This document shows positions 1 to 64,000 of a stretch of 64,000 nt of DNA, one piece after another. The notes below the pieces were generated by a model, which saw only the letters and a program-made list of their open reading frames with translations, made no database searches and was not told the origin of the DNA. The position numbers and the translations under genes are program-made. The DNA is from Auanema rhodensis. Lineage: Eukaryota > Animalia > Nematoda. The stretch spans positions 8,494,001 through 8,558,000 of the forward strand of contig OZ059894.1 in the NCBI GenBank assembly GCA_964057225.1. Reading direction: 5' to 3'. Positions within the stretch are counted from its first letter, which is position 1. Each line of letters starts with the position of its first letter.

Positions 1-5397
<5,397 letters not shown>

Positions 5398-7909
5398 ACT
5401 AAAATGAGAATTATTTAATATTATGTTATTTAGTATACAGCATTGAGATAAATGAGAAATGTATATTGTTAAGAAGATATGATACTTTGATCACATATCA
5501 TTATTAATGGCCCGCTTTATCAGACATACGAAGAGAATATCAAATTAACAGGTAAACTTTCAAAGTTTGAAAAAATGAAAACTCTTAATAATATATAAAA
5601 TAAGAAAATTATTAAAACTGTGCTAACATATAACATTTTTTACAAATGCCACTAGATTGAAACCTATGAAAAACAAAATATGGAACCACGACGTGCTAGC
5701 AATTGAGTTGGCGAAAGACAAATGGCATATGCCGCAAGAGCAACGACCACATAAAACTTCAACCCGTTGACGGTTCTGAGGATATACATACCTGATGGAA
5801 TAAGATATATTTATCAAATTGAAAAGAGTAGACAAAAAAGAAGTAAACGTGTTATTGTTAAAATTTGCAGAAATTCAAGAATCAGCAAACGAAAATAGAA
5901 AAGGAGGTAAGGTCAGGTGTAAAGCATATTTCAATGTTTTCATTCAAGCTTGAAATTTTTTTATAACTTGTAGACACGGAACATAGTAATTGAGTGCAAT
6001 TGAACTGATGAATATTTTGGTAACAACTTCTTCAACCTGTATAGAAATTATCAAGAGGGGATTAGATATAATTGCAGAATAATAAAATAAATGATTGAAA
6101 CGTATCAGAAAACATTTAATAACAGTAGGATAGATGGCTCAGTGACTCCTAGAATTTCTGGACAGAATAATGATTTGTTCTCTATCTTGTCCGTCTTCTC
6201 CAGTAAAGCGGGGGAGAGATACCGAATTCAAGATGGTGAAAAGGAGAAGCTGTAAGAAGCAAATGAACGCTAGAGTTTAGGAATTAGCAAGACAACAGAG
6301 GGAGATAGAGCGATGATATAAACCAAAAGACAGCTCAAAAACAGATAGATGGATATAGAGGTAAGAGATGGCCAGAAAGTTGATGGTCGAATCAGCAGAT
6401 GCGAGGGCGTGGCAGAGCTATATTGCCATTGGGAAAGCGGGGGAGTGATAAAGAAAAGAAAAGAAAGAAGGAGAAGCAACATTGGAAGAAAGTCGTTCAA
6501 TTTTCAGGATCATAAAATATTTGAACATGAAACAGTTTTTTATGTTATTTTCTATGTAAAATCGATGTTTCATAGTCATTTCTTTATCTACAAAAGATCT
6601 TTGAAGATAATCTTTACTTACGTACGCAGTCATTAACAGTGCAGGTTATTAGCATAAGCATATTCTAATTTAGCTACGCTGTATTTAATTTAATTGTCGT
6701 TGATTTCAGTGTGCGGTTGCATTCAAGTAGACTCTAGTTTCATAATTCATTTTTTTATTTAAAATTAAAAAAAAAACAAGTTAATAATATTGTTTATTTT
6801 TATTACAAGGAAATATTAAATTATTTCCATTCTGATCTGTATATATACTAAATTTCTTATTTATTTTTTACCTTTGGCTTTTTCCCAAATATTTCTAATT
6901 ATAACCTCGAAGAAATCAATGATCGAGCTAGTCCATCAGTAACAGCTGACTTTTAAACCTGGATTGGTCAGTGGCAGTCCTTCTTCTTCTCTGGCAAAGA
7001 ATTTGCTCAATGTTTCTGCTACTTGCTTTATTTCCATTCTATTTTTTAAAATAACTCATAATTGTTGATGAAATATATGGTAATTGAAATTAGTGAATTA
7101 TTATAAATAATCATCAAATTTATTGATTTTAACAACAACTCATCAAGATTCATTATATAAATATTACATTAGCCGATGTATTTGCTTCAATCTTGCTTTG
7201 ATTTCCTAATTCAAAACAATAAGCAAGAGAAAAAACGGCTAAAAAAAACGTTGCGAGAATGAAACACGCTCATTTCATTAATAATATATCAATGTTACAA
7301 TAAAATAATAAACAAATAAACTATTTTATCCAGGTTCAACTATCATCTTATAAGTACCCGAATAGCCTCTGCGGAATAGTTGTAATTAATCAACTGAAAA
7401 TCTGCCGAATCGTTCATCTGCTGCAGTCTATCCTCTTCACACAACGTCAGTTGCACGATGATGTTCGTTCAAAGAGCATATCACACTTATGCACAATATA
7501 TTATGTTCAGCATTAAGTTAACAATATGTAACAAGGGGTATAAGAAAATAGTTTATATAATAAACATAAATTACAAAAATGCAAACCATTTGAACTAAAT
7601 TTCGCGGGTAAAGAAAACAATACCGGAAAAAACGACTTTAAACTAAAAGATCAAATGAGGTCATCCTTAACAAAGGAAAAATTGATTTATCCCAGCTGTC
7701 CAGCAAGCAGGGGGAAATGCTATTATCTACATACACTCTATTTACAATTATTATACAACATTGACTACCCCAAAAAGCGGGGACACCCTAAGTACACCTA
7801 TACACAACTGAACTACCCAAAATACTTTACACCTGATTTCAGTTTTGATTATTTTTTGGCAGTAGTAAATTATGACTACGAAGTGGCTAAGCAGAAAATG
7901 ATAATCAAA

Positions 7910-10345
7910 CTAATTCAAAATTTCCGTAACTTCACCCATTCCTCTAGTCTTTCCTTGACGGAAGATTAAGGCAGTTCCAACCTGTACATATTCGGGATGA
8001 CAATAAAACTCGAATGTGACATTGGCCCATTTTCCTTGCTCTAAGCTATCCTGTTCCATCTCAATTACTGTGGCAGTCTGACACACAGAGCCAATATAGA
8101 CTGAAACCATTAGATAAAGTTTGGAACATATTTCAAAAGAAACCTGTTGCCTGGAAACCAGTGCTTAGCTGCCTTGCATGATGACACAACAAGAAGAGGT
8201 TAGCTTTGAAACGCATGCAGCTCATAGGAATATCAGTACAATGAATGAGAACCATGCCCTTAAAATTGAAACTTAAAAATGTATGCCTATGCTCGATCTT
8301 ACTCTTCTCAGTGGTATAGCTTCAGCTGACAATATATTCAAAGCGATGGTTGCTGCTTGTCCAGGCAAAATTGCTCGAACAGGCTGCTTGCTTCTACGAA
8401 TAGTTCGCACTTGAGCTTTCTCATATGAACCGTCACGAAGAGGCCCAACGAATACATTATCTCCTTCCTGAAGTCTTCCTTGAGATAGCATCCCATATAC
8501 TACAGTTCCCACCTAAACATAAAAAAAAATTGATGATCAAAAAAGTTAAGCATACATGCGGAACATTGTACATTTCCTCTAAAGTAAATAATGGAGATTC
8601 CTCGGCAAGCTTGAGTCTTGAAGAAGCCGATCCTGTAAAATTGACAGATTGAAGATCACGATTACCGAAATCAAACCTGCAGGAGATAAAACATTTAAAA
8701 AGCAACGTAGACACTTGAATCCTTCTCCAGTTACAGATGAAATACTTAAGATAGGAACAGTACCACTTGTAGATAAGTCACCAGCAGCCCTACAATTGAA
8801 CTTTAATCACTAACAATGAAGAAAAAACCAAACCTTAAGGCATCCCTTTTAGTTTTAATCCTTTTAGGATTACATGTCATACCGGCACGAGCAACAATAT
8901 GTGACACACTTCTTACAACTCTAGAGTAAATGAATTAACATACGTGAAAAACAAAAAATTCTCAACAAAAAAATTAAATAAATAAACAACAGACTAACCT
9001 GTTTAACTGCTGCTTATCAACCAGATCGATTTTTGTTATGATAACAAAAACAGGGATATTAAGAGCTGCTGCGAAACCTAAGTGCTCTTTTGTTACAGAA
9101 GTGGCACCCGTCTCAGCTGATAACAATCTAAGATCGTTATAATTAAATATGAAAGACCAATTATAGTACTCACAAACAAGCAAAGTGAGGGTTATACCCT
9201 GATAGTCCATGAATAGTAGTTTTCATGTACTTTGAATCACCAGCAAGATCAATAAGCGTAAGTAGTTTTGTCGAGTTTTCTACCATTTCCTCCAAATTAT
9301 GCTTGGCATAGTTCACAAGCTGTAAATATCGTAAGTGATGTCAATAAAGTGAACCTTACTTTTCCACGAGAATCGAACCCTATGACATCAAGACAGACTG
9401 AACTTGTTTTCCCGGTTCTCACTTCATGAGGATACCTATTGCGAATATATCAAGAAAATTTATAAATCTCGATATACCTGAACAGGTTTTGTCTCGCATT
9501 TCCGTTACCATCATCAAGGACGCCCTGTGTCATAACTCCACATAGAGTAGATTTCCCTACATCCATGCTTCCCAACACGGCCAAACTAAATTCAGTATAT
9601 CATGTTATACCTGCAGCAATCTCTTACCGTATTTCAATAAATTCTTGAGACTCTGGTACTTTTCTTACTAAAACTTCAACAACTGTTCTTCTAGCATTTG
9701 AACCACGTGTTGTTACATCCCGTTCTGTTATCTTAAAAACAAGCAATAAGAACACACCTTGAAGTATTTACAAGCGATTATGATACGCTCTGATAGTAAC
9801 TCACAATGACCATACTAGCGTCAAGGGCATTTGTCATGGCATTCAGAGTAGATAATGAAGCTTCCAACTCAGCATCAGTAAGACCTGTCATTTTCCCACC
9901 ATCTTCTACTCCCATCTTTGAAAATAATTGCAAATATGCGAGGTGTTAAGTTAGTGTTACCTCATAGATTGCTTCGCCCTGACCTTCCCGAAGACGCCAC
10001 TTCATTTGTGTGATCAAATGCTGTAAGCGTGAAGCTGATGGATTGATCAGCTTGGCCTAGAATAGAAATAACAAGATATAATAAGCATACTTCAGTATAA
10101 TTAACCTTATATTCAATATTTCCGAGCTCCATCTCTGGCGGAAGTTGGTAGTCATTATCTGATTCGTCATCGTTAGAGTTTAATAAGGCACGTGAATCTA
10201 ATGAATTACTGAAAACAAGAATGAAGAAAAACAGAAATTCGAGAAAAAACAAAATAAGAGTAAAAACAATATGAACAACTTACTGATTTGTATTATATAT
10301 TTGATGAGAATCTTCTTCACAAAACTGTGATATCATAAAATCCAT
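7910..10345 (-). CDS. GTPBP2: GTP-binding protein 2 (GTPBP1/2 family translational GTPase), multi-exon
   Basis: ATG 10345 (MDFMISQFCEED). Spliced product contains LPPEMELGNIEYK, LITQMKWRLREGQGEAIYE, G1 GSMDVGKSTL, G3 DLAGD, G4 TKID, and C-terminal beta-barrels ending FRQGKTRGMGEVTEILN* (TAG 7910-7912). Confidence 0.92.
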
Positions 10346-11629
10346 TTTAAGCAGTTTTTCTTTGATATTTGATACAATTTGTACTAAAGTACTGAATTAT
10401 GGCCGTAACCAATCTATCATTCGATTAAAGTACTGAAATTGTACAAGTTAACAGTTTAGACGAGAATAAGCTTCTGAAAGCTTCAGCTTTCCGAATGAAG
10501 TATTAGTGCAAACAATTGTTTAACAGAACTTGTCAATGGAGAAACGAAGTAATGATATAAGAAGAAGAAAATGAGATTGTTGACGTCGGCAAGGAAAAAC
10601 AGAGCAAACGAACAGCTGGAACCGGTGTTATGGCGCAACGCGTCCGCCACGCTTGGCATGAAAAATACGCAGATGTATGAAGGCTTACCCCATGTTGTGC
10701 AACATAGTATATTCAAGAACGTACTAAGCATTATGAAACTCAGAAGAAATCTGACGCAATATGATTCTCAAAGTTGACTCATGACATAGAAAGACAAATT
10801 GGGAACTAGAAGTACATAATAGTGTACACAATACAAGAGAGCAAAGAGTATAAAAAAATGGCCCAACAGAGAGTGATCGAACCCCTTAACAGAATAGTTG
10901 TTTTTCGCTTGAATAAAAGAAACGCATCCAGTCTTACGAAAACAAACATTTTCTATCATTTGATCTATCAATACAACAGGCTAAAAATCGTAAAAGGAAT
11001 GAGAAACAGCTATAATGAAAAAAAAGATGAAGCTTAGAAGCTATATCTATGCAATTGATATTTAAAAAATGTTTTCGATAAAAGAAGTAAACAATTTTGA
11101 GAAAAACTATCAATGCATGAAATATTGCTTAGAATTGAGATAATTGTTCTTTATCCGAGAGTTAAAAAAACTTTTATTAGTTATTATCCATCACTAACAA
11201 AGTTTTCAGAACTAAACATCAATAAAAAGTGCAAATAATCAAATTAATGAACATAAGTGAATTATGAAATGAATAATAGCTTAACTTGTAGTCACAAAAC
11301 AAAATGACATCAATATGACGTAATCAAAATAAAAATCATAAAAATCATAACAATAATATACATTGTAAACAACAACAATTTTTTAAGAAGTCAAGCAGTG
11401 ATCAGCTGGGATTACCGATCTGTTAGGAAGCAGCTTGAATATGTGAATGATATTGTGGACTAAAGCTAATGGTTAAGATTCGCAGGCAAAGAAGGGTTAC
11501 TGTAATTTATATGATCAACATTCTATTTTAATTTTATGTGGTTGCTTAAACCGTTTTTTGAATTTTGCTTATGTTCAGTAATTTAAATTTTTTCAGAATT
11601 ATAGAATAAATAATAGAGAATTAAGAGCC
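10346..11629. promoter_or_regulatory. Probable bidirectional promoter between GTPBP2 and the UTP5-like gene
   Basis: Start codons are divergent and 1.3 kb apart. There is a local GC-rich patch at ~10615-10660 (GGCGCAACGCGTCCGCCACGC). TTTCAG acceptors lie just upstream of each ATG (~10433-10439 on -, 11591-11596 on +), consistent with trans-splice sites. Confidence 0.5.
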
Positions 11630-12806
11630 ATGACGATGGATGTATTGAAAAAGTAAGAAAGTTTTGAATTCCGTGTAATTAGTTTTAGTTCCAGACCTAC
11701 TCCTGAAGCTGAAAGTACTAAAGATGGAAAAGAATCATCTTTAGCAGTTCTTTTAACTCAAGGATTAATGGCAAATGATGCTGTGAAAATTGATTCAGTT
11801 TTAAGAGAAACTAAGCTGGAAGTTATTAATGTGAGTGTTGTAAAATATATACGAATAATATGTTCTTAATATACAGTCTACTCTTCGTTATATGCAAATT
11901 TCAAATGTTATTCCTTTACTCAAAGCCATCGAACAACGTTTACGAACAAGATCCGCTCAAGAGTAGGGTGTTCATCGTTAATTATATGCAAACATTTTAT
12001 TTTAGAATTAGACCCTGGATTCAATGGATTAATTGCGTTCTTGCCACACATATGAGCTATTTAACCACTGTATGCTGTGCATTTATAATTTCATTCTCAT
12101 GATAATATATTAAGCAACAAAATCTCGATGACGACCTAGGAGGGTTGCTCGAATGGATGCAAGGGCGTGTTGGTCATTACCAAAAACTTCTTATGTTGCA
12201 AGGAAAATTAGGAATTATTGTTGAGCAGGTAGTTGATTTTAAAAAATGTCGGATTATTCTATTCTAAAGTATTAGAAAGAATAATACTGTTAATTTTTAT
12301 AGTGTCATATAAATTTTTAGATTGAGAGACGCACTAACACAACCGTTCGACCATCAGTTCAACCACAAATTATTTTTAACAATGGTATTTGAAAGCAAAT
12401 TATTATTATTAGTTTTCTAATTACATTGTAGATGAAGTCGTTGATTCTGATCTTGATGATCTCGAAACAGTTGGATCAGATGAGAGTGGAGCTAGTAGTG
12501 AAGACGAGTGGTGGGATGAAGGACAGAAAGCTCTTGGTTTGGATGACGAAGATGATGAGGAAGACGGTGTTTGAAAAATGCAATATAATTTAATCCAATC
12601 AATTATACAGATAGTGAAGATAATGATTCTGATAGTGACGCTTTCCAAAAACACAAAACTGCTGATAATGCAAGCGATATGGATGATGAAGACGATGATG
12701 ATGATAATAATACAGATGATGACGATGAGGTTTGAGACTTTCTATCCATATCATAATTAGTTAATCGTTTTAGGATGATGATGACGATGATATGGAAGTT
12801 GGATAA
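11630..12806 (+). CDS. UTP5: Utp12/Dip2-domain nucleolar protein, UTP5/WDR43-like (SSU processome), with acidic tail; multi-exon
   Basis: ATG 11630. Spliced product contains SSLAVLLTQGLMANDAVKIDSVL...VIPLLKAIEQRL...WIQWINCVLATHMSYL...RVGHYQKLLMLQGKL (Utp12-domain pattern), then a D/E-rich tail ending DDDMEVG* (TAA 12804-12806). Confidence 0.8.
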
Positions 12807-15800
12807 TATTAAACTGCTCGGTGTTCTTTCTCCACTGCTCCGTATAAGTAAGCGAACTGTTATAGGAGTTTTTATAAATGTTTGAATAGTTTCTATTACA
12901 CTTTCATTTTTTTTTACAAATTTTGAAACACTTCGCTGAAATTGTTTTTTTTGTTGCAAATGTTTGTTTTCTGGGCATATTCTCTCTAGAACACAATATA
13001 ATGCTCATTCATTAACCTATAGTGCCTTCTAGATACTATGGCTTGTGGTTAGTTTCTTAAATCTTCGTTGTTATGGATGCCAATGTCTTTGTGGTTTTAT
13101 GTTCACCTGGATTTTTTGGCTTGTTGTTATTTTGCGATGTTCAAATAAATATTTAAATATAAATTCGTGATCTTTTCATTTTATAAATCTGTAATATTCT
13201 AATGTATGCAAGAAGGAACTTGATTCATAGTCTAAACCAGTTGGAAATTTTTTTTGCCGTCCTCGAACATCGTTTTGAAGAATCAGATGTATTAGATGTA
13301 TGCAAATCTTCACTTATTTGATTTTCTTCAACGTGACATTCAAGTTAGCATCGGAATTGCTTGTAATCACATGTATTGGTATTTTCTCTGTTTTATCTTC
13401 CTTTTTTACCAGTTGCAGATGAAATAGGTCTCATTAATCCCTTTGTTATCTTTGCTGAAAATATCTTTATATTATAGCTATCATTCAGAAATCTGGCTAT
13501 GTCAGAGAACCAAATGAACAAGTTATCAGATTTGTTGGCATTTGGTCCTCTAGAAGCCATAGCTTACATCTTGAAATATTTTTAATTTTTTTAAATTAGA
13601 CAACATTTTAGAGTGATATGTGAGGTTTGATCAGTACCTCATAGCGACTAAGCTGTTTTAAGTCAGCCACGACATTTCTGCTCAGCTGCTCCAGATGCTC
13701 CAACTTCAGGACCCATCTCATACCAAATTTATCCCTGATTCGAATGCAAGCGTTTTCGAAATGATGATGGTGACCTCGACGAACGCAGTTTAGTTTCGAA
13801 CCGAATATGTTTGACCCAGAAATGCCGCCCGACTACACCAATTCAGTTGGGACGCGATTTCAGGTCGGTCGTGGACGCTCACATACACATTCAATGACTA
13901 GACGGCCAGCTATTCCTCGAGTCAGCCGTTTCAAGCCTCTCCCAATTTGAAAAATCTGGATTTGGAATTCGTCCTCTGTCCCCTCCCACATCCCGACGCG
14001 GTCCAGGTTCCAAGTTCAATGCGCAACAGCCTGTCTGATCTGTCCGGATCGACCACCCACTGGTATTCATCTCTCCTCGTTCTCCTCCCTCCTAATTCTA
14101 CTCTCCTGCGCTTCTTGTCTCCGATTTTGAGTTCCGATTTCATGCCAAATTCAAATAATTCTGCTACATTATTATGGATTTTTACTCAAACTTCTGAAAA
14201 CTTGTAATCTTTGCTTTACTATCAATATTGAAAGAAGTATCTTCTATTTTGTCGCTGCATGTTTGGCAAATCCATAAGAATAATATCTTTTTTCGATAAA
14301 AGTGAAGAACTGAATCGAAATAAGTCTTCGCTTCTCAATGAAGATATAAATAATTTTGAACGACAATCGGCTAACCCTCATTGATTACTAATAGTTTTAA
14401 AGATGAAATCAGTTCAAACACCATAAATGCCATTTGATTTCTGAAAGAAAAACTTTGAAACCAAATATTAAAATTTCATAAGCTGAGTGAAATTTTAACT
14501 TTTCAGAAGCACTTAATAATTCCCAAGCCATTCTTCTGTTGATTAATCCCGTCTCTATCTATTAAATATTTTCAATTTATTCTCATCCGAATATCAATTG
14601 ACGCGTAAAATAATTTTGAGATTAAAAAATTACATTTTCGATTTTTTTTCGAAACAAATAGTCACATTTTAGTCTGTGATCAATTTATCTGGGATTCTTT
14701 TGGAAGGTAAATGTCAAATGTGTTAGGTAGTGGTGCTCAAGCAGATCCGGGTATCCAACAGACTAAAACAGAAGATTATCTCAGCTTTCCCGAATCTTTG
14801 TTTTTTTATTCTTTGAGATATGGATATATGAACAGACGACCCAGTCTTCTCGCTCATGTACAAGAAATCATTTCGACTTTTATTACTATCTGACCATAAT
14901 ATAATACAACCAGCAATCATTGAAATCCGCCTGACACAGAGTTCTCTACCATAAAGTGAACTGTAATGCAAATTCGTTTTCTTTTTCTTTGAAATTGAGC
15001 GTCGTATTCATCTATCTGGTCGGGCTAAGAAGTTTGTTGGCTAGCAGAATATGGCTGACGGTATGCTGATGCGCGGGGAATAGGAGATAGCTATATGGTT
15101 AGCCAGCTGGGCCCTTCTGGATGACCGGATGACGACAGTGGACGGTCCTTTCAACTATTACTAAATCACCTCCACATACCATTCGTTATTTCTTCTTTCC
15201 TAACTGCAATTTGTCTTCAGCGGACCTTTCGGATGTCACCATGTTCATGCATATGGACATTCATCCGAGGACATGTCGTTGTTCAATTTGATGTCTGAAG
15301 TTGATCCAGTGATTCGGCTAAACCTGTTGGCGACCCACTGACAGCCCAAAATTTGAATACAGGGCTTTTTGCGTTCACTGATTTAATCAGACGTTCTAGT
15401 TTTAAAAGTCTTTAGGACGCGTCCGTCAATTAATCGATCTCTTATTTTCGGTGTAAAAGCTGAATTGGTTCAACCTGGGGGATGAAGAAGAAGATGATGA
15501 TAATGTGATTGGTCTGATCGTCAATTCACCTTTAATAGATCATCGCTACCCGTTTTGTTCAGCTTAACTCGATTCAAAACGGATTTTTAATTCGAATTTC
15601 TACCGAATTTTCGTTCTGTAATGAGACGCCTTAGCTCTTCTCACTAACACAAATCTCTATTTTTAATTCGTTTCTCTTTTTATTTCTGGACCTCCACTTG
15701 ATCACTTGCTATTTAACAATTTTTCATTTAATTTCTTTTTCTCATGTTGTCTAATTCGTTCAAGATAATTCCTATTTCTCGCACTTAATCACATATTACT

Positions 15801-16674
15801 CTTGAACCCAGTTTTCTCATAAATTTTATAAAACGTCTGTTAATTCAATATATAATTCTATAATAGTCTTTCCTTCGATGTTGAACATCTTAGTTATGAT
15901 CGAAAAATAGAATATATGAGCGCTGAATGTATGAACAATATCTCTGAACTTCAATTCACATCTTTCCAAATTGCCATGGTTTCTTGAAGGTGAAACCTGA
16001 TTTCAATCTTCTAGTCCATACTACTATTACCTGTGAATATCTCATGTACTTTTCAATTTTTCATCTACCAATTAAATTATTTAAAACATTTTTTTGTGTA
16101 CTGATCACGTACTCATACGGTTTATGCCAAATTTACGAGAACAAATCGGTTTGGTTCATCCTAAAGTACTAGAATTGGTTTAAAAAATCTACGTAGAATC
16201 GAAGATTCGAGGGACACTTAGAAGGACATTAGCCAGTTCTGGTCATCCGTTTTGACTGCAGTTTGCAAAACTGCTTTAAACCTTTTACAACCCTTAGTTG
16301 GAGGCTATCATGACAAGAATTTTGTCTAGCTATTGGGTTTGATCTGCTCTCTCTCTTTCTCTCCCAGCCTTTCTTCCCCTTTTCCTTTTCTTCACGTACA
16401 TACTACGCCTCGTATAATTTACTTAATCAATCTCTATTCTTTCTATCCTGGTGTAGCATTTCCTTTTGGAATATTAATTCCTTCTCAGTTTGCGTTGTGT
16501 TTGATTCTTTTATCAGAAATGGAATAGCGCTTGTTTAAGCTTTAGCCTGAGCATTTCTCCTCAGAGCCGTATATATCCTCACTCACACCTTATACTCCAT
16601 TCTCTCTCACGTTTTTTTCTTTTTTTTTCTCTTTAGCCACTCCTTTGTTCTTCAGTGAATGTCCTCATCTTTTC

Positions 16675-16675
<1 letters not shown>

Positions 16676-16700
<25 letters not shown>
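16676..16700. repeat. (AT)n microsatellite
   Basis: Direct reading. Confidence 0.9.
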
Positions 16701-16708
<8 letters not shown>

Positions 16709-17298
16709 CTTATATCTTATACATACATATATACATATGTGTGATGCGATTTATTTGATTCGTCAAACTTCCCCTCAGGGAATTATTTAATTATGAAATT
16801 TCAATGCTCTTTATATTATTATTTTCTTATCAGAATGATAAGCTTGTGGAATATTCTCTAAATTTTTTTTTCATCTTAAGGCAAAAGGTTTTTTTCTTTT
16901 TATATACTCTTTTATCTTCTTTCCCAATTGGCCATTCTGAAAACATTGCTAATGGTCTTTCCCGCTTATTCTAAAGCTGTTCATTCTGTTGGAGGACACT
17001 TCATCCACTTTCATCGCTCATGGTAAGACTAGCCTGAAAAGCTTGAGACCTTGAACCAACCTGGTTAATAAAATCCTGATTTTTCTGAATTTTCCGTGTT
17101 TCATCTCAAATTTTTCTTTTTTTTTCCTGCGAACATTAAAGCCTTCTACTGACAAATAGATGGTTTCTTCCTGTATGCTGAATCATCTTGTAGACTTTAA
17201 TCATTATCCTTGTAGACCTGTATGCTGTCATTCTTCATCTTATTCCTTTCTCTTCGATTTCTACGTATCTAACCCGTAATCAGACTTCCGATTTTCAG

Positions 17299-17502
17299 TT
17301 CAAATTTCATAACGAAGCCCCTTGTAAACATAACCGAACAGTCTAGGTTTGGCAAACGTCACATCATTGTCAGTTCTTCGTTGATTCGTAAGCCTGCATT
17401 CCCGATTCAGCAAAATATCCTCTGTTCTTATTTATTTCACTCGGATTTCTAATATTCTGAATCTTCTAACCGTTCAACGGATATCGTTCGCATTGCATTT
17501 AA
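17299..17502 (+). other. Probable non-coding 5' exon of the BED-finger gene
   Basis: ATTTTCAG acceptor ends at 17298 and a GTAAGT donor starts at 17503. The next acceptor, TTCAG, directly precedes ATG 17664. Confidence 0.45.
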
Positions 17503-17663
17503 GTAAGTTTTAGTTTAGAAACTTCGTAAGCTTTTCTTTCGTCGCCATTCTTCTGATATTTCTCCTAATAATCACAAAACTGTGTTTCCATCTATATTCA
17601 TCTATTTATTCGGATAACATCTAACAAATTAGAAAAGAAATTGAATTTTAAATCGTGCTTCAG

Positions 17664-20600
17664 ATGTTTGGGAGAACCGGCCTTCAGCCGGCTCCTAATG
17701 TTCCCAATCCACGTAATGCCGGTCGGAAGAAAAGCAATCCAGTGAGTTAATTTTTTTATTATTTCTCTTATTTTGTTTATTAGTATAAATTGAAGCAATT
17801 TTACAATATAATTTCTCTGTAATTGTTGAAGTCATCTGTGATGATGTTGTTGTGTCATTTTCATAACGGCTCTAAATATTTCTTAGTTGTGGGATTAGGT
17901 TTTTGTTCAGAAAAATTGTGAAATATCGTGTAAATAGTTCGATAGAAACTGGGAGAACGACAAAGGGGTGGGTGAAAATTTATAAAGAGAGAGAGAGAAG
18001 AAGAGGGGGGGGGGAAGCTGTTAATAACTTTCGATTATTGATCAGATCTGTGAACATTTTTTGTTGAAGGTCCTTTCGAAGATAAGGAAATTCTTGATGC
18101 ATAAAGCTAGAAATGACCAAAAAAAACATCAACTATATATCTTGGTGGTTTATGAGTTTTCTATATGTCTTCTGATAAAGTCATTACATTAATCGTGATT
18201 GTTGGATATTGAACAGACACAGAAATCGTAGATTAACATTCATCTATTTTAATGATCCTGTATACATTTACATTGGTATTTGGTATGTGATCCACTAACG
18301 CGCTTGAATGATTGCGGATGAACGTTGATTATATCGTAACCTATTCTTCTAATTTTTTAAATTTACATATGTATATGCTGAAGTTCGGGAAGCAATTCTT
18401 TTTTCACGAAATTCTAAAGCATGGTGTGGTATTGCTTATGGCCATTCAAAGAAAAGATCTAAAATGTGGATTGAAAACTCGTTGTATTTTCAATTTCATG
18501 GGGGGAGGGAGGAGAAGAAGTGGGGGGGGGGGGTTGGCGACGATAAACTAAAATTCTGATGCTAACGATCAAACAGCTATTACGAAGAATATCATAGCTA
18601 CGACTGAGAGCATCTTATATCGTTGTCATTCAACATCCGCCAGACTATATCCATATAGATATAAATATATTTTGCACATATAACAATTGATATATGTATA
18701 CATGTAGAATATGAATTTTGGCGGACAAATTTGAAGAAAGAAAAGAGATAACTGAGAAGAAGATTCATGTACAGACCATAACTAACCTGTCGTGGCCCGT
18801 TTCGTAAAGAATTGAAATTGAAATCCGCTTCAGTTAGGCTTGTTCATCGTCTTCAAATACAGGTCCCGCCAATTTCTTCCTTTCGCTCTTTATTTCTTTC
18901 TCACTCTCTCTTTTCTTCTCTGTTACTTCATTTCAATCTTTTCCCCTCTACTACTTGTCTGCTCTCTCATTTTCTATTTTTCTTAAATTTCTCCTCTCTA
19001 TCCTTTTTTTCTAAATACATTTCAATCTCACTTTTTCTTTTCTAGTAAAGGTGGGAAATGAAAAAAAGAGGTGGATAGTTCAAAGAGGAGGCAAAAGAAG
19101 ACCCAGATTTCTTTCAGCGATTTGCAATTTGAGGGAACGATGAACGATATTAGCAGTTCCTGAATGCTGAATATTTTCAGTATTTCTGAATTTTCTTCGC
19201 CATTGTTCACAAGTTTTTGAGGGATTTTCAAATGAATAATTTCAATTCGAACTGACAGAAAGATCAAATAGATGACTTCGCATAAGGTTATTCTATCATA
19301 AATTAATCTTTTTTCATCTGAATAACTGTAAGGAATGTCCCAAGAAACATGGTAGACAAGGTCAGAACATTGTTGTTATTTCGATATTTCGAAAACAATT
19401 ATTTCTGCGAAAACGATGCTCCGATTACTTGCCTGGCTTTATAGCTTTTAGTGTAGGCATAATTTACTTTCACTAATTTGGTTGAATTATATTCAAACCC
19501 AAGCGTTTGAGCAACAGAGCATTCTTCATCTTGGCGATTTGCCATAAGAAAAGTGAAGCAAGGTAGCGAATATCTAACAAGAGAGCCACAGTTTCCATAT
19601 TTCCTACTATGATTCAAATCAACGGCCACTGTAAGGCGGCTTCTGATATTATAAAAACGATCATTTTCCATTAAAAATCACATAAAAAGAACTCCGAACG
19701 CAAAAAAATATTTTTTGGCTTACTTTACAGTTGATGACGACCTAGTTTTACGGCTCGCAGTTCTGACTTTTCACAGTGACAGGTCCGAAAAACAGATATG
19801 TGTAGCTATACAAAAGAGAATGTCCTATATAGAAGAACGATTGAGAAAAATAAGCCTTATTCTCCTATTTATTCACTGATTTAGTGCAATTGGTTTACTC
19901 TACTTTCTCATTTCAGGTTTGGGAATTTTTTACCGACCTTCGAGGTCATGGATTGGCTGGGGTTCGTTGCAGATTTTGTCACTGGGTAACTAATGATCGA
20001 AGTCCTACAACAATGAAATTTCATTTAAAACGAAAACATGACACAGGTAATTTAATTTTTTTTTCTGTCTCTGTATCAACACAAAAGCAATTTGTTCATC
20101 TAAAAAAATTGAAAATGAGTGATTATGAGTGATTATGAGATTTCATTTGATCAACCGAGTGATGCTTTCTGCTAATTGAAAATGATTGAATGGCGTCAAA
20201 CGGCTAATTGAGCAATTTAAATTTTTAATTTTTAAAAATTATTGTTTAGGGCCCGGTGGTTTGTGGGCAATTTGCGAAGAAAAAATTAATTCGCAAGCAC
20301 CTGCTAATTATGCTCCACGTACTAAAAAGGTAATATTGCATTTAATATGAAATGTTTTTACAACATAATTGTTATTATTTCAGGGTGATGATGTTTTATT
20401 AAAAGCTCTCACTCAAACCCGTCCCTTTAACAGCTTTAATCCATTTGGTACCGGTGATGTGCTTGGAACTGATTTAAAGAATTTTGCTCGTACGTTTGTT
20501 TGTTTTCTTTTTATTTCTTTTTGAATTTGAATGTTATTTGATAGCTTTATTCTGATAATCTTTGATACGACACCTATAAAATAGATTAATTACCTTGCAC

Positions 20601-23600
20601 ACATATATATGTATGCATAATTTATTAAAGCAGGTTGAGCCGATGCCATTTGAGAAAATTGAGTAAAATATTTTGAAATTGATATACAAATTTGAAATAT
20701 TTTTATATCAATTTCATATTCATGATTTTTATCAATTTTATTTTTGATTATTCTAATATAATTAAAGATTATACAATTTTCGATTTTCCACCAATTCTCT
20801 TTTCAACTTGAAACAATAATAGAATCTTCCTAAATGTTTAACTCTATTGTTCTTAAGAATATGCTACATAATTTTCGATCAATTTGATGAGAAATCTCAA
20901 AAATGCTTGAATTCCTTTTTTGAATTTCCATTGAAATATTATTTAAGGGAAATAATACTGCAAATATATGTTTATGTATATTTTTCCGTTGACTAGACAT
21001 ATATTACATATACATATGTATGTGTATCCATTAAAAATATAGGAATATAGCTAAAATATATTGATATGTGTGTGTGTGAAGAAGGTTATGCTCTAACCTG
21101 TTTATCTCGTTTCAAAGATTTTTAAAGTCAAAATTCCTTGATACCATTGAATTTCAATGTTTGAACAAACATTTATCCAAACTTATATTGATGATTTGCT
21201 TCAGCATAGCCCATATTCAAATATAAATATTTCACCATTTCTTATTTTCATTATACTACTAGGTTGACCATGCTGTACATTACTGTTAGTAGCTTCATTT
21301 CTTTAGTGTTGCACTCACTGAAGGCACAAATTCAGATGTTTGCAACCGTGTAGCCTATTTCAATCAGCTGCAAAAGACTTTCATCATGTTTTTCTTTAGA
21401 AGCTACACCCTTCTGCACGATATCAGGTGCAAAAAACGTTTCAAGAATGTTCGTTCATCAGGACATCTAAACGAATTTCATGAATTTCTCGATAATTTGG
21501 GCAATTCTCATTATTTTTTATAAATTTGCACAGTTTAAATAGAAGCAGTTAGAACAGTATAGGGTTCAATACCCTACATGACATCGTTGAGCGTTGTCCA
21601 GGCGACCATTCTTCTTAGACAGTAGGAAAGTGAGACCAGTTTCAGATGCTACATATGGCATGAACTGTAATTGAGGAACACTTCATCGTCCTAACTTGCT
21701 AATTCCAACAGTCATGTACTGAGGGAATTTTTGTTTTTGAAGATTTTCAGAACAGTAAAACTTCAATTTTTGTCTTGCCTTGTTCTTGTTCTCGTTCTGT
21801 TTTTTTAATGTGTGTGTGTGTGTGTGTGTACTAACAGCATATCGAGCTGTCAATTTGCATGAAATATTGCCATTTTGACATTGAACAGCAGGAGATAGAC
21901 TATTCAGCCATTTTTGATCGTATGATGAAGCTGTTATAGGAAAAGAGAAAGAGAAAAAAAAAGAGAAAGAGATGCGGCACAAATGATAGAACCAAGAATG
22001 AAGCTCCTGTGTTACTTCTTTGACATCCATTTTCACACTATACCGAACAGGTTCAGTTCATTTCCCTCTCGCTCTTATTTTCTTTTTTCGATTCTTTTTT
22101 CTTTCCAAAACACTCTCTTACTAGCTTCGGTTATATGTTACCTCTCGTTCTCACTGTTTTCTTTTCATTTCCTACACTCTTTCTCTCTCTCTCTCTCTCA
22201 CTCTCTCTCTCTCCCTCTCTCTCTCTATCTCTATCTCACATTCCACTTATCATCTTTTTAACTCTCCCTTTTTCCTTTACCCTTTTCGTGTCTATTCCAT
22301 TGGACTCGGTTGCTTTCCAATTATCTCGTCCTCTTCTATGTCTGTTTCCGAACGACACTAGCATTGTCCACGTTTGGTACGTAGTGCAATCTTCGTAGCC
22401 ATCATGGTCTACAGCTGATGGCGCTTTGTCTCCTTCATAGTAGTCGTCATTGCATGCCCATTCTGTTGGTCTCGTTAAAGTACCATTCTTCTGTGTCAAA
22501 ACCAAGTTTGCCATAGAAGCTGACTGTTATTTCTATCAATCTGTTGTTATAAACTTTTAAGATTTCAAAATATCTATTCTCATTCCTTCCATTGCTTCGT
22601 TGAAGTAACCCGTTCATCATCAAAGAACAGTTATGCCATTTGAATAAGCGAAAACACTAAAACTTCCTGAAATGAGAATCAAATCTATCACGTAGAATAG
22701 GTTCTTTTTTGGTGTTGTTTCCTTTTTGCGTTTACAGACTTCATGCTTGTTATGTCTGGAAAACAGCGGAACATCTGGGCTGTCTGTTTGCCATCATCTA
22801 GCCTCTCTTGATGTTTCTCGTAACCCTTTTGAAAGCATTCGAACTTGACCTTTCATCATAACACCTTTGACATAAAATTGAATGTTTGTTACATGACCAA
22901 AACACAAACAAGAAGTTTTGAGTTTATTTACAATTAGTAATTCATTTTCAGTTACCGCCCAGGACGACTTCCTCACAAACTTGATCCAACAAGCAACTAG
23001 TATGTCAGCTTCGCCCGGCGAGGTTGGTTTCCCTTTCACGCCATTCCATTCTCAGTTTGTAGTTCAATAGCCCATCTAATTGTTTCTTCTTATTACTTTT
23101 TTTGTACTTCGTAAAATAGAATCACTTTTTTTCTTATAGTGTCAAGAAAACGAAAGTGGTCTATCTCTCTCTGACGCTTTATTCCTGAACAAGCTGAACG
23201 AAAGCGCAATGGTGAGTTTCAAATTTGAATTGAAGCTATTCTGCCAGATACTTCTTTCAAATTTTTAATTATTATTTTTTCCAGACTGGCCCAGATAGTT
23301 CTGATCAAATATCCAACGGAGCATTAAAAGAAGAAGATGGTACATCTTCATCAGTTAGTGGAATGATCTCCAATCCGTCAGAATTTCATCTAAGTGAAGG
23401 CAATAGTGTTACGACACTTTTACAGGTTTGTTTCTTTCTTTTTATAAATTTGTGTGTAATCACTTGGATTTTATTAATGATTGCTTTTTGTTATCTTATT
23501 TCTGGAAAAACTCAAGAATTTACTGTCAAATTATGCCATTCTCGGGAACGTTTCATAGCCAAAATGTAGGAGAAAAAACGCAACAAACTGCCACATTGTT

Positions 23601-24324
23601 GTCTGGCTTCAGTTCAATTGTTGTGTCCATGTTTTCCTTCATTTTAAGTAATAGAGTTAAACGTGCCTTACTTGGTCACAACCTTTTCTTTTCATTTCAA
23701 CATGTTGTTGTTATTCTTTATTCTCATTAATTTTAACAAAAGATTTCTGTTTGTAAACAATCATTACAAACTAAATGAGAAAAGGAGTAACTAATTTCCT
23801 GACCACGTTCTACATTTCATATATTACATATAACTATATGGATTTATGATGTAGTCAAGAACAACTGTGACACAAAACAAGGACAACGTCGAGCTTTTAC
23901 GATTACTTGTCTTTCGGAGCACAAAAACTTGAAGAAATCGAAAAACATGTATGACACATTTGACTGTTTTTTGTGTTTCAGATCGCTTCAGACAATGACA
24001 TGGCCTTCTCATTCAATTCTCGACGACGAGCTGAATACTGCTTCTCATCAAACCAACGATCGGTATGTTTTCTTTCTTTAATTTCTTTCGTTCAAACCTT
24101 TTAAAAGTCATTTGCTGAATGCATTTACCTGTTTCTGACCATATGCTGCAAATTCAACATATTTACAGGGCCGATCTGTTGTTTTTGCTGATGTTGGTGC
24201 AGAAATTCGGGTAGCACAAAAAGTTGGCGACGAAGAAATCAACGTAGAATTATGGAGAAAGAGTGATTGGGCTCAATTCTGTTGGGCAGTACGAGGAGCT
24301 TGTCTTCATTTCTTAAAGAATTAA
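17664..24324 (+). CDS. BED-type zinc-finger protein (~304 aa), putative transcription factor
   Basis: Nine phase-consistent exons: 17664-17741, 19917-20046, 20250-20329, 20384-20489, 22952-23022, 23140-23211, 23285-23425, 23982-24062, 24169-24324. BED signature RKKSNPVWEFF...VRCRFC...SPTTMKFHLKRKH. Ends ...WRKSDWAQFCWAVRGACLHFLKN*. Confidence 0.85.
22182..22237. repeat. Imperfect (TC)n microsatellite in a BED-gene intron
   Basis: Direct reading. Confidence 0.85.
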
Positions 24325-24374
24325 GATAACAATATGATAATAGTATATTTAACAATGTGACAATCAATCATCAA

Positions 24375-24418
24375 CATCATCATCATCATCATCATCAATA
24401 TCATCATCATCATCATCA
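24375..24418. repeat. Interrupted (CAT)n microsatellite in the BED-gene 3' UTR region
   Basis: Direct reading. Confidence 0.85.
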
Positions 24419-27400
24419 AGTTTCTCAACTTCAGATTATTCTTTTCTAAACTCCTTAAAGTTCTTTCTCTCGTGTCAAACTTTGCACAGGGCTGGCAAAA
24501 AAGCCATTGTTACTGGTTCATCCTTTCTATTATGTACTATTCTTGATCCCGAGTTTACATAGCCCAGTTCAACTTATTTTCTAAAGAATAATCTCACTTT
24601 CAATGTTCCAAAGCTTTTTATTTTATATTTTTTGAAACTTTTGTCTTAGAATTTTAAAATATTCCAAATTTAATGATTCCAATAATATACATATGTTATA
24701 TAATTTATTTGATGATTAGCCTGAAATTGCCAACTTCAGTTTTTTTTAAAATTTTTTCTTCTGAAAATTTCAATTGAAAAATGATATTTTGAATTTTTCA
24801 ATAATTTCGTATCAAAATCGAGTGTCCATACTAATTTGTAGGTATAATATTGTTTGATATACATATGTATGTATGTATGTATACTTATTTAATTCTTTTT
24901 TGTTAAATTTGAACAAAAATTAATTATAACTGTATGAAATAATTCATGTATAGGAAATATATTTCAATTTTTTTCTATTTTACAAGTACTTTTTTTTGTG
25001 AAACTGCTAATACGTCAACCTGAACAATATATAACATCATTTCATCTTATATAATGTATTTATATATTATAATTGGGAATGGTTTGACATTGTATCAACA
25101 GATTATCGTAAAATACGATCTCAGATGCCAATAAAGTATTTTTATTCTTAAAATTATCTTTTATTTTTTCTGATAATTTAAAGGAATTTCATAAAACAAA
25201 ACAAAAAAAAACAAGAAACGGAACTAATGCAATAAATCTGCTACAAGAAAATAGAATTTTCTTGATTTCATTTTATGTTTTAACGATATATGGACATAAC
25301 TGTTTCGATTTTTCAGGAAAAGAATAACAGGAAGAATATAACCGTGTGAACATTACAATACTGTTTCAAGCAATAGTTTACAAGTTAAAGACAACTTGTC
25401 CATCCTGTTCTATGAAGGTTGAGAGAGAATGCAACCGCTCAGATTTGAATTTTAAAACGAAATGAGTAATTAGAAAAGTAAAAAAAAAAGTAAAACGTCA
25501 AATTCACGTGAGACGTTGAAATAGCACATTAAGATAAATGACCAAAATATCAATTTTGTCAAAGAAACAGTATTCGATGTCTACTGTATAAATGAAAGTA
25601 CAACTAAATTTTCTATTAAAATGACCAATTGTTGATTATAGACCAATTATGCCAATTTCCAAGGTTTTTCAAAAAGTACTCATTTTTCTATTGTTTTCAT
25701 TGACATAATTACAAGTCAATTACAAGTCTAATTGGAAAAACTAGTCGAGGCTTCATCATGTCTCTTACGGCTCTCACTGACGGTCAGTCTGTGTTCTTGT
25801 CTGCGTAATCATTCAAACCAATGCGATTCGCTGATATTCTATGTACTGACCTTCGGTTCAGCAAATACAGACGATTGTGAATACGAGATTGTTTGGAAAA
25901 CTACTTCTATTTTCATATCAGTAGATTAATGATAATAGAATATATCTTACATATTGAATTATCAATCAATTTTTGTTTGTAACATTTCTAAACAGTATTT
26001 GTTCCAAAGTAGACAATGTGATATTCGATTATTAATGTATCATATTAAGAATTATCATTATCATTCTCAATCTTTTGAAAACAGACTTCTATAATCTTCG
26101 TCACACTCTTCATATATAGTTGTTTATGGAAGTAACTGTAACCGTAAACTGTTTTCACGTGTTCAAGTTCATATCTGAATATCTCCTCCTCCTCCAAATT
26201 CCACAACTATACGGCAGATGATAAAGACTATTAATGAATTTAAAAAGAAAAAAATACTACTGTCTATGCACGTGACAAGTGTTTAGAACAAAAAAATTTG
26301 TAATCTCCTCATCATCTCAGACTGTTTTTACGATGACCGTCTGTTTGGTTAAATAAAGTACACAAGCTGAAATCAGAAGCTACTTACTATCGTCGTTAAA
26401 TTGCTCATCTGTTGATTTCCGTCAATTTTGTACTCAGCGCATCGCCATATACATCGAATAGTATTCTCTCCCGTCTTGATCGTCAACACTCTCTTCTAGT
26501 TAGTTGGTCTATCACCGTCATCATCATCATCTCCTTCTTCTTCTTCTGATCCGCCAACATCGAATGTACAAATACACTGTGAGACATAAATACTATGCAT
26601 TCTTTTGCTTCCAACATTCCACTGTCTCATTTTCTTTGTTCACTTAACAAAACTTTCTTATTTTTCAGACAGAAGGTTTATTCATTATGATAGATATTAC
26701 TTTGACAATCTTTCTGTTTAAGCTTTACCCCACTTTCCCCTTTTTCTCTTTATATCCTTCTCTCTTTCTCTCTCTTTTTTGTCTCTATGTGATCTTTCAG
26801 AAAACTTCTGGAACTATCCTGTCTGGTTTAACCAACTAACAGACTGATGTAAACTGTCTCGTAACAATCACATCAATGATGTGAGCTTCATCTCTTCTCC
26901 GTATACCCTTCTCCTAAGCCTTCTTTCTCTCTTCCTCCTTTCACTCTCACTTGTTCTCCGACATAGACAGCTATAGCAATGTGCACTTATAGTTTGTGAT
27001 CTTCTTTATTTTTCGCATTGTTCAGCTTATCTTTGATTCTTTGATTTTCTTTTTTTACAATTATCTTATCGAATCGGCTTTGCCTCCCTTGTTCCGCTTA
27101 TTCAACTTGTATACATATTCCAAATATTTTTGTCATCTTTCAACATAGAACAAATCGTCGTACATAAAGATATGAATCATTGTCATGATATTTACATTTA
27201 AAAAAAAGATTTTATCCTTTTTTTGGCTTACTTGTCATCTGAAAAAACTATTTTTCTCATTCATAAATAATGAATACAAGTATTAAAATATGATAAAACT
27301 TTTCCTGAACAGTAGAATTTAGATTTTCCTCATTTGGCATGAGCAGATGTTTCAAAGATGTTTCATAGATTTTAAAATATGTATATTATACTATTAATAT

Positions 27401-30400
27401 ATCAAAATCAACTGCTTGTCAAGTGATTGATTACACGATTACTTTGATTTCCTATTTGACTTTTTGGCCTTTTTCAAATGTCTTTTCAACCCTTCTCGTA
27501 TACATGAATCTCTGTATATAATTTCATCTTTTTTTCCGTATTCTCACCTTTTTAAGTAATTCTTCTCCTTTTAAAGGACTGGTTCGAGATGTTCTTTTGT
27601 TTTCTTTATAAGTCATTTGCGTACTGTAAGTATAGGTGGTTGGATAGCATTCTCAAAATATTTCCAACTTTTGGCTATCAAATTTGAAAAAAAAAACAAT
27701 TTAGATAAACATATATATTATACATTTGTTTAGTATATGTATAGTTCAATATAAATAATAATAGCTAAGTGCGCACATAACAGATTAACCAAGAAGGAGA
27801 TTCAAATACTTACATGATACTTATGTTTTTCCTTCACCGAAACGGGTACAAGTTCAATATTCTGATGCCTATCCTATGCCTAGATGTGTTGCCCTGATTC
27901 TTTACAACTGTTTCTTCTGAATCATTTGTTTGACCTCACTTTCCGGAATCTGATCGACGAATACTGATACGATCATTAGGAAAGGTAAATGTGACATGGT
28001 GACAAACACACTTCCGATAATGGTGAACAGATTAAGAAGAGCGAAAAGTGAAGATCTGCAGCTGGATTTAGATTATGTTCATGGTTTAACGGCGAAAAAA
28101 CACTAATTTTCATGATAGTCTGGAAGTGTTTTTCAAATTTTTTCATCCAAAAAGTGTCTGGTCCTCTAGCACGCAGGTACATGGCGTAATCGAGCATCTA
28201 TATTCATTTTCTTGTTCTTGTTCAAAGATTGTATCTAGTCTATACGATAGCGGCAACTTTTCAACCACGTATTTATAAAATTCCTCTCATTCCTTCGATC
28301 CGTTAACTCGTCAACGTACTTTTTGTCAATTTTTATTATGAGATAATATAGTAAATTGTCCCGTTTTACTATTATTATTCCTCTTCTTTCACCTTGCTAC
28401 TTGGTGCTCTTTGAATTTTTGACAGCTGTGAACAACTAAACCACTGGTTGTTTCTTCTATGGCATCATCCCTTGAACAAAAAGTCGTAAAGTCATCAGAT
28501 TGCTTGATCACACAGAACTCAGCTGTGTCGACATTTTTTCGCTTTCATCTGCCATTCAACATCTGTATGTGTATCTTTCTTCAAACTATCTAGCTACCGA
28601 CACAAGAGATATCGTTGCCGTTCGATGTCGACTTTGTTGGATTTGAAAGACCTTTCCATAAAAGCAACTGATGCTATTCTGTGATTCTAATTGAAGCGAC
28701 GTTTATCATTATGATGGCATCGAGTACATCTACACACTAGAAGAAAACTTTAGTAACAGGTTTTTCAACACCATTATCGTTTATTTACACCAGCATTTCC
28801 TTTTTTTTAAATGGCGACTAGCCGATGTTGCTATCGCTATGAATGTGGCCGATCGAAATGTTAACTGTATTCTCCTCCTCCCAGATAGAAGCAACTACTG
28901 ATTGACAATGGAACAACAAATTGACCGCAACCTGTACAGCATCATAATAACTCATATCATCAGTGTGTATGATGAAAAATAATTCAATTAGGGATTTAAC
29001 CTACAGTTTATTACTTCTTATCTTCGTTTATTATATTTCAAGAATAGCCATTTCACTTTCCTCTTACTCCACTCATGTGACGGTTGGAATGTAGTATGTT
29101 AGTCAGGAGCATAGTACATGATGATTCAGGTGCTTCACCGTTGAAATGAATGTTCATTTACACATCGCATTCTTTACTTTATGCTCATCCAGACTTCTAC
29201 TATAATATTTTCATCGTTAGAAGCGTTCTTCTCGACAACATTATCATGTTCCATCTGCTGTCATACAGAATTAGTCTCGTCAGGTAGCATCGCAAAGACT
29301 TTAAGTTCAGCGTCGTCGTCGTCTTCTTCTTCTTCTTCTTCTTCTCCTTCTTCAACGTCGTCGTTGTCGTCCACCACATAACTTTGACGACTCTACCCCC
29401 ATTTATGTGGCTGGCCTGTTTCGGTATCTAGCTCTGCTTCCTGTTGTCTGTTTCAAATTGTTCGTAATGAATAAGCACATGATACGTCTACAATGTCGAC
29501 CGGAATCATATGATTCCGGTAGAAAGAAACCGCATATTTACAGTAAAAATCATAAATATAGAATAAAACATGCTTGATTAACTTCTATTGTATTGTATTT
29601 ATAATTTATACATTTATATTTTGTATTTCACTACGAAAGAATTGTTTGGAATGTGATAGTTCTATCCCTAACTTCTAAACAATAATAATCGTAGCATGCA
29701 GATTATTAGCCGTATTTTCGAATGATATTGCAAGATGGTCTAAACCACAGGACCGTCCGATGAGACCAGGGCAAGGAAGACATTGTCGTTGACGATTGCT
29801 AAATAGGCGAGAATGTGAGGAATGTACCTCCATCTTTCTTCTATCTCCACCATTCCTATAGTTTCTTGATTTCTCTCAGACGAATGAGCGGCGTTGGAAG
29901 CGGCAAGGACAGTCAAGATGACGAGGAGGTCTCTCGTCTTCTCTTCTCTCTTCTTGAAGTAAACAAATTGCCAATGTTATCTCTCTACGTACGTAAAAAG
30001 TTTGTGAATCTTGATGACACCTTCGTTCCGTATCACTCTCTATTCCTCTATCTCTATCCCTCAAATTTGGCTGAATCTTTTTACCTTTTCTCTCTTTCTT
30101 TCTCTGTTGCTCTTAACTACTCTTTTCTTTTACCTGTTCGACTCTTGCTAATTCCCAACATACGTATTACGTGAAGATATTTGGAAAGAATAAAAAGTAA
30201 TCTTTGTTATCTATTCACTCTTAAGTAGTTTCTAATTTCTTGCAATTTTTGCGCGAATTACCTTACTCACCTGGTTGATTGCGACCTTATTGTCATTACC
30301 GTTTCTTTCAACTGAATCCATTGCCACATGGGAGAATGGCATTTTCCTTTCTATTGATTGATATACTTGATTCATGTGTCAAACAAATCGATTATTCTCT

Positions 30401-31931
30401 TTAAATAAGTTCACAACCAAAAATTTTATCTACTGGCCTTAATCTACTGAACAATGCTTCGGCTCTTTGACGCAACGTCAACACTGTCAGATTTAACCTT
30501 ATGTCGTCGATCGGAATTTAAAGAATTTAATATATTTTCTTTTTTTTCCGAACAACACAACACATATTTTCATTTTTTTTTGATCAATTAATATTTAATA
30601 TAATGATTGATAAAATGCACTATATATGTCTAATACTATATGAAAGTATTTACAATTATTGTCCGGGGACATGTATACATACATATGTCTTTCCACCCTC
30701 TTCAATTCCAATTGCTCAACGATCATCGTAAACCATTGAAGCAGCACCACCGTCTTAGCCTCCAGTTCTGGCAGAGTTATGCAAAAAAAACCCGAATTTG
30801 AATCAGATAACAAGCAACGGGCTGTTCATCATCCTTTAGTATAATTTATGTACAAGCATTTTGCCAACGCTAAATCGGTCTATGTCATTCCTATCGACAT
30901 AATCATAACCACATGTCTATCTACATGTTTTTCTTTGAAATGATCGTGAACGTTATGTCTACGGGTATACAGAAGATGAAAGAATTACGACGACGGCACC
31001 ACGTCAAAACCTGTCGTCCTCGTCATCGGCATTAATGGCAAGCCAGCTTCTCTTTCTCTTTCTTTGATGTCCTCCCCTCTCATTTTCAAAAAGTTTATTT
31101 CCTTTTTTTTCAATTTTTAAAAGTTTAAATGAATCAATATATGATCCGTTTTAAATACAAATCAATCACGTATGCCACATATACTAAGTTCCAAATTTTT
31201 TCAGTCATAATTGACGCTTTTACGCAATATCTCTCCAGAAATTTTTTTTTCATCAATGATAAACAGGCTGATTGATAAAAATTCACAACGCATCTAAATT
31301 TATAAATCAAAATGTAATGCTTTGAGAAAAGTAACCAAAGTTTGATTTTCGTAATTACATCTGTTTATCTGCAACTATGATCAACCATCAAGAAGTCGTT
31401 TTTTCAGTCTAACTTTTGTCTTCTTCAGCTTTTTGCTGTTTAGTCCTCTATCCTTTTTTTTATTCCGTGCAAATAATGTTTTCAAACATTACAAATGTTT
31501 TTTCATTATTCCCTTCGCAATTTCCTATTTTCTAAAAAAAAAGAGAAAAAATTGACCTATAACCTAAACTATTATCAAAAATGAAGTAACAAGATGATGA
31601 ATACCTTATGTTTTGAACATTGAATTGAATTGAAGAATTATTTGAATTTTTTCATCATTGTTTGCAACTAATAAACATATATCTATGATTTATTGTTATT
31701 TTTTACCTGTATGCATGACTTCACTCCATATGACTATAAAATGTTTGAAATTTTTCTATTTTTCCTTATTTCATCATAAACTTTTTCCCATTTTAAGTAT
31801 CAACAATTTTTCTGACTTTACCTTCAACTTTCAATCATTTTCTTTTTCAAAAACTTCTCTTCACGTTTCACGTTGCAATGACGTGAATATTTCTATTTCA
31901 TTTTCATTCTTGTCGACGCATTGACCGGCTG

Positions 31932-31934
<3 letters not shown>

Positions 31935-31997
<63 letters not shown>
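31935..31997. repeat. (TC)n microsatellite, ~31 units
   Basis: Direct reading. Confidence 0.95.
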
Positions 31998-32001
<4 letters not shown>

Positions 32002-33353
32002 ATCTTCCCCTCTGTTGTCGTTAGCTTCCTAACTTGTTTAAACTGCCTTTCTAATAACTTCTCGTAACGAAAAATCAAAGTGGTCAGTTAAAGTTAAGTT
32101 TGTTTTCTAGTTCGATTTCTTGTTGCTCCTCTTACGCAGTGCATTCCGTCGTGCTACTACTGATCTTCCGTTCTATTCGTCTCTTTCTGAAGCCGTTAGT
32201 CAAATACTGGTCCTCATGAACGGAGCATTAACATCTGTTTCAGCTCATTTGTTGACCTGCTTCACGTGTTCTTAGAATTATATCAAAAATAAGATTTAGA
32301 GCTTTTACACATCCACGCAGCTATCTTACTACTGCTTATTTTGGTCATTTAGAAATGTTTTTAATTATTTGTTCTCTTAAATTAAGGAAAATACGTTACT
32401 TTTATTATATCCATATATGTATACCATAAAATATGTATATACATATATTATATATTCTAACTGATTGCAAAGAAAATGACCTGGTCTTATCAATCATCTT
32501 ATTACCATTTAAGGATTTACCGTCACTCTATCTCTCTATCCCTCTTTCTCTCTCTCTCTCTCTTCTTTTTCCACTTATTTCTCTCTTTCATTTTTGTTCT
32601 TTTCATTGTTTTCTACTGTCTCTATCAATACCTGTACATCTTTCTCTCAGTCTCTATCAATCTATTTCTCTCTCTCTCTCTCCAAATGTCTCTATCTCTC
32701 AATACATCCCTATGTCTTGCTCTATCTTTTTTTCCATCATTTTTTCTGCCTTCCTTCTGATTATCTCGCATACTACAATTCCTTGTTCTTTACTGATTTT
32801 ATAACCTGTCTGAAACTCTACTAAATTCTTATTCTCTATCACATACAAATTTCTCTAGTTGAGAGATTAGCTAAATAACTATTGATCATGTATTTCCTGT
32901 AAGTCACAAATGTATAAGGAGTTGAGCTTTTCTGTGTACGAGATGCAAGAGCATTCAATTCAATATTTTGTTTTATTTGTACTATATTTTCTGTATTTTT
33001 TCATTTTGATCGTTTCAATTTTTTTTACTGCATGAACCGATCATTTGTAAATTAGTTGTAATATGAGTAGCCAGTTTTTAAAAAACGTTCGTACTTCTTT
33101 GCTTACCCCTCCAATCCTTACCACATTGCTACCAATACCATTCACAATTTACCTTACCTTGATTTTCTTTTTTTGAGCTTTAATTAAACTTAAACCCGTT
33201 TCAATTTTCTCAATTATTTATTTATTTATTTATTTTTATTGGAAAAATCCATTTTATCCCGTTTATCTTATTTTTTCAAATACAATTCTATTTTTACTAT
33301 TCTTGTTATATTTAGGCAGTTGGACCTTGAAAATCAGTTTGTTAAAAATAAAT

Positions 33354-33355
<2 letters not shown>

Positions 33356-33396
<41 letters not shown>
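33356..33396. repeat. (AT)n microsatellite
   Basis: Direct reading. Confidence 0.95.
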
Positions 33397-33402
<6 letters not shown>

Positions 33403-33984
33403 TATTGACCTTACAATCTCTAGTTCCCTCCCTCCCTCTCTCTCTTTCCCTCTCATTCTCTCTCTCTCTCCCTTTCTCTCACTACTTCTCAGTTTTTTCT
33501 CTCCTATCTCTATCTTATATTCTATATTCTTCTCATATATCGAGAGTCTGACTTTTTTCCATCTTCTTCGTTTTCTCACCATATACACACACAACGCACA
33601 GAAATCTTATGATTTTTATCGCATTATTTCTGGTAATTATCATTTCTGACATTCTTCAAGTTATTTATCCATGTTATACCGTATTTTTCTAATATATGAA
33701 ACTGTATTTCTGTTTATATTTTGCAATTGAAAAGAACTGCAAGTTTTCCCGGTGTAGCTGTCTTAATCAAAGAGATTTTTTTCACTATCATCACAATCAT
33801 GTGTTACATCTTTTAATCTTCGGTTTTTCTAAACATATGTATATTGTTACAATTAATGCTTCCATATTTAGTTTATTAAGTTTTAGTTCAGTAACGTTTT
33901 TTTTATAAATCTAAAGAGCTTCAATTCTGTATATTTTTTATCCCTCTGCCCCGACATCGTTTCTATCTGATATCTATCTCTACC

Positions 33985-33987
<3 letters not shown>

Positions 33988-34036
<49 letters not shown>
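33988..34036. repeat. (TC)n microsatellite
   Basis: Direct reading. Confidence 0.95.
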
Positions 34037-35291
34037 GACACACTCTTTATTACTCTCCCTTAAAGTTTCTACCTCATCACTCTCTCTTTCCCTCTTTACC
34101 CCACCCTATTCAATTTATTTATTTCTTCGATCTCTACATCCACCTCACTTCTACTTTTTCATATCCTCAACTCCTTGTATAACTCTGACCACTTTATCAA
34201 TTAGTGTTTCCGTTTGATATCATTCGTTCTTTTTTCTAGTATTTTGAATGTCGAACGTCTTAACATTTTTTTTGATTTCCTTGCTTCCAATTGAGTCAAT
34301 TATTAGCTTTTCCTTGTTCAATTTTTGATAAGCCATTTGTTCCATGCGATATGATTGCTTCTGACGACAACTTAGAAGATCTCGACCTTTACTATCCAGT
34401 TTTCGCCAATTTAGAGCGTCGGCGAGTAAACAAAACTTCGCCTTGATCATTATACGACAATCATTGACGATAGAATTACCAGTATTCTGTATAGAACTCC
34501 TCAGAGAGAAATCATGCCCGTAAGCAGCATATATTACGTGTACTCCGTAGTTCCTCATATCTCAATGAAGATATGACTAAGGAAATTCCAATCACTGCGT
34601 CATTTCACTAGTTGCTTCTAATTGCACTAAACAACTCTAGCACAGTTGGCATTTTATGAGCCATTCATTCAGATATTCTTATCATTTATTTCAATGTGAA
34701 TAATATCGTTTAGATATAAGATTAATCATAAGTTTTTATACAAAGAACATTTCGCATCAGCATTACCATCAAATAAAAAACATCAGAATGACTCATCAAT
34801 CTCCTGCTTTCGATCTCTGAGTGAAACTTTGGATATTTTGTGTTATTTAAGCTATTCGCTATATCTCTGTTATTCATTTTTCAAGATTGTTCAGAATTTA
34901 GGTCGTTCATTTATTTTTTATCTTTTTATGTTTTTTTAAAAAAAATCATTAAAATTGATCATATACACTCGTCAGAAATTTCTAATATGTCTATTATGCT
35001 GTCCACATTTTATTTTTCCTTTTTTCTTCTTCTTCGTCTACTACATCATCTTTGTCACAGTCTTCTAGTGCATAACGTTGGTCGATGACGTCATGAATGG
35101 TCTTCGATGTTTTCCATCATTTCTTGTATTCGGTTATAGAACTTTTTAATGAACTGTTGACTTAAACAAAGAGTTGAAGAGGGATCAATAGAAATATAAT
35201 AACAGTTTCTACATTACATTTTTCGCTTTTGCTGGTGTCTTTTCGTTTCATTTTGTCCAAGCTGTTGAAAAGTAATTAGAATCCTCTATTA

Positions 35292-35297
<6 letters not shown>

Positions 35298-35340
<43 letters not shown>
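35298..35340. repeat. (TA)n microsatellite
   Basis: Direct reading. Confidence 0.95.
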
Positions 35341-35342
<2 letters not shown>

Positions 35343-38300
35343 TAGAACCGTATAGAATCTAAACAGGTATTTATTCGATCAACGTAGTCGTTGTCTCTGT
35401 CGTCGTACCCCCTGCTTCGGTGTAAGTTCAGCTTGATCTCTCCTATTTCATCTATCTATCACATCCATGTTATCATTTTATTCAGCTTTTATTGTCATTG
35501 TCAAATTGGTTTATTTCTAGCAATGAACTGACGCTTACGCCGTCAGTTCGTCTATTCAAATTCCCGCTTTGAGATAACGATATCTGTTTTTTTTTGATCA
35601 TGTATCAAATGGTCCATTCGTTTAAGCTTATAGTCAAGATTTCGGACAATCAGAGGCCATGACGACGCTAGTTTTAACCTGCCTAACCATTTCGTTATCA
35701 AAGGCTTCTCCTCTGTCATTCCATTCTTCTTAAGAATTTTCATTATTTATTATGTTTGGTAATAACAAAGACGTCACCACAGCTGATGTACCTGATGGCC
35801 ACGAGAAACATAACGTTAACGATGGATATGGAGTTACTAAGATTTGTGAAGGCCAGACGATAGAATAGAAGAAGATATCTTTCTCCTACTTTACTATATC
35901 CCACACATACAAGGTGACCTGACAGTGATGACGGGATTTGCCAAAAGAAATGAGTAGGCTAACAGCCATAAACTGTCCTTGTAACGGTCCGCCGGGTCAG
36001 ATGCGACCTTGACGTCGGCTTTCCGTCGTCGTCGTTGTCGTCGTGGTCTTCGTTATCGTGGCCGTAGCCGTTTACCTGCTATCCGTCGCCATACTCGTCT
36101 CCTTTTTCCACTTCGTTCCTTTTTTCTTGGCTAGTACTTTTTTCTTAATCTTCTCCTTTTGTCACGTGCATCCCTCCACTCATCTTCATGTCTCACACAC
36201 ATCGAAAAACATTTTGATTTTTTATATATTTTTCTCTAATCTATGAAGAATTTTTGTCTCTTCTCAGTCATATACTGCTGGCGTAACGTGAATGTGCTTC
36301 GCAGACTTTAATCTTTTTTTTTGCTATGAGGTATTTTCGAAATGCGATGTTTGCTTACTAGTTGTATATCATCTCTGTAGATTTACATTTCTTGTACATA
36401 CCGTTCACAGCTCCAGATAACACATTCCTACAATCAACAGGAAGACGGGTTTCGGCATTTGTCAGCTTATTTTCACTCCTAATACTCTTATCAATTGTGT
36501 TGGACTCATTAGATATTTATTCGGACAGGTGGCCAATTTTTAATATTCTCTTTGTATAACCTTTGTTTTACTTTTTCCCTCGTATCCCTCCACGTATAAT
36601 AACCGATTTGCTCATTCTCCTGGTTCAGCTTTCAAGAATCTCTTCATGTTCAATATCTTGTATCTCTTTTCATATCACTTATTTCAATACACAAAGAAAT
36701 ATATAGAGAACATGTAACGAAGAGGTATAAGGGTGGTCATCGTCTAACATGCCCCTTGCAGTCCCTGATCTTTTTTCTGTTAACCACAATCATTGCGTAG
36801 CTGAATTGGAGAAAGATTGGCGGTTACGAGAGACATAAGACCGTTAACGGTTAGGGATTCAGACATTCATATATGAAAAGAAAGAACATGCATTCCAATC
36901 CTCATACAGACAAGGTATGCTGAACCCTCTTTCCCCCTCTCTCTTTTTCTCTCTCTCTCTCTCCCTCTCTCTCCTATTTCTCTCTTTCCCTGTAGACATT
37001 TCTCTTTCTTCTCTATCACCTTTCGCTCTCTCTGTTCCTTATTTCTCCCTTCGTTTCTTGCCCCGTATCACTTACGTAGTGTTGGGATCGACAACCGGTT
37101 ACCGGTTCTCTGCACCATCTCCCGTACACACTACCCAGTCTTTTAACCATTCCAACCCTATCTCTGCGATATCACCTTTGTCGTCTCCCCTTTCGTCTAT
37201 CATCATCATCATCGTCGTCGTCTTCTTTTTATTCTTCATCTTCTTCATATTGATACCATCGCATCCTTCACCACCGCTGCACCACAACCGCAGCAGCTAA
37301 ATAATTTGACAGCATTCCGTAGCATGACAGCAATCACAAATTGATCAGTTTTTTCATATTGTTATCTTTTTTTTCGTCTACTATGTTTACGTTCAAACAT
37401 TTAGTTTTAGCCGTTTACCTCATGTATTGACATCAAATCAGATACGAGCATAGCTGTCAAGAAACTTTCTATTTGCCATCCTTGATTGTTCTTCTTTACC
37501 GATGACCTTCTTCACCTGTTTTGATCTTAATCAGCAGCTGCAAGTTTCAGCTTCTAGTCTAACTGATCTATATCGGAGCACAGCACGTGAATGTCATTGC
37601 CTTACGCACTATCCCACCAGCGATAACCAATTTTGGAGTTCAATTCGTTGTCTATGAGCTGTTTTGATTTTTGCTCTCATTCCATCATTCAGTGTTTTCA
37701 TTTTTTCTAACTGCCTTGTTGTATTTTTTTGCATTTTTTATGAAAAAATAGCTTTTTTTGTATTTAAACTTCCATTTATATCAATCATCACTTTTAATTG
37801 TTTCTGATTTTGGAATTCTTCAGATTTGACCAATGTTACCAGAGAAATTGCACATGAAAGAATCTCATTCTCTTGTATTGTTACTTTTCTTTTGAAAAAA
37901 TTTTATTCGTTGTTGTTTGAGGATCATTCCATTCGTTTAAAAAAGCTTGTAAACATGAGGTTTCTATCTTGCAGATGTTTGTTTCGCAGTTCTTTACAGC
38001 CCATGAACAGAACTTCCATCTCTCAAAATAAGCATCGTTCCAATTCTTTTGCTTATAGCTTGCTAATAAATTCGAACCATTTTAATAGGTTTGTATACTT
38101 TTTCTCAAGTGCATCATATCACATTCTTGATCAACATTTATTATTATTCATTTACATGGTCTGTGGTTTTGGCTCCTTTTGCTTTTATTTGAATAATTTT
38201 TACTTGGCTCTCGTTTTCTCATTACCCACATCAATTATCACTCCTATCACTTTTCTCTTTCTACCTACTTTCTTAGGAATTATTGTTTTATGTTGGTAAA

Positions 38301-38932
38301 GCAGCATTGAAGATTTGAATTTATAATCAGATTGTATACTCTTACGTAAAATATTGTTTCGATGCAATCGTTACAACATCTAATTATGTGAAAATCTCAG
38401 ATTTTTTTTGTAGATATCATACTCAGATTATTCATATCGCTATGTTCTCAGTTCATCTACTTGACTCTGTCTGATTCTTTCTCTTTTCTCTGTTGTTCTC
38501 CATCTACATAATCAACCAAGAAGCCCCCAGAATTCCGACGGCCCATTATTAATAGGAGGAAAATTTTTCTTATCTGCCGATAAGAAAATTCTTTCGCATT
38601 TATGGGCTGTTAAGATTCTCTGCATCCACTACACTCTCTCATTTCCTTCCTATCAACTCTGCATGCTTTTCACCTCTCAGCCGAAAGCCCGTTCTTCCTA
38701 ATTTATTTTATTTTTTTTTATCTTTGCCATCAAGCTTGAAATTCTGTGAAAGTTTGAATTTTCACAGCACACCTAATGGAATGTTCACGTACTCTGGCTA
38801 TTTCTAAGTTTAGGTTTTTATTTTTATACAATTATCCTGAACCAAAGCTTAGTATGACAGATTACAACTAATAATTCGGTTTAAAATTCCTTCTCTTTTC
38901 ATTCTCTCCCTCTCTCTCAACCTCTTTATCTT

Positions 38933-38934
<2 letters not shown>

Positions 38935-38963
<29 letters not shown>
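38935..38963. repeat. (TC)n microsatellite
   Basis: Direct reading. Confidence 0.9.
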
Positions 38964-38965
<2 letters not shown>

Positions 38966-40859
38966 CAACCTACATAACTACCTAACTAATTCTATCTCTT
39001 TCCCTTTGCTATATCTTTAGCTTTTTGACTAAGAAACTTTTTTCTGTTCGGCATAAGCAAATATAGATAATAATCCAATCAGCAATCTCTTTGCTCATTT
39101 CCAGTAATTGGTTTTGATAATCAGCTGAATAGTATACTTTGTCATTCTCCCTCCTCTCTCACCGATACGTTTTTCTTTTTTTTCTATTTTTCAGCAGCTA
39201 TTCTTTCTATTAATCTGTCTGGCTACCGTTTTCAATCGCCTTGTCTGGCGCTTTGTCCTCATTCTTTGAGAAGTTCAACAAGCTTTACTCACAATACAAA
39301 CTTAGATTTTTACGTTTTCAAAATGTTTCTATATCGATTATATGATGTCTATTCTCTGTTGTGATTACATTTTTCTTTCATTTTTTATTTCACCTATATA
39401 GATATATTCTTTAGTTTTATTTTTCTTCTCGCTTTTTTTACATCTTTTCATCTAAATTTGTTTTTTTTCTTTACCTCTCTCTCTCTACCGCCCCATCATC
39501 TCTCTCTCTATCTCTCTCTCTCCCCCCCCTCTCTCTCTCTCTCCCTGGTTAATTCATTTTTCCTATCCTCTTCCATATTCTCATATCTCTTGTTCTTCTG
39601 CAGTTTTTGAATTCGGTCTATTTTCTTCGATGTTACTCATTGATTATTTTATATCATAACACAATACATTATGTTAATCTTTTTACTATTGTATTTCAAC
39701 ATTCTTATATAATTTTATACTTTATTTATATGTCTTGATTAATATCATCTGTTGTTTTAATAGCTTAAACGCTCCTTGCTTTTAAATTCTATTTTTTTTG
39801 TATACACTAAGACGTTTTAACTATCTACAATGTAGCACTCACTTCTACTCTTTGAGTTTTTTCTTTCTCTTCCCTTTACAGTCGCTTTTTGCATATTTTC
39901 TGGATATACAACATTATTATTCTAAAAATATTCTTATGATTAAGTTCAAACTATATTTACTGGTTTGTTACTTCTTCTTCCCATTATCTTTATGCAATTT
40001 TGCTAACAACATGACTAATAGTTGTGCCATAAAACAGTTAAACTTTCTGTTGCATCTCTATTTTCATTTTCTAATTTTATAGAAATGAATTAACCTATAG
40101 CTTTAGATGAGCAAAGCAATCATGTTCTAACTATATCAAAGAGCAAGTTGTAGTGTTTACGCTTAATGTTCCGAAAGTCTAGTGTGTGCATTTCCTCGTT
40201 ACCTCTCTTGTTCTCAACTTAATATTTCACTTGAACTGTGTGTGTAATCAAGTTATCATCATCATTTAACTGTTTGTGTGGAAATTACATAAAAAGTGAT
40301 GTTCAAAACGTTTCAAAAATCATCTGGAACATTCCTGAGAATCTTTCATAATTATTTTGTCTAAGTCCTGGTGATAAATTCGAAGACGCCGGACACCGAA
40401 AGACGGAAAGACAGTAACATTCACAGATAGCCGTCAACATTCCTAGCTCAGATCGATTTCTTGTTCTTATCGATAAAGATAAGAGAAAATTACAAGAAAA
40501 TCAGCTAAAACTCCTATTCTATGTTTCTGAAAATTTATAATAGAAAAAGGAGAATGTTGGCTCGCATATTAAATTTATTATTATTTGTAATATTTTGTCT
40601 TCTCATCGAATTCAAAATTTATATCAAATTCCACATATGTTTCAAATATTTTTTATAAACATTTCTCAATTCTTGTCGCTATCAGCACATGTAATAGAAA
40701 GGAATAGCGTTCGGCTTTTCCTTTTTCCAATCAAGCTGCATGTGGCTGCGTTATAGTTTTCCTTCACTCTTTATAAGAATGATGGAATGCCAAAGTAACG
40801 ATGAAAAGTCGAATAGTTATCTTCTGTATGTGAGACATCGATAGAGAAAAAGAATGAAG

Positions 40860-40876
40860 GAGAGAGAGAGAAAGAT

Positions 40877-40942
<66 letters not shown>
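40860..40942. repeat. (GA)n microsatellite
   Basis: Direct reading. Confidence 0.95.
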
Positions 40943-40946
<4 letters not shown>

Positions 40947-41797
40947 GAAAGTTAGTCTTATGTGTAAAATTATTACAGTAATGTTTCATACACACACATA
41001 CATACACACATATGTATACCATTCACATTTTTAGAAGACGTAATATGATTCGTTCTTGCTACTTACGAATATATGTTCATGAACACTTGCCCTCGTCTTA
41101 TTGTTAAACTGTTGAATATCATCACGCTCTCTTGAAGCTTTCTGTTTGCCTTTGACGATCATAACCAAAACTGTCTATCCCACAATAATCTGTGATCATT
41201 TGTTGATGTTGGCTTGGCTACTGGCCAGTTAATAAGTACTGGTAGTTTGAAACACTGAGAATCGGAAGAGGCTCTGGCAAAGAGACACCTCTTCATCCGA
41301 TTCATGTTGTTTAGTTGATATGCGTCGAAATGCTGTTGCTTGCAAATTCCACAGGTATTTGTTATTAAAGCTCTAATACAGCTTTGCAAGCTGCAAAAAA
41401 CCAAAACTCCCTCTAATCAACATTTTTGCAAAAAGGTATTTCAAGTCGTTAACAGTTCAGTGTGAAAAGCAAATCCTGCACCGCCACTAGTACTCTCACT
41501 TTCTCTGATTTGTTCTTAATCTCCTTAATCTACTATCAGCTTTCTGCATTTTTTCGCATCGTTTCATTAACATTCAGAACGTGTCTAAGTTGTTCATATG
41601 TAGTCAGTTGATTTACCTGCTGTCAATTTTATTGCTCGAAGATATTTTAAACCCGTGACAAGCTTTATGTTGTTGATTTTGGTTTTTTTTTGTTTTTTTT
41701 CCTTCTCATATGTTATTTCGTCTAGATACTTTGTGAATATATAGAGATAGATAGATATATTTTCATTCATTTCAGTACAAGATTGAATGCGCAGGTA

Positions 41798-42811
41798 ATG
41801 GAATCACCGTGCTCGACGCCGAGCTCCAGTCGGTCGCGCGGCGTCACCAACGACAGCGCAACCTCATCACGACTGCCACATCATCTTCTGCAACCATCCT
41901 CAAGCAACTCAGGTAAATATTTCGAATGTTTTTTCTACTTTGAAGCATTCTGAAGTATTTATTCATTTATGATCAAAGTTTTACAACGGATTGATATATC
42001 CACCATTATCTATTCTAACATGATGACAACGAATATCAAATTAGCTTTTCATTTTTTCACAATGTCAATCCTACGTTCATAAATCAATATAAGAGTATTG
42101 TCACATACATATCATACATAGTTTCTTGAATATCTTGTGATATCAAACTATGTAATCTATTCAATTAGATCACGTTATTTTTGTCTTTTATGCCTGAGAG
42201 TACATAAAAGTATCCTAGACTAATGGGGGGGGGGGACTACAGATGTCAAGGACAACCCGAGTTTCATGGTTTCTCAGGTTATTATAAAGATTTTTGCCAA
42301 TTATCATTGTTATTATATATCTATATTAAATCAAATAAATTCCGATGATTAGTCATATATACTATCACTCATAAGCTACTCGTACCCTCTGGAAAACGGA
42401 GCAATCATAATAAACTAACTGATTACTCATAGAAACAAATAAATCAACAATAAGCTAATCGTACACATTAAATTTGGCCAATATAATTCTTACCTGCTTA
42501 CTCATATTCCTATATTTCAGGCCCTGCTGTGCATTCTACGTCAGAACATAGTATTCGTCCTGGTCAACCATACGTCACTGTACAAACTCTGAATAAAGAA
42601 AATCTGGTTATCGTAGTTAATGTAAGTTTTATTTTTTAATTTTCTTTCCTTCCTCTCTTTTTTCTATGAATTTTTACATGAATGAATGAAGCTTATTAAT
42701 TAGCATAGATAGTATTTTCACGTGTAAAATAGGCGCGTGACTTAGTTTTCTAGTTTAATCATCCAGTGAACGGTTGCTTTTTAATTCATCTTTTTTTTAT
42801 TTAATTCATTG

Positions 42812-42853
<42 letters not shown>

Positions 42854-45800
42854 ATTATTTTCTGTTTATAATTCTTATGTAAAAAAGTTATCAGTTTTAT
42901 TACATAGGATTATCAGTCGTCAAATTCTTAAAATTATATTCTCTTACATGATGTATTATCAGTTGAGAAATTTGATACATCATGAGCTACAACTTCTAGT
43001 TCAGTTCTTTATTTAAATGTTTTTTTTCAGCAAAAAACCCGCGTTCATGATATTCTGTGGAAATGCGGGGAAATTCTTGAAATAACAGAAGATAAACTGT
43101 TTGGATTAGCCTTACGACAACCAACAGATGGTATAGGTATAGCCTATAATCAAGTCTATAATTATAACTTTTAAAGCATATTTAGGAGGAGATCAACCAC
43201 GACATGAATATTTTTTTCTGGATCCCGCCCAGAAAATCTTCAAATATGCGCCAAAGCAACCTCGATTTTCTAACTGGGTAAGTAAGCTTCTTCTTCTCAA
43301 TGTTGACTGACTTGTCATAATTTCCATTCTTCAGCATAATCGAAGTACGGAAAATCGACCGTTGCTAGTTTTGTATTTTCGAGTCCGTGTGTACATAGAA
43401 CAAGTACGGTTAATTACGTAAGTATATTATATTCATTTTTTCAAATCGTTTTTGAGTAACTATCGATTAAAGTCATCTTTGAATAAGAAACACAGATAGG
43501 AAATGATAAAGAGGGTGAGATTGGATGCTTGATTTCGGGATCATTTTCTGATCAACGTATGTGAAATAGAATACAGAAAGACACCGAGGGAAATTCTAAA
43601 TCATATCATATCATATTTCATATTGTATTTAAAAGACAAAGCAAAGGCGTTAGAATATGAGAGATAACATTCCATGATCATCTTTGGCTTCATACCAATT
43701 TCGCTTTCAATAACGGTCTGGAAGGTATCATTTCATGATATTGGTTTCGGAATTTCTTTTCTCTTTCTCATCGTTATAGAACATGTTCTAACATAGATCT
43801 ATTATCCCTTTCTTATATCTTTATATGTATATATGTATACATATAATTAGAAAGAGAGAGGGAGAGAGAGAGAAAATCTGTGGGATCCATACGCAAATTA
43901 TAGGCAACTTGTTCACTCTAGTCACTGTTGATTTCAATTTCTTCGATTTTAAGAAATATAAATATCCACCAAATCCTCATATGATATGCAAAGCGCAACC
44001 TTAATTTGAATTAAATAATAAATAAAAATTTATTTCAAGAGGGAATTGATATGATTAATTTCGGAAAATGGGGGAATGCAAATGAAAATACTTTTCTTTA
44101 ACTACCATATAAAGATATAATATCTCATCATATACTTTCATCATTTGTTTTTCAGATGTTCGAGAGCATTAGAACATTACTATTTGCAATTAAAAGATAA
44201 TTTTCTGGACCAATGGTCTGGACGACATAGTGTATCTGAAGGCCGATGTTGGGAAATGGCGTCCCTCGCGTTAAGAGCCGATAAAGGGGATAACCCTGGA
44301 GGGTATGACCTGATAATACAATAGCCTTTTCTTACCATAATGTCTTTTAGCTATTTTCGTGCAGAACAGTACTTTCCAATGTGGGTAATAGATTTCCGTG
44401 GTTTGGAATACGTGCGTAAACATATGCCAACAGCTTTTGATGATCTCAAAGACCTCTCTAAGAAAGATGCCATGACTCAGTTTTGTCTAGAAGCTTGTCG
44501 GTATGTTTATTAACTAAACAAGCGTTATTTTATTTACATTCTTATAGATCCCCCTTTGCCTTAAACTGTCATTTGTATGCTTTACGACGGCACAAAATGG
44601 ACAGTGTAGATAATGCTGTTATTGGAATAAATGCCAAGTAAGGCTAAAAATATGAATAAATAACTATTTTATCCTTTTTCAGAGGAATTGAGATATGTGA
44701 TATTGGAAAAGAGTTTGAACGAGTACCGCTACGGTCATTGACTTGGAGTCGAGTGACCCGGCTTTCTTTCGATAGAAAGAAACTTACGATAGTTGGAGCG
44801 GATGGCACAAAGATGTCGCTATATGCTCAGAGCGAACATAAAGCGAAGTAAGAAAACTTGAAAATAAACTTTATGCTTATAACATGTTTCTCCAGATATC
44901 TGTTAGAACTGTGTCGTGCTGTACATCAGACCCTTCTTGTATTTTCACATCAAACGGCTCGCAATGCTCCTTTGCCACAGCCATTCCTGGAAAAAAGTGT
45001 AGATAGATTGTCAGCCTCATCAGCATCCGGGGCTGTCACAAACGATAACGGTAAACTTTCTACAAAAGGGTCGCAAAGAAAGAATTCCTTTTTTCAGATT
45101 CTGATTCAGTTGTACAAGATTCAATGAGTAGTTGTGATAGAGGACAAGGATCAGTAAACTCGAAACATCGTATTCGAGTTAAACTTGATTCAAATTTAGA
45201 GCTTAAAATCGAAAAAATGGAACTCGAGAGTAAGACTAATTTGTTTTTAACTGTTTTTTTATTTGTAGAATTCAGGTATTCGACAGGAAAGAGCAGCCAG
45301 TCAATCATCAAAGGCATCTGAAAGCAGTGAGCATCGAACATCCGATATCACATCTTTCCCGACAGACGATGAAGTACAGTTCTCAATTCCTTCAGTTGAG
45401 ATTATTCAACTACCTTCTGCTAATTCTTCTGCTTCCACCACAGAATCCACTACAACGTAGTAAGCATTACAGACCATTACTCATAATTACATAAACTATT
45501 CAGTCGGCCGTCCTCTGTTGATTCTGCTTCTCAAACAGTTGAGACAGGTACTCGGATTGGTCAAGTGGATTTTAACTTCAATAACAAGCTAGATCATATT
45601 GAGCATGATGGGTTTGCTTCTTCTGCTACTTTCGGCAACATGGTATTCATGGTACAAATTTTAAAAAACACATAAATCTTCAATGAAATATTTGCAGCCT
45701 GAAGCACAGTATGCTAGCTCTGCTGGATCTAGAAGCGATTCAGTTCAGCAATCTAATGAAATGCTTCCTGATCTTATGATAAACAGTTATCATCATCATG

Positions 45801-47210
45801 AAAAGTGCTCAACTACTTCTGATGATGATGCTGATACAACCCTCCGATCTGGAAATATGACAGGAGCTTCTCTTTCCTTATCTGATCTCCGAAGTGCTGG
45901 TTTCAAAGATACACCATCCAGATATTTGGAAGATCCTCCAGATTATAGAGTTCAACGGTTGGTAGTCAATCTTTTAAAATACTAACTATGATCATATGGT
46001 ATAGAGCTGGTTCGCCAGGAGGGAAACAACGCTGGACTATGGCATGTGGAACATCTTGTATGACACAATCCATGAACGCATTAGGATCATCCGGTCAAGC
46101 TAGAAGTGAACCCAAAATAGATTCTGAGGTATGTATTAAACTATTTATTTAGTTTTAACTATTTTTTGTCTTTTCAGTTATGGGCTCCTACAACACCTGT
46201 AGCTCTACTCAGTTCTCCAGGTCCATCAAATGGCCGTTTATTTACTAAGCGAGGAAATTCTGGTGCAAGTCGAATGGCTCCCAGTATTAGCCGCGTTCAC
46301 TCCATGCCTGCACATTATCATATAGCTAATGGCTTTGTTCGAAATGTAAGTAAACTATATTATATGTTTTCACAATACAGTTCTCTTTTCCAGAGTCAGA
46401 CCGATGACTATCCACAAACAACAAGTCTACAGCATGTTCAATCTTTAAACGGGCCACGAACACAGCCGAAAGCTAGAGATCCACCTCCATATGATCGAGC
46501 CGCTCCTCATACCTTGTCTGTTTCCGCTGCAAGGTAATAAAACATTGAAAAACGCTGGTACCACAAGTATTTTCAGCGTTTTAACTGGAAATACATCAGC
46601 CGGTCCGTTAACGGCAGAAACACCAGGTGGACCACAAGCAGCGTTTCCTCCAGCCTCAGCTACGCCGTCCATGTTCTGCACCAATACAGAAGAACAATAC
46701 TTTTTGGACACGGTACATTCCTAGATATCTATAATCGTCCTAATTAAAATCTATTTTCAGGGCGTACTATCAGCAAACGAACTTCAGCATTTCCCAATGC
46801 TGCAGAAACTGATGCGAGAATCTAATGGAATGTTAAATCACCAACGACGACCATCTAGTTGTACCGATTTAAGCAGTTAGTTTTATAAGGTTATTCATAC
46901 ATTGATAATCAAAAATTCCTTCTAGGTATGTTCTCAAATAGCGTTCATCGTGGAGAATTCTTCCCTGATTCTACCGTACAGTCAGTACCGTATGGCATGA
47001 CAAGAATGCAAAATCAGAACCCCAATTCGTAAGTTGCTTTACAATCATTAATACTGAAGTTTATTATAGTTCTTGTACTTATAAGCTTCTAATATTTTGT
47101 GAAGATTAGTAATTTTATTATATTCTAGATACGGATTCCGTCCATCAAGTGCTGTCGTACTTCCTCCTCCACCTCCATATCCATCAAATCGAAAGGCCTT
47201 GGTGATGTAA
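41798..47210 (+). CDS. FERM-domain protein of the Expanded/FRMD6 (Willin) type with a low-complexity tail carrying three PPxY motifs; multi-exon
   Basis: Exons from 41776/41798-41912, 42521-42621, 43031.., 43186-43277, 43335-43417, 44156.. give LFGLALR...EYFFLDPAQKIFKYAPK...RPLLVLYFRVRVYIE...HYYLQLKDN, the Expanded/FRMD6 F1-F2 pattern, followed by an F3 lobe (WSRVTRLSFDRKKLTI). Ends VLPPPPPYPSNRKALVM* (TAA 47208-47210). The frame is open from the 41776 acceptor, so the N-terminus may extend upstream. Confidence 0.85.
42813..42848. repeat. (TA)n microsatellite in a FERM-gene intron
   Basis: Direct reading. Confidence 0.95.
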
Positions 47211-47754
47211 TGCAATAAATAAGCATACTTTCATGTTCCTAAAATTCCTCAGCCACAACCTTTCCCATTTCTAGCTCGAACCAAATTTTAGTGTCTATGC
47301 GAAAGGTTAACAAATTTGGTTATCTCAGCCTATATCACCATACACCCACACATGCTCACTTCATATCTATCTCAACACCTGCTCTCGTGCTATGTACTAT
47401 CGTTCTCGTTGTTCAATGTTGTCGAATAATTTGTCGCTTGTCTTGCCTGAAGCAGAGTACAATCTGTTCCAAACCTCTCTCCGTCTTCTCTCACGGCTTT
47501 TCAATCACATTCTCTGCTACTTATCTCCTGTCATATCCTTGTAGAAGGACCAGAAGAACATTCAAATGCTCTTGTCAAGTATTTTTAAATATATAGTATA
47601 AAACTTTCAAAGGTGAACCTTTTTTTTATAAATGAAGATGAAAATATAAGACAATACAAAACAAAATAATAGAAGATATGATTTAATATAAAATTTCTTC
47701 GATGAACTTTATGAACTACGTTTTAAAATTAATATCAATATACTATAACCATAC

Positions 47755-47948
47755 ATAGAGTTCTATGCGATGGAAGTGGGACATCTCTTGAGAGAGCCCA
47801 GATAAAATAGAAAATAAATTCGAAAAAATAAATTTAATTAATGGAGTTTTTCAATACTTATCATATTTTTTTCTAAGTTTTCTGTAGTTTGTTTCAAACG
47901 ATACGAAAGATTTTTTGAGTGTCCCACTTTCGTTGCAAAGGACTTTAT
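47755..47948. mobile_element. MITE-like element with 29-bp imperfect terminal inverted repeats
   Basis: 47755-47783 ATAGAGTTCTATGCGATGGAAGTGGGACA versus 47920-47948 TGTCCCACTTTCGTTGCAAAGGACTTTAT: 23/29 complementary, with an AT-rich interior. No clear target-site duplication. Confidence 0.5.
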
Positions 47949-48073
47949 ATTTAAAATAGTTAAAATCACAAATAAATAATCAGTAAAAACTCAACATTGA
48001 ACAATGAAATATTCTTATACGCAAAAATTTTGATAGAACCGACTGCTAACTCAAATTGAAAAATGGATTGTTC

Positions 48074-48193
48074 CGTCAAAGTTCACGTTAATGTTCACGA
48101 CAGATCCGCTGATGCGTCAAAGTTCAAGTTAGTATGAACCATGGGTATAGCGGGCACGTCAAAGTTCACGTACCCGTCAAGTGCACAGTGCAC
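48074..48193 (+). repeat. Three phased copies of CGTCAAAGTTCA(C/A)G plus two AGTGCAC motifs
   Basis: Copies at 48074, 48115 and 48157 (spacing 41, 42) with dissimilar spacers. CGTCAAGTGCACAGTGCAC at 48175-48193. Confidence 0.7.
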
Positions 48194-48286
48194 CGTTCTA
48201 CACCGCATAATACAAAATGCTATTAATAGAGTATTAAATATTAAAATAAGCTTTGTTTAGTGCATCAATTCATTATCTTGTTGTCT

Positions 48287-50327
48287 TCAAAGCGTAACAA
48301 AAATTTCTCGATCCCGTTCAATTAGAGCTTGGTTATTCTTCTTTTCTGCTTTCATTCTTCGATATCTGAAATCAGGATTAGGTGATAATAACGAGAATAA
48401 AATAAATATTTTTGTTCAGATAAAAAGAAAATATTGAAAACTCACTCAGGCTTTAATGCCGTCCATGCTACGAATGCTGTCACTGCACTTAAGATAACCC
48501 AGACATCAAGCACAACTAAATATCATTATTAAGTGAATATGATTTTGAAAAACAACTAACGTTCCCAATTTCCGGATAACCTTGTAGAATCATAATTATA
48601 AAAAATATCAATTCGTTTAATACCTTCAGTCATTCCATAGAATATTAGAAGCATACATTGACTGTAAAAATATAATTTGAAGAATCATATAAAAGGGAAA
48701 TAACCAACCCATTTAGTACAAGAACACCACTTGATGTTGCCTCATACACTGGATAAGTCATTTCAACTCCCAACTCAGAGCCAATGGGAAACATTGGAAT
48801 GGACAAGGCTCCTAGTAATGATGTCAAAATTATTAGAATGACATCATCATGGAAACCTTCGTACTCCTTTATGAGATACTGAAAGCATTCTTGACATTTT
48901 TAAAATTTTTGCGATTGAACTCTACAATTCTGGTTGCCAAAGCTGCAAGAAGAAATAGAACAGACATTCCTTTTGTTAGTTCTTTGAACATTTTGGTCGT
49001 ATCCGCAATTTTTCCAGCTAATATAGATGCTATTACTCCAACGGTTGCAGATACAGCCATGTTCAAACTGTAAAATCAAAAGGTTTGTGTGCTATATGCT
49101 TAGTGAGTACTAGCCCTGCTGAGCTATATCCCTTCAAAGACATTATATCGGGAAGCAAAACTATAAATGTCCAATACAACGAGAATAACATAGCAAAAAT
49201 AAACATGAGAAAATGAAATTGTAGATCTCTGAAAAAAAATGTTATTTTTTCAATCGTTTTCTTTTAATTCAACTTCAAGCATATCATAATTGAAGCTTTA
49301 AACGGAATAGAAGTTCCTCGTATGTGTGCTGCCATACTCGGAGGTGTAGGAGGAAGACTTGATTGTATACAGAACCAAGCAAAAAACGTAATTCCAGCCA
49401 AAAATGCTATGAACATATTCTAAAATACCTTAACTCTATTTCATATGTTGAAAAAGTATCATACGAAATTAAAAATTTCCAATGATGTCGTTCCAAAAGC
49501 TTCAATTGCCTCATCAGAAAAATCAAAAAATATCATTGGTGTTAAGCTGGCTAAGATAGTTCCTAAGGGATTCGCTGAAAGTTAAAGCTTTTGTAACTTA
49601 ATCATATTACGTTAAAGTTTACGAACCAGCAAAACTTAATACATTAGCAAATGCCCTTTCGTTGTCAGCAAACCAACATTCAGCTATTTTAGCGGGTAAA
49701 ACCAAAAATACAACTTGAGCTAACGAAGAAAAAAAACATCCTCAAAATTATAAAATACTAGTGAATATAAAATGAAAAAAAAACATGAAAACCTAGATAA
49801 AGCCAAAACTGCCTCCACATGCTTGTTGGAACTTCGGGAGTAGATGACACTAACCGCAGAAGGGCTCCAAAAAAATTAACAGTGCATCCACAAAACAGCT
49901 GAATTTAGAATTTTTAGAAAAAGGAAACTAAATAAATTAAAGCGTACAGCCACTTTGATTCCATGAACATCTGTTACATACATTCCAACAATTCCAGTAA
50001 ATATGGCCACGACCTATGTCATCAACCAAATTCAGTAGAAAATATCATATAATTACCTGGAAAATTTGATTTGACCAAAATGTAGCCAAACAGTCCACAA
50101 CTCCATCACAATAGAATTTATTAACTTGTTGTGGAACAGTTGAATAACTAATCCATTGCTAAAAATAACTTCACTGATAGAAAATTATAATTTGATATAT
50201 TACAAAAGCATTGGATAATGCTAATAAGCAGCATACAGTTAATATGACCCATCTTCTCTTATATGTTTTGAATCTGGCAATAGTATCCTATGATATTGAA
50301 ATACATCTGAGACTTAACTTACTCCAT
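48287..50327 (-). CDS. MFS transporter, SLC49 family (FLVCR/MFSD7/DIRC2-like), paralogue 1; multi-exon
   Basis: ATG GA|A intron gives MEFKTYKRRWVIL. Contains QWISYS, LPAKIAECWFADNERAFAN, NPLG, PPTPPS, FPIGSELGVEMTYPVYEATSSG, and YRRMKAE near the C-terminus. Stop TGA at 48287-48289. Confidence 0.88.
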
Positions 50328-51134
50328 GATAAGGAAGTTGTAAAGGGTTGTAGAGGATGGAAGCTTATTGTTCTAAGACGACGGGCAAAAAAAAATCTCT
50401 ATTGAATGTGAAGTTTAAGTATGTAGATCGGATAATCCTTAAAAAGTGGTTATTTGGTGCAGAATTGTAAACGATAACGAAGATGCACTAAGAAGCAACA
50501 CTGAACATAAATAGACGGACGTTCACAAATGAAATTCAGATATCAGAATTGCTTACAAAGGCGAGCCAAAAGTTAGATGACTATTCGATGTCTCGTGACA
50601 ATTTGTCTTTGTTGTCCTTCTTTGTGACAATAATATTTAGATATTATTCACAGGAAGCAAGCAAAGTTTCAGACAAATTCAGCTGTAGCCAGAACAACGC
50701 AAAGATTTTTTGACTGAACAAGTTCAATAAATATATGTCTGAATTAATAAAAATTGAAACATTTTTTCCTCCCACTTTTCATGTATTTTCAATTTCACAC
50801 CATTAAAAAAATTAGCTAATCTTCTTAAATTGTAAAGATTTGAGGAATTAGGATTTTCACTATTTCAGAGCAGAGAAGATGTTTTCCCGATTAACTGTCT
50901 TGGCAGCACCTGCTTCTCCTATTTGGTTTCTTTATTTTGTTTCTGGTTGGCATTTCATTGAAAACAACTGTGCTGTGGTAGAAAACAAATAAAAATGAAG
51001 AAGACATTTGCGCACCTAATTACCATACTAACAAGCGAAGTGACATACGTGTTAGCTCACGTACATATGCTAATGAGCTTTAAGCTCATTCCAATTAACA
51101 TTTGTAATCAATAATCATTGTATTAGACGGAATA

Positions 51135-54100
51135 ATGGTGATATGGAAGTTGTACCAATCGAGAAAACGAGCGGACAGGGCAATTGATAATTTTTTATTG
51201 AAAGTTGGAAATATTCGAAGGTGAAATCTCTTAATTTATTTTGACTATCTTTAAATTGTTTGAAGAAAATCTAATGGACAACCAGAAGTACTGAAAGGTT
51301 GGGAAAAAAGGAAAAGAAGTCTGGCTTGGTTATATCCTCCTTTTCTACCACAACTAGATGAGGGAAAGCTTTATCATCGAATGTATATGAAAGGAACAAG
51401 GTAGTATAATCATTATTGATATGCAGAAATAAAGAAGAACTACTCAATTTCAGAGCAAATTTTGTATCACTTTTGATCAGAAATGTTCTCTTAATTGAAA
51501 TTTTTGGAGTCCTAGTTTATCTCATTTTGTCATTAAAATATGCAAAAGATCCGGGAGTGTAAGAAAAGTTGTATATAATTCATTTAGTTTATATATTATA
51601 GAGTTGGAACATTAGTTTCAATACCTATACATATAGTGCTATCACTCATGTTTATATGTCCATCGGTTAGTTAAATTTCTTATATATTATGTGTTTTCAT
51701 AACTATGCTAAATTTATATTTAGATTATGTATTATTTCATGTTGTCAACTCATCGTATGTTATCATCAAAAATGCGTACACTTCTTTTAGTTGTGATATT
51801 ATCAATTGCTTTTGAGGTTTAATATATAGCTTCTGATTTAACTTTTAGATTTTAAATATTAAAGGGTCCTGCTATGAATGCACTTAATAATGTTCACAAA
51901 GTTGCTGAAGGAGTAGGCTGTATACAAGAGGATGTTATGGGTTCGGCAAAAGCTGTTGATGAGAATATTGCAAAGCATGGCCAAGTTATTGTTTATCTGT
52001 ATTGATGGTGCAAAGTTATTTCTAGATGGCTGTCAGAATTATACAAAACCTCATAAAGAAAATTGCTGAGCCAGTGAATTATTTTCGTGTACTTTTGCAT
52101 AAGGTTGATAGAGGAGTTAATCGGTATTATGTGAAATTTTAAAAACAATATACTTATACTTCTAGTGTAATTCAAATGATTCAAAAATCGTGGAAACATC
52201 TATCGGAAGTTACAAATGAGTGCAAAAAAGCTATGAGAGGCCCATATCTTACGGTAAGGATTGGTTTTTCGAGCAATTGCATCATAAAAATAAATTGAAA
52301 TCATAGTGTTTAAATACTTTTCGACGAGCTTATATTCAATGTAATTCAAACGAAGCCAATTTCGGAACACATTTATGTGAAAAACTCAAAGAAGCAAGCA
52401 AGGTGAAATTAAATCCATATTATTCAAAAATATAACCATTAGATGTGTGAAGCTGGAAAAGCAGCAGGAGGATCTGTGTGTAACTTTCCCGAAAAAGTAA
52501 AAGGAGGTACAAATTCATATTTTGTATATTTTCTTCTCAATTTTATAACACATATGGTTCTCAGGATTTTTTTTTGTTATTTGAAAAATGTAACATTATT
52601 GTTTCTCACAACATTGTAGGTATAACCGAAGGAGCTATTCCTTTTTATAAAGCATATTGGAAAAAAGTATTCTGGATTATTAAAACAGCCCACTATTTTC
52701 ATCTCAAAGCATTTCATCATGTGAGTGCTATTCATATTCAAGAATTTTAAATGCAATTTTCTTTTAGCTCAACGATAAGAGAAAGAATATAACAACAGAA
52801 ATAAAAAATTTAGGAACTATTGGATTAAAAATTACGTCTAAACGAGGAAGTGAGAAATCAGCAATTTCGCAAATGAAAGAAGTACGTATCAAAAAGCCTT
52901 AAAATATTATAAATTTCAATAAGTACTTTGACAGAACTTAAAGAAAACGTTGTCATCAATTATATCCACTTATCGGGCAACAATTAGTTTATTAGCTTCT
53001 TTGGTACACTACACTTTACTTCCAATTGCATTATTCTGGCCATTCTTCTCGGTTCGTGTTTTCAACATTTCGAGAATTTATAAAAAATCAAATTAATTAT
53101 ACCTATCTATATGTGTTAAACATATATTTTGCATCTTTAGAGCAAATTCATAAACATTATGTAAAAGGTTATGTTGGGAATGTGATTTTTTTTGAAAACA
53201 ATATATGTTTTTGTGCACGAAATTGGATGACAATTTTTGAATTCTCTGGCTTCAAAACTTTCAATTATATTATTCTTATAGACTGCTCTGTTTATTTACA
53301 AGTTCAACTATCGAGAAGATTATAAAAATGTGTACTTGACTAAAGAATTTGAAAAAATTGATCTGGATTGTGTATTAAAAGGCACAACAAAAGTTTTGCC
53401 TTTAACCAAAAAAGAAAAACAGCAGGTTTGTGATTAAATCATTCAGCTTAATCTACTAGAGCTTATAGTTTATCTCCCGAACAGCTTGGCAAATGACTGA
53501 TAGTGAGAAGAGTGACTTCAAAGTATCCGTTGCTTTGACATCCCTCGCAATGGCAACACCATTCATTTTCATGATTCTTGATCAAATTATATATTGGGTA
53601 CAATAATTCGATCATTTTTTCTGAAGATGATACAATTTCAAAATTGTAGATTCTTATTGGAGCATTCAACATCTTCGGCAATACTAAGATTGATACACCG
53701 CCGCATTATGAAATTAAAGTTTCTGGAGATGGGTATACTGCTAAGTTACTTAATGCTTTACTTGATGCGTTTTCGCCAATAACTAAAGGAATTAAAGAAC
53801 GAGATGAAAGGTGAGCATAATTGTTTTATTTTAAAACTATTTATTGCAATCTTAGATGGAGAGCATGTTTTGAAGAGCCAACTCCACCCGATTACTTTGC
53901 ATATTCGTTAATGTTTATTCTTTTTATGGGTTGTTTAGTTTTATGTCGGACAAAAGTTTGGATGAGCAGACAGTCATTAGCTTTGGCTGATTTCTTTTAC
54001 CCACATAGGGTTCGGCCACGTGCTCTTTATCTCTACAACAAGATTCAGTCTGAACGTAAATCATTAATGACCACATTAATGAATCATCAGAAAGTGAGAA

Positions 54101-54683
54101 GTTGTTTTTACTCTTTCATCCATGTTTTTTGTTGTTAGGCAGTTTTAGCTGATGATCAGCTTGAAGGTCGTGAACAACTTATACGTCAAAGTATACAATC
54201 GCGTGGACTTGTTCGAGTTATATGTACGAAGTGCCGAAAAACTGACATGAGCATCGCAGACCAAGCGTGGGTTTCAAACAATTATCTTAAATTGAACAAT
54301 CAGATGTTTTTTGTTTTCTCAAAATTGTAGGAATACCCGTTTATGCGTGGAATGTGGAGTATTTTATTGTATTCAATGTTTTTCTCTAAATAAGGAATGC
54401 AAAGCTTGTGGCCATAATATGCAGGTACGAGATAATAGATTGTTACCCACCCATTTTATGTTGTTGTCAAACAGTTTCATCTACTTATTCAAATTTATCA
54501 GATCGTTGGCGGTATTGAACTCTACTACGAGCATTTTTCTGATGATGATGGTGACCGAATTCTAACAGAAGAGGACGACGTAGAAGAAGAAGAAGAAGAA
54601 GAAGAAGAAGAAAAAGGTACGTTTCTTTGTTATTTGTTTCTACAAAAAATATTTATTTATTTATTTTAGAAACTAAACAATAG
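51135..54683 (+). CDS. spe-42: DC-STAMP-family multipass sperm protein with C-terminal C4C4 RING (SPE-42/SPE-49, DCST1/2 family); multi-exon
   Basis: ATG 51135 (MVIWKLYQSRK). Contains EGPAMN, Cys-rich ectodomain, YKNVYLTKEF, VLPLT, CFEEPTPPDY, FFYPHRVRPRALYLYNKI, RING CTKC...CVEC..YCIQC...CKAC, then IELYYE and a poly-Glu tail. TAG at 54681-54683. Family is secure; spe-42 versus spe-49 is a moderate-confidence call. Confidence 0.8.
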
Positions 54684-54822
54684 TTTTATTTCTATTAATT
54701 AATTATTCATATAATTAACTAGTTCTGTTACGCTATTCTCTTTTGAATAAATATATATTATTGTGCAGCTACTAAGTTCTATTCAGTTCTACAAAAAAAA
54801 AAATTAGATTCTTTATCTGATC

Positions 54823-56986
54823 ATGAATATAGTTCATCCAGAATCATTACAACATATAAGTAACACTAGTCAAAAAAAGTGAACTAGAGTGTTGCAATTT
54901 TTATTTAAAAAAAATTTTATTATAGATATACTGTATACAAAACTCGTTGGGTTATTCTAGCTGTCTGTTTTATCGTTACATTAACTAACACAACTGTTTG
55001 GATATTTTCTAGATTCATAAGAAATATTGTTTTTTTTTCCAGATGTGGCTTGGCCTATCAGCTGTTAGTACTCAAGCTGATTTATATTACTGTGGAGTTA
55101 AATCTAAATGTGAAGTTGCGTTTATGGCAAATCAGATTTTCCAGGTTAGTTATAAACCCCAAGTGAGAGCAATACAAGTTTCATAGCTTAGAGTATTTTC
55201 TTATAAAAAATAATTAAAACAATGTATTATTTATTATGTCTATATGTATTCTATTGACTACTTTTGTAGCTTCTGGCAATCGTGTTTGGATTACCTGGAA
55301 TGTTTCTGACAGATAAGTTTGGAATTCGACCATCGGTATGTATATTTACTTCAAATCTATCAATAAATAATTTTAATTTAAGCTTTATGCGGCCGTTTTG
55401 TTTAACTTAGTAGGATCTTGTATTAGAACTCTATCATCATCACCACATATAGATGACAAATCTGTAAAACAATCACTTCTATATGGAGGTAAAAATAATA
55501 TTTTTCTTATATTTTTTCATGATGATCTTTACAGGAACAGCTATAGTAGCCACTGCTCAATCGTTTTTCCTGGTTTTACCTACAAAAATAGCTGAAGGAT
55601 GGTTTTGTGACAAACAACGTTCCATCGCAAACGTGATACTCTTTATTGGTATATTTTTATAATTTTATAAGTTAACACTTATAACAAGGATTGTTACAGC
55701 TCATCCAATTGGTGCAGCTTTGGGTATGATCTTGCCAGTTATGTATTTTGACACATCCAAAAAAATGTTAGCAAATAAAGGAAAAATCAAAAATAACAAT
55801 GACTTTTTTACATTTGTGAGTTCTATTAATTTAATATGTTGAAGGAAACTGTTTTTTTTTCAGAATCTGGGTTTGAGTATAGTTGCTTCAATTGCTTTGA
55901 TTCTTATACTTTTTGTTTCGACTAATCTGCCAAAAACACCACCAAGTAGTGCAGCTGAAGCAAGAGGAAAACATTCAATGTCTTTTTCAAAATCAATTGC
56001 AAAATGCTTAAAGTAGTCTAATAATTAAAACATTTCGAGTTTACCCAAATATATTTAAGGAATATCGAGTTCATCAAGCTTCTGCTCGTCGGTGGCACAA
56101 TTTATGGCTTACTTTGGACATTTGTTCTGCTTTTTCCAACAATCATGGTAAAAGGAAAAATTCTATCACCTGGGTATAGATTCATGAATGTTAATATTAA
56201 TATTTTTTATGTATAGTTTAATCTCTGCTATTTTCTTACTTGTGGGCACATTCTCCTCTCTGTTCATGGGTGATCTTGTGGATAGGACAAAAAAATTTCT
56301 CGGAATATTGCAAATGTTATTATTGGCAGGACTCATAAGCTTGATTGTAATAAGACTGGTACAATTGATTTTTTTTGCACATTTTTCTAATTATATCATA
56401 TTTGAGCTTTTGATATATATGAAATGGAATCGAATCTATGATGATGTTATCATTACAGTCTTAGTTTGCGTATATAGTTGTTGTGCTCTCCCACAAATCC
56501 CTGTTACTTTTGAATTAGCAGTTGAAATAACGTTTCCAGTATATGAAGCAACAGCAACCGGAATTTTGGTCATAGCAGGGTAACCGTCTCAAAATTTATT
56601 AAACACAATTATATTTGAATATAATTGAATGAATAAACAAATTTATTTTTATAGGAACATAATTCTACTTTGTCTCTATGCAGTGGTTGAGATGTTGCAG
56701 CGGACTAAGTTAATTTATAAACAAACTAAAAGGAATCCGGATAATTGGCAATGTACAAAACTTTGAAGTAAAATGAAATATTTTTTCTTTTTAGTAGCTC
56801 TTGATTTTCTTATTGTGCTGAGCTTTCTTCCCAATATTATGGCATACTTTTTTATGAAGCCAAAGTACGTTAACTGAAAATATTATTTTTATAATATAAC
56901 CTATATCTTCCAGGTATCAAAGAATGAATGCTGAACAAGAACAAGAAAACCGTTTATTTGATAAAGTTACTCAGGAAAAATACTGA
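54823..56986 (+). CDS. MFS transporter, SLC49 family (FLVCR/MFSD7/DIRC2-like), paralogue 2; multi-exon
   Basis: ATG 54823. Contains YTVYKTRWVIL, ANQIFQ, LPTKIAEGWFCDKQRSIAN, HPIG, PKTPPS, IPVTFELAVEITFPVYEATATG, and YQRMNAE. Stop TGA at 56984-56986. Many intron positions match paralogue 1. Confidence 0.88.
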
Positions 56987-57560
56987 TTCACATGAGCGAA
57001 TTGAAAATTTTTATAACTTTCGAAGTGCCTATCATCAAGCCAATTAGTGTAATAAATAGGAAGAGAAAATTTTTTATTTGAACCTTGGAAGATTGTTTTA
57101 TAACACTAAAATCATTCGTAATATCAACACACCAAAGTATTAATAAACACTTGCTTTAATGAGACTTTATCTATTAGGTGGTTGCATTCATTCAAGACCC
57201 CCTTTATAGAAATCAATTTTTCATGCAAATTTTACAGAATTTTTATAAAATAAATTTGAAATTAGAAAAAAATGTATTTAAATATATAATGAAAATCAAA
57301 TCATTACATTTCTAAAACTTTACATATGAAGAAAAATTTTTTTTCTTTGAACATTTTTTGTTTTCATTCTGGATATTGCTCTCATTCATCAATTCATGAA
57401 GGAATTTCTGCCAAAGAATCCTTCAGAACGATGAAACTTGTGTACAAAGATTCTTTTCCATCGTATTCAACATAAGAGAACCGCTTTGAATCTTGTGAGT
57501 TCGATCTCCAAGATCATGATAGATCTGAAGAGAAAACTTAACTTAACAAATCAAAAAATT

Positions 57561-57632
57561 GGGCCGAACCGGGAATTGAACCCGGGACCTCTCGCACCCG
57601 AAGCGAAAATCATACCCCTAGACCATTCGGCC
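57561..57632 (-). tRNA. tRNA-Pro(CGG) copy 1 (C27U, wobble-tolerated)
   Basis: GGCCGAATGGTCTAGGGGTATGATT(T)TCGCTTCGGGTGCGAGAGGTCCCGGGTTCAATTCCCGGTTCGGCCC cloverleaf, anticodon CGG. Confidence 0.9.
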
Positions 57633-57804
57633 ATGAAGTTTAGAAGTAATTTTCAAAAAATAGGAGAGTTTTCGTGAAATTGTTAATTTATAGTATATTC
57701 TTTAACTTGTTTAGTCATTTTTTCACAAAAAAGGACAAAGCGTGATGATTAGATTATGAATCAGAATCATTAATACTTCGAATTGAGTTAACAAATCAAA
57801 AATT

Positions 57805-57876
57805 GGGCCGAGCCGGGAATTGAACCCGGGACCTCTCGCACCCGAAGCGAGAATCATACCCCTAGACCATTCGGCC
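57805..57876 (-). tRNA. tRNA-Pro(CGG) copy 2 (U66C, A7:C66 mismatch)
   Basis: One substitution from the array consensus. Confidence 0.85.
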
Positions 57877-58048
57877 ATGAAGTTTAGAAGTAATTTTCAA
57901 AAAATAGGAGAGTTTTCGTGAAATTGTTAATTTATAGTATATTCTTTAACTTGTTTAGTCATTTTTTCACAAAAAAGGACAAAGCGTGATGATTAGATAA
58001 TGAATCAGAATCATTAATACTTCGATTTGAGTTAACAAATCAAAAATT

Positions 58049-58120
58049 GGTCCGAACCGGGAATTGAACCCGGGACCTCTCGCACCCGAAGCGAGAATCA
58101 TACCCCTAGACCATTCGGCC
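58049..58120 (-). tRNA. tRNA-Pro(CGG) copy 3 (C71A acceptor-stem mismatch)
   Basis: One substitution from the array consensus. Confidence 0.8.
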
Positions 58121-58293
58121 ATGAAGTTTGAAAGTTATTTTCAAAAAATAGGAGAGTTTTTGTTGAATTGTTAATTTATAATTTATTCTTGAACTTGTTT
58201 AGTCATTTTTTTACAAAAAAGGACAAAGCGTGATGATTAGATAATGAATCAGAATCATTAATACTTCGATTTGAGTTATCAAATCAAAAAATT

Positions 58294-58365
58294 GGGCCGA
58301 ACCGGGAATTGAACCCGGGACCTCTCGCACCCGAAGCGAGAATCATACCCCTAGACCATTCGGCC
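58294..58365 (-). tRNA. tRNA-Pro(CGG) copy 4
   Basis: Array consensus, intact A/B boxes. Confidence 0.95.
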
Positions 58366-58537
58366 ATGAAGTTTGAAAGTTATTTTCAAAAAATAGTAGA
58401 GTTTTTGTTAAATTGTTAATTTACAGTATATTCTTTAACTTGTTTAGTCATTTTTTTACAAAAAAGGACAAAGCGTGATGATTAGATAATGAATCAGAAT
58501 CATTAATACTTCGATTTGAGTTAACACATCAAAAATT

Positions 58538-58609
58538 GGGCCGAACCGGGAATTGAACCCGGGACCTCTCGCACCCGAAGCGAGATTCATACCCCTAGAC
58601 CATTCGGCC
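58538..58609 (-). tRNA. tRNA-Pro(CGG) copy 5 (U25A, D-stem)
   Basis: One substitution from the array consensus. Confidence 0.85.
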
Positions 58610-58782
58610 ATGAAGTTTGAAAGTTATTTTCAAAAAATAGTAGAGTTTTTGTTAAATTGTTAATTTATAATATATTCTTTAACTTGTTTAGTCATTTTTT
58701 TACAAAAAAGGACAAAGCGTGATGATTAGATAATGAATCAGAATCATTAATACTTCGATTTGAGTTATCAAATCAAAAAATT

Positions 58783-58854
58783 GGGCCGAACCGGGAATTG
58801 AACCCGGGACCTCTCGCACCCGAAGCGAGAATCATACCCCTAGACCATTCGGCC
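58783..58854 (-). tRNA. tRNA-Pro(CGG) copy 6
   Basis: Array consensus. Confidence 0.95.
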
Positions 58855-59028
58855 ATGAAGTTTGAAAGTTATTTTCAAAAAATAGGAGAGTTTTTGTTAA
58901 ATTGTTAATTTATAATATATTCTTTAACTTGTTTAGTCATTTTTTTTACAAAAAAGGACAAAGCGTGATGATTAGATTATGAATCAGAATCATTAATACT
59001 TCGAATTGAGTTAACAAATCAAAAAATT

Positions 59029-59100
59029 GGGCCGAACCGGGAATTGAACCCGGGACCTCTCGCACCCGAAGCGAGAATCATACCCCTAGACCATTCGGCC
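59029..59100 (-). tRNA. tRNA-Pro(CGG) copy 7
   Basis: Array consensus. Confidence 0.95.
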
Positions 59101-59273
59101 ATGAAGTTTGAAAGTTATTTTCAAAAAATAGTAGAGTTTTTGTTAAATTGTTAATTTATAGTATATTCTTTAACTTGTTTAGTCATTTTTTTACAAAAAA
59201 GGACAAAGCGTGATGATTAGATTATGAATCAGAATCATTAATACTTCGAATTGAGTTAACAAATCAAAAAATT

Positions 59274-59345
59274 GGGCCGAACCGGGAATTGAACCCGGGA
59301 CCTCTCGCACCCGAAGCGAGAATCATACCCCTAGACCATTCGGCC
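59274..59345 (-). tRNA. tRNA-Pro(CGG) copy 8
   Basis: Array consensus. Confidence 0.95.
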
Positions 59346-59518
59346 ATGAAGTTTGAAAGTTATTTTCAAAAAATAGTAGAGTTTTTGTTAAATTGTTAAT
59401 TTATAGTATATTCTTTAACTTGTTTAGTCATTTTTTTACAAAAAAGGACAAAGCGTGATGATTAGATTATGAATCAGAATCATTAATACTTCGAATTGAG
59501 TTAACAAATCAAAAAATT

Positions 59519-59590
59519 GGGCCGAACCGGGAATTGAACCCGGGACCTCTCGCACCCGAAGCGAGAATCATACCCCTAGACCATTCGGCC
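59519..59590 (-). tRNA. tRNA-Pro(CGG) copy 9
   Basis: Array consensus. Confidence 0.95.
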
Positions 59591-59763
59591 ATGAAGTTTG
59601 AAAGTTATTTTCAAAAAATAGTAGAGTTTTTGTTAAATTGTTAATTTATAGTATATTCTTTAACTTGTTTAGTCATTTTTTTATAAAAAAGGACAAAGCT
59701 TGATGATTAGATTATGAATCAGAATCATTAATACTTCGATTTGAGTTAACAAATCAAAAAATT

Positions 59764-59835
59764 GGGCCGAACCGGGAATTGAACCCGGGACCTCTCGCAC
59801 CCGAAGCGAGAATCATACCCCTAGACCATTCGGCC
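59764..59835 (-). tRNA. tRNA-Pro(CGG) copy 10
   Basis: Array consensus. Confidence 0.95.
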
Positions 59836-60008
59836 ATGAAGTTTGAAAGTTATTTTCAAAAAATAGGAGAGTTTTTGTTAAATTATGAGAATATAATATA
59901 TTCTTTAACTTGTTTAGTCATTTTTTTATAAAAAAGGACAAAGCTTGATGATTAGATTATGAATCAGAATCATTAATACTTCGATTTGAGTTAACAAATC
60001 AAAAAATT

Positions 60009-60080
60009 GGGCCGAACCGGGAATTGAACCCGGGACCTCTCGCACCCGAAGCGAGAATCATACCCCTAGACCATTCGGCC
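60009..60080 (-). tRNA. tRNA-Pro(CGG) copy 11
   Basis: Array consensus. Confidence 0.95.
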
Positions 60081-60253
60081 ATGAAGTTTGAAAGTTATTT
60101 TCAAAAAATAGGAGAGTTTTTGTTAAATTATGAGAATATAATATATTCTTTAACTTGTTTAGTCATTTTTTTACAAGACAGGACAAAGCGTGATGATTTG
60201 ATAATGAATCAGAATCATTAATACTTCGATTTCAGTTAACAAATCAAAAAATT

Positions 60254-60325
60254 GGGCCGAACCGGGAATTGAACCCGGGACCTCTCGCACCCGAAGCGAG
60301 AATCATACCCCTAGACCATTTGGCC
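60254..60325 (-). tRNA. tRNA-Pro(CGG) copy 12 (G5A, acceptor-stem mismatch)
   Basis: One substitution from the array consensus. Confidence 0.85.
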
Positions 60326-60498
60326 ATGAAGTTTGAAAGTTATTTTCAAAAAATAGGAGAGTTTTTGTTAAATTATGAGAATATAATATATTCTTCAACT
60401 TGTTTAGTCATTTTTAAACATGATAAGACAAAGCTTGATGATTAGATTATGAATCAGAATCATTAATACTTCGATTTGAGTTAACAAATCAAAAAATT

Positions 60499-60570
60499 GG
60501 GCCGAACCGGGAATTGAACCCGGGACCTCTCGCACCCGAAGCGAGAATCATACCCCTAGACCATTCGGCC
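60499..60570 (-). tRNA. tRNA-Pro(CGG) copy 13
   Basis: Array consensus. Confidence 0.95.
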
Positions 60571-60743
60571 ATGAAGTTTGAAAGTTATTTTCAAAAAATA
60601 GGAGAGTTTTTGTTAAATTGTTAATTTATAATATATTCTTTAACTTGTTTAGTCATTTTTTTACAAGACAGGACAAAGCGTGATGATTTGATAATGAATC
60701 AGAATCATTAATACTTCGATTTTAGTTAACAAATCAAAAAATA

Positions 60744-60815
60744 GGGCCGAACCGGAAATTGAACCCGGGACATCTTGCACCCGAAGCGAGAATCATACCC
60801 CTAGACCATTCGGCC
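60744..60815 (-). tRNA. tRNA-Pro(CGG) copy 14, variant B (G41A, G45U, C61U); possible pseudogene
   Basis: Anticodon-stem C29:A41 mismatch and loss of invariant C61 in the B box. Confidence 0.7.
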
Positions 60816-60988
60816 ATGAAGTTTGAAAGTTATTTTCAAAAAATAGGAGAGTTTTTGTTAAATTGTTAATTTATAATATATTCTTTAACTTGTTTAGTCA
60901 TTTTTTTATAAAAAAGGACAAAGCGTGATGATTTGATAATGAATCAGAATCATTAATACTTCGATTTCAGTTAACAAATCAAAAAATA

Positions 60989-61060
60989 GGGCCGAACCGG
61001 AAATTGAACCCGGGACATCTTGCACCCGAAGCGAGAATCATACCCCTAGACCATTCGGCC
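60989..61060 (-). tRNA. tRNA-Pro(CGG) copy 15, variant B; possible pseudogene
   Basis: Same three substitutions as copy 14. Confidence 0.7.
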
Positions 61061-61233
61061 ATGAAGTTTGAAAGTTATTTTCAAAAAATAGGAGAGTTTT
61101 TGTTAAATTATGAGAATATAATATATTCTTTAACTTGTTTAGTCATTTTTAAACATGATAAGACAAAGCTTGATGATTAGATTATGAATCAGAATTATTA
61201 ATACTTCGAATTGAGTTAACAAATCAAAAAATT

Positions 61234-61305
61234 GGGCCGAACCGGGAATTGAACCTGGGAGCTCTCGCACCCGAAGCGAGAATCATACCCCTAGACCATT
61301 CGGCC
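61234..61305 (-). tRNA. tRNA-Pro(CGG) copy 16 (G46C, G51A)
   Basis: Two substitutions, including a T-stem A51:C63 mismatch. Confidence 0.75.
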
Positions 61306-61478
61306 ATAAAGTTTAGAAGTAATTTTCAAAAAATAGGAGAGTTTTTGTTAAATTGTTAATTTATAATATATTCTTTAACTTGTTTAGTCATTTTTAAACA
61401 TGATAAGACAAAGCTTGATGATTAGATTATGAATCAGAATCATTAATACTTCGATTTGAGTTAACAAATCAAAAAATT

Positions 61479-61550
61479 GGGCCGAACCGGGAATTGAACC
61501 CGGGACCTCTCGCACCCGAAGCGAGAATCATACCCCTAGACCATTCGGCC
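61479..61550 (-). tRNA. tRNA-Pro(CGG) copy 17
   Basis: Array consensus. Confidence 0.95.
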
Positions 61551-61723
61551 ATGAAGTTTGAAAGTTATTTTCAAAAAATAGGAGAGTTTTTGTTAAATTG
61601 TTAATTTATAATATATTCTTTAACTTGTTTAGTCATTTTTTTATAAAAAAGGACAAAGCGTGATGATTTGATAATGAATCAGAATCATTAATACTTCGAT
61701 TTCAGTTAACAAATCAAAAAATA

Positions 61724-61795
61724 GGGCCGAACCGGAAATTGAACCCGGGACATCTTGCACCCGAAGCGAGAATCATACCCCTAGACCATTCGGCC
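61724..61795 (-). tRNA. tRNA-Pro(CGG) copy 18, variant B; possible pseudogene
   Basis: Same three substitutions as copy 14. Confidence 0.7.
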
Positions 61796-61968
61796 ATGAA
61801 GTTTGAAAGTTATTTTCAAAAAATAGGAGAGTTTTTGTTAAATTATGAGAATATAATATATTCTTTAACTTGTTTAGTCATTTTTAAACATGATAAGACA
61901 AAGCTTGATGATTAGATTATGAATCAGAATCATTAATACTTCGATTTGAGTTAACAAATCAAAAAATT

Positions 61969-62040
61969 GGGCCGAACCGGGAATTGAACCCGGGACCTCT
62001 CGCACCCGAAGCGAGAATCATACCCCTAGACCATTCGGCC
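61969..62040 (-). tRNA. tRNA-Pro(CGG) copy 19
   Basis: Array consensus. Confidence 0.95.
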
Positions 62041-62213
62041 ATAAAGTTTAGAAATAATTTTCAAAAAATAGGAGAGTTTTTGTTAAATTGTTAATTTATA
62101 ATATATTCTTTAACTTGTTTAGTCATTTTTTTATAAAAAAGGACAAAGCTTGATGATTAGATTATGAATCAGAATCATTAATACTTCGATTTGAGTTAAC
62201 AAATCAAAAAATT

Positions 62214-62285
62214 GGGCCGAACCGGGAATTGAACCCGGGACCTCTCGCACCCGAAGCGAGAATCATACCCCTAGACCATTCGGCC
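62214..62285 (-). tRNA. tRNA-Pro(CGG) copy 20
   Basis: Array consensus. Confidence 0.95.
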
Positions 62286-62458
62286 ATGAAGTTTGAAAGT
62301 TATTTTCAAAAAATAGGAGAGTTTTTGTTAAATTATGAGAATATAATATATTCTTCAACTTGTTTAGTCATTTTTAAACATGATAAGACAAAGCTTGATG
62401 ATTAGATTATGAATCAGAATTATTAATACTTCGAATTGAGTTAACAAATCAAAAAATT

Positions 62459-62530
62459 GGGCCGAACCGGGAATTGAACCCGGGACCTCTCGCACCCGAA
62501 GCGAGAATCATACCCCTAGACCATTCGGCC
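62459..62530 (-). tRNA. tRNA-Pro(CGG) copy 21
   Basis: Array consensus. Confidence 0.95.
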
Positions 62531-62703
62531 ATGAAGTTTGAAAGTTATTTTCAAAAAATAGGAGAGTTTTTGTTAAATTATGAGAATATAATATATTCTT
62601 CAACTTGTTTAGTCATTTTTAAACATGATAAGACAAAGCTTGATGATTAGATTATGAATCAGAATCATTAATACTTCGATTTGAGTTAACAAATCAAAAA
62701 ATT

Positions 62704-62775
62704 GGGCCGAACCGGGAATTGAACCCGGGACCTCTCGCACCCGAAGCGAGAATCATACCCCTAGACCATTCGGCC
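62704..62775 (-). tRNA. tRNA-Pro(CGG) copy 22
   Basis: Array consensus. Confidence 0.95.
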
Positions 62776-62948
62776 ATGAAGTTTGAAAGTTATTTTCAAA
62801 AAATAGGAGAGTTTTTGTTAAATTATGAGAATATAATATATTCTTTAACTTGTTTAGTCATTTTTTTATAAAAAAGGACAAAGCTTGATGATTAGATTAT
62901 GAATCAGAATCATTAATACTTCGATTTGAGTTAACAAATCAAAAAATT

Positions 62949-63020
62949 GGGCCGAACCGGGAATTGAACCCGGGACCTCTCGCACCCGAAGCGAGAATCA
63001 TACCCCTAGACCATTCGGCC
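62949..63020 (-). tRNA. tRNA-Pro(CGG) copy 23
   Basis: Array consensus. Confidence 0.95.
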
Positions 63021-63193
63021 ATGAAGTTTGAAAGTTATTTTCAAAAAATAGGAGAGTTTTTGTTAAATTATGAGAATATAATATATTCTTTAACTTGTTT
63101 AGTCATTTTTTTATAAAAAAGGACAAAGCTTGATGATTAGATTATGAATCAGAATCATTAATACTTCGAATTGAGTTAACAAATCAAAATATT

Positions 63194-63265
63194 GGGCCGA
63201 ACCGGGAATTGAACCCGGGACCTCTCGCACCCGAAGCGAGAATCATACCCCTAGACCATTCGGCC
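63194..63265 (-). tRNA. tRNA-Pro(CGG) copy 24 (terminator shortened to T4)
   Basis: Consensus tRNA body; flank reads AAAATATT on +. Confidence 0.93.
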
Positions 63266-63438
63266 ATAAAGTTTAGAAATAATTTTCAAAAAATAGGAGA
63301 GTTTTTGTTAAATTGTTAATTTATAATATATTCTTTAACTTGTTTAGTCATTTTTTTATAAAAAAGGACAAAGCTTGATGATTAGATTATGAATCAGAAT
63401 CATTAATACTTCGATTTGAGTTAACAAATCAAAAAATT

Positions 63439-63510
63439 GGGCCGAACCGGGAATTGAACCCGGGACCTCTCGCACCCGAAGCGAGAATCATACCCCTAGA
63501 CCATTCGGCC
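63439..63510 (-). tRNA. tRNA-Pro(CGG) copy 25
   Basis: Array consensus. Confidence 0.95.
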
Positions 63511-63683
63511 ATGAAGTTTGAAAGTTATTTTCAAAAAATAGGAGAGTTTTTGTTAAATTGTTAATTAATAATATATTCTTTAACTTGTTTAGTCATTTTT
63601 TTACAAGACAGGACAAAGCGTGATGATTTGATAATGAATCAGAATCATTAATACTTCGATTTCAGTTAACAAATCAAAAAATA

Positions 63684-63755
63684 GGGCCGAACCGGAAATT
63701 GAACCCGGGACATCTTGCACCCGAAGCGAGAATCATACCCCTAGACCATTCGGCC
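63684..63755 (-). tRNA. tRNA-Pro(CGG) copy 26, variant B; possible pseudogene
   Basis: Same three substitutions as copy 14. Confidence 0.7.
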
Positions 63756-63928
63756 ATGAAGTTCGAAAGTTATTTTCGAAAAATAGGAGAGTTTTTGTTA
63801 AATTGTTAATTTATAATATATTCTTTAACTTGTTTAGTCATTTTTTTACAAGACAGGACAAAGCGTGATGATTTGATAATGAATCAGAATCATTAATACT
63901 TCGATTTCAGTTAACAAATCAAAAAATA

Positions 63929-64000
63929 GGGCCGAACCGGAAATTGAACCCGGGACATCTTGCACACGAAGCGAGAATCATACCCCTAGACCATTCGGCC
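63929..64000 (-). tRNA. tRNA-Pro-derived copy 27, variant B with anticodon CGT (Thr); possible pseudogene
   Basis: Anticodon arm on - reads CTCGC-TT-CGT-GT-GCAAG. The change is at + position 63966. Confidence 0.65.

Follow-up and report, generated by a model that had tools for sequence, protein, structure and literature searches.

In Drosophila, expanded (ex) is a transcriptional target of Yorkie/Scalloped and the classic example of negative feedback in the Hippo pathway, an upstream inhibitor induced by a YAP/TEAD-type output, and ex-lacZ serves as the standard reporter of Yki activity. NF2 and AMOTL2 are mammalian feedback targets of YAP/TAZ-TEAD. In Caenorhabditis elegans the core Hippo cassette of WTS-1, YAP-1 and EGL-44 is established, EGL-44 being what we take to be the single TEAD factor of nematodes. 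The worm pathway is often viewed as rewired and as having no known upstream membrane inputs; to our knowledge, its upstream membrane regulators and feedback architecture are poorly defined in C. elegans, and frm-7 is essentially unstudied. LATS2 is a further feedback target of YAP/TAZ-TEAD in mammals (PMC5029684), and CATTCC has been described as the EGL-44/YAP-1 response motif in the promoters of C. elegans immune-response genes (Ma et al. 2020, PMC7454999). For Tead, both a single motif, RMATTCCWD, and a double motif, RMATTCCNNRMATTCC, have been reported, the latter as a cooperative response element; the double-site register favours cooperative TEAD binding, YAP may stabilise it further, and weak double motifs were still active (Dalal et al. 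2025, PMC12008814).

The locus analysed here lies in a window of 64,000 nucleotides from the nematode Auanema rhodensis. It resembles Drosophila ex in that the putative target is orthologous, an Expanded/FRMD6 FERM protein with PPxY motifs, in that CATTCC motifs are enriched in its flank, and in the proposed logic, whereby the output of the pathway would induce its own upstream inhibitor. It differs in being known from sequence alone and in having its sites spread over tens of kilobases rather than gathered in one response element. The mammalian targets likewise carry TEAD-bound elements at genes for upstream Hippo inhibitors and provide homeostatic negative feedback, but they are other genes, backed by ChIP and reporter assays, and mammalian FRMD6 itself does not rank with the best-documented direct targets. 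The C. elegans targets of EGL-44/YAP-1 share factor, motif and phylum with the proposed case, whereas at those infection-induced genes the sites cluster no more than ~1 kb from the start sites, and those described here extend across 10-20 kb or more beside the gene of a pathway component.

By its protein matches, the gene is the Expanded/FRMD6/frm-7 orthologue, which agrees with the Expanded-like identity given to it in a first-pass annotation of this DNA. Protein searches used one exon of the gene, together with database orthologues, as the query, and the exons were not joined into a spliced protein. The exon matched only 28 representative proteins, the named ones among them being nematode FERM-domain proteins; FERM_N/M/C domains are present in the family, among whose members are CBR-FRM-7, FRMD6 and 'protein expanded', and insect Expanded was matched in the same search. 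PPxY motifs are visible in the open reading frames at 45683-45985 and 46166-46537. RNA contigs place the start of the mRNA at a trans-splice-type acceptor (ttcag, 41775/41776); the contigs themselves begin at 41774 and carry 3-9 unmatched 5' letters, which are consistent with a spliced leader. The first exon (41776..41908, + strand) is joined to the second (42517..42621, + strand) over a 608-nt GT..AG intron. The ~21 kb upstream of the gene (about 20.2-41.8 kb) contain no recognisable gene, and no Pfam-recognisable ORF was found in 20.2-41.7 kb. We looked for hidden 5' exons within the proposed enhancer and found none: the RNA contigs start at the ttcag acceptor and none maps to 36.8-41.77 kb, with the proviso that it is a guess that the sequencing runs are of RNA, and that contigs cannot prove the absence of upstream exons. 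The placement of the sites upstream of the gene was borne out: they precede the mRNA start and lie in DNA without a recognisable gene.

A motif search recovered all 12 RCATTCC/GGAATGY sites that had been listed between 26614 and 40790, as well as the intronic one at 43667. The first of the sites in the gene-free DNA before the frm-7-like gene lies at 22238..22244 (+, ACATTCCAC), and is followed by sites at 26614..26620 (+, again ACATTCCAC), 29086..29092 (-), 29648..29654 (-) and, beyond the site at 29819, 32141..32147 (+, GCATTCCG). Three sites on the + strand form a sub-group inside 900 bp (36422..36428, 36890..36896 and 37312..37318), and a single one lies at 38778..38784 (-). The promoter-proximal trio comprises 40329..40335 (+), ~1.4 kb before the trans-splice acceptor, 40437..40443 (+), and 40784..40790 (-), which adjoins a (GA)42 microsatellite at 40860-40942. 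The upstream sites can be grouped into three sub-groups, at 28.3-30.5, 36.4-37.3 and 40.3-40.8 kb. The intronic site at 43667..43673 (+) falls between the orthologue-aligned exons 43330-43445 and 44149 onwards. The earlier list was incomplete, with nine more sites at 44073-55297, and the first 24 kb hold three sites rather than about two. A second intronic site lies at 44073..44079 (-); the other eight (46715, 46827, 48964, 49980, 53177, 54349, 54394 and 55297; range 46715..55303) occupy the end of the gene and its 3' region, and lie in or between two FLVCR/MFS-like genes. A repeat origin of the window sites was ruled out because all flanks differ (25 of 25 unique).

The site at 29819 is part of the double site that had been claimed at 29810-29824. 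It is present at 29810..29825 (-) as ACATTCC-TC-ACATTCT, with direct-repeat halves exactly 2 nt apart, and thus shares the exact direct-repeat, 9-bp register of the Tead double motif (PMC12008814); its second half is mismatched (CATTCT in place of CATTCC, one mismatch to RMATTCC), and any cooperative binding of EGL-44 there is putative. A relaxed match to the double motif, AAATTCC-TC-TCATTCC, lies at 28278..28293 (+), where one half fits RMATTCC and the other has one mismatch.

The density of the motif around the Expanded/frm-7 gene is three to four times that expected by chance. For 26614-40790, strand-aware local Markov models of order 0-3 predict 2.5-3.3 sites and dinucleotide shuffles, a background that the first-pass annotation had proposed, gave 2.61 +/- 1.48; the maximum was 7, and 0 of 300 shuffles reached the observed 12. 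These values agree with the rough expectation of ~3 sites in the annotation, and the same models and shuffles rule out an artefact of strand composition. The whole gene-free span (20200-41775) holds 13 sites against 4.0 expected, again with 0 of 300 shuffles as high. RCATTCC ranks fifth of 4096 R+hexamer patterns in 26614-40790, below three microsatellite words and the GATA-like RGATAGA, and 10 of its 12 occurrences there have A or T after the core. The nine further sites at 44073-55297 bring 41.8-56 kb, a stretch that takes in the gene and 8 kb past it, to 10 sites where 2.7-3.0 are expected, and so to the same density as upstream. Over the whole window there are 25 sites against 13.4 expected from composition, and all 25 are confined to 17.4-55.3 kb, a span of 37.9 kb (p 2e-5 to 4e-4); a scan-corrected test against composition gave P ~0.002. 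Given 25 sites, it is unremarkable for some 14.2 kb stretch to contain at least 12 (p 0.09-0.17). A discrete upstream cluster or enhancer, as first described, did not hold up: the excess extends for ~38 kb, across the body of the gene and the transporter genes next to it, and its reach over the latter blurs the assignment of the sites to frm-7.

An excess of RCATTCC recurs specifically upstream of the frm-7 orthologue in most of the nematodes checked. The comparison covered nine other nematode loci (Heterorhabditis, Steinernema and Panagrellus not among them), with 10 kb upstream of each orthologue and with gene bodies and downstream flanks of the same loci as controls (~173 kb of gene and downstream DNA); the null models draw on local composition and flanking DNA rather than on the upstream regions of all genes in a genome. 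Pooled upstream DNA contained 55 sites. Shuffles put the expectation at 20.5 +/- 4.1 (maximum 32, z 8.4) and an order-3 model put it at 25.6 (P 3e-7), whereas gene bodies (29 sites, 23-27 expected) and downstream flanks (22 sites, 20-22 expected) were at expectation. The upstream DNA set against the rest of the same loci gave a binomial P of 3.7e-5. Upstream counts were 18 against ~7 in Caenorhabditis, 27 against 12-16 in strongylids and 10 against 1.5-3 in the spirurid Thelazia. Eight of the nine orthologues were above expectation, and three had no significant excess, namely C. elegans (4 against 2.4), Haemonchus and A. cantonensis; ~3 of the 10 Nippostrongylus sites derive from a repeat family or local duplication. 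Long strongylid introns showed no RCATTCC excess. Among 4096 patterns RCATTCC ranked third in the orthologue upstream DNA, where it led the 60 composition-matched permutations as well as all words that do not resemble microsatellites, compared with a rank of about 740-2000 in control DNA. That a pre-specified motif was replicated in independent loci, with internal controls at expectation, counts against chance. Purines preceded the core more often upstream (R:Y 55:32) than in controls (51:64; Fisher P 0.006), and A or T followed it in 43 of the 55 upstream sites. This flanking-base preference is what would be expected of TEAD, and it matches the single motif RMATTCCWD.

In the window, unlike in the orthologue loci, the excess is no weaker across the gene itself and the transporter genes beside it than it is upstream.

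These patterns suggest that the gene-free DNA at ~20.2-41.8 kb may be a dispersed homotypic array of EGL-44 sites rather than one compact enhancer, and that the array probably extends into the introns and the 3' flank of the frm-7-like gene. Many moderate-to-strong R-CATTCC-W sites, a few of them in the cooperative double-site register, would confer EGL-44-responsive transcription, with the co-activator YAP-1 as the most likely partner of EGL-44. The predicted product, an Expanded-type membrane FERM protein with PPxY motifs, would restrain Yorkie/YAP and so provide negative feedback, a loop that would close because the product is orthologous to fly Expanded. That EGL-44 occupies the sites, that transcription depends on YAP-1, which sign the regulation has and that the protein inhibits YAP-1 are what we infer. 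TEAD/EGL-44 input appears likely, and the balance tilts slightly towards a functional EGL-44 input to this gene; a complete YAP-1/EGL-44 feedback loop is rather doubtful. A dispersed EGL-44 array upstream of frm-7, with YAP-1 feedback, is in our view the best explanation, which we hold tentatively and with a little under even confidence. The 'YAP-TEAD -> Expanded' reading of the first-pass annotation thus gained from the orthology, the non-genic upstream position of the sites, the recurrent excess and the TEAD flank preference, and lost its discrete enhancer. In the literature searched we found no regulation of frm-7 by yap-1 or egl-44, and the three papers found to name frm-7 do not concern Hippo signalling.

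The motif counts are silent on cofactor and sign of regulation, and the sites might be real EGL-44/TEAD sites that are used without YAP-1 or without feedback, either for tissue-specific (e.g. epidermal) expression of frm-7 or for repression together with a VGLL-type cofactor or EGL-46. In FLP neurons EGL-44 is a DNA-binding repressor that works with EGL-46, and it can do so independently of YAP (10.1101/320978), and frm-7 mRNA is apically enriched in embryonic epidermal cells (PMC9793419). We nevertheless regard this alternative as unlikely: upstream Hippo inhibitors are recurrent YAP/TEAD-induced targets, ex in flies and LATS2 in mammals (the latter PMC5029684), and a few of the sites are paired in the register reported to help TEAD bind cooperatively (PMC12008814). 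A cause other than TEAD, be it another factor that binds GGAATG-like words or a property of long regulatory intergenic DNA in nematodes, seems quite improbable. It would suit the coverage of neighbouring genes by the window excess, and the nulls comprise local composition and same-locus DNA rather than long intergenic regions genome-wide; however, the first rank of RCATTCC among permutations and non-microsatellite-like words upstream of the orthologues, the fit of R before the core and mostly A/T after it to the TEAD motif, and the long strongylid introns without an excess all speak against it, and we know of no other well-known factor family with an RCATTCC consensus. Finally, chance or composition, i.e., a motif sought beside a suggestive gene whose count merely fluctuates in pyrimidine-rich, microsatellite-laden DNA, is very improbable, since although the region has a strong C/T skew and abounds in (TC)n tracts, the clustering of 12 of 25 sites within 14.2 kb is not unusual and the core CATTCC ranks only 119-217 of 2080 hexamers over the whole window, the 12 sites far exceed every model and shuffle, the scan-corrected test disfavours composition and the excess is replicated in the orthologues.

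The most similar protein available shares only 59% identity, blastn aligns exons only, and the upstream DNA of the window gave only exon and microsatellite matches, without aligned sites, against the nine orthologous loci. Judged by site density, the excess upstream of the orthologue is a conserved feature, and motif-bearing conserved blocks occur in Caenorhabditis and strongylids. A near-identical block of ~90 nt shared by C. elegans and C. briggsae (about chrV 12,297,060-12,297,170 in C. elegans) holds CATTCACATTCACATTCC and two further CATTC units. In strongylids an intronic block of ~115 nt, almost invariant across five genera, holds GCATTCCATTCC; as a candidate RNA gene it was rejected, having neither an Rfam match nor covariation. 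A search of the window for the conserved blocks of strongylids, both intronic and upstream, found neither, save for a 15-nt match at 19358-19372. It is tempting to speculate, though we consider it rather unlikely, that YAP-1/EGL-44 -> FRM-7 (Expanded) feedback is ancestral in nematodes of clades III and V and is upheld not by conserved enhancers but by continual site turnover within a dense, dispersed TEAD array, which occupies an upstream stretch without genes that is of unusual length. The worm Hippo pathway would then retain a fly-like Expanded module.

The excess, recurrent across distant nematodes, nominates frm-7 as a candidate direct target of EGL-44 and a candidate upstream Hippo regulator, and makes a possible worm Hippo feedback loop a concrete, testable idea, for which the C. 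elegans chrV block and the strongylid intronic block are the concrete elements nominated. In parasitic strongylids and filarial relatives, the frm-7 locus could report Hippo activity. Upstream of the orthologues, relaxed matches to the double motif had ~5 times the density found in their gene bodies and downstream flanks, the numbers being small.

A search of both strands for the TEAD/Scalloped-type motif RCATTCC recovered exactly all 12 sites that the first-pass annotation had listed between 26614 and 40790, upstream of the Expanded/FRMD6/frm-7 orthologue (first exon from 41776, plus strand), and the intronic site at 43667. The listed sites were correct, but nine more, up to 55297, had been omitted, and the first 24 kb, credited with about two sites, contain three. 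For 26614-40790 the prediction is 2.5-3.3 sites from strand-aware Markov models (orders 0-3) and 2.61 ± 1.48 from 300 dinucleotide shuffles, of which the highest gave 7. Here RCATTCC ranks fifth among 4096 R+hexamer patterns, behind three microsatellite words and RGATAGA. The whole window holds 25 sites against 13.4 ± 3.8 expected, a count attained in 0 of 100 dinucleotide shuffles, with null models throughout built on local composition and the flanking DNA of the same loci rather than on genome-wide long intergenic regions. No two of the 25 sites have the same flanks, which rules out an origin as repeat copies.

The excess had been proposed to be an upstream cluster, but it is not a discrete one. 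All sites lie within 17396-55303; 1-17 kb of the window has none where 3.1-3.6 are expected, and 56-64 kb also has none. The latter interval is mostly a tandem array of tRNA genes with a 244-nt period (57543-64000; Rfam matches at 57561 and 57805), and because this array is devoid of sites the effective background is shortened. The interval 41776-56000 has 10 sites where 2.7-3.0 are expected, a density equal to that upstream, and six of the extra sites fall in or between two paralogous FLVCR/MFS-like transporter genes (48645-50200, minus strand; 55400-56600, plus strand), recognized by eye from ORF translations. Given 25 sites, 12 within some 14.2 kb stretch is unremarkable (p 0.09-0.17). Two features are unusual: the count relative to composition (scan-corrected p about 0.002) and the restriction of every site to 37.9 kb (p 2e-5 to 4e-4). 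The nine extra sites, the equal density past 41776 and this restriction thus define a domain of ~38 kb, with the gene at its centre and sites roughly three times as frequent as expected. The excess covers the gene body and neighbouring genes too, a pattern that the orthologous loci lack.

Gene identity was searched with one FERM exon, taken by reference, and with database orthologues. The exon yielded only 28 protein matches among 1.8 billion representatives, the named ones being nematode FERM-domain proteins, and the Heterorhabditis orthologue as query matched CBR-FRM-7, FRMD6 and 'protein expanded' proteins as well as insect Expanded. The closest full-length relatives share only 53-59% identity with the window's exons, which points to a clade V nematode without a close relative at hand. 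Putative spliced RNA contigs of 3.1-3.2 kb, present in four small runs that we guess to be RNA, start at 41774, right at a ttcag acceptor, carry 3-9 unmatched 5' letters and join 41908 to 42517 over a GT..AG intron; no such contig from these runs maps to 36.8-41.77 kb. From this start, the unmatched letters, presumably a spliced leader, and the empty interval, we read the mRNA as trans-spliced, with a promoter that would lie farther upstream. An ORF with a BED zinc finger (19884-20132, plus strand; Pfam E 5.8e-5, passing the curated cut-off) probably represents one exon of a small gene bounding a gene-free span. Nine further ORFs, reaching to 41.4 kb, gave no Pfam domain, and Rfam gave no match between 15 and 57.5 kb, so that ~21 kb upstream of the gene are free of recognizable genes; this span contains 13 sites against 4.0 expected. 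The plus strand of 24000-42000 is strongly pyrimidine-rich (GC skew to -0.32, AT skew to -0.29), with many (TC)n/(GA)n microsatellites, including (GA)42 at 40860-40942 just 5' of the gene. Farther left, minus-strand ORFs at 840-2006 and 7910-9210 resemble by eye a myosin heavy-chain motor domain and a GTPBP1-like GTPase.

We then compared nine orthologous loci with 10 kb flanks, from C. elegans, C. briggsae, C. bovis, Thelazia and the strongylids Haemonchus, Nippostrongylus, Ancylostoma ceylanicum, Necator and Angiostrongylus cantonensis. In blastn only exons align with the window, and the comparison is therefore one of motif density, not site-by-site position. The pooled upstream 10 kb contain 55 sites against 20.5 ± 4.1 in shuffles (maximum 32 in 300, z 8.4) or 25.6 under an order-3 model (P 3e-7), in species that are phylogenetically related and whose upstream sequence is almost entirely unalignable between genera. 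Gene bodies, which in strongylids are mostly long introns, hold 29 sites (23-27 expected) and downstream flanks 22 (20-22 expected); a model-free comparison of upstream with the rest of the same loci gave P 3.7e-5. In the upstream DNA only two of 4096 patterns, both microsatellite-type words, rank above RCATTCC, which also comes first among 60 composition-matched permutations; in gene and downstream controls its rank is about 740-2000. It is specifically the TEAD-like form of the motif that is in excess: R:Y before the core is 55:32 upstream and 51:64 in controls (P 0.006), and A or T follows the core in 43 of 55 upstream sites. Eight of nine species exceed expectation, with individual significance in C. 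bovis, C. briggsae, A. ceylanicum, Nippostrongylus and Thelazia, a marginal excess in Necator, and no significance in C. elegans (4 vs 2.4), Haemonchus and A. cantonensis. About three of the 10 Nippostrongylus sites derive from a repeat family or local duplication, and the pooled result survives their removal. The upstream regions of Nippostrongylus (locus L007:3959-4146, 5924-6163, GCATTCC in each copy) and A. cantonensis (L005:1104-1185, 2733-2930, 4196-4404, 6823-7030) share an interspersed repeat family of ~200 nt.

The site excess is best read as a homotypic array of dispersed EGL-44/TEAD sites, through which the Expanded orthologue would respond to EGL-44, most likely with YAP-1 as partner. 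CATTCC already serves as an EGL-44/YAP-1 response motif in C. elegans (PMC7454999), and YAP-independent repression by EGL-44 with EGL-46 has been described (10.1101/320978). By analogy with the role of Expanded in flies, EGL-44 and YAP-1 acting on the orthologue would close a negative-feedback loop; here we infer EGL-44 binding, the cofactor, the sign of regulation and the protein's inhibitory function. We slightly favour a functional EGL-44 input at the gene and consider the complete loop rather doubtful. The earlier TEAD-cluster and feedback interpretation stands in part, for the excess, its upstream recurrence in orthologues and the flanking bases, but not for a discrete cluster. The proposed double site is real in its register: on the minus strand, 29810-29825 has ACATTCC and ACATTCT separated by two bases, the arrangement described for the cooperative Tead double motif, RMATTCCNNRMATTCC (PMC12008814), but with one mismatch in the second half. 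In the literature searched, three papers mention frm-7, all on subjects other than Hippo signalling, and look-ups of frm-7 in supplements were empty. Judged by sequence, the locus would add a new example to a known class of circuits and lends itself well to tests in C. elegans.

The region upstream of the orthologues (loci L001, L004-L009) is unusually long and contains hardly any called genes or none, also in Caenorhabditis, whose genomes are compact. It spans ~8.8 kb in C. elegans, 8.1 kb in C. bovis and at least 8-10 kb in strongylids, and in C. briggsae the first 10 kb are free of called genes. In Haemonchus and Nippostrongylus, short ORFs of 174 and 74 aa have been called ~8 kb upstream. 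A stretch of ~90 nt is near-identical between C. elegans (-5.5 kb) and C. briggsae (-7.1 kb); it has a CATTCA-CATTCA-CATTCC run, a CATTC unit in inverted orientation and one more CCATTCC, and C. bovis has a recognizably similar site, ACATTCCG..CGCA..TTT. A 43-nt block, TGATTTTGATTTGATTGATCACGA...GATTAGTTT, is also conserved upstream in C. elegans, C. briggsae and C. bovis (L006:7014-7054, L009:5461-5503, L001:6782-6824). In strongylids, a conserved block 2-5.6 kb upstream (L004:4356-4413, L007:4610-4667, L005:7800-7920, L008:4495-4537, L003:539-621) centres on the palindrome CTGTAATATTATTACAG followed by GATAGTTCGCGCCATTT, and is without a TEAD motif.

An intronic block of ~115 nt is almost invariant in the five strongylid genera (L004:12732-12870, L007:12138-12280, L008:18915-19050, L003:7739-7877, L005:11613-11750). 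It contains the words ACTTCCTGTTATC, GCATTCCATTCC, TATCTATATCT and TAAGGTCA, GCATTCCATTCC adjoining ETS-like, GATA-like and nuclear-receptor-like words. Like the ~90-nt Caenorhabditis stretch, it carries the TEAD-type motif. An RNA gene was rejected, as Rfam gave no match and no covariation pointed that way; the block has the look of a deeply conserved enhancer. Neither this block nor the palindromic upstream block was found in the window. A GGAATGT lies within 19332-19372, ~500 bp 5' of the BED-finger ORF, and 19 nt on, AAGGTCAGAACATTG matches the nuclear-receptor-like tail of the intronic block at 15 of 15 positions (blastn-short E 0.007), which may be chance.

What the first reader, a model, noticed from the sequence alone, without database searches (positions are those of the whole stretch)
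41798..47210. Nematode Expanded-like FERM protein with three WW-binding PPxY motifs: candidate direct YAP/Yorkie tether
Seen: the FERM F1-F2 lobes follow the Expanded/FRMD6 pattern. The otherwise disordered tail carries PPDY (45935-45946), PPPY (46481-46492) and a near-terminal LPPPPPY (47160-47180), each in frame in a different exon. There is also a short amphipathic segment, FPMLQKLMRE. Established: Drosophila Expanded binds the Yorkie WW domains through C-terminal PPxY motifs, whereas vertebrate FRMD6 lacks that tail, which is usually treated as an arthropod feature. Inference: this nematode has a fly-style Expanded that could sequester YAP-1 directly. I do not know of a characterised nematode equivalent, but could not search.
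Basis: partly seen in the sequence, partly recalled or inferred. Interest (0 to 1): 0.8.

Follow-up and report, generated by a model that had tools for sequence, protein, structure and literature searches.

The report
Nematode Expanded orthologue with conserved PPxY motifs
This is an expressed nematode gene, the counterpart of C. elegans frm-7 and fly Expanded; its flexible tail carries proline-tyrosine docking motifs kept across most sampled nematode lineages (one lost in most Caenorhabditis), so it is a testable but unproven candidate for holding the growth co-activator YAP-1 at the membrane.

Summary
A 21-exon, 931-aa gene (41798-47210, + strand) is confirmed intron by intron by spliced transcript contigs, which corrected two of my exon ends.

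The protein is the orthologue of Caenorhabditis FRM-7. Its FERM domain scores 100-173 bits against Expanded/FRMD6/FRMD1 proteins, 54-77 against FRMPD2, and about 25 against Merlin/ERM. In a tree it falls inside the protostome Expanded/FRMD6 group.

In 27 nematode orthologues from clades III, IV and V:
- the middle PPPY and the C-terminal PPPPPY are among the best conserved tail positions;
- a first PPxY is widespread but lost in most Caenorhabditis;
- in this species the first site has decayed to TPSRY, and PPDY lies four residues further on.

Ten nematode tails hold 31 PPxY motifs, against 1.6 expected by chance.

PPxY tails also occur in a priapulid, some gastropods, an annelid and spiders. 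They were absent from every deuterostome sampled. This conflicts with the published view that the Expanded C-terminus is arthropod-only, although common ancestry of the tails is not shown.

Binding to YAP-1 is untested. Databases already call some orthologues "Protein expanded", but I found no functional study of frm-7. I rate this a new member of a known kind, of moderate interest.

The parts
41798..47210 (+). Coding span of the FRM-7/Expanded orthologue: 21 exons, 931 aa
   Evidence: Open frame across GT..AG introns. Spliced transcript contigs from 4 runs match without any differing letter.
41774..41797 (+). 5' UTR. Transcript contigs start at or near a TTTCAG acceptor (41770-41775), so trans-splicing is likely. 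It holds a 3-codon uORF (ATG 41787, stop TAA 41796-41798) whose stop overlaps the main ATG.
   Evidence: Contig starts at 41774 and 41795; sequence read. Trans-splicing is inferred, not shown.
41798..41912 (+). Exon 1
   Evidence: Joint 41912 to 42521
42521..42621 (+). Exon 2 (start of FERM F1)
43031..43136 (+). Exon 3; its end was corrected by the RNA contigs
   Evidence: Joint 43136 to 43186
43186..43277 (+). Exon 4
43335..43417 (+). Exon 5
   Evidence: Joint 43417 to 44156
44156..44302 (+). Exon 6 (FERM F2)
   Evidence: Pfam FERM_M 1.2e-6
44351..44500 (+). Exon 7 (FERM F2)
   Evidence: Pfam FERM_M 2.3e-6
44548..44637 (+). Exon 8
44683..44847 (+). Exon 9 (FERM F3)
   Evidence: Pfam FERM_C 1.2e-4. 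This piece was the query that found the orthologues.
44896..45050 (+). Exon 10: end of the FERM domain plus the degenerate post-FERM degron position ASGAVT (45023-45040)
45098..45229 (+). Exon 11 (conserved helix, LELKIEKMELE)
45276..45459 (+). Exon 12
45504..45651 (+). Exon 13; its end was corrected by the RNA contigs
   Evidence: Joint 45651 to 45698
45698..45957 (+). Exon 14
45911..45925 (+). TPSRY (aa 628-632): decayed copy of the conserved nematode PPxY site 1
   Evidence: Alignment block
45935..45946 (+). PPDY (aa 636-639): lineage-specific replacement motif four residues after the decayed site
46005..46128 (+). Exon 15 (RWT and ARSEPKID islands)
46178..46345 (+). Exon 16
46289..46315 (+). 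SRVHSMPAH island (RxxSxP, resembles a 14-3-3 mode-1 site)
   Evidence: Conservation 0.89 across 27 nematodes. Function is inferred.
46394..46533 (+). Exon 17
46481..46492 (+). PPPY (aa 770-773): conserved site 2
   Evidence: Conservation 0.88, 98.5th percentile of tail 4-mers. Present in C. elegans at aa 712.
46577..46712 (+). Exon 18
   Evidence: Contig coordinates
46761..46875 (+). Exon 19
   Evidence: Contig coordinates
46791..46820 (+). FPMLQKLMRE: conserved amphipathic helix island, (F/Y)PMMxxLWQE in orthologues
   Evidence: Predicted helix 807-823 in the H. contortus orthologue.
46839..46871 (+). HQRRPSSCTDL island; it fits the LATS/NDR consensus HxRxxS
   Evidence: Conservation 0.80. 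Kinase assignment is inferred.
46926..47028 (+). Exon 20, with the HRGEFF island (46946-46963)
47129..47210 (+). Exon 21, including the stop codon
47160..47183 (+). LPPPPPYP (aa 916-923): conserved site 3, nine residues from the C-terminus
   Evidence: Conservation 0.94, 99.8th percentile of tail 4-mers. Present in nearly all nematode orthologues.

Best explanation
The gene encodes the nematode orthologue of Drosophila Expanded and vertebrate FRMD6/FRMD1, the family named FRM-7 in Caenorhabditis.

Shown here:
- an N-terminal FERM domain of the Expanded/FRMD6 type;
- a tail of about 560 aa that is predicted to be disordered and carries short, strongly conserved linear motifs;
- among those motifs, class-I WW-domain ligands (PPxY) at three places.

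Inferred mechanism. The FERM domain places the protein at the apical or junctional membrane. The PPxY motifs recruit WW-domain proteins of the Hippo network there. The partner with the clearest precedent is YAP-1, held out of the nucleus independently of phosphorylation, as fly Expanded does with Yorkie. I put YAP-1 among the in-vivo partners at about 0.4-0.5.

Two further conserved islands suggest that the tail is itself regulated by phosphorylation, possibly by WTS-1 and 14-3-3. These are HxRRPSS (LATS-type consensus) and RVHSMP (RxxSxP).
For: Real, expressed gene.

Family assignment:
- The nearest non-nematode relatives are mollusc 'FRMD6' and 'protein expanded-like', spider 'FRMD1' and amphioxus 'FRMD6-like' (E 1e-41 to 1e-30). 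The next family, FRMPD2, reaches only 5e-13.
- The window FERM scores 100-173 bits against Expanded/FRMD6 proteins, 54-77 against FRMPD2 and 26-28 against FERM-PDZ phosphatases (PTP).
- Merlin/ERM structures score about 25 bits.
- A profile search finds no other FERM family at E <= 1e-10.
- In the ML tree the nematode clade (100/100) sits among protostome Expanded/FRMD6 proteins.
- The post-FERM motif SSNTTSG(I/V)VSD is the fly Slimb degron 452-TSGIVS-457 (PMC6768662). It is shared by most nematode orthologues and the whole family, and is absent from the outgroups.

Fold: the FERM fold has TM 0.70-0.76 to moesin and merlin, and the tail has pLDDT below 50.

PPxY: 31 observed against 1.6 expected in ten nematode tails. 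Sites 2 and 3 are among the most conserved tail positions. A new PPDY beside the decayed site 1 suggests selection to keep a motif there.

Precedent and context:
- Fly Expanded tethers Yorkie through PPxY:WW contacts (Badouel 2009 and Oh 2009, as cited in PMC6768662 and PMC4962007).
- C. elegans frm-7 mRNA is membrane-localised and apically enriched in epidermis (PMC9793419).
- YAP-1 is regulated in epithelia, and inputs upstream of WTS-1 are only partly known (PMC13147543).
Against: - No binding or genetic data exist for any nematode orthologue.
- PPxY motifs do not discriminate between YAP, NEDD4-family ligases, KIBRA/WWC, Salvador or MAGI WW domains.
- Outside the post-FERM degron region, the nematode tail shows no significant profile similarity to arthropod Expanded tails, so the PPxY motifs may be convergent.
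- The Slimb-type degron is degenerate in this species (ASGAVT) and lost in strongylids, so regulation differs from the fly.
- C. elegans yap-1 mutants are superficially wild type (PMC13147543), so any phenotype may be subtle.
- The tree had only FRMPD2 as outgroup. Other FERM families were compared by score only.
Confidence: 0.5

Rival explanations
1. The PPxY motifs mainly recruit NEDD4-family HECT ubiquitin ligases (WWP-1 and relatives). These would control FRM-7 turnover or the endocytosis of its membrane partners, rather than tether YAP-1.
For: PPxY, and especially LPPPPPY next to a C-terminus, is the classic NEDD4-family ligand (established knowledge). Fly Expanded levels are tightly set by several ubiquitin ligases (PMC13482807). 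The Slimb-type degron has decayed in this lineage, so another degradation route would be plausible.
Against: There is no direct evidence. Two to three motifs kept for the whole of chromadorean evolution, alongside a LATS-type site, fit a signalling scaffold at least as well. This reading is not exclusive of YAP-1 binding.
Confidence: 0.25
2. The motifs dock other WW scaffolds of the Hippo or junction machinery (a KIBRA/WWC-like protein, SAV-1, MAGI-1). This would assemble the kinase cassette at the membrane, so any effect on YAP-1 would be indirect, through WTS-1.
For: Fly Expanded forms a complex with Kibra and Merlin (PMC4962007; that the Kibra contact is WW:PPxY is my recollection of Genevet 2010 and Yu 2010, not checked here) and recruits Hippo and Warts (PMC6768662). 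The conserved HxRRPSS island suggests proximity to a LATS/NDR kinase.
Against: Untested. Whether the relevant nematode WW proteins are co-expressed is not known from this work.
Confidence: 0.2
3. The PPxY motifs are chance products of a proline-rich, low-complexity tail and have no function.
For: The tail is 8% proline and disordered. The window's own PPDY is poorly conserved (0.25).
Against: Chance expectation is 0.075 per tail against 3 observed, and 1.6 against 31 across ten species. Sites 2 and 3 are positionally conserved across clades III, IV and V.
Confidence: 0.02

Closest known systems
Drosophila Expanded (Ex)
   Same: N-terminal FERM domain of the same family. A post-FERM TSGxxS position. 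A long disordered tail with several PPxY motifs, including an RDPPPY-type site and a proline-run PPPPPY. An HxRxxS site lies in the distal tail.
   Different: The tail is about half as long, and outside the degron region it shows no significant profile similarity. The degron is degenerate in this species. One PPxY sits almost at the C-terminus, followed by a conserved ...PMVM end. Yorkie/YAP binding is shown for the fly protein only.
Vertebrate FRMD6 (Willin) and FRMD1
   Same: Same FERM family, and the same post-FERM TSG motif.
   Different: The three FRMD6-type vertebrate (fish) proteins and the other deuterostome members sampled are short (583-761 aa) and have no PPxY motif. No FRMD1 and no tetrapod protein was sampled. 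The review literature proposes that AMOT supplies the PPxY function in mammals (PMC4962007).
Caenorhabditis FRM-7 (C. elegans NP_506085.2 / Q9XXK4; C. briggsae CBR-FRM-7)
   Same: Direct orthologue: 48% identity overall and the same tail islands. Sites 2 and 3 are present (aa 712 and 936 in C. elegans).
   Different: The Caenorhabditis species sampled, apart from C. auriculariae, have lost site 1 altogether but keep TSGIGS after the FERM domain. The window species keeps a PPxY in the site-1 region and has a decayed degron. That the C. elegans protein bears the name frm-7 is inferred from its CBR-FRM-7 orthologue.
Angiomotin (AMOT) family
   Same: Membrane- or junction-associated protein that tethers YAP through PPxY:WW contacts, so it has the same proposed working principle.
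   Different: It has no FERM domain and is unrelated in sequence. It is a functional analogue only.

Membership tests
Expanded/FRMD6/FRMD1 (Ex/Willin) FERM family | N-terminal three-lobed FERM domain (F1-F2-F3) | tested here: met
   Pfam FERM_N, FERM_M and FERM_C on exon pieces and on orthologues. The AF2 model of the H. contortus orthologue has pLDDT 70-90 over aa 40-365. Foldseek gives TM 0.70-0.76 to moesin and merlin FERM domains.
Expanded/FRMD6/FRMD1 (Ex/Willin) FERM family | FERM sequence groups with Expanded/FRMD6/FRMD1 rather than with other FERM families | tested here: met
   Bit scores are 100-173 against the family, 54-77 against FRMPD2, 26-28 against FERM-PDZ phosphatases (PTP) and about 25 against Merlin/ERM. 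Profile search. ML tree. Caveat: only FRMPD2 served as outgroup in the tree, and other C. elegans frm genes were not fetched.
Expanded/FRMD6/FRMD1 (Ex/Willin) FERM family | Conserved post-FERM SS-N-T-TSG-(I/V)-x-S motif (fly Slimb/beta-TrCP degron 452-TSGIVS-457) | tested here: inconclusive
   Present in most nematode orthologues and in every other family member checked except spiders and two mites, and absent from the outgroups. The window protein has ASGAVT at the same place (aa 393-398), and strongylids have lost it. A family signature is therefore visible, but the motif is probably not a working degron here.
Fly-type Expanded (Yorkie-tethering) | Several PPxY motifs in the C-terminal tail | tested here: met
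   Three motifs are present. Two are positionally conserved across nematode clades III-V.
Fly-type Expanded (Yorkie-tethering) | Direct binding of the PPxY motifs to Yorkie/YAP WW domains, with cytoplasmic retention | not testable with these tools
   This needs binding assays or genetics. No complex prediction tool was available.
Fly-type Expanded (Yorkie-tethering) | Tail homologous to the arthropod Expanded C-terminus | tested here: inconclusive
   hhalign aligns only the degron region (P 7e-5); the PPxY regions give P of about 0.03-0.04. Nematode-only island HMMs hit insect PPxY sites above shuffles, but not the HxRxxS island.
Merlin/ERM | ERM-type FERM domain plus C-terminal ERM association domain | tested here: not met
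   Best PDB matches (Merlin, Drosophila 'Moesin/ezrin/radixin homolog 2' chain) reach only about 25 bits. No ERM C-terminal Pfam domain occurs in any orthologue.

The most novel reading that the evidence does not exclude
The WW-binding PPxY tail of Expanded is not an arthropod invention. It is an ancestral ecdysozoan, or even protostome, feature kept under strong constraint in chromadorean nematodes. On this reading FRM-7 is the missing membrane-proximal, kinase-independent tether of YAP-1 in nematodes. Through its HxRRPSS and RVHSMP islands it would also be a WTS-1 substrate and 14-3-3 client, and so a feedback node of a more complete nematode Hippo pathway than is currently assumed.
Probability: 0.25. 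Interest if true: 0.65.

Novelty: new member of a known kind. Interest (0 to 1): 0.45.

Why it matters
Whether nematodes have a Hippo pathway upstream of WTS-1 has been debated. A 2026 C. elegans study (PMC13147543) maps kinases above WTS-1 but does not mention an Expanded orthologue.

The results here give a concrete experiment in C. elegans. FRM-7 orthologues keep two PPPY motifs in nearly all sampled nematode lineages. They also keep a LATS-type site and a 14-3-3-like site. The endogenous YAP-1::mNG reporter already exists for reading out the effect of mutating them.

The results also qualify the published statement that the Expanded C-terminus is restricted to arthropods. PPxY-bearing Expanded/FRMD6 tails occur in nematodes, a priapulid, some gastropods, an annelid and spiders, and in no sampled deuterostome.

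Tried and rejected
- phmmer of single exon pieces against PDB sequences found nothing useful.
- The window's own full-length protein could not be handed to the protein tools because it is split by introns. I used orthologues found with the exon-9 piece and did all whole-protein comparisons in scripts.
- Bossuyt 2014 (PMC4613760) and Zhang 2015 (PMC4650594) are not held. The 'arthropod-only' claim and the Warts-protected C-terminal degron are therefore cited second-hand.
- Supplementary Table 1 of PMC3620549 has an 'expanded' column for C. elegans, A. suum and B. malayi. I located it but did not read those rows, so what that paper records for the nematodes is unknown to me.
- The whole-tail HMM and hhalign against non-nematode tails aligned only the degron region.
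- A regex for the HxRxxS...(D/N)L(S/T) island matched Diptera and Hemiptera Expanded strikingly. The pattern was written after seeing both groups, and an unbiased nematode-only HMM did not recover it, so I treat it as a lead only.
- The profile search found no enoplean (clade I/II) nematode orthologue. That search is word-limited, so the blank says nothing about their absence.
- The species could not be named. The runs are coded, and the tree places it in Rhabditina outside Caenorhabditis plus Strongylida/Heterorhabditis.
- An earlier-findings search by words returned nothing.
Full report
**Observation**

Reading 41500-47500 and joining canonical GT..AG introns gives one open frame from the ATG at 41798 to the stop at 47208-47210. 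Four public runs of one study hold spliced contigs of about 3.2 kb. These lie on the gene without any differing letter. They show 15 introns as joints, and the other five follow from the contig coordinates.

The contigs moved two of my donor sites: exon 3 ends at 43136 and exon 13 ends at 45651. The product is 931 aa from 21 exons. The contigs begin at or near a TTTCAG acceptor 22 bases upstream of the ATG. That fits a trans-spliced nematode mRNA, but this is inferred.

Shuffling the tail predicts 0.075 PPxY motifs, and P(3 or more) = 5e-5. Exon pieces match Pfam FERM_N, FERM_M and FERM_C.

**What it is**

A search with the exon-9 piece found full-length relatives. Word and profile searches with these relatives named the family:
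- Caenorhabditis proteins, including CBR-FRM-7, and C. elegans NP_506085.2;
- filarial and Aphelenchus proteins called FRM-7;
- two UniProt entries called 'Protein expanded (inferred by orthology to a D. melanogaster protein)'.

The window protein is about 60% identical to strongylid and Heterorhabditis orthologues and 48% identical to those of Caenorhabditis.

Outside nematodes the nearest proteins are mollusc 'FRMD6' and 'expanded-like', spider 'FRMD1' and amphioxus 'FRMD6-like'. A second search from a mollusc member connected these to insect 'protein expanded' and vertebrate FRMD6.

Bit scores of the window FERM domain:

| Compared with | Bits |
|---|---|
| Expanded/FRMD6/FRMD1 family | 100-173 |
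| FRMPD2 | 54-77 |
| FERM-PDZ phosphatases | 26-28 |
| Merlin/ERM (solved structures; H. contortus orthologue as query) | about 25 |

A 74-row maximum-likelihood tree puts the nematode clade (support 100/100, long stem) in the protostome part of the family. It sits beside lophotrochozoans and the priapulid-plus-arthropod group. Deuterostome FRMD6 and the FRMPD2 outgroup are on the other side.

A second family mark is the motif SSNTTSG(I/V)VSD just after the FERM domain. In fly Expanded this is the Slimb degron 452-TSGIVS-457 (PMC6768662). It is present in most nematode orthologues and throughout the family, and absent from the outgroups. It is degenerate in this species (ASGAVT) and lost in strongylids.

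An AF2 model of the H. contortus orthologue has a confident FERM domain and a tail below pLDDT 50, with three short helices. The FERM part matches moesin and merlin structures at TM 0.70-0.76.

**The tail**

In an alignment of 27 nematode orthologues from clades III, IV and V, mean column conservation is 0.69 in the FERM domain and 0.38 in the tail. Sharp conserved islands stand out of the tail:
- S(L/M)HDLR followed by site 1, (K/R)QPPxY;
- KPRWTTV;
- ARSEPK(I/L)D;
- INRV(H/Q/K)SMP(A/S)H, conservation 0.89;
- site 2, (R/K)(D/Q/N)PP(P/S)YE(R/H)A, conservation 0.88;
- HxRRPSSCxDL, conservation 0.80;
- (H/Y)RG(D/E)Y;
- site 3, DLPPPPPYP, conservation 0.94, close to a conserved ...PMVM end.

Ten nematode tails hold 31 PPxY motifs where shuffling predicts 1.6.

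Site 1 was lost in the Caenorhabditis species sampled, except C. auriculariae. In the window species the orthologous column reads TPSRY, and PPDY lies four residues further on. This looks like local motif turnover under selection to keep one there.

**Beyond nematodes**

PPxY motifs per tail in the proteins fetched:

| Group | PPxY motifs |
|---|---|
| Insects and a crustacean | 1-5 |
| Priapulus | 2 |
| Gastropods Patella, Physella, Littorina | 4, 3, 1 (none in Haliotis, Aplysia) |
| Annelid Owenia | 1 |
| Spiders | 1 |
| Mite Oppia | 1 |
| Nemertean Lineus, scorpion, two other mites | 0 |
| Most bivalves | 0 (1 in Saccostrea) |
| Cephalopods | 0 |
| Deuterostomes sampled (echinoderms, hemichordate, amphioxus, fishes) | 0 |

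A review citing Bossuyt et al. 2014 states that the Expanded C-terminus occurs only in arthropods (PMC4962007). The motif distribution found here does not fit that statement.

Common ancestry of the tails is not shown, however. Profile-profile comparison aligns only the degron region (P 7e-5 against arthropods, 1.5e-4 against molluscs, 1.4e-3 against deuterostomes), and the PPxY regions are not significant. Island HMMs built from nematodes alone hit insect PPxY sites above all shuffles, which mostly reflects the motif itself.

A distal island looked strikingly alike in nematodes (LLSHQRRPSSCIDLTSEYV) and Diptera (LSTHSRYASTQNLSDTYV). That pattern was written after seeing both groups, and the unbiased HMM did not recover it. 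It remains a lead only.

**Mechanism**

Shown:
- an expressed Expanded/FRMD6-family protein;
- a disordered tail;
- conserved class-I WW ligands.

Inferred:
- The FERM domain brings the protein to the apical membrane. C. elegans frm-7 mRNA is membrane-localised and apically enriched in epidermis (PMC9793419).
- The PPxY motifs dock WW proteins there. By the fly precedent the first candidate is YAP-1.

NEDD4-family ligases and WW scaffolds such as KIBRA-like proteins, SAV-1 or MAGI-1 are equally compatible with the sequence, and these partners are not mutually exclusive.

HxRRPSS fits the LATS/NDR consensus, and RVHSMP fits RxxSxP. This suggests regulation by WTS-1 and 14-3-3, in loose parallel to the Warts-protected C-terminal degron reported for fly Expanded (Zhang 2015, as cited in PMC6768662 and PMC13482807).

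**Known or new**

The orthology is already in databases, and the gene has a name. In the library I could search, frm-7 appears in three papers, none of them functional. A 2026 study of C. elegans Hippo signalling mentions neither FRM-7 nor an Expanded orthologue. I found no report of the conserved PPxY and phospho-site islands.

I therefore rate this a new member of a known kind. It comes with a directly testable hypothesis and a modest correction to a published evolutionary statement.

Noticed in passing
window 26614-40790 and 43667, 44073: The TEAD-type site RCATTCC occurs 25 times in the window against 13.4 +/- 3.8 expected, and no shuffle of 100 reached 25. Twelve copies lie in the 14 kb upstream of the gene and two in its large intron 5.
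   Followed up: partly
window 57561-64000, minus strand: A tandem array of 26 tRNA-Pro(CGG) genes at a period of about 245 bases. A 27th unit is cut by the window end and was called tRNA-Thr(CGT) by ARAGORN.
   Followed up: partly
window 41787-41800: A three-codon upstream ORF (ATG CGC AGG TAA) lies in the 5' UTR. Its stop overlaps the main start codon (TAATG), an arrangement that can couple termination to reinitiation.
   Followed up: no
window 46839-46871; insect Expanded proteins P0149, P0157, P0159, P0160, P0162, P0165, P0142, P0146: The nematode island HQRRPSSC(I/T)DL(T/S)S(E)YV resembles the dipteran Expanded island HSRYASTQNLSD(T/S)YV and the hemipteran HNKFASNQNLSDYY. It is a possible shared LATS site or degron. 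The regex was written post hoc (0.007 hits expected in shuffles against 23 sequences), and an unbiased HMM test did not confirm it.
   Followed up: partly
Orthologues P0034, P0032, P0035, P0003 compared with P0037: The Caenorhabditis species sampled have deleted PPxY site 1 together with its flank. C. auriculariae keeps it (KKPPSYDEP).
   Followed up: partly
Orthologues P0051, P0067, P0069, P0011 and spiders P0074, P0077, P0078, P0083: Ascarids carry a fourth motif, PPPP(V/I)YRGEYY, at the position where rhabditids have only HRG(D/E)(Y/F)(Y/F). Spiders have IPPPPAYRN(E/D), and a crustacean, a priapulid and an odonate have PPPPPYR. This may be a further shared site.
   Followed up: no
P0037 (C. 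auriculariae), P0058 (Steinernema hermaphroditum): These public gene models look fused to neighbouring genes. P0037 has a transthyretin-like Pfam domain at its C-terminus, and P0058 has an N-terminal extension of about 370 aa.
   Followed up: no
window 42816-42850, 43850-43876, 42224-42234: Simple repeats lie inside introns: a (TA)n run, a (GA)n run and a G11 run.
   Followed up: no

Follow-up and report, generated by a model that had tools for sequence, protein, structure and literature searches.

Why does a nematode genome carry a satellite-like array of genes for tRNA-Pro(CGG), the tRNA of a rare codon? The question arose from a 64-kb stretch of Auanema rhodense DNA (the window), in which a reading of the sequence alone had noticed such an array and had proposed an amplification special to a rare-codon isoacceptor, possibly serving as a chromosome end, boundary or breakage site. 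The A. rhodense genome (180.9 Mb) has been reported to contain 19,554 tRNA genes with only 215 pseudogenes, and tandem blocks of several tRNA loci have been mentioned (bioRxiv 10.64898/2026.08.27.747507). The existence of tRNA arrays in this species is already known in outline from that 2026 preprint, which describes them only among germline-restricted repeats and without analysis by isoacceptor, whereas the Pro(CGG) array lies, by its position, in retained DNA. New here are the census of the proline family, the setting of gene counts against codon usage, and the test of gene bodies against spacers, all on the germline assembly of A. rhodense (180,911,798 bp). The answer favored, with a probability of about 0.6, is that the locus is a working, recombination-inflated tRNA-Pro(CGG) gene family and one instance of a genome-wide tRNA inflation.

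Extent and composition of the locus

Within the window, ARAGORN predicts 27 minus-strand tRNA genes between positions 57561 and 64000, TRF reports a single array at 57543-64000 (period 245, 26.4 copies, 95% matches), and all 27 copies match the Rfam family RF00005, scoring 43.1-55.6 bits where the cut-off is 29. These results agree with the array of at least 27 genes in 245-bp units first described, including the count of exactly 16 identical bodies among the 27. The anticodon is CGG in 26 genes, and 17 copies are structurally clean, the other 10 having lost a stem pair or carrying an altered anticodon. The features of the window are as follows.

55398..56877, plus strand: open frames resembling exons of a membrane-protein gene (weak MFS-like match, PF12832, E 0.0047, below cut-off)
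57326..57542, plus strand: left edge of the array, unique flank (weak match to Mos1 (mariner) transposase HTH, PF17906, E 0.035, below cut-off)
57543..64000, minus strand: tRNA-Pro(CGG) array as far as the window covers it, 27 genes, one per 245-bp unit; leftmost part of a block of 41 genes
58855..59028, minus strand: AT-rich spacer of one unit, ~173 nt, including a near-invariant 12-nt block
59021..59026, minus strand: predicted T6 oligo-T Pol III terminator, 2 nt past the 3' end of the gene at 59029-59100
59029..59100, minus strand: representative master tRNA-Pro(CGG) gene, 72 nt, clean cloverleaf, 55.6 bits
63929..64000, minus strand: degenerate copy bearing a CGT anticodon (tRNA-Thr in the ARAGORN calls), 43.5 bits

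The single window copy that departs from the CGG anticodon in the ARAGORN calls, at 63929-64000, differs from the master by four substitutions (the change to CGT and three others), one of which breaks a stem pair, and is a probable pseudogene. The 12-nt spacer block, AAAATGACTAAA, is nearly invariant between units. To the left, the open frames of the membrane-protein gene sit 0.7-2 kb away, so that the array adjoins ordinary genic DNA, and the weak, below-threshold PF17906 match suggests that the flank at 57326..57542 may be a decayed transposon remnant adjoining the first unit. Open reading frames of at least 200 aa are absent from the window, which is unsurprising in an intron-rich eukaryote.

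As had been observed, the array extends to the last position of the window, but this is merely where the window stops. On contig C1 it continues in the same orientation for a further 3.5 kb, the 41-gene minus-strand block running to C1:8,561,540, and then inverted over a further 64 kb. The whole locus, with ~144 units and 140 genes called, is divided into eight blocks, one of them inverted, and spans 76.6 kb at C1:8.55-8.63 Mb, with the MFS-like gene on its left flank and an AAA ATPase gene on its right. Between the blocks lie insertions totaling ~41 kb, for the most part LTR retroelements, and these account for over half of the span. The anticodon is CGG in 138 of the 140 genes and CGT in the other two; 87 copies have the master body, 105 carry CGG with no broken stem pair, and in 35 a stem pair is disrupted or the anticodon altered.

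Direct reading of the master body places A-box-like and B-box-like sequences at their usual positions, and its cloverleaf contains one non-standard pair (of the U13-U22 type) and otherwise no mismatch. Downstream of every one of the 140 copies, four or more consecutive T occur within 15 nt, and the earlier description of promoter boxes and terminators is thus borne out. In cloverleaf, anticodon, promoter boxes, and terminator the gene is a nuclear Pol III type 2 tRNA gene, and the head-to-tail arrangement of gene-bearing units, tens to hundreds in number and each built around an intact gene, is that of a tandem tRNA array. A tRNA-derived SINE or a dead satellite headed by a tRNA was rejected as an identity for the unit, as the bodies are full-length and mostly intact, the terminator follows directly, and the copies belong to a single locus. 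Across the genome, 118 of the 119 exact 29-nt CGG anticodon arms and 130 of the 133 11-nt CGG anticodon loops fall within the locus; one array carries essentially the whole CGG family of the genome.

Gene bodies, spacers, and growth of the array

The possible alternative to a working gene family, with appreciable but clearly lower odds, is a neutral or selfish satellite, in which the 245-bp unit has spread by unequal crossing-over and slippage and the tRNA is a passenger of which few copies are needed. The number of copies speaks for it: about 140 genes are far above any plausible need for a rare codon, as had been claimed from the window, and far above the obvious demand for one missing from the actin genes, which counts against the reading as a working family. 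A quarter of the copies (25%) are damaged, and certain defective variants have multiplied into subfamilies of 9-12 copies, so that selection on each copy must be leaky. The inserts, mostly retroelements, that fill over half the locus also suit a satellite, and the preprint argues that repeats build up under weak surveillance (bioRxiv 10.64898/2026.08.27.747507).

The pattern of variation, however, argues against a passive passenger. Nucleotide diversity is 5.5 times lower in the body than in the spacer (0.017 vs 0.092), and the difference lies in the common variants: those at a frequency of at least 5% occupy 5 of 72 body columns against 43 of 173 spacer columns (Fisher p = 0.001), whereas singletons, found in 19% of body and 27% of spacer columns, do not differ significantly. 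When the two halves of the locus, inverted relative to each other, are compared, the identity is 98.0% for bodies and 88.4% for spacers, and the gene is thus more uniform than its spacer, as in other tandem tRNA arrays. This conservation of the body is probably caused by selection, though GC-biased gene conversion could also shield a GC-rich body. Against the satellite stand, in addition, the retention of the terminator in all copies, the location of the array in gene-rich, probably retained DNA outside the eliminated satellite blocks, and its standing as the sole sizeable Pro(CGG) locus of the genome, because of which at least some copies would have to function, except if every CCG codon is read by Pro(UGG).

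As a working gene family, the array would be built from a 245-bp unit that is a self-contained Pol III gene, with A and B boxes inside a 72-nt body, then a T6 terminator and an AT-rich spacer. The array is probably transcribed. The spacers of the Pro(CGG), Pro(TGG), and Pro(AGG) arrays are unrelated, and no upstream promoter motif shared among them was found. Growth would have proceeded by unequal exchange between units and by segmental duplication of several units at once, followed by a splitting of the array through inversion and insertions, mostly of LTR retroelements, while selection on the tRNA would hold most bodies intact and the spacers would drift.

Traces of such growth are present at two scales. 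Repeats at the level of the unit occur at offsets of 245 and 487 bp, and a 5.3-kb block (5,333 bp, 22 units) is duplicated with 99.5% identity. A complete young LTR retroelement at C1:8,592,492-8,600,246 lies exactly at the junction of this duplication, whose left junction falls within a tRNA body and which shows a few bases of microhomology at both junctions. One event, with capture of retroelement cDNA as filler during the duplication, could account for this arrangement. A second candidate for a duplication flanking a retroelement, at a 9.7-kb element, was rejected, with only 791 bp and a 3.18-kb insert being specific and the rest generic array similarity.

The proline family and codon usage

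Exact matches to the 29-nt anticodon arms across the whole genome number about 346 for Pro(TGG), 251 for Pro(AGG), and 119 for Pro(CGG). Each isoacceptor has its own array, and all three arrays are on one chromosome. Other single-isoacceptor arrays, which the sequence-only reading had proposed to look for, are thus present, and the notion that amplification is special to the rare-codon isoacceptor falls, the CGG array being the smallest of the three. Rarity of the codon itself holds in a small sample: CCG is absent from the 98 proline codons of the actin genes and makes up ~14% of the 388 proline codons in long open frames, where CCA accounts for 36% and CCT together with CCC for 49%.

Since amplification is weakest for CGG, whose 17% share of Pro genes lies near the 14% share of CCG codons, the arrays are approximately proportional to demand within the Pro family, to which this comparison of genes with codons is confined. 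The sequence-only reading had itself set its claim against the prospect of isoacceptors arrayed in proportion to demand, and that prospect is approximately realized for proline. The three Pro arrays, in short, roughly keep the codon ratio. A more tentative proposal, for which we would claim rather little confidence, is that arrays of the retained compartment are dosage-balanced gene families, in which isoacceptors would scale together with codon use despite an inflation of tens of fold, and that they may have grown in part from breaks at tRNA genes repaired as multi-kilobase tandem duplications.

Chromosomal position and known tRNA arrays

A. rhodense undergoes programmed DNA elimination, and the position of the array relative to the break sites bears both on its likely service and on any structural role. 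The core of the break-site palindrome, as read from the sequence, is TTAGGCT-N-AGCCTAA; a pattern of the form TAGGC-N15-GCCTA was discarded after giving zero matches at the C1:18.0 Mb boundary. A palindrome is centered at C6:16,502,175, against a published break on chromosome 5 around 16,502,174, and contig numbers therefore differ from chromosome numbers. On C1, palindromes lie at 5.566, 10.909, and 18.004 Mb, and a fourth break site expected at 13.0-13.5 Mb was not found by the core pattern with one mismatch. Satellite DNA occupies the C1 samples at 1.0, 3.0, and 5.0 Mb and extends up to 5.5625 Mb, is present at 12.5 and 13.0 Mb, and begins again at 18.0046 Mb, while the samples from 6.0-10.5 Mb and from 13.5-17 Mb consist of unique sequence. 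Germline-restricted repeats lie in terminal or central repeat blocks on the discarded side of a palindrome; the array lies between the palindromes at 5.566 and 10.909 Mb. Being 2.3-3.0 Mb from the break sites and surrounded by ordinary genes, it is most likely retained in body cells and, by virtue of that position, would serve both soma and germline. The two compartments differ in HiFi coverage, at about 29x for eliminated and about 236x for retained DNA (bioRxiv 10.64898/2026.08.27.747507).

The same geography makes it very improbable that the array is a chromosome-structural element, whether a TFIIIC/condensin boundary, a site of pairing or breakage, or a marker of germline or somatic chromosome ends. 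As is established for Pol III genes, B boxes this dense (144 over 77 kb) would bind TFIIIC strongly. A location at chromosome ends has been proposed for the tRNA arrays of Entamoeba (PMC2652664). The array, however, is internal to the 24.7-Mb C1, at 3.0 and 2.3 Mb from the nearest palindromes and with genes on both sides; neither the array nor its immediate surroundings yielded a break-site palindrome; and a like layout recurs at many positions and with many isoacceptors, which leaves it no single landmark. The suggestion of a chromosome end, boundary, or breakage site is accordingly not upheld. As for an assembly over-expansion of a short tRNA cluster, tandem repeats are error-prone in assembly and a 2019 short-read assembly held only about 500 tRNA loci, but this explanation can practically be dismissed, as the units are told apart by many polymorphisms (the argument already made from the window) and by lengths of 242-252 bp, distinct insertions interrupt the array, one of them with a clear target-site duplication, and the assembly is HiFi-based, its authors stating that reads map uniquely in repeats.

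Among known systems, the oocyte-type 5S rRNA and tDNA clusters of Xenopus consist of Pol III genes with internal promoters, arranged head-to-tail with drifting AT-rich spacers and occasional pseudogenes, and are linked to oocyte-specific expression. In Entamoeba, nearly all tRNA genes are in tandem arrays that take up a large share of the genome and, in a likeness to the present case, form the working tRNA gene set of the species and no add-on (PMC2652664). A unit in Entamoeba can contain as many as five different tRNA genes, in some cases together with 5S RNA, with microsatellite-like repeats in between (PMC2652664), whereas the Pro(CGG) array has a single gene in each unit, lacks short tandem repeats, and lies inside the chromosome. 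The zebrafish genome resembles that of A. rhodense in its more than 20,000 tRNA predictions, in repetitive, transposon-rich clusters chiefly on chromosome 4; there, the clustered genes supply maternally deposited tRNAs and isolated copies the later stages (PMC11417395). With at most three candidate CGG loops outside the array, such a dual gene set is not visible for Pro(CGG).

For the observation that opened this analysis, the outcome is a corrective one: the locus is neither a special amplification of a rare-codon isoacceptor nor a chromosome end, and the Pro(CGG) array, though striking, is no special case because it is one of many arrays in a genome of about 19,500 tRNA genes. For the biology of A. 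rhodense, the proline arrays mean that its huge tRNA count extends beyond the junk-like DNA discarded by body cells, with all three isoacceptors arrayed in gene-rich, probably retained DNA, in sizes that track codon use.

Organization of the Pro(CGG) locus

The tandem tRNA-Pro(CGG) genes were described in the sequence-only reading as at least 27 genes in 245-bp units with 16 identical tRNA bodies, and every checkable detail of that description proved correct. All 27 copies score above the curated threshold of the Rfam tRNA model (43–56 bits against a cut-off of 29), 26 of them carry the anticodon CGG and the last CGT (ARAGORN), and the body common to 16 copies is referred to here as the master sequence. 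On the gene strand, the 72-nt body of a representative unit is followed, after 2 bases, by a T6 run and then by an AT-rich spacer of ∼165 nt. The spacer contains a 12-nt block, AAAATGACTAAA (window 58938–58949, minus strand), found at the equivalent place in every unit, ∼80–90 bp upstream of each gene; its diversity across 130 units (0.017) makes it as invariant as the tRNA body, and it is not present in the spacers of the Pro(TGG) or Pro(AGG) arrays.

Tandem array and first block (C1 is the 24.7-Mb contig OZ059894.1)
Window 57543–64000: one tandem repeat array, period 245, 26.4 copies, 95% matches (TRF)
Window 57561–64000, minus strand: 27 tRNA genes (ARAGORN)
Continuing to C1:8,561,540, minus strand: first block, 41 genes

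The array had been reported to reach the end of the window, and it does run to position 64000, but no telomere lies beyond; the array continues and then gives way to gene-bearing DNA. Across the 164 kb examined, the minus-strand block ends at a 2.9-kb insert, beyond which the array is inverted; seven more blocks extend to C1:8,627,750, and two Pro(TGG) genes come next. The locus spans 76.6 kb, comprising ∼35.3 kb of array DNA (∼144 units; 140 genes called, 138 CGG and 2 CGT) and ∼41 kb of inserted DNA. Both flanks are unique and gene-bearing: AAA ATPase exons lie on the right, and a weak MFS-like match on the left.

Self-comparison of the locus revealed repetition at the unit level, with offsets of 245 and 487 bp, together with a segmental duplication of 5,333 bp and 22 units (C1:8,587,161–8,592,493 against 8,600,243–8,605,570, 99.5% identity), with no second match comparable to it. 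A complete LTR element lies exactly between the duplicate copies; its left junction falls within a tRNA body, and a few bases of microhomology are shared between each junction and the element ends. Such an arrangement resembles a tandem duplication that took up retroelement DNA more than it does an ordinary integration.

Inserted DNA
C1:8,592,492–8,600,246: complete LTR element, 414-bp LTRs, 100% identical
C1:8,571,857–8,571,861: 5-bp TATTA target duplication, ∼57–62 bp upstream of a tRNA gene, of a Bel/Pao-type element (9.7 kb) whose envelope frame is phlebovirus-G2-like
C1:8,605,937–8,605,946: 10-bp duplication at an inverted copy of the 414-bp-LTR element family, in another unit
Insert stretch: Ty3-like reverse transcriptase, RNase H and integrase frames
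3.18-kb insert, two copies: no recognized domains

Two unrelated LTR families are inserted at one and the same position within the unit, about 57–66 bp ahead of the following tRNA gene, and a third insertion junction lies 4 bp from it. The shared position points to the Pol III complex as a target, which would imply that the tRNA genes are occupied in the germline. In the LTR elements, two extracted pieces of the locus (L012:5051–9991, minus strand; L016:1514–5056, plus strand; local coordinates) carry long open frames in which Bel/Pao protease and integrase domains occur together with a phlebovirus glycoprotein G2 fusion domain (E 2e-42 and 3e-64); these nematode elements are retrovirus-like and have captured an envelope gene.

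Proline isoacceptors and codon usage

A genome-wide census (180,911,798 bp) with a 29-nt anticodon-arm pattern, in which the wobble base was left free, returned 716 matches: 119 with C, 251 with A and, by subtraction, ∼346 with T, corresponding to gene shares of 48% for TGG, 35% for AGG and 17% for CGG, the smallest family. All but one of the 119 exact CGG arms fall in the Pro(CGG) locus, as do 130 of the 133 genomic occurrences of the 11-nt CGG anticodon loop, for which the reversed control pattern gave 1–14 matches per strand. No dispersed set of housekeeping Pro(CGG) genes was found genome-wide with either pattern; the array is the gene family itself, not an extra set.

The other two proline isoacceptors are also arrayed, with samples confirmed by ARAGORN.

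Sister proline arrays
C1:7,417,910–7,547,000: Pro(TGG) array
C1:17,201,850 onward: Pro(AGG) array

The bodies of the three arrays are near-identical and their spacers unrelated, and each was therefore amplified separately. Spacings in both sister arrays are quantized, at ∼253, 373, 495 and 617 bp for Pro(TGG) and at 247 and 367–371 bp for Pro(AGG), as if the gene had been lost from some units.

The proposal that CCG is a rare codon was borne out: five actin genes use CCA 60, CCT 24, CCC 14 and CCG 0 times, and 108 open frames from unique DNA, each 90 codons or longer, use CCA at 36%, CCT at 33%, CCC at 16% and CCG at 14%. The proposal of a special amplification of this rare-codon isoacceptor was not, as all three proline families are arrayed, CGG is the smallest, and gene shares roughly track the codons read, so that arrays are approximately proportional to demand. 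The abnormal feature is the absolute copy scale, which is common to the whole tRNA complement and not confined to CGG. The germline assembly of 180.9 Mb carries 19,554 annotated tRNA genes (bioRxiv 10.64898/2026.08.27.747507); our first-look count of candidates was about 28,000, and the top Rfam tRNA matches of the genome make up a very large array on another contig (C4:18,565,922–18,621,015), where the period is ∼377 bp. Arrays of this kind are already known in Entamoeba (PMC2652664) and zebrafish (PMC11417395), and the tRNA excess of this genome is reported in the preprint.

Position relative to programmed DNA elimination

Elimination in body cells of A. rhodense removes ∼61% of the genome; the 28 internal break sites each carry a 29-base palindrome, and every autosome comprises three repeat blocks that are discarded and two gene-rich arms that are kept (bioRxiv 10.64898/2026.08.27.747507). 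The palindrome core, TTAGGCT-N-AGCCTAA, was derived from the sequence at a gene/satellite border on C1. Its center at C6:16,502,175 (contig and chromosome numbers differ) agrees to the base with the published break at "chromosome 5 around position 16,502,174," where the telomere is added just before the central base (bioRxiv 10.64898/2026.08.27.747507). This exact agreement identifies the genome analyzed here as the published germline assembly.

Core palindromes on C1
5,565,623
10,908,630
18,003,660

Spare copies occur 660 bp from the first site (at 5,566,283) and 674 bp from the third (at 18,004,334); at both of these outer sites the second copy is placed 660–674 bp deeper into the discarded side, and at 18.0 Mb the two are mirror images inside an inverted duplication. 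Samples at 1.0, 3.0 and 5.0 Mb are entirely 351-bp satellite; satellite DNA extends to 5.5625 Mb, fills the 12.5- and 13.0-Mb samples and begins again from 18.0046 Mb, with unique sequence in all samples at 6.0–10.5 Mb and 13.5–17.0 Mb, in agreement with the published autosome layout. An actin gene (C1:5,564,169–5,565,454) ends ∼170 bp before the palindrome at 5,565,623, on the satellite side, and probably corresponds to the one actin paralogue reported as eliminated (bioRxiv 10.64898/2026.08.27.747507).

Palindromes and satellite layout together place the Pro(CGG) array (8.55–8.63 Mb) close to the midpoint of the retained arm on the left, with flanking break sites 3.0 Mb and 2.3 Mb away, a position from which it is probably kept in body cells.

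Probable selection on the tRNA bodies

Across 130 complete aligned units, the 72-nt body has a nucleotide diversity of 0.017 and the spacer one of 0.092. Singleton-only columns do not differ significantly (body 19%, spacer 27%), whereas variants at a frequency of at least 5% occupy 5 of 72 body columns and 43 of 173 spacer columns (p = 0.001); mutations therefore arrive everywhere and rarely spread in the tRNA. The inverted halves of the locus are likewise 98.0% identical in bodies and 88.4% in spacers. This constraint is leaky: a stem pair is broken or the anticodon altered in 35 of the 140 copies, and a small number of defective variants recur in 9–12 copies each.

We favor, at a probability of about 0.6, a working tRNA family in tandem array, inflated by recombination in a genome-wide expansion, held by selection and probably retained in body cells. 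Recombination would inflate the array as part of the general tRNA expansion, while selection on the tRNA would hold it together. GC-biased gene conversion may instead protect the GC-rich body. Essentially neutral satellite behavior, in which only a few copies matter, is the main rival reading, possible but less likely. An assembly artifact is unlikely, and the structural, boundary or chromosome-end role once suggested is highly improbable, being unsupported by a position internal to a retained arm and far from break sites.

The two copies in which CGG has become CGT are called tRNA-Thr by ARAGORN. That at window 63929–64000 carries three further changes from the master and is probably dead; in the other, within the plus-strand block C1:8,564,508–8,567,269, the anticodon is the sole difference. 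G36 is normally required for proline charging. If the CGT copies are transcribed and still charged with proline, ACG would be misread.
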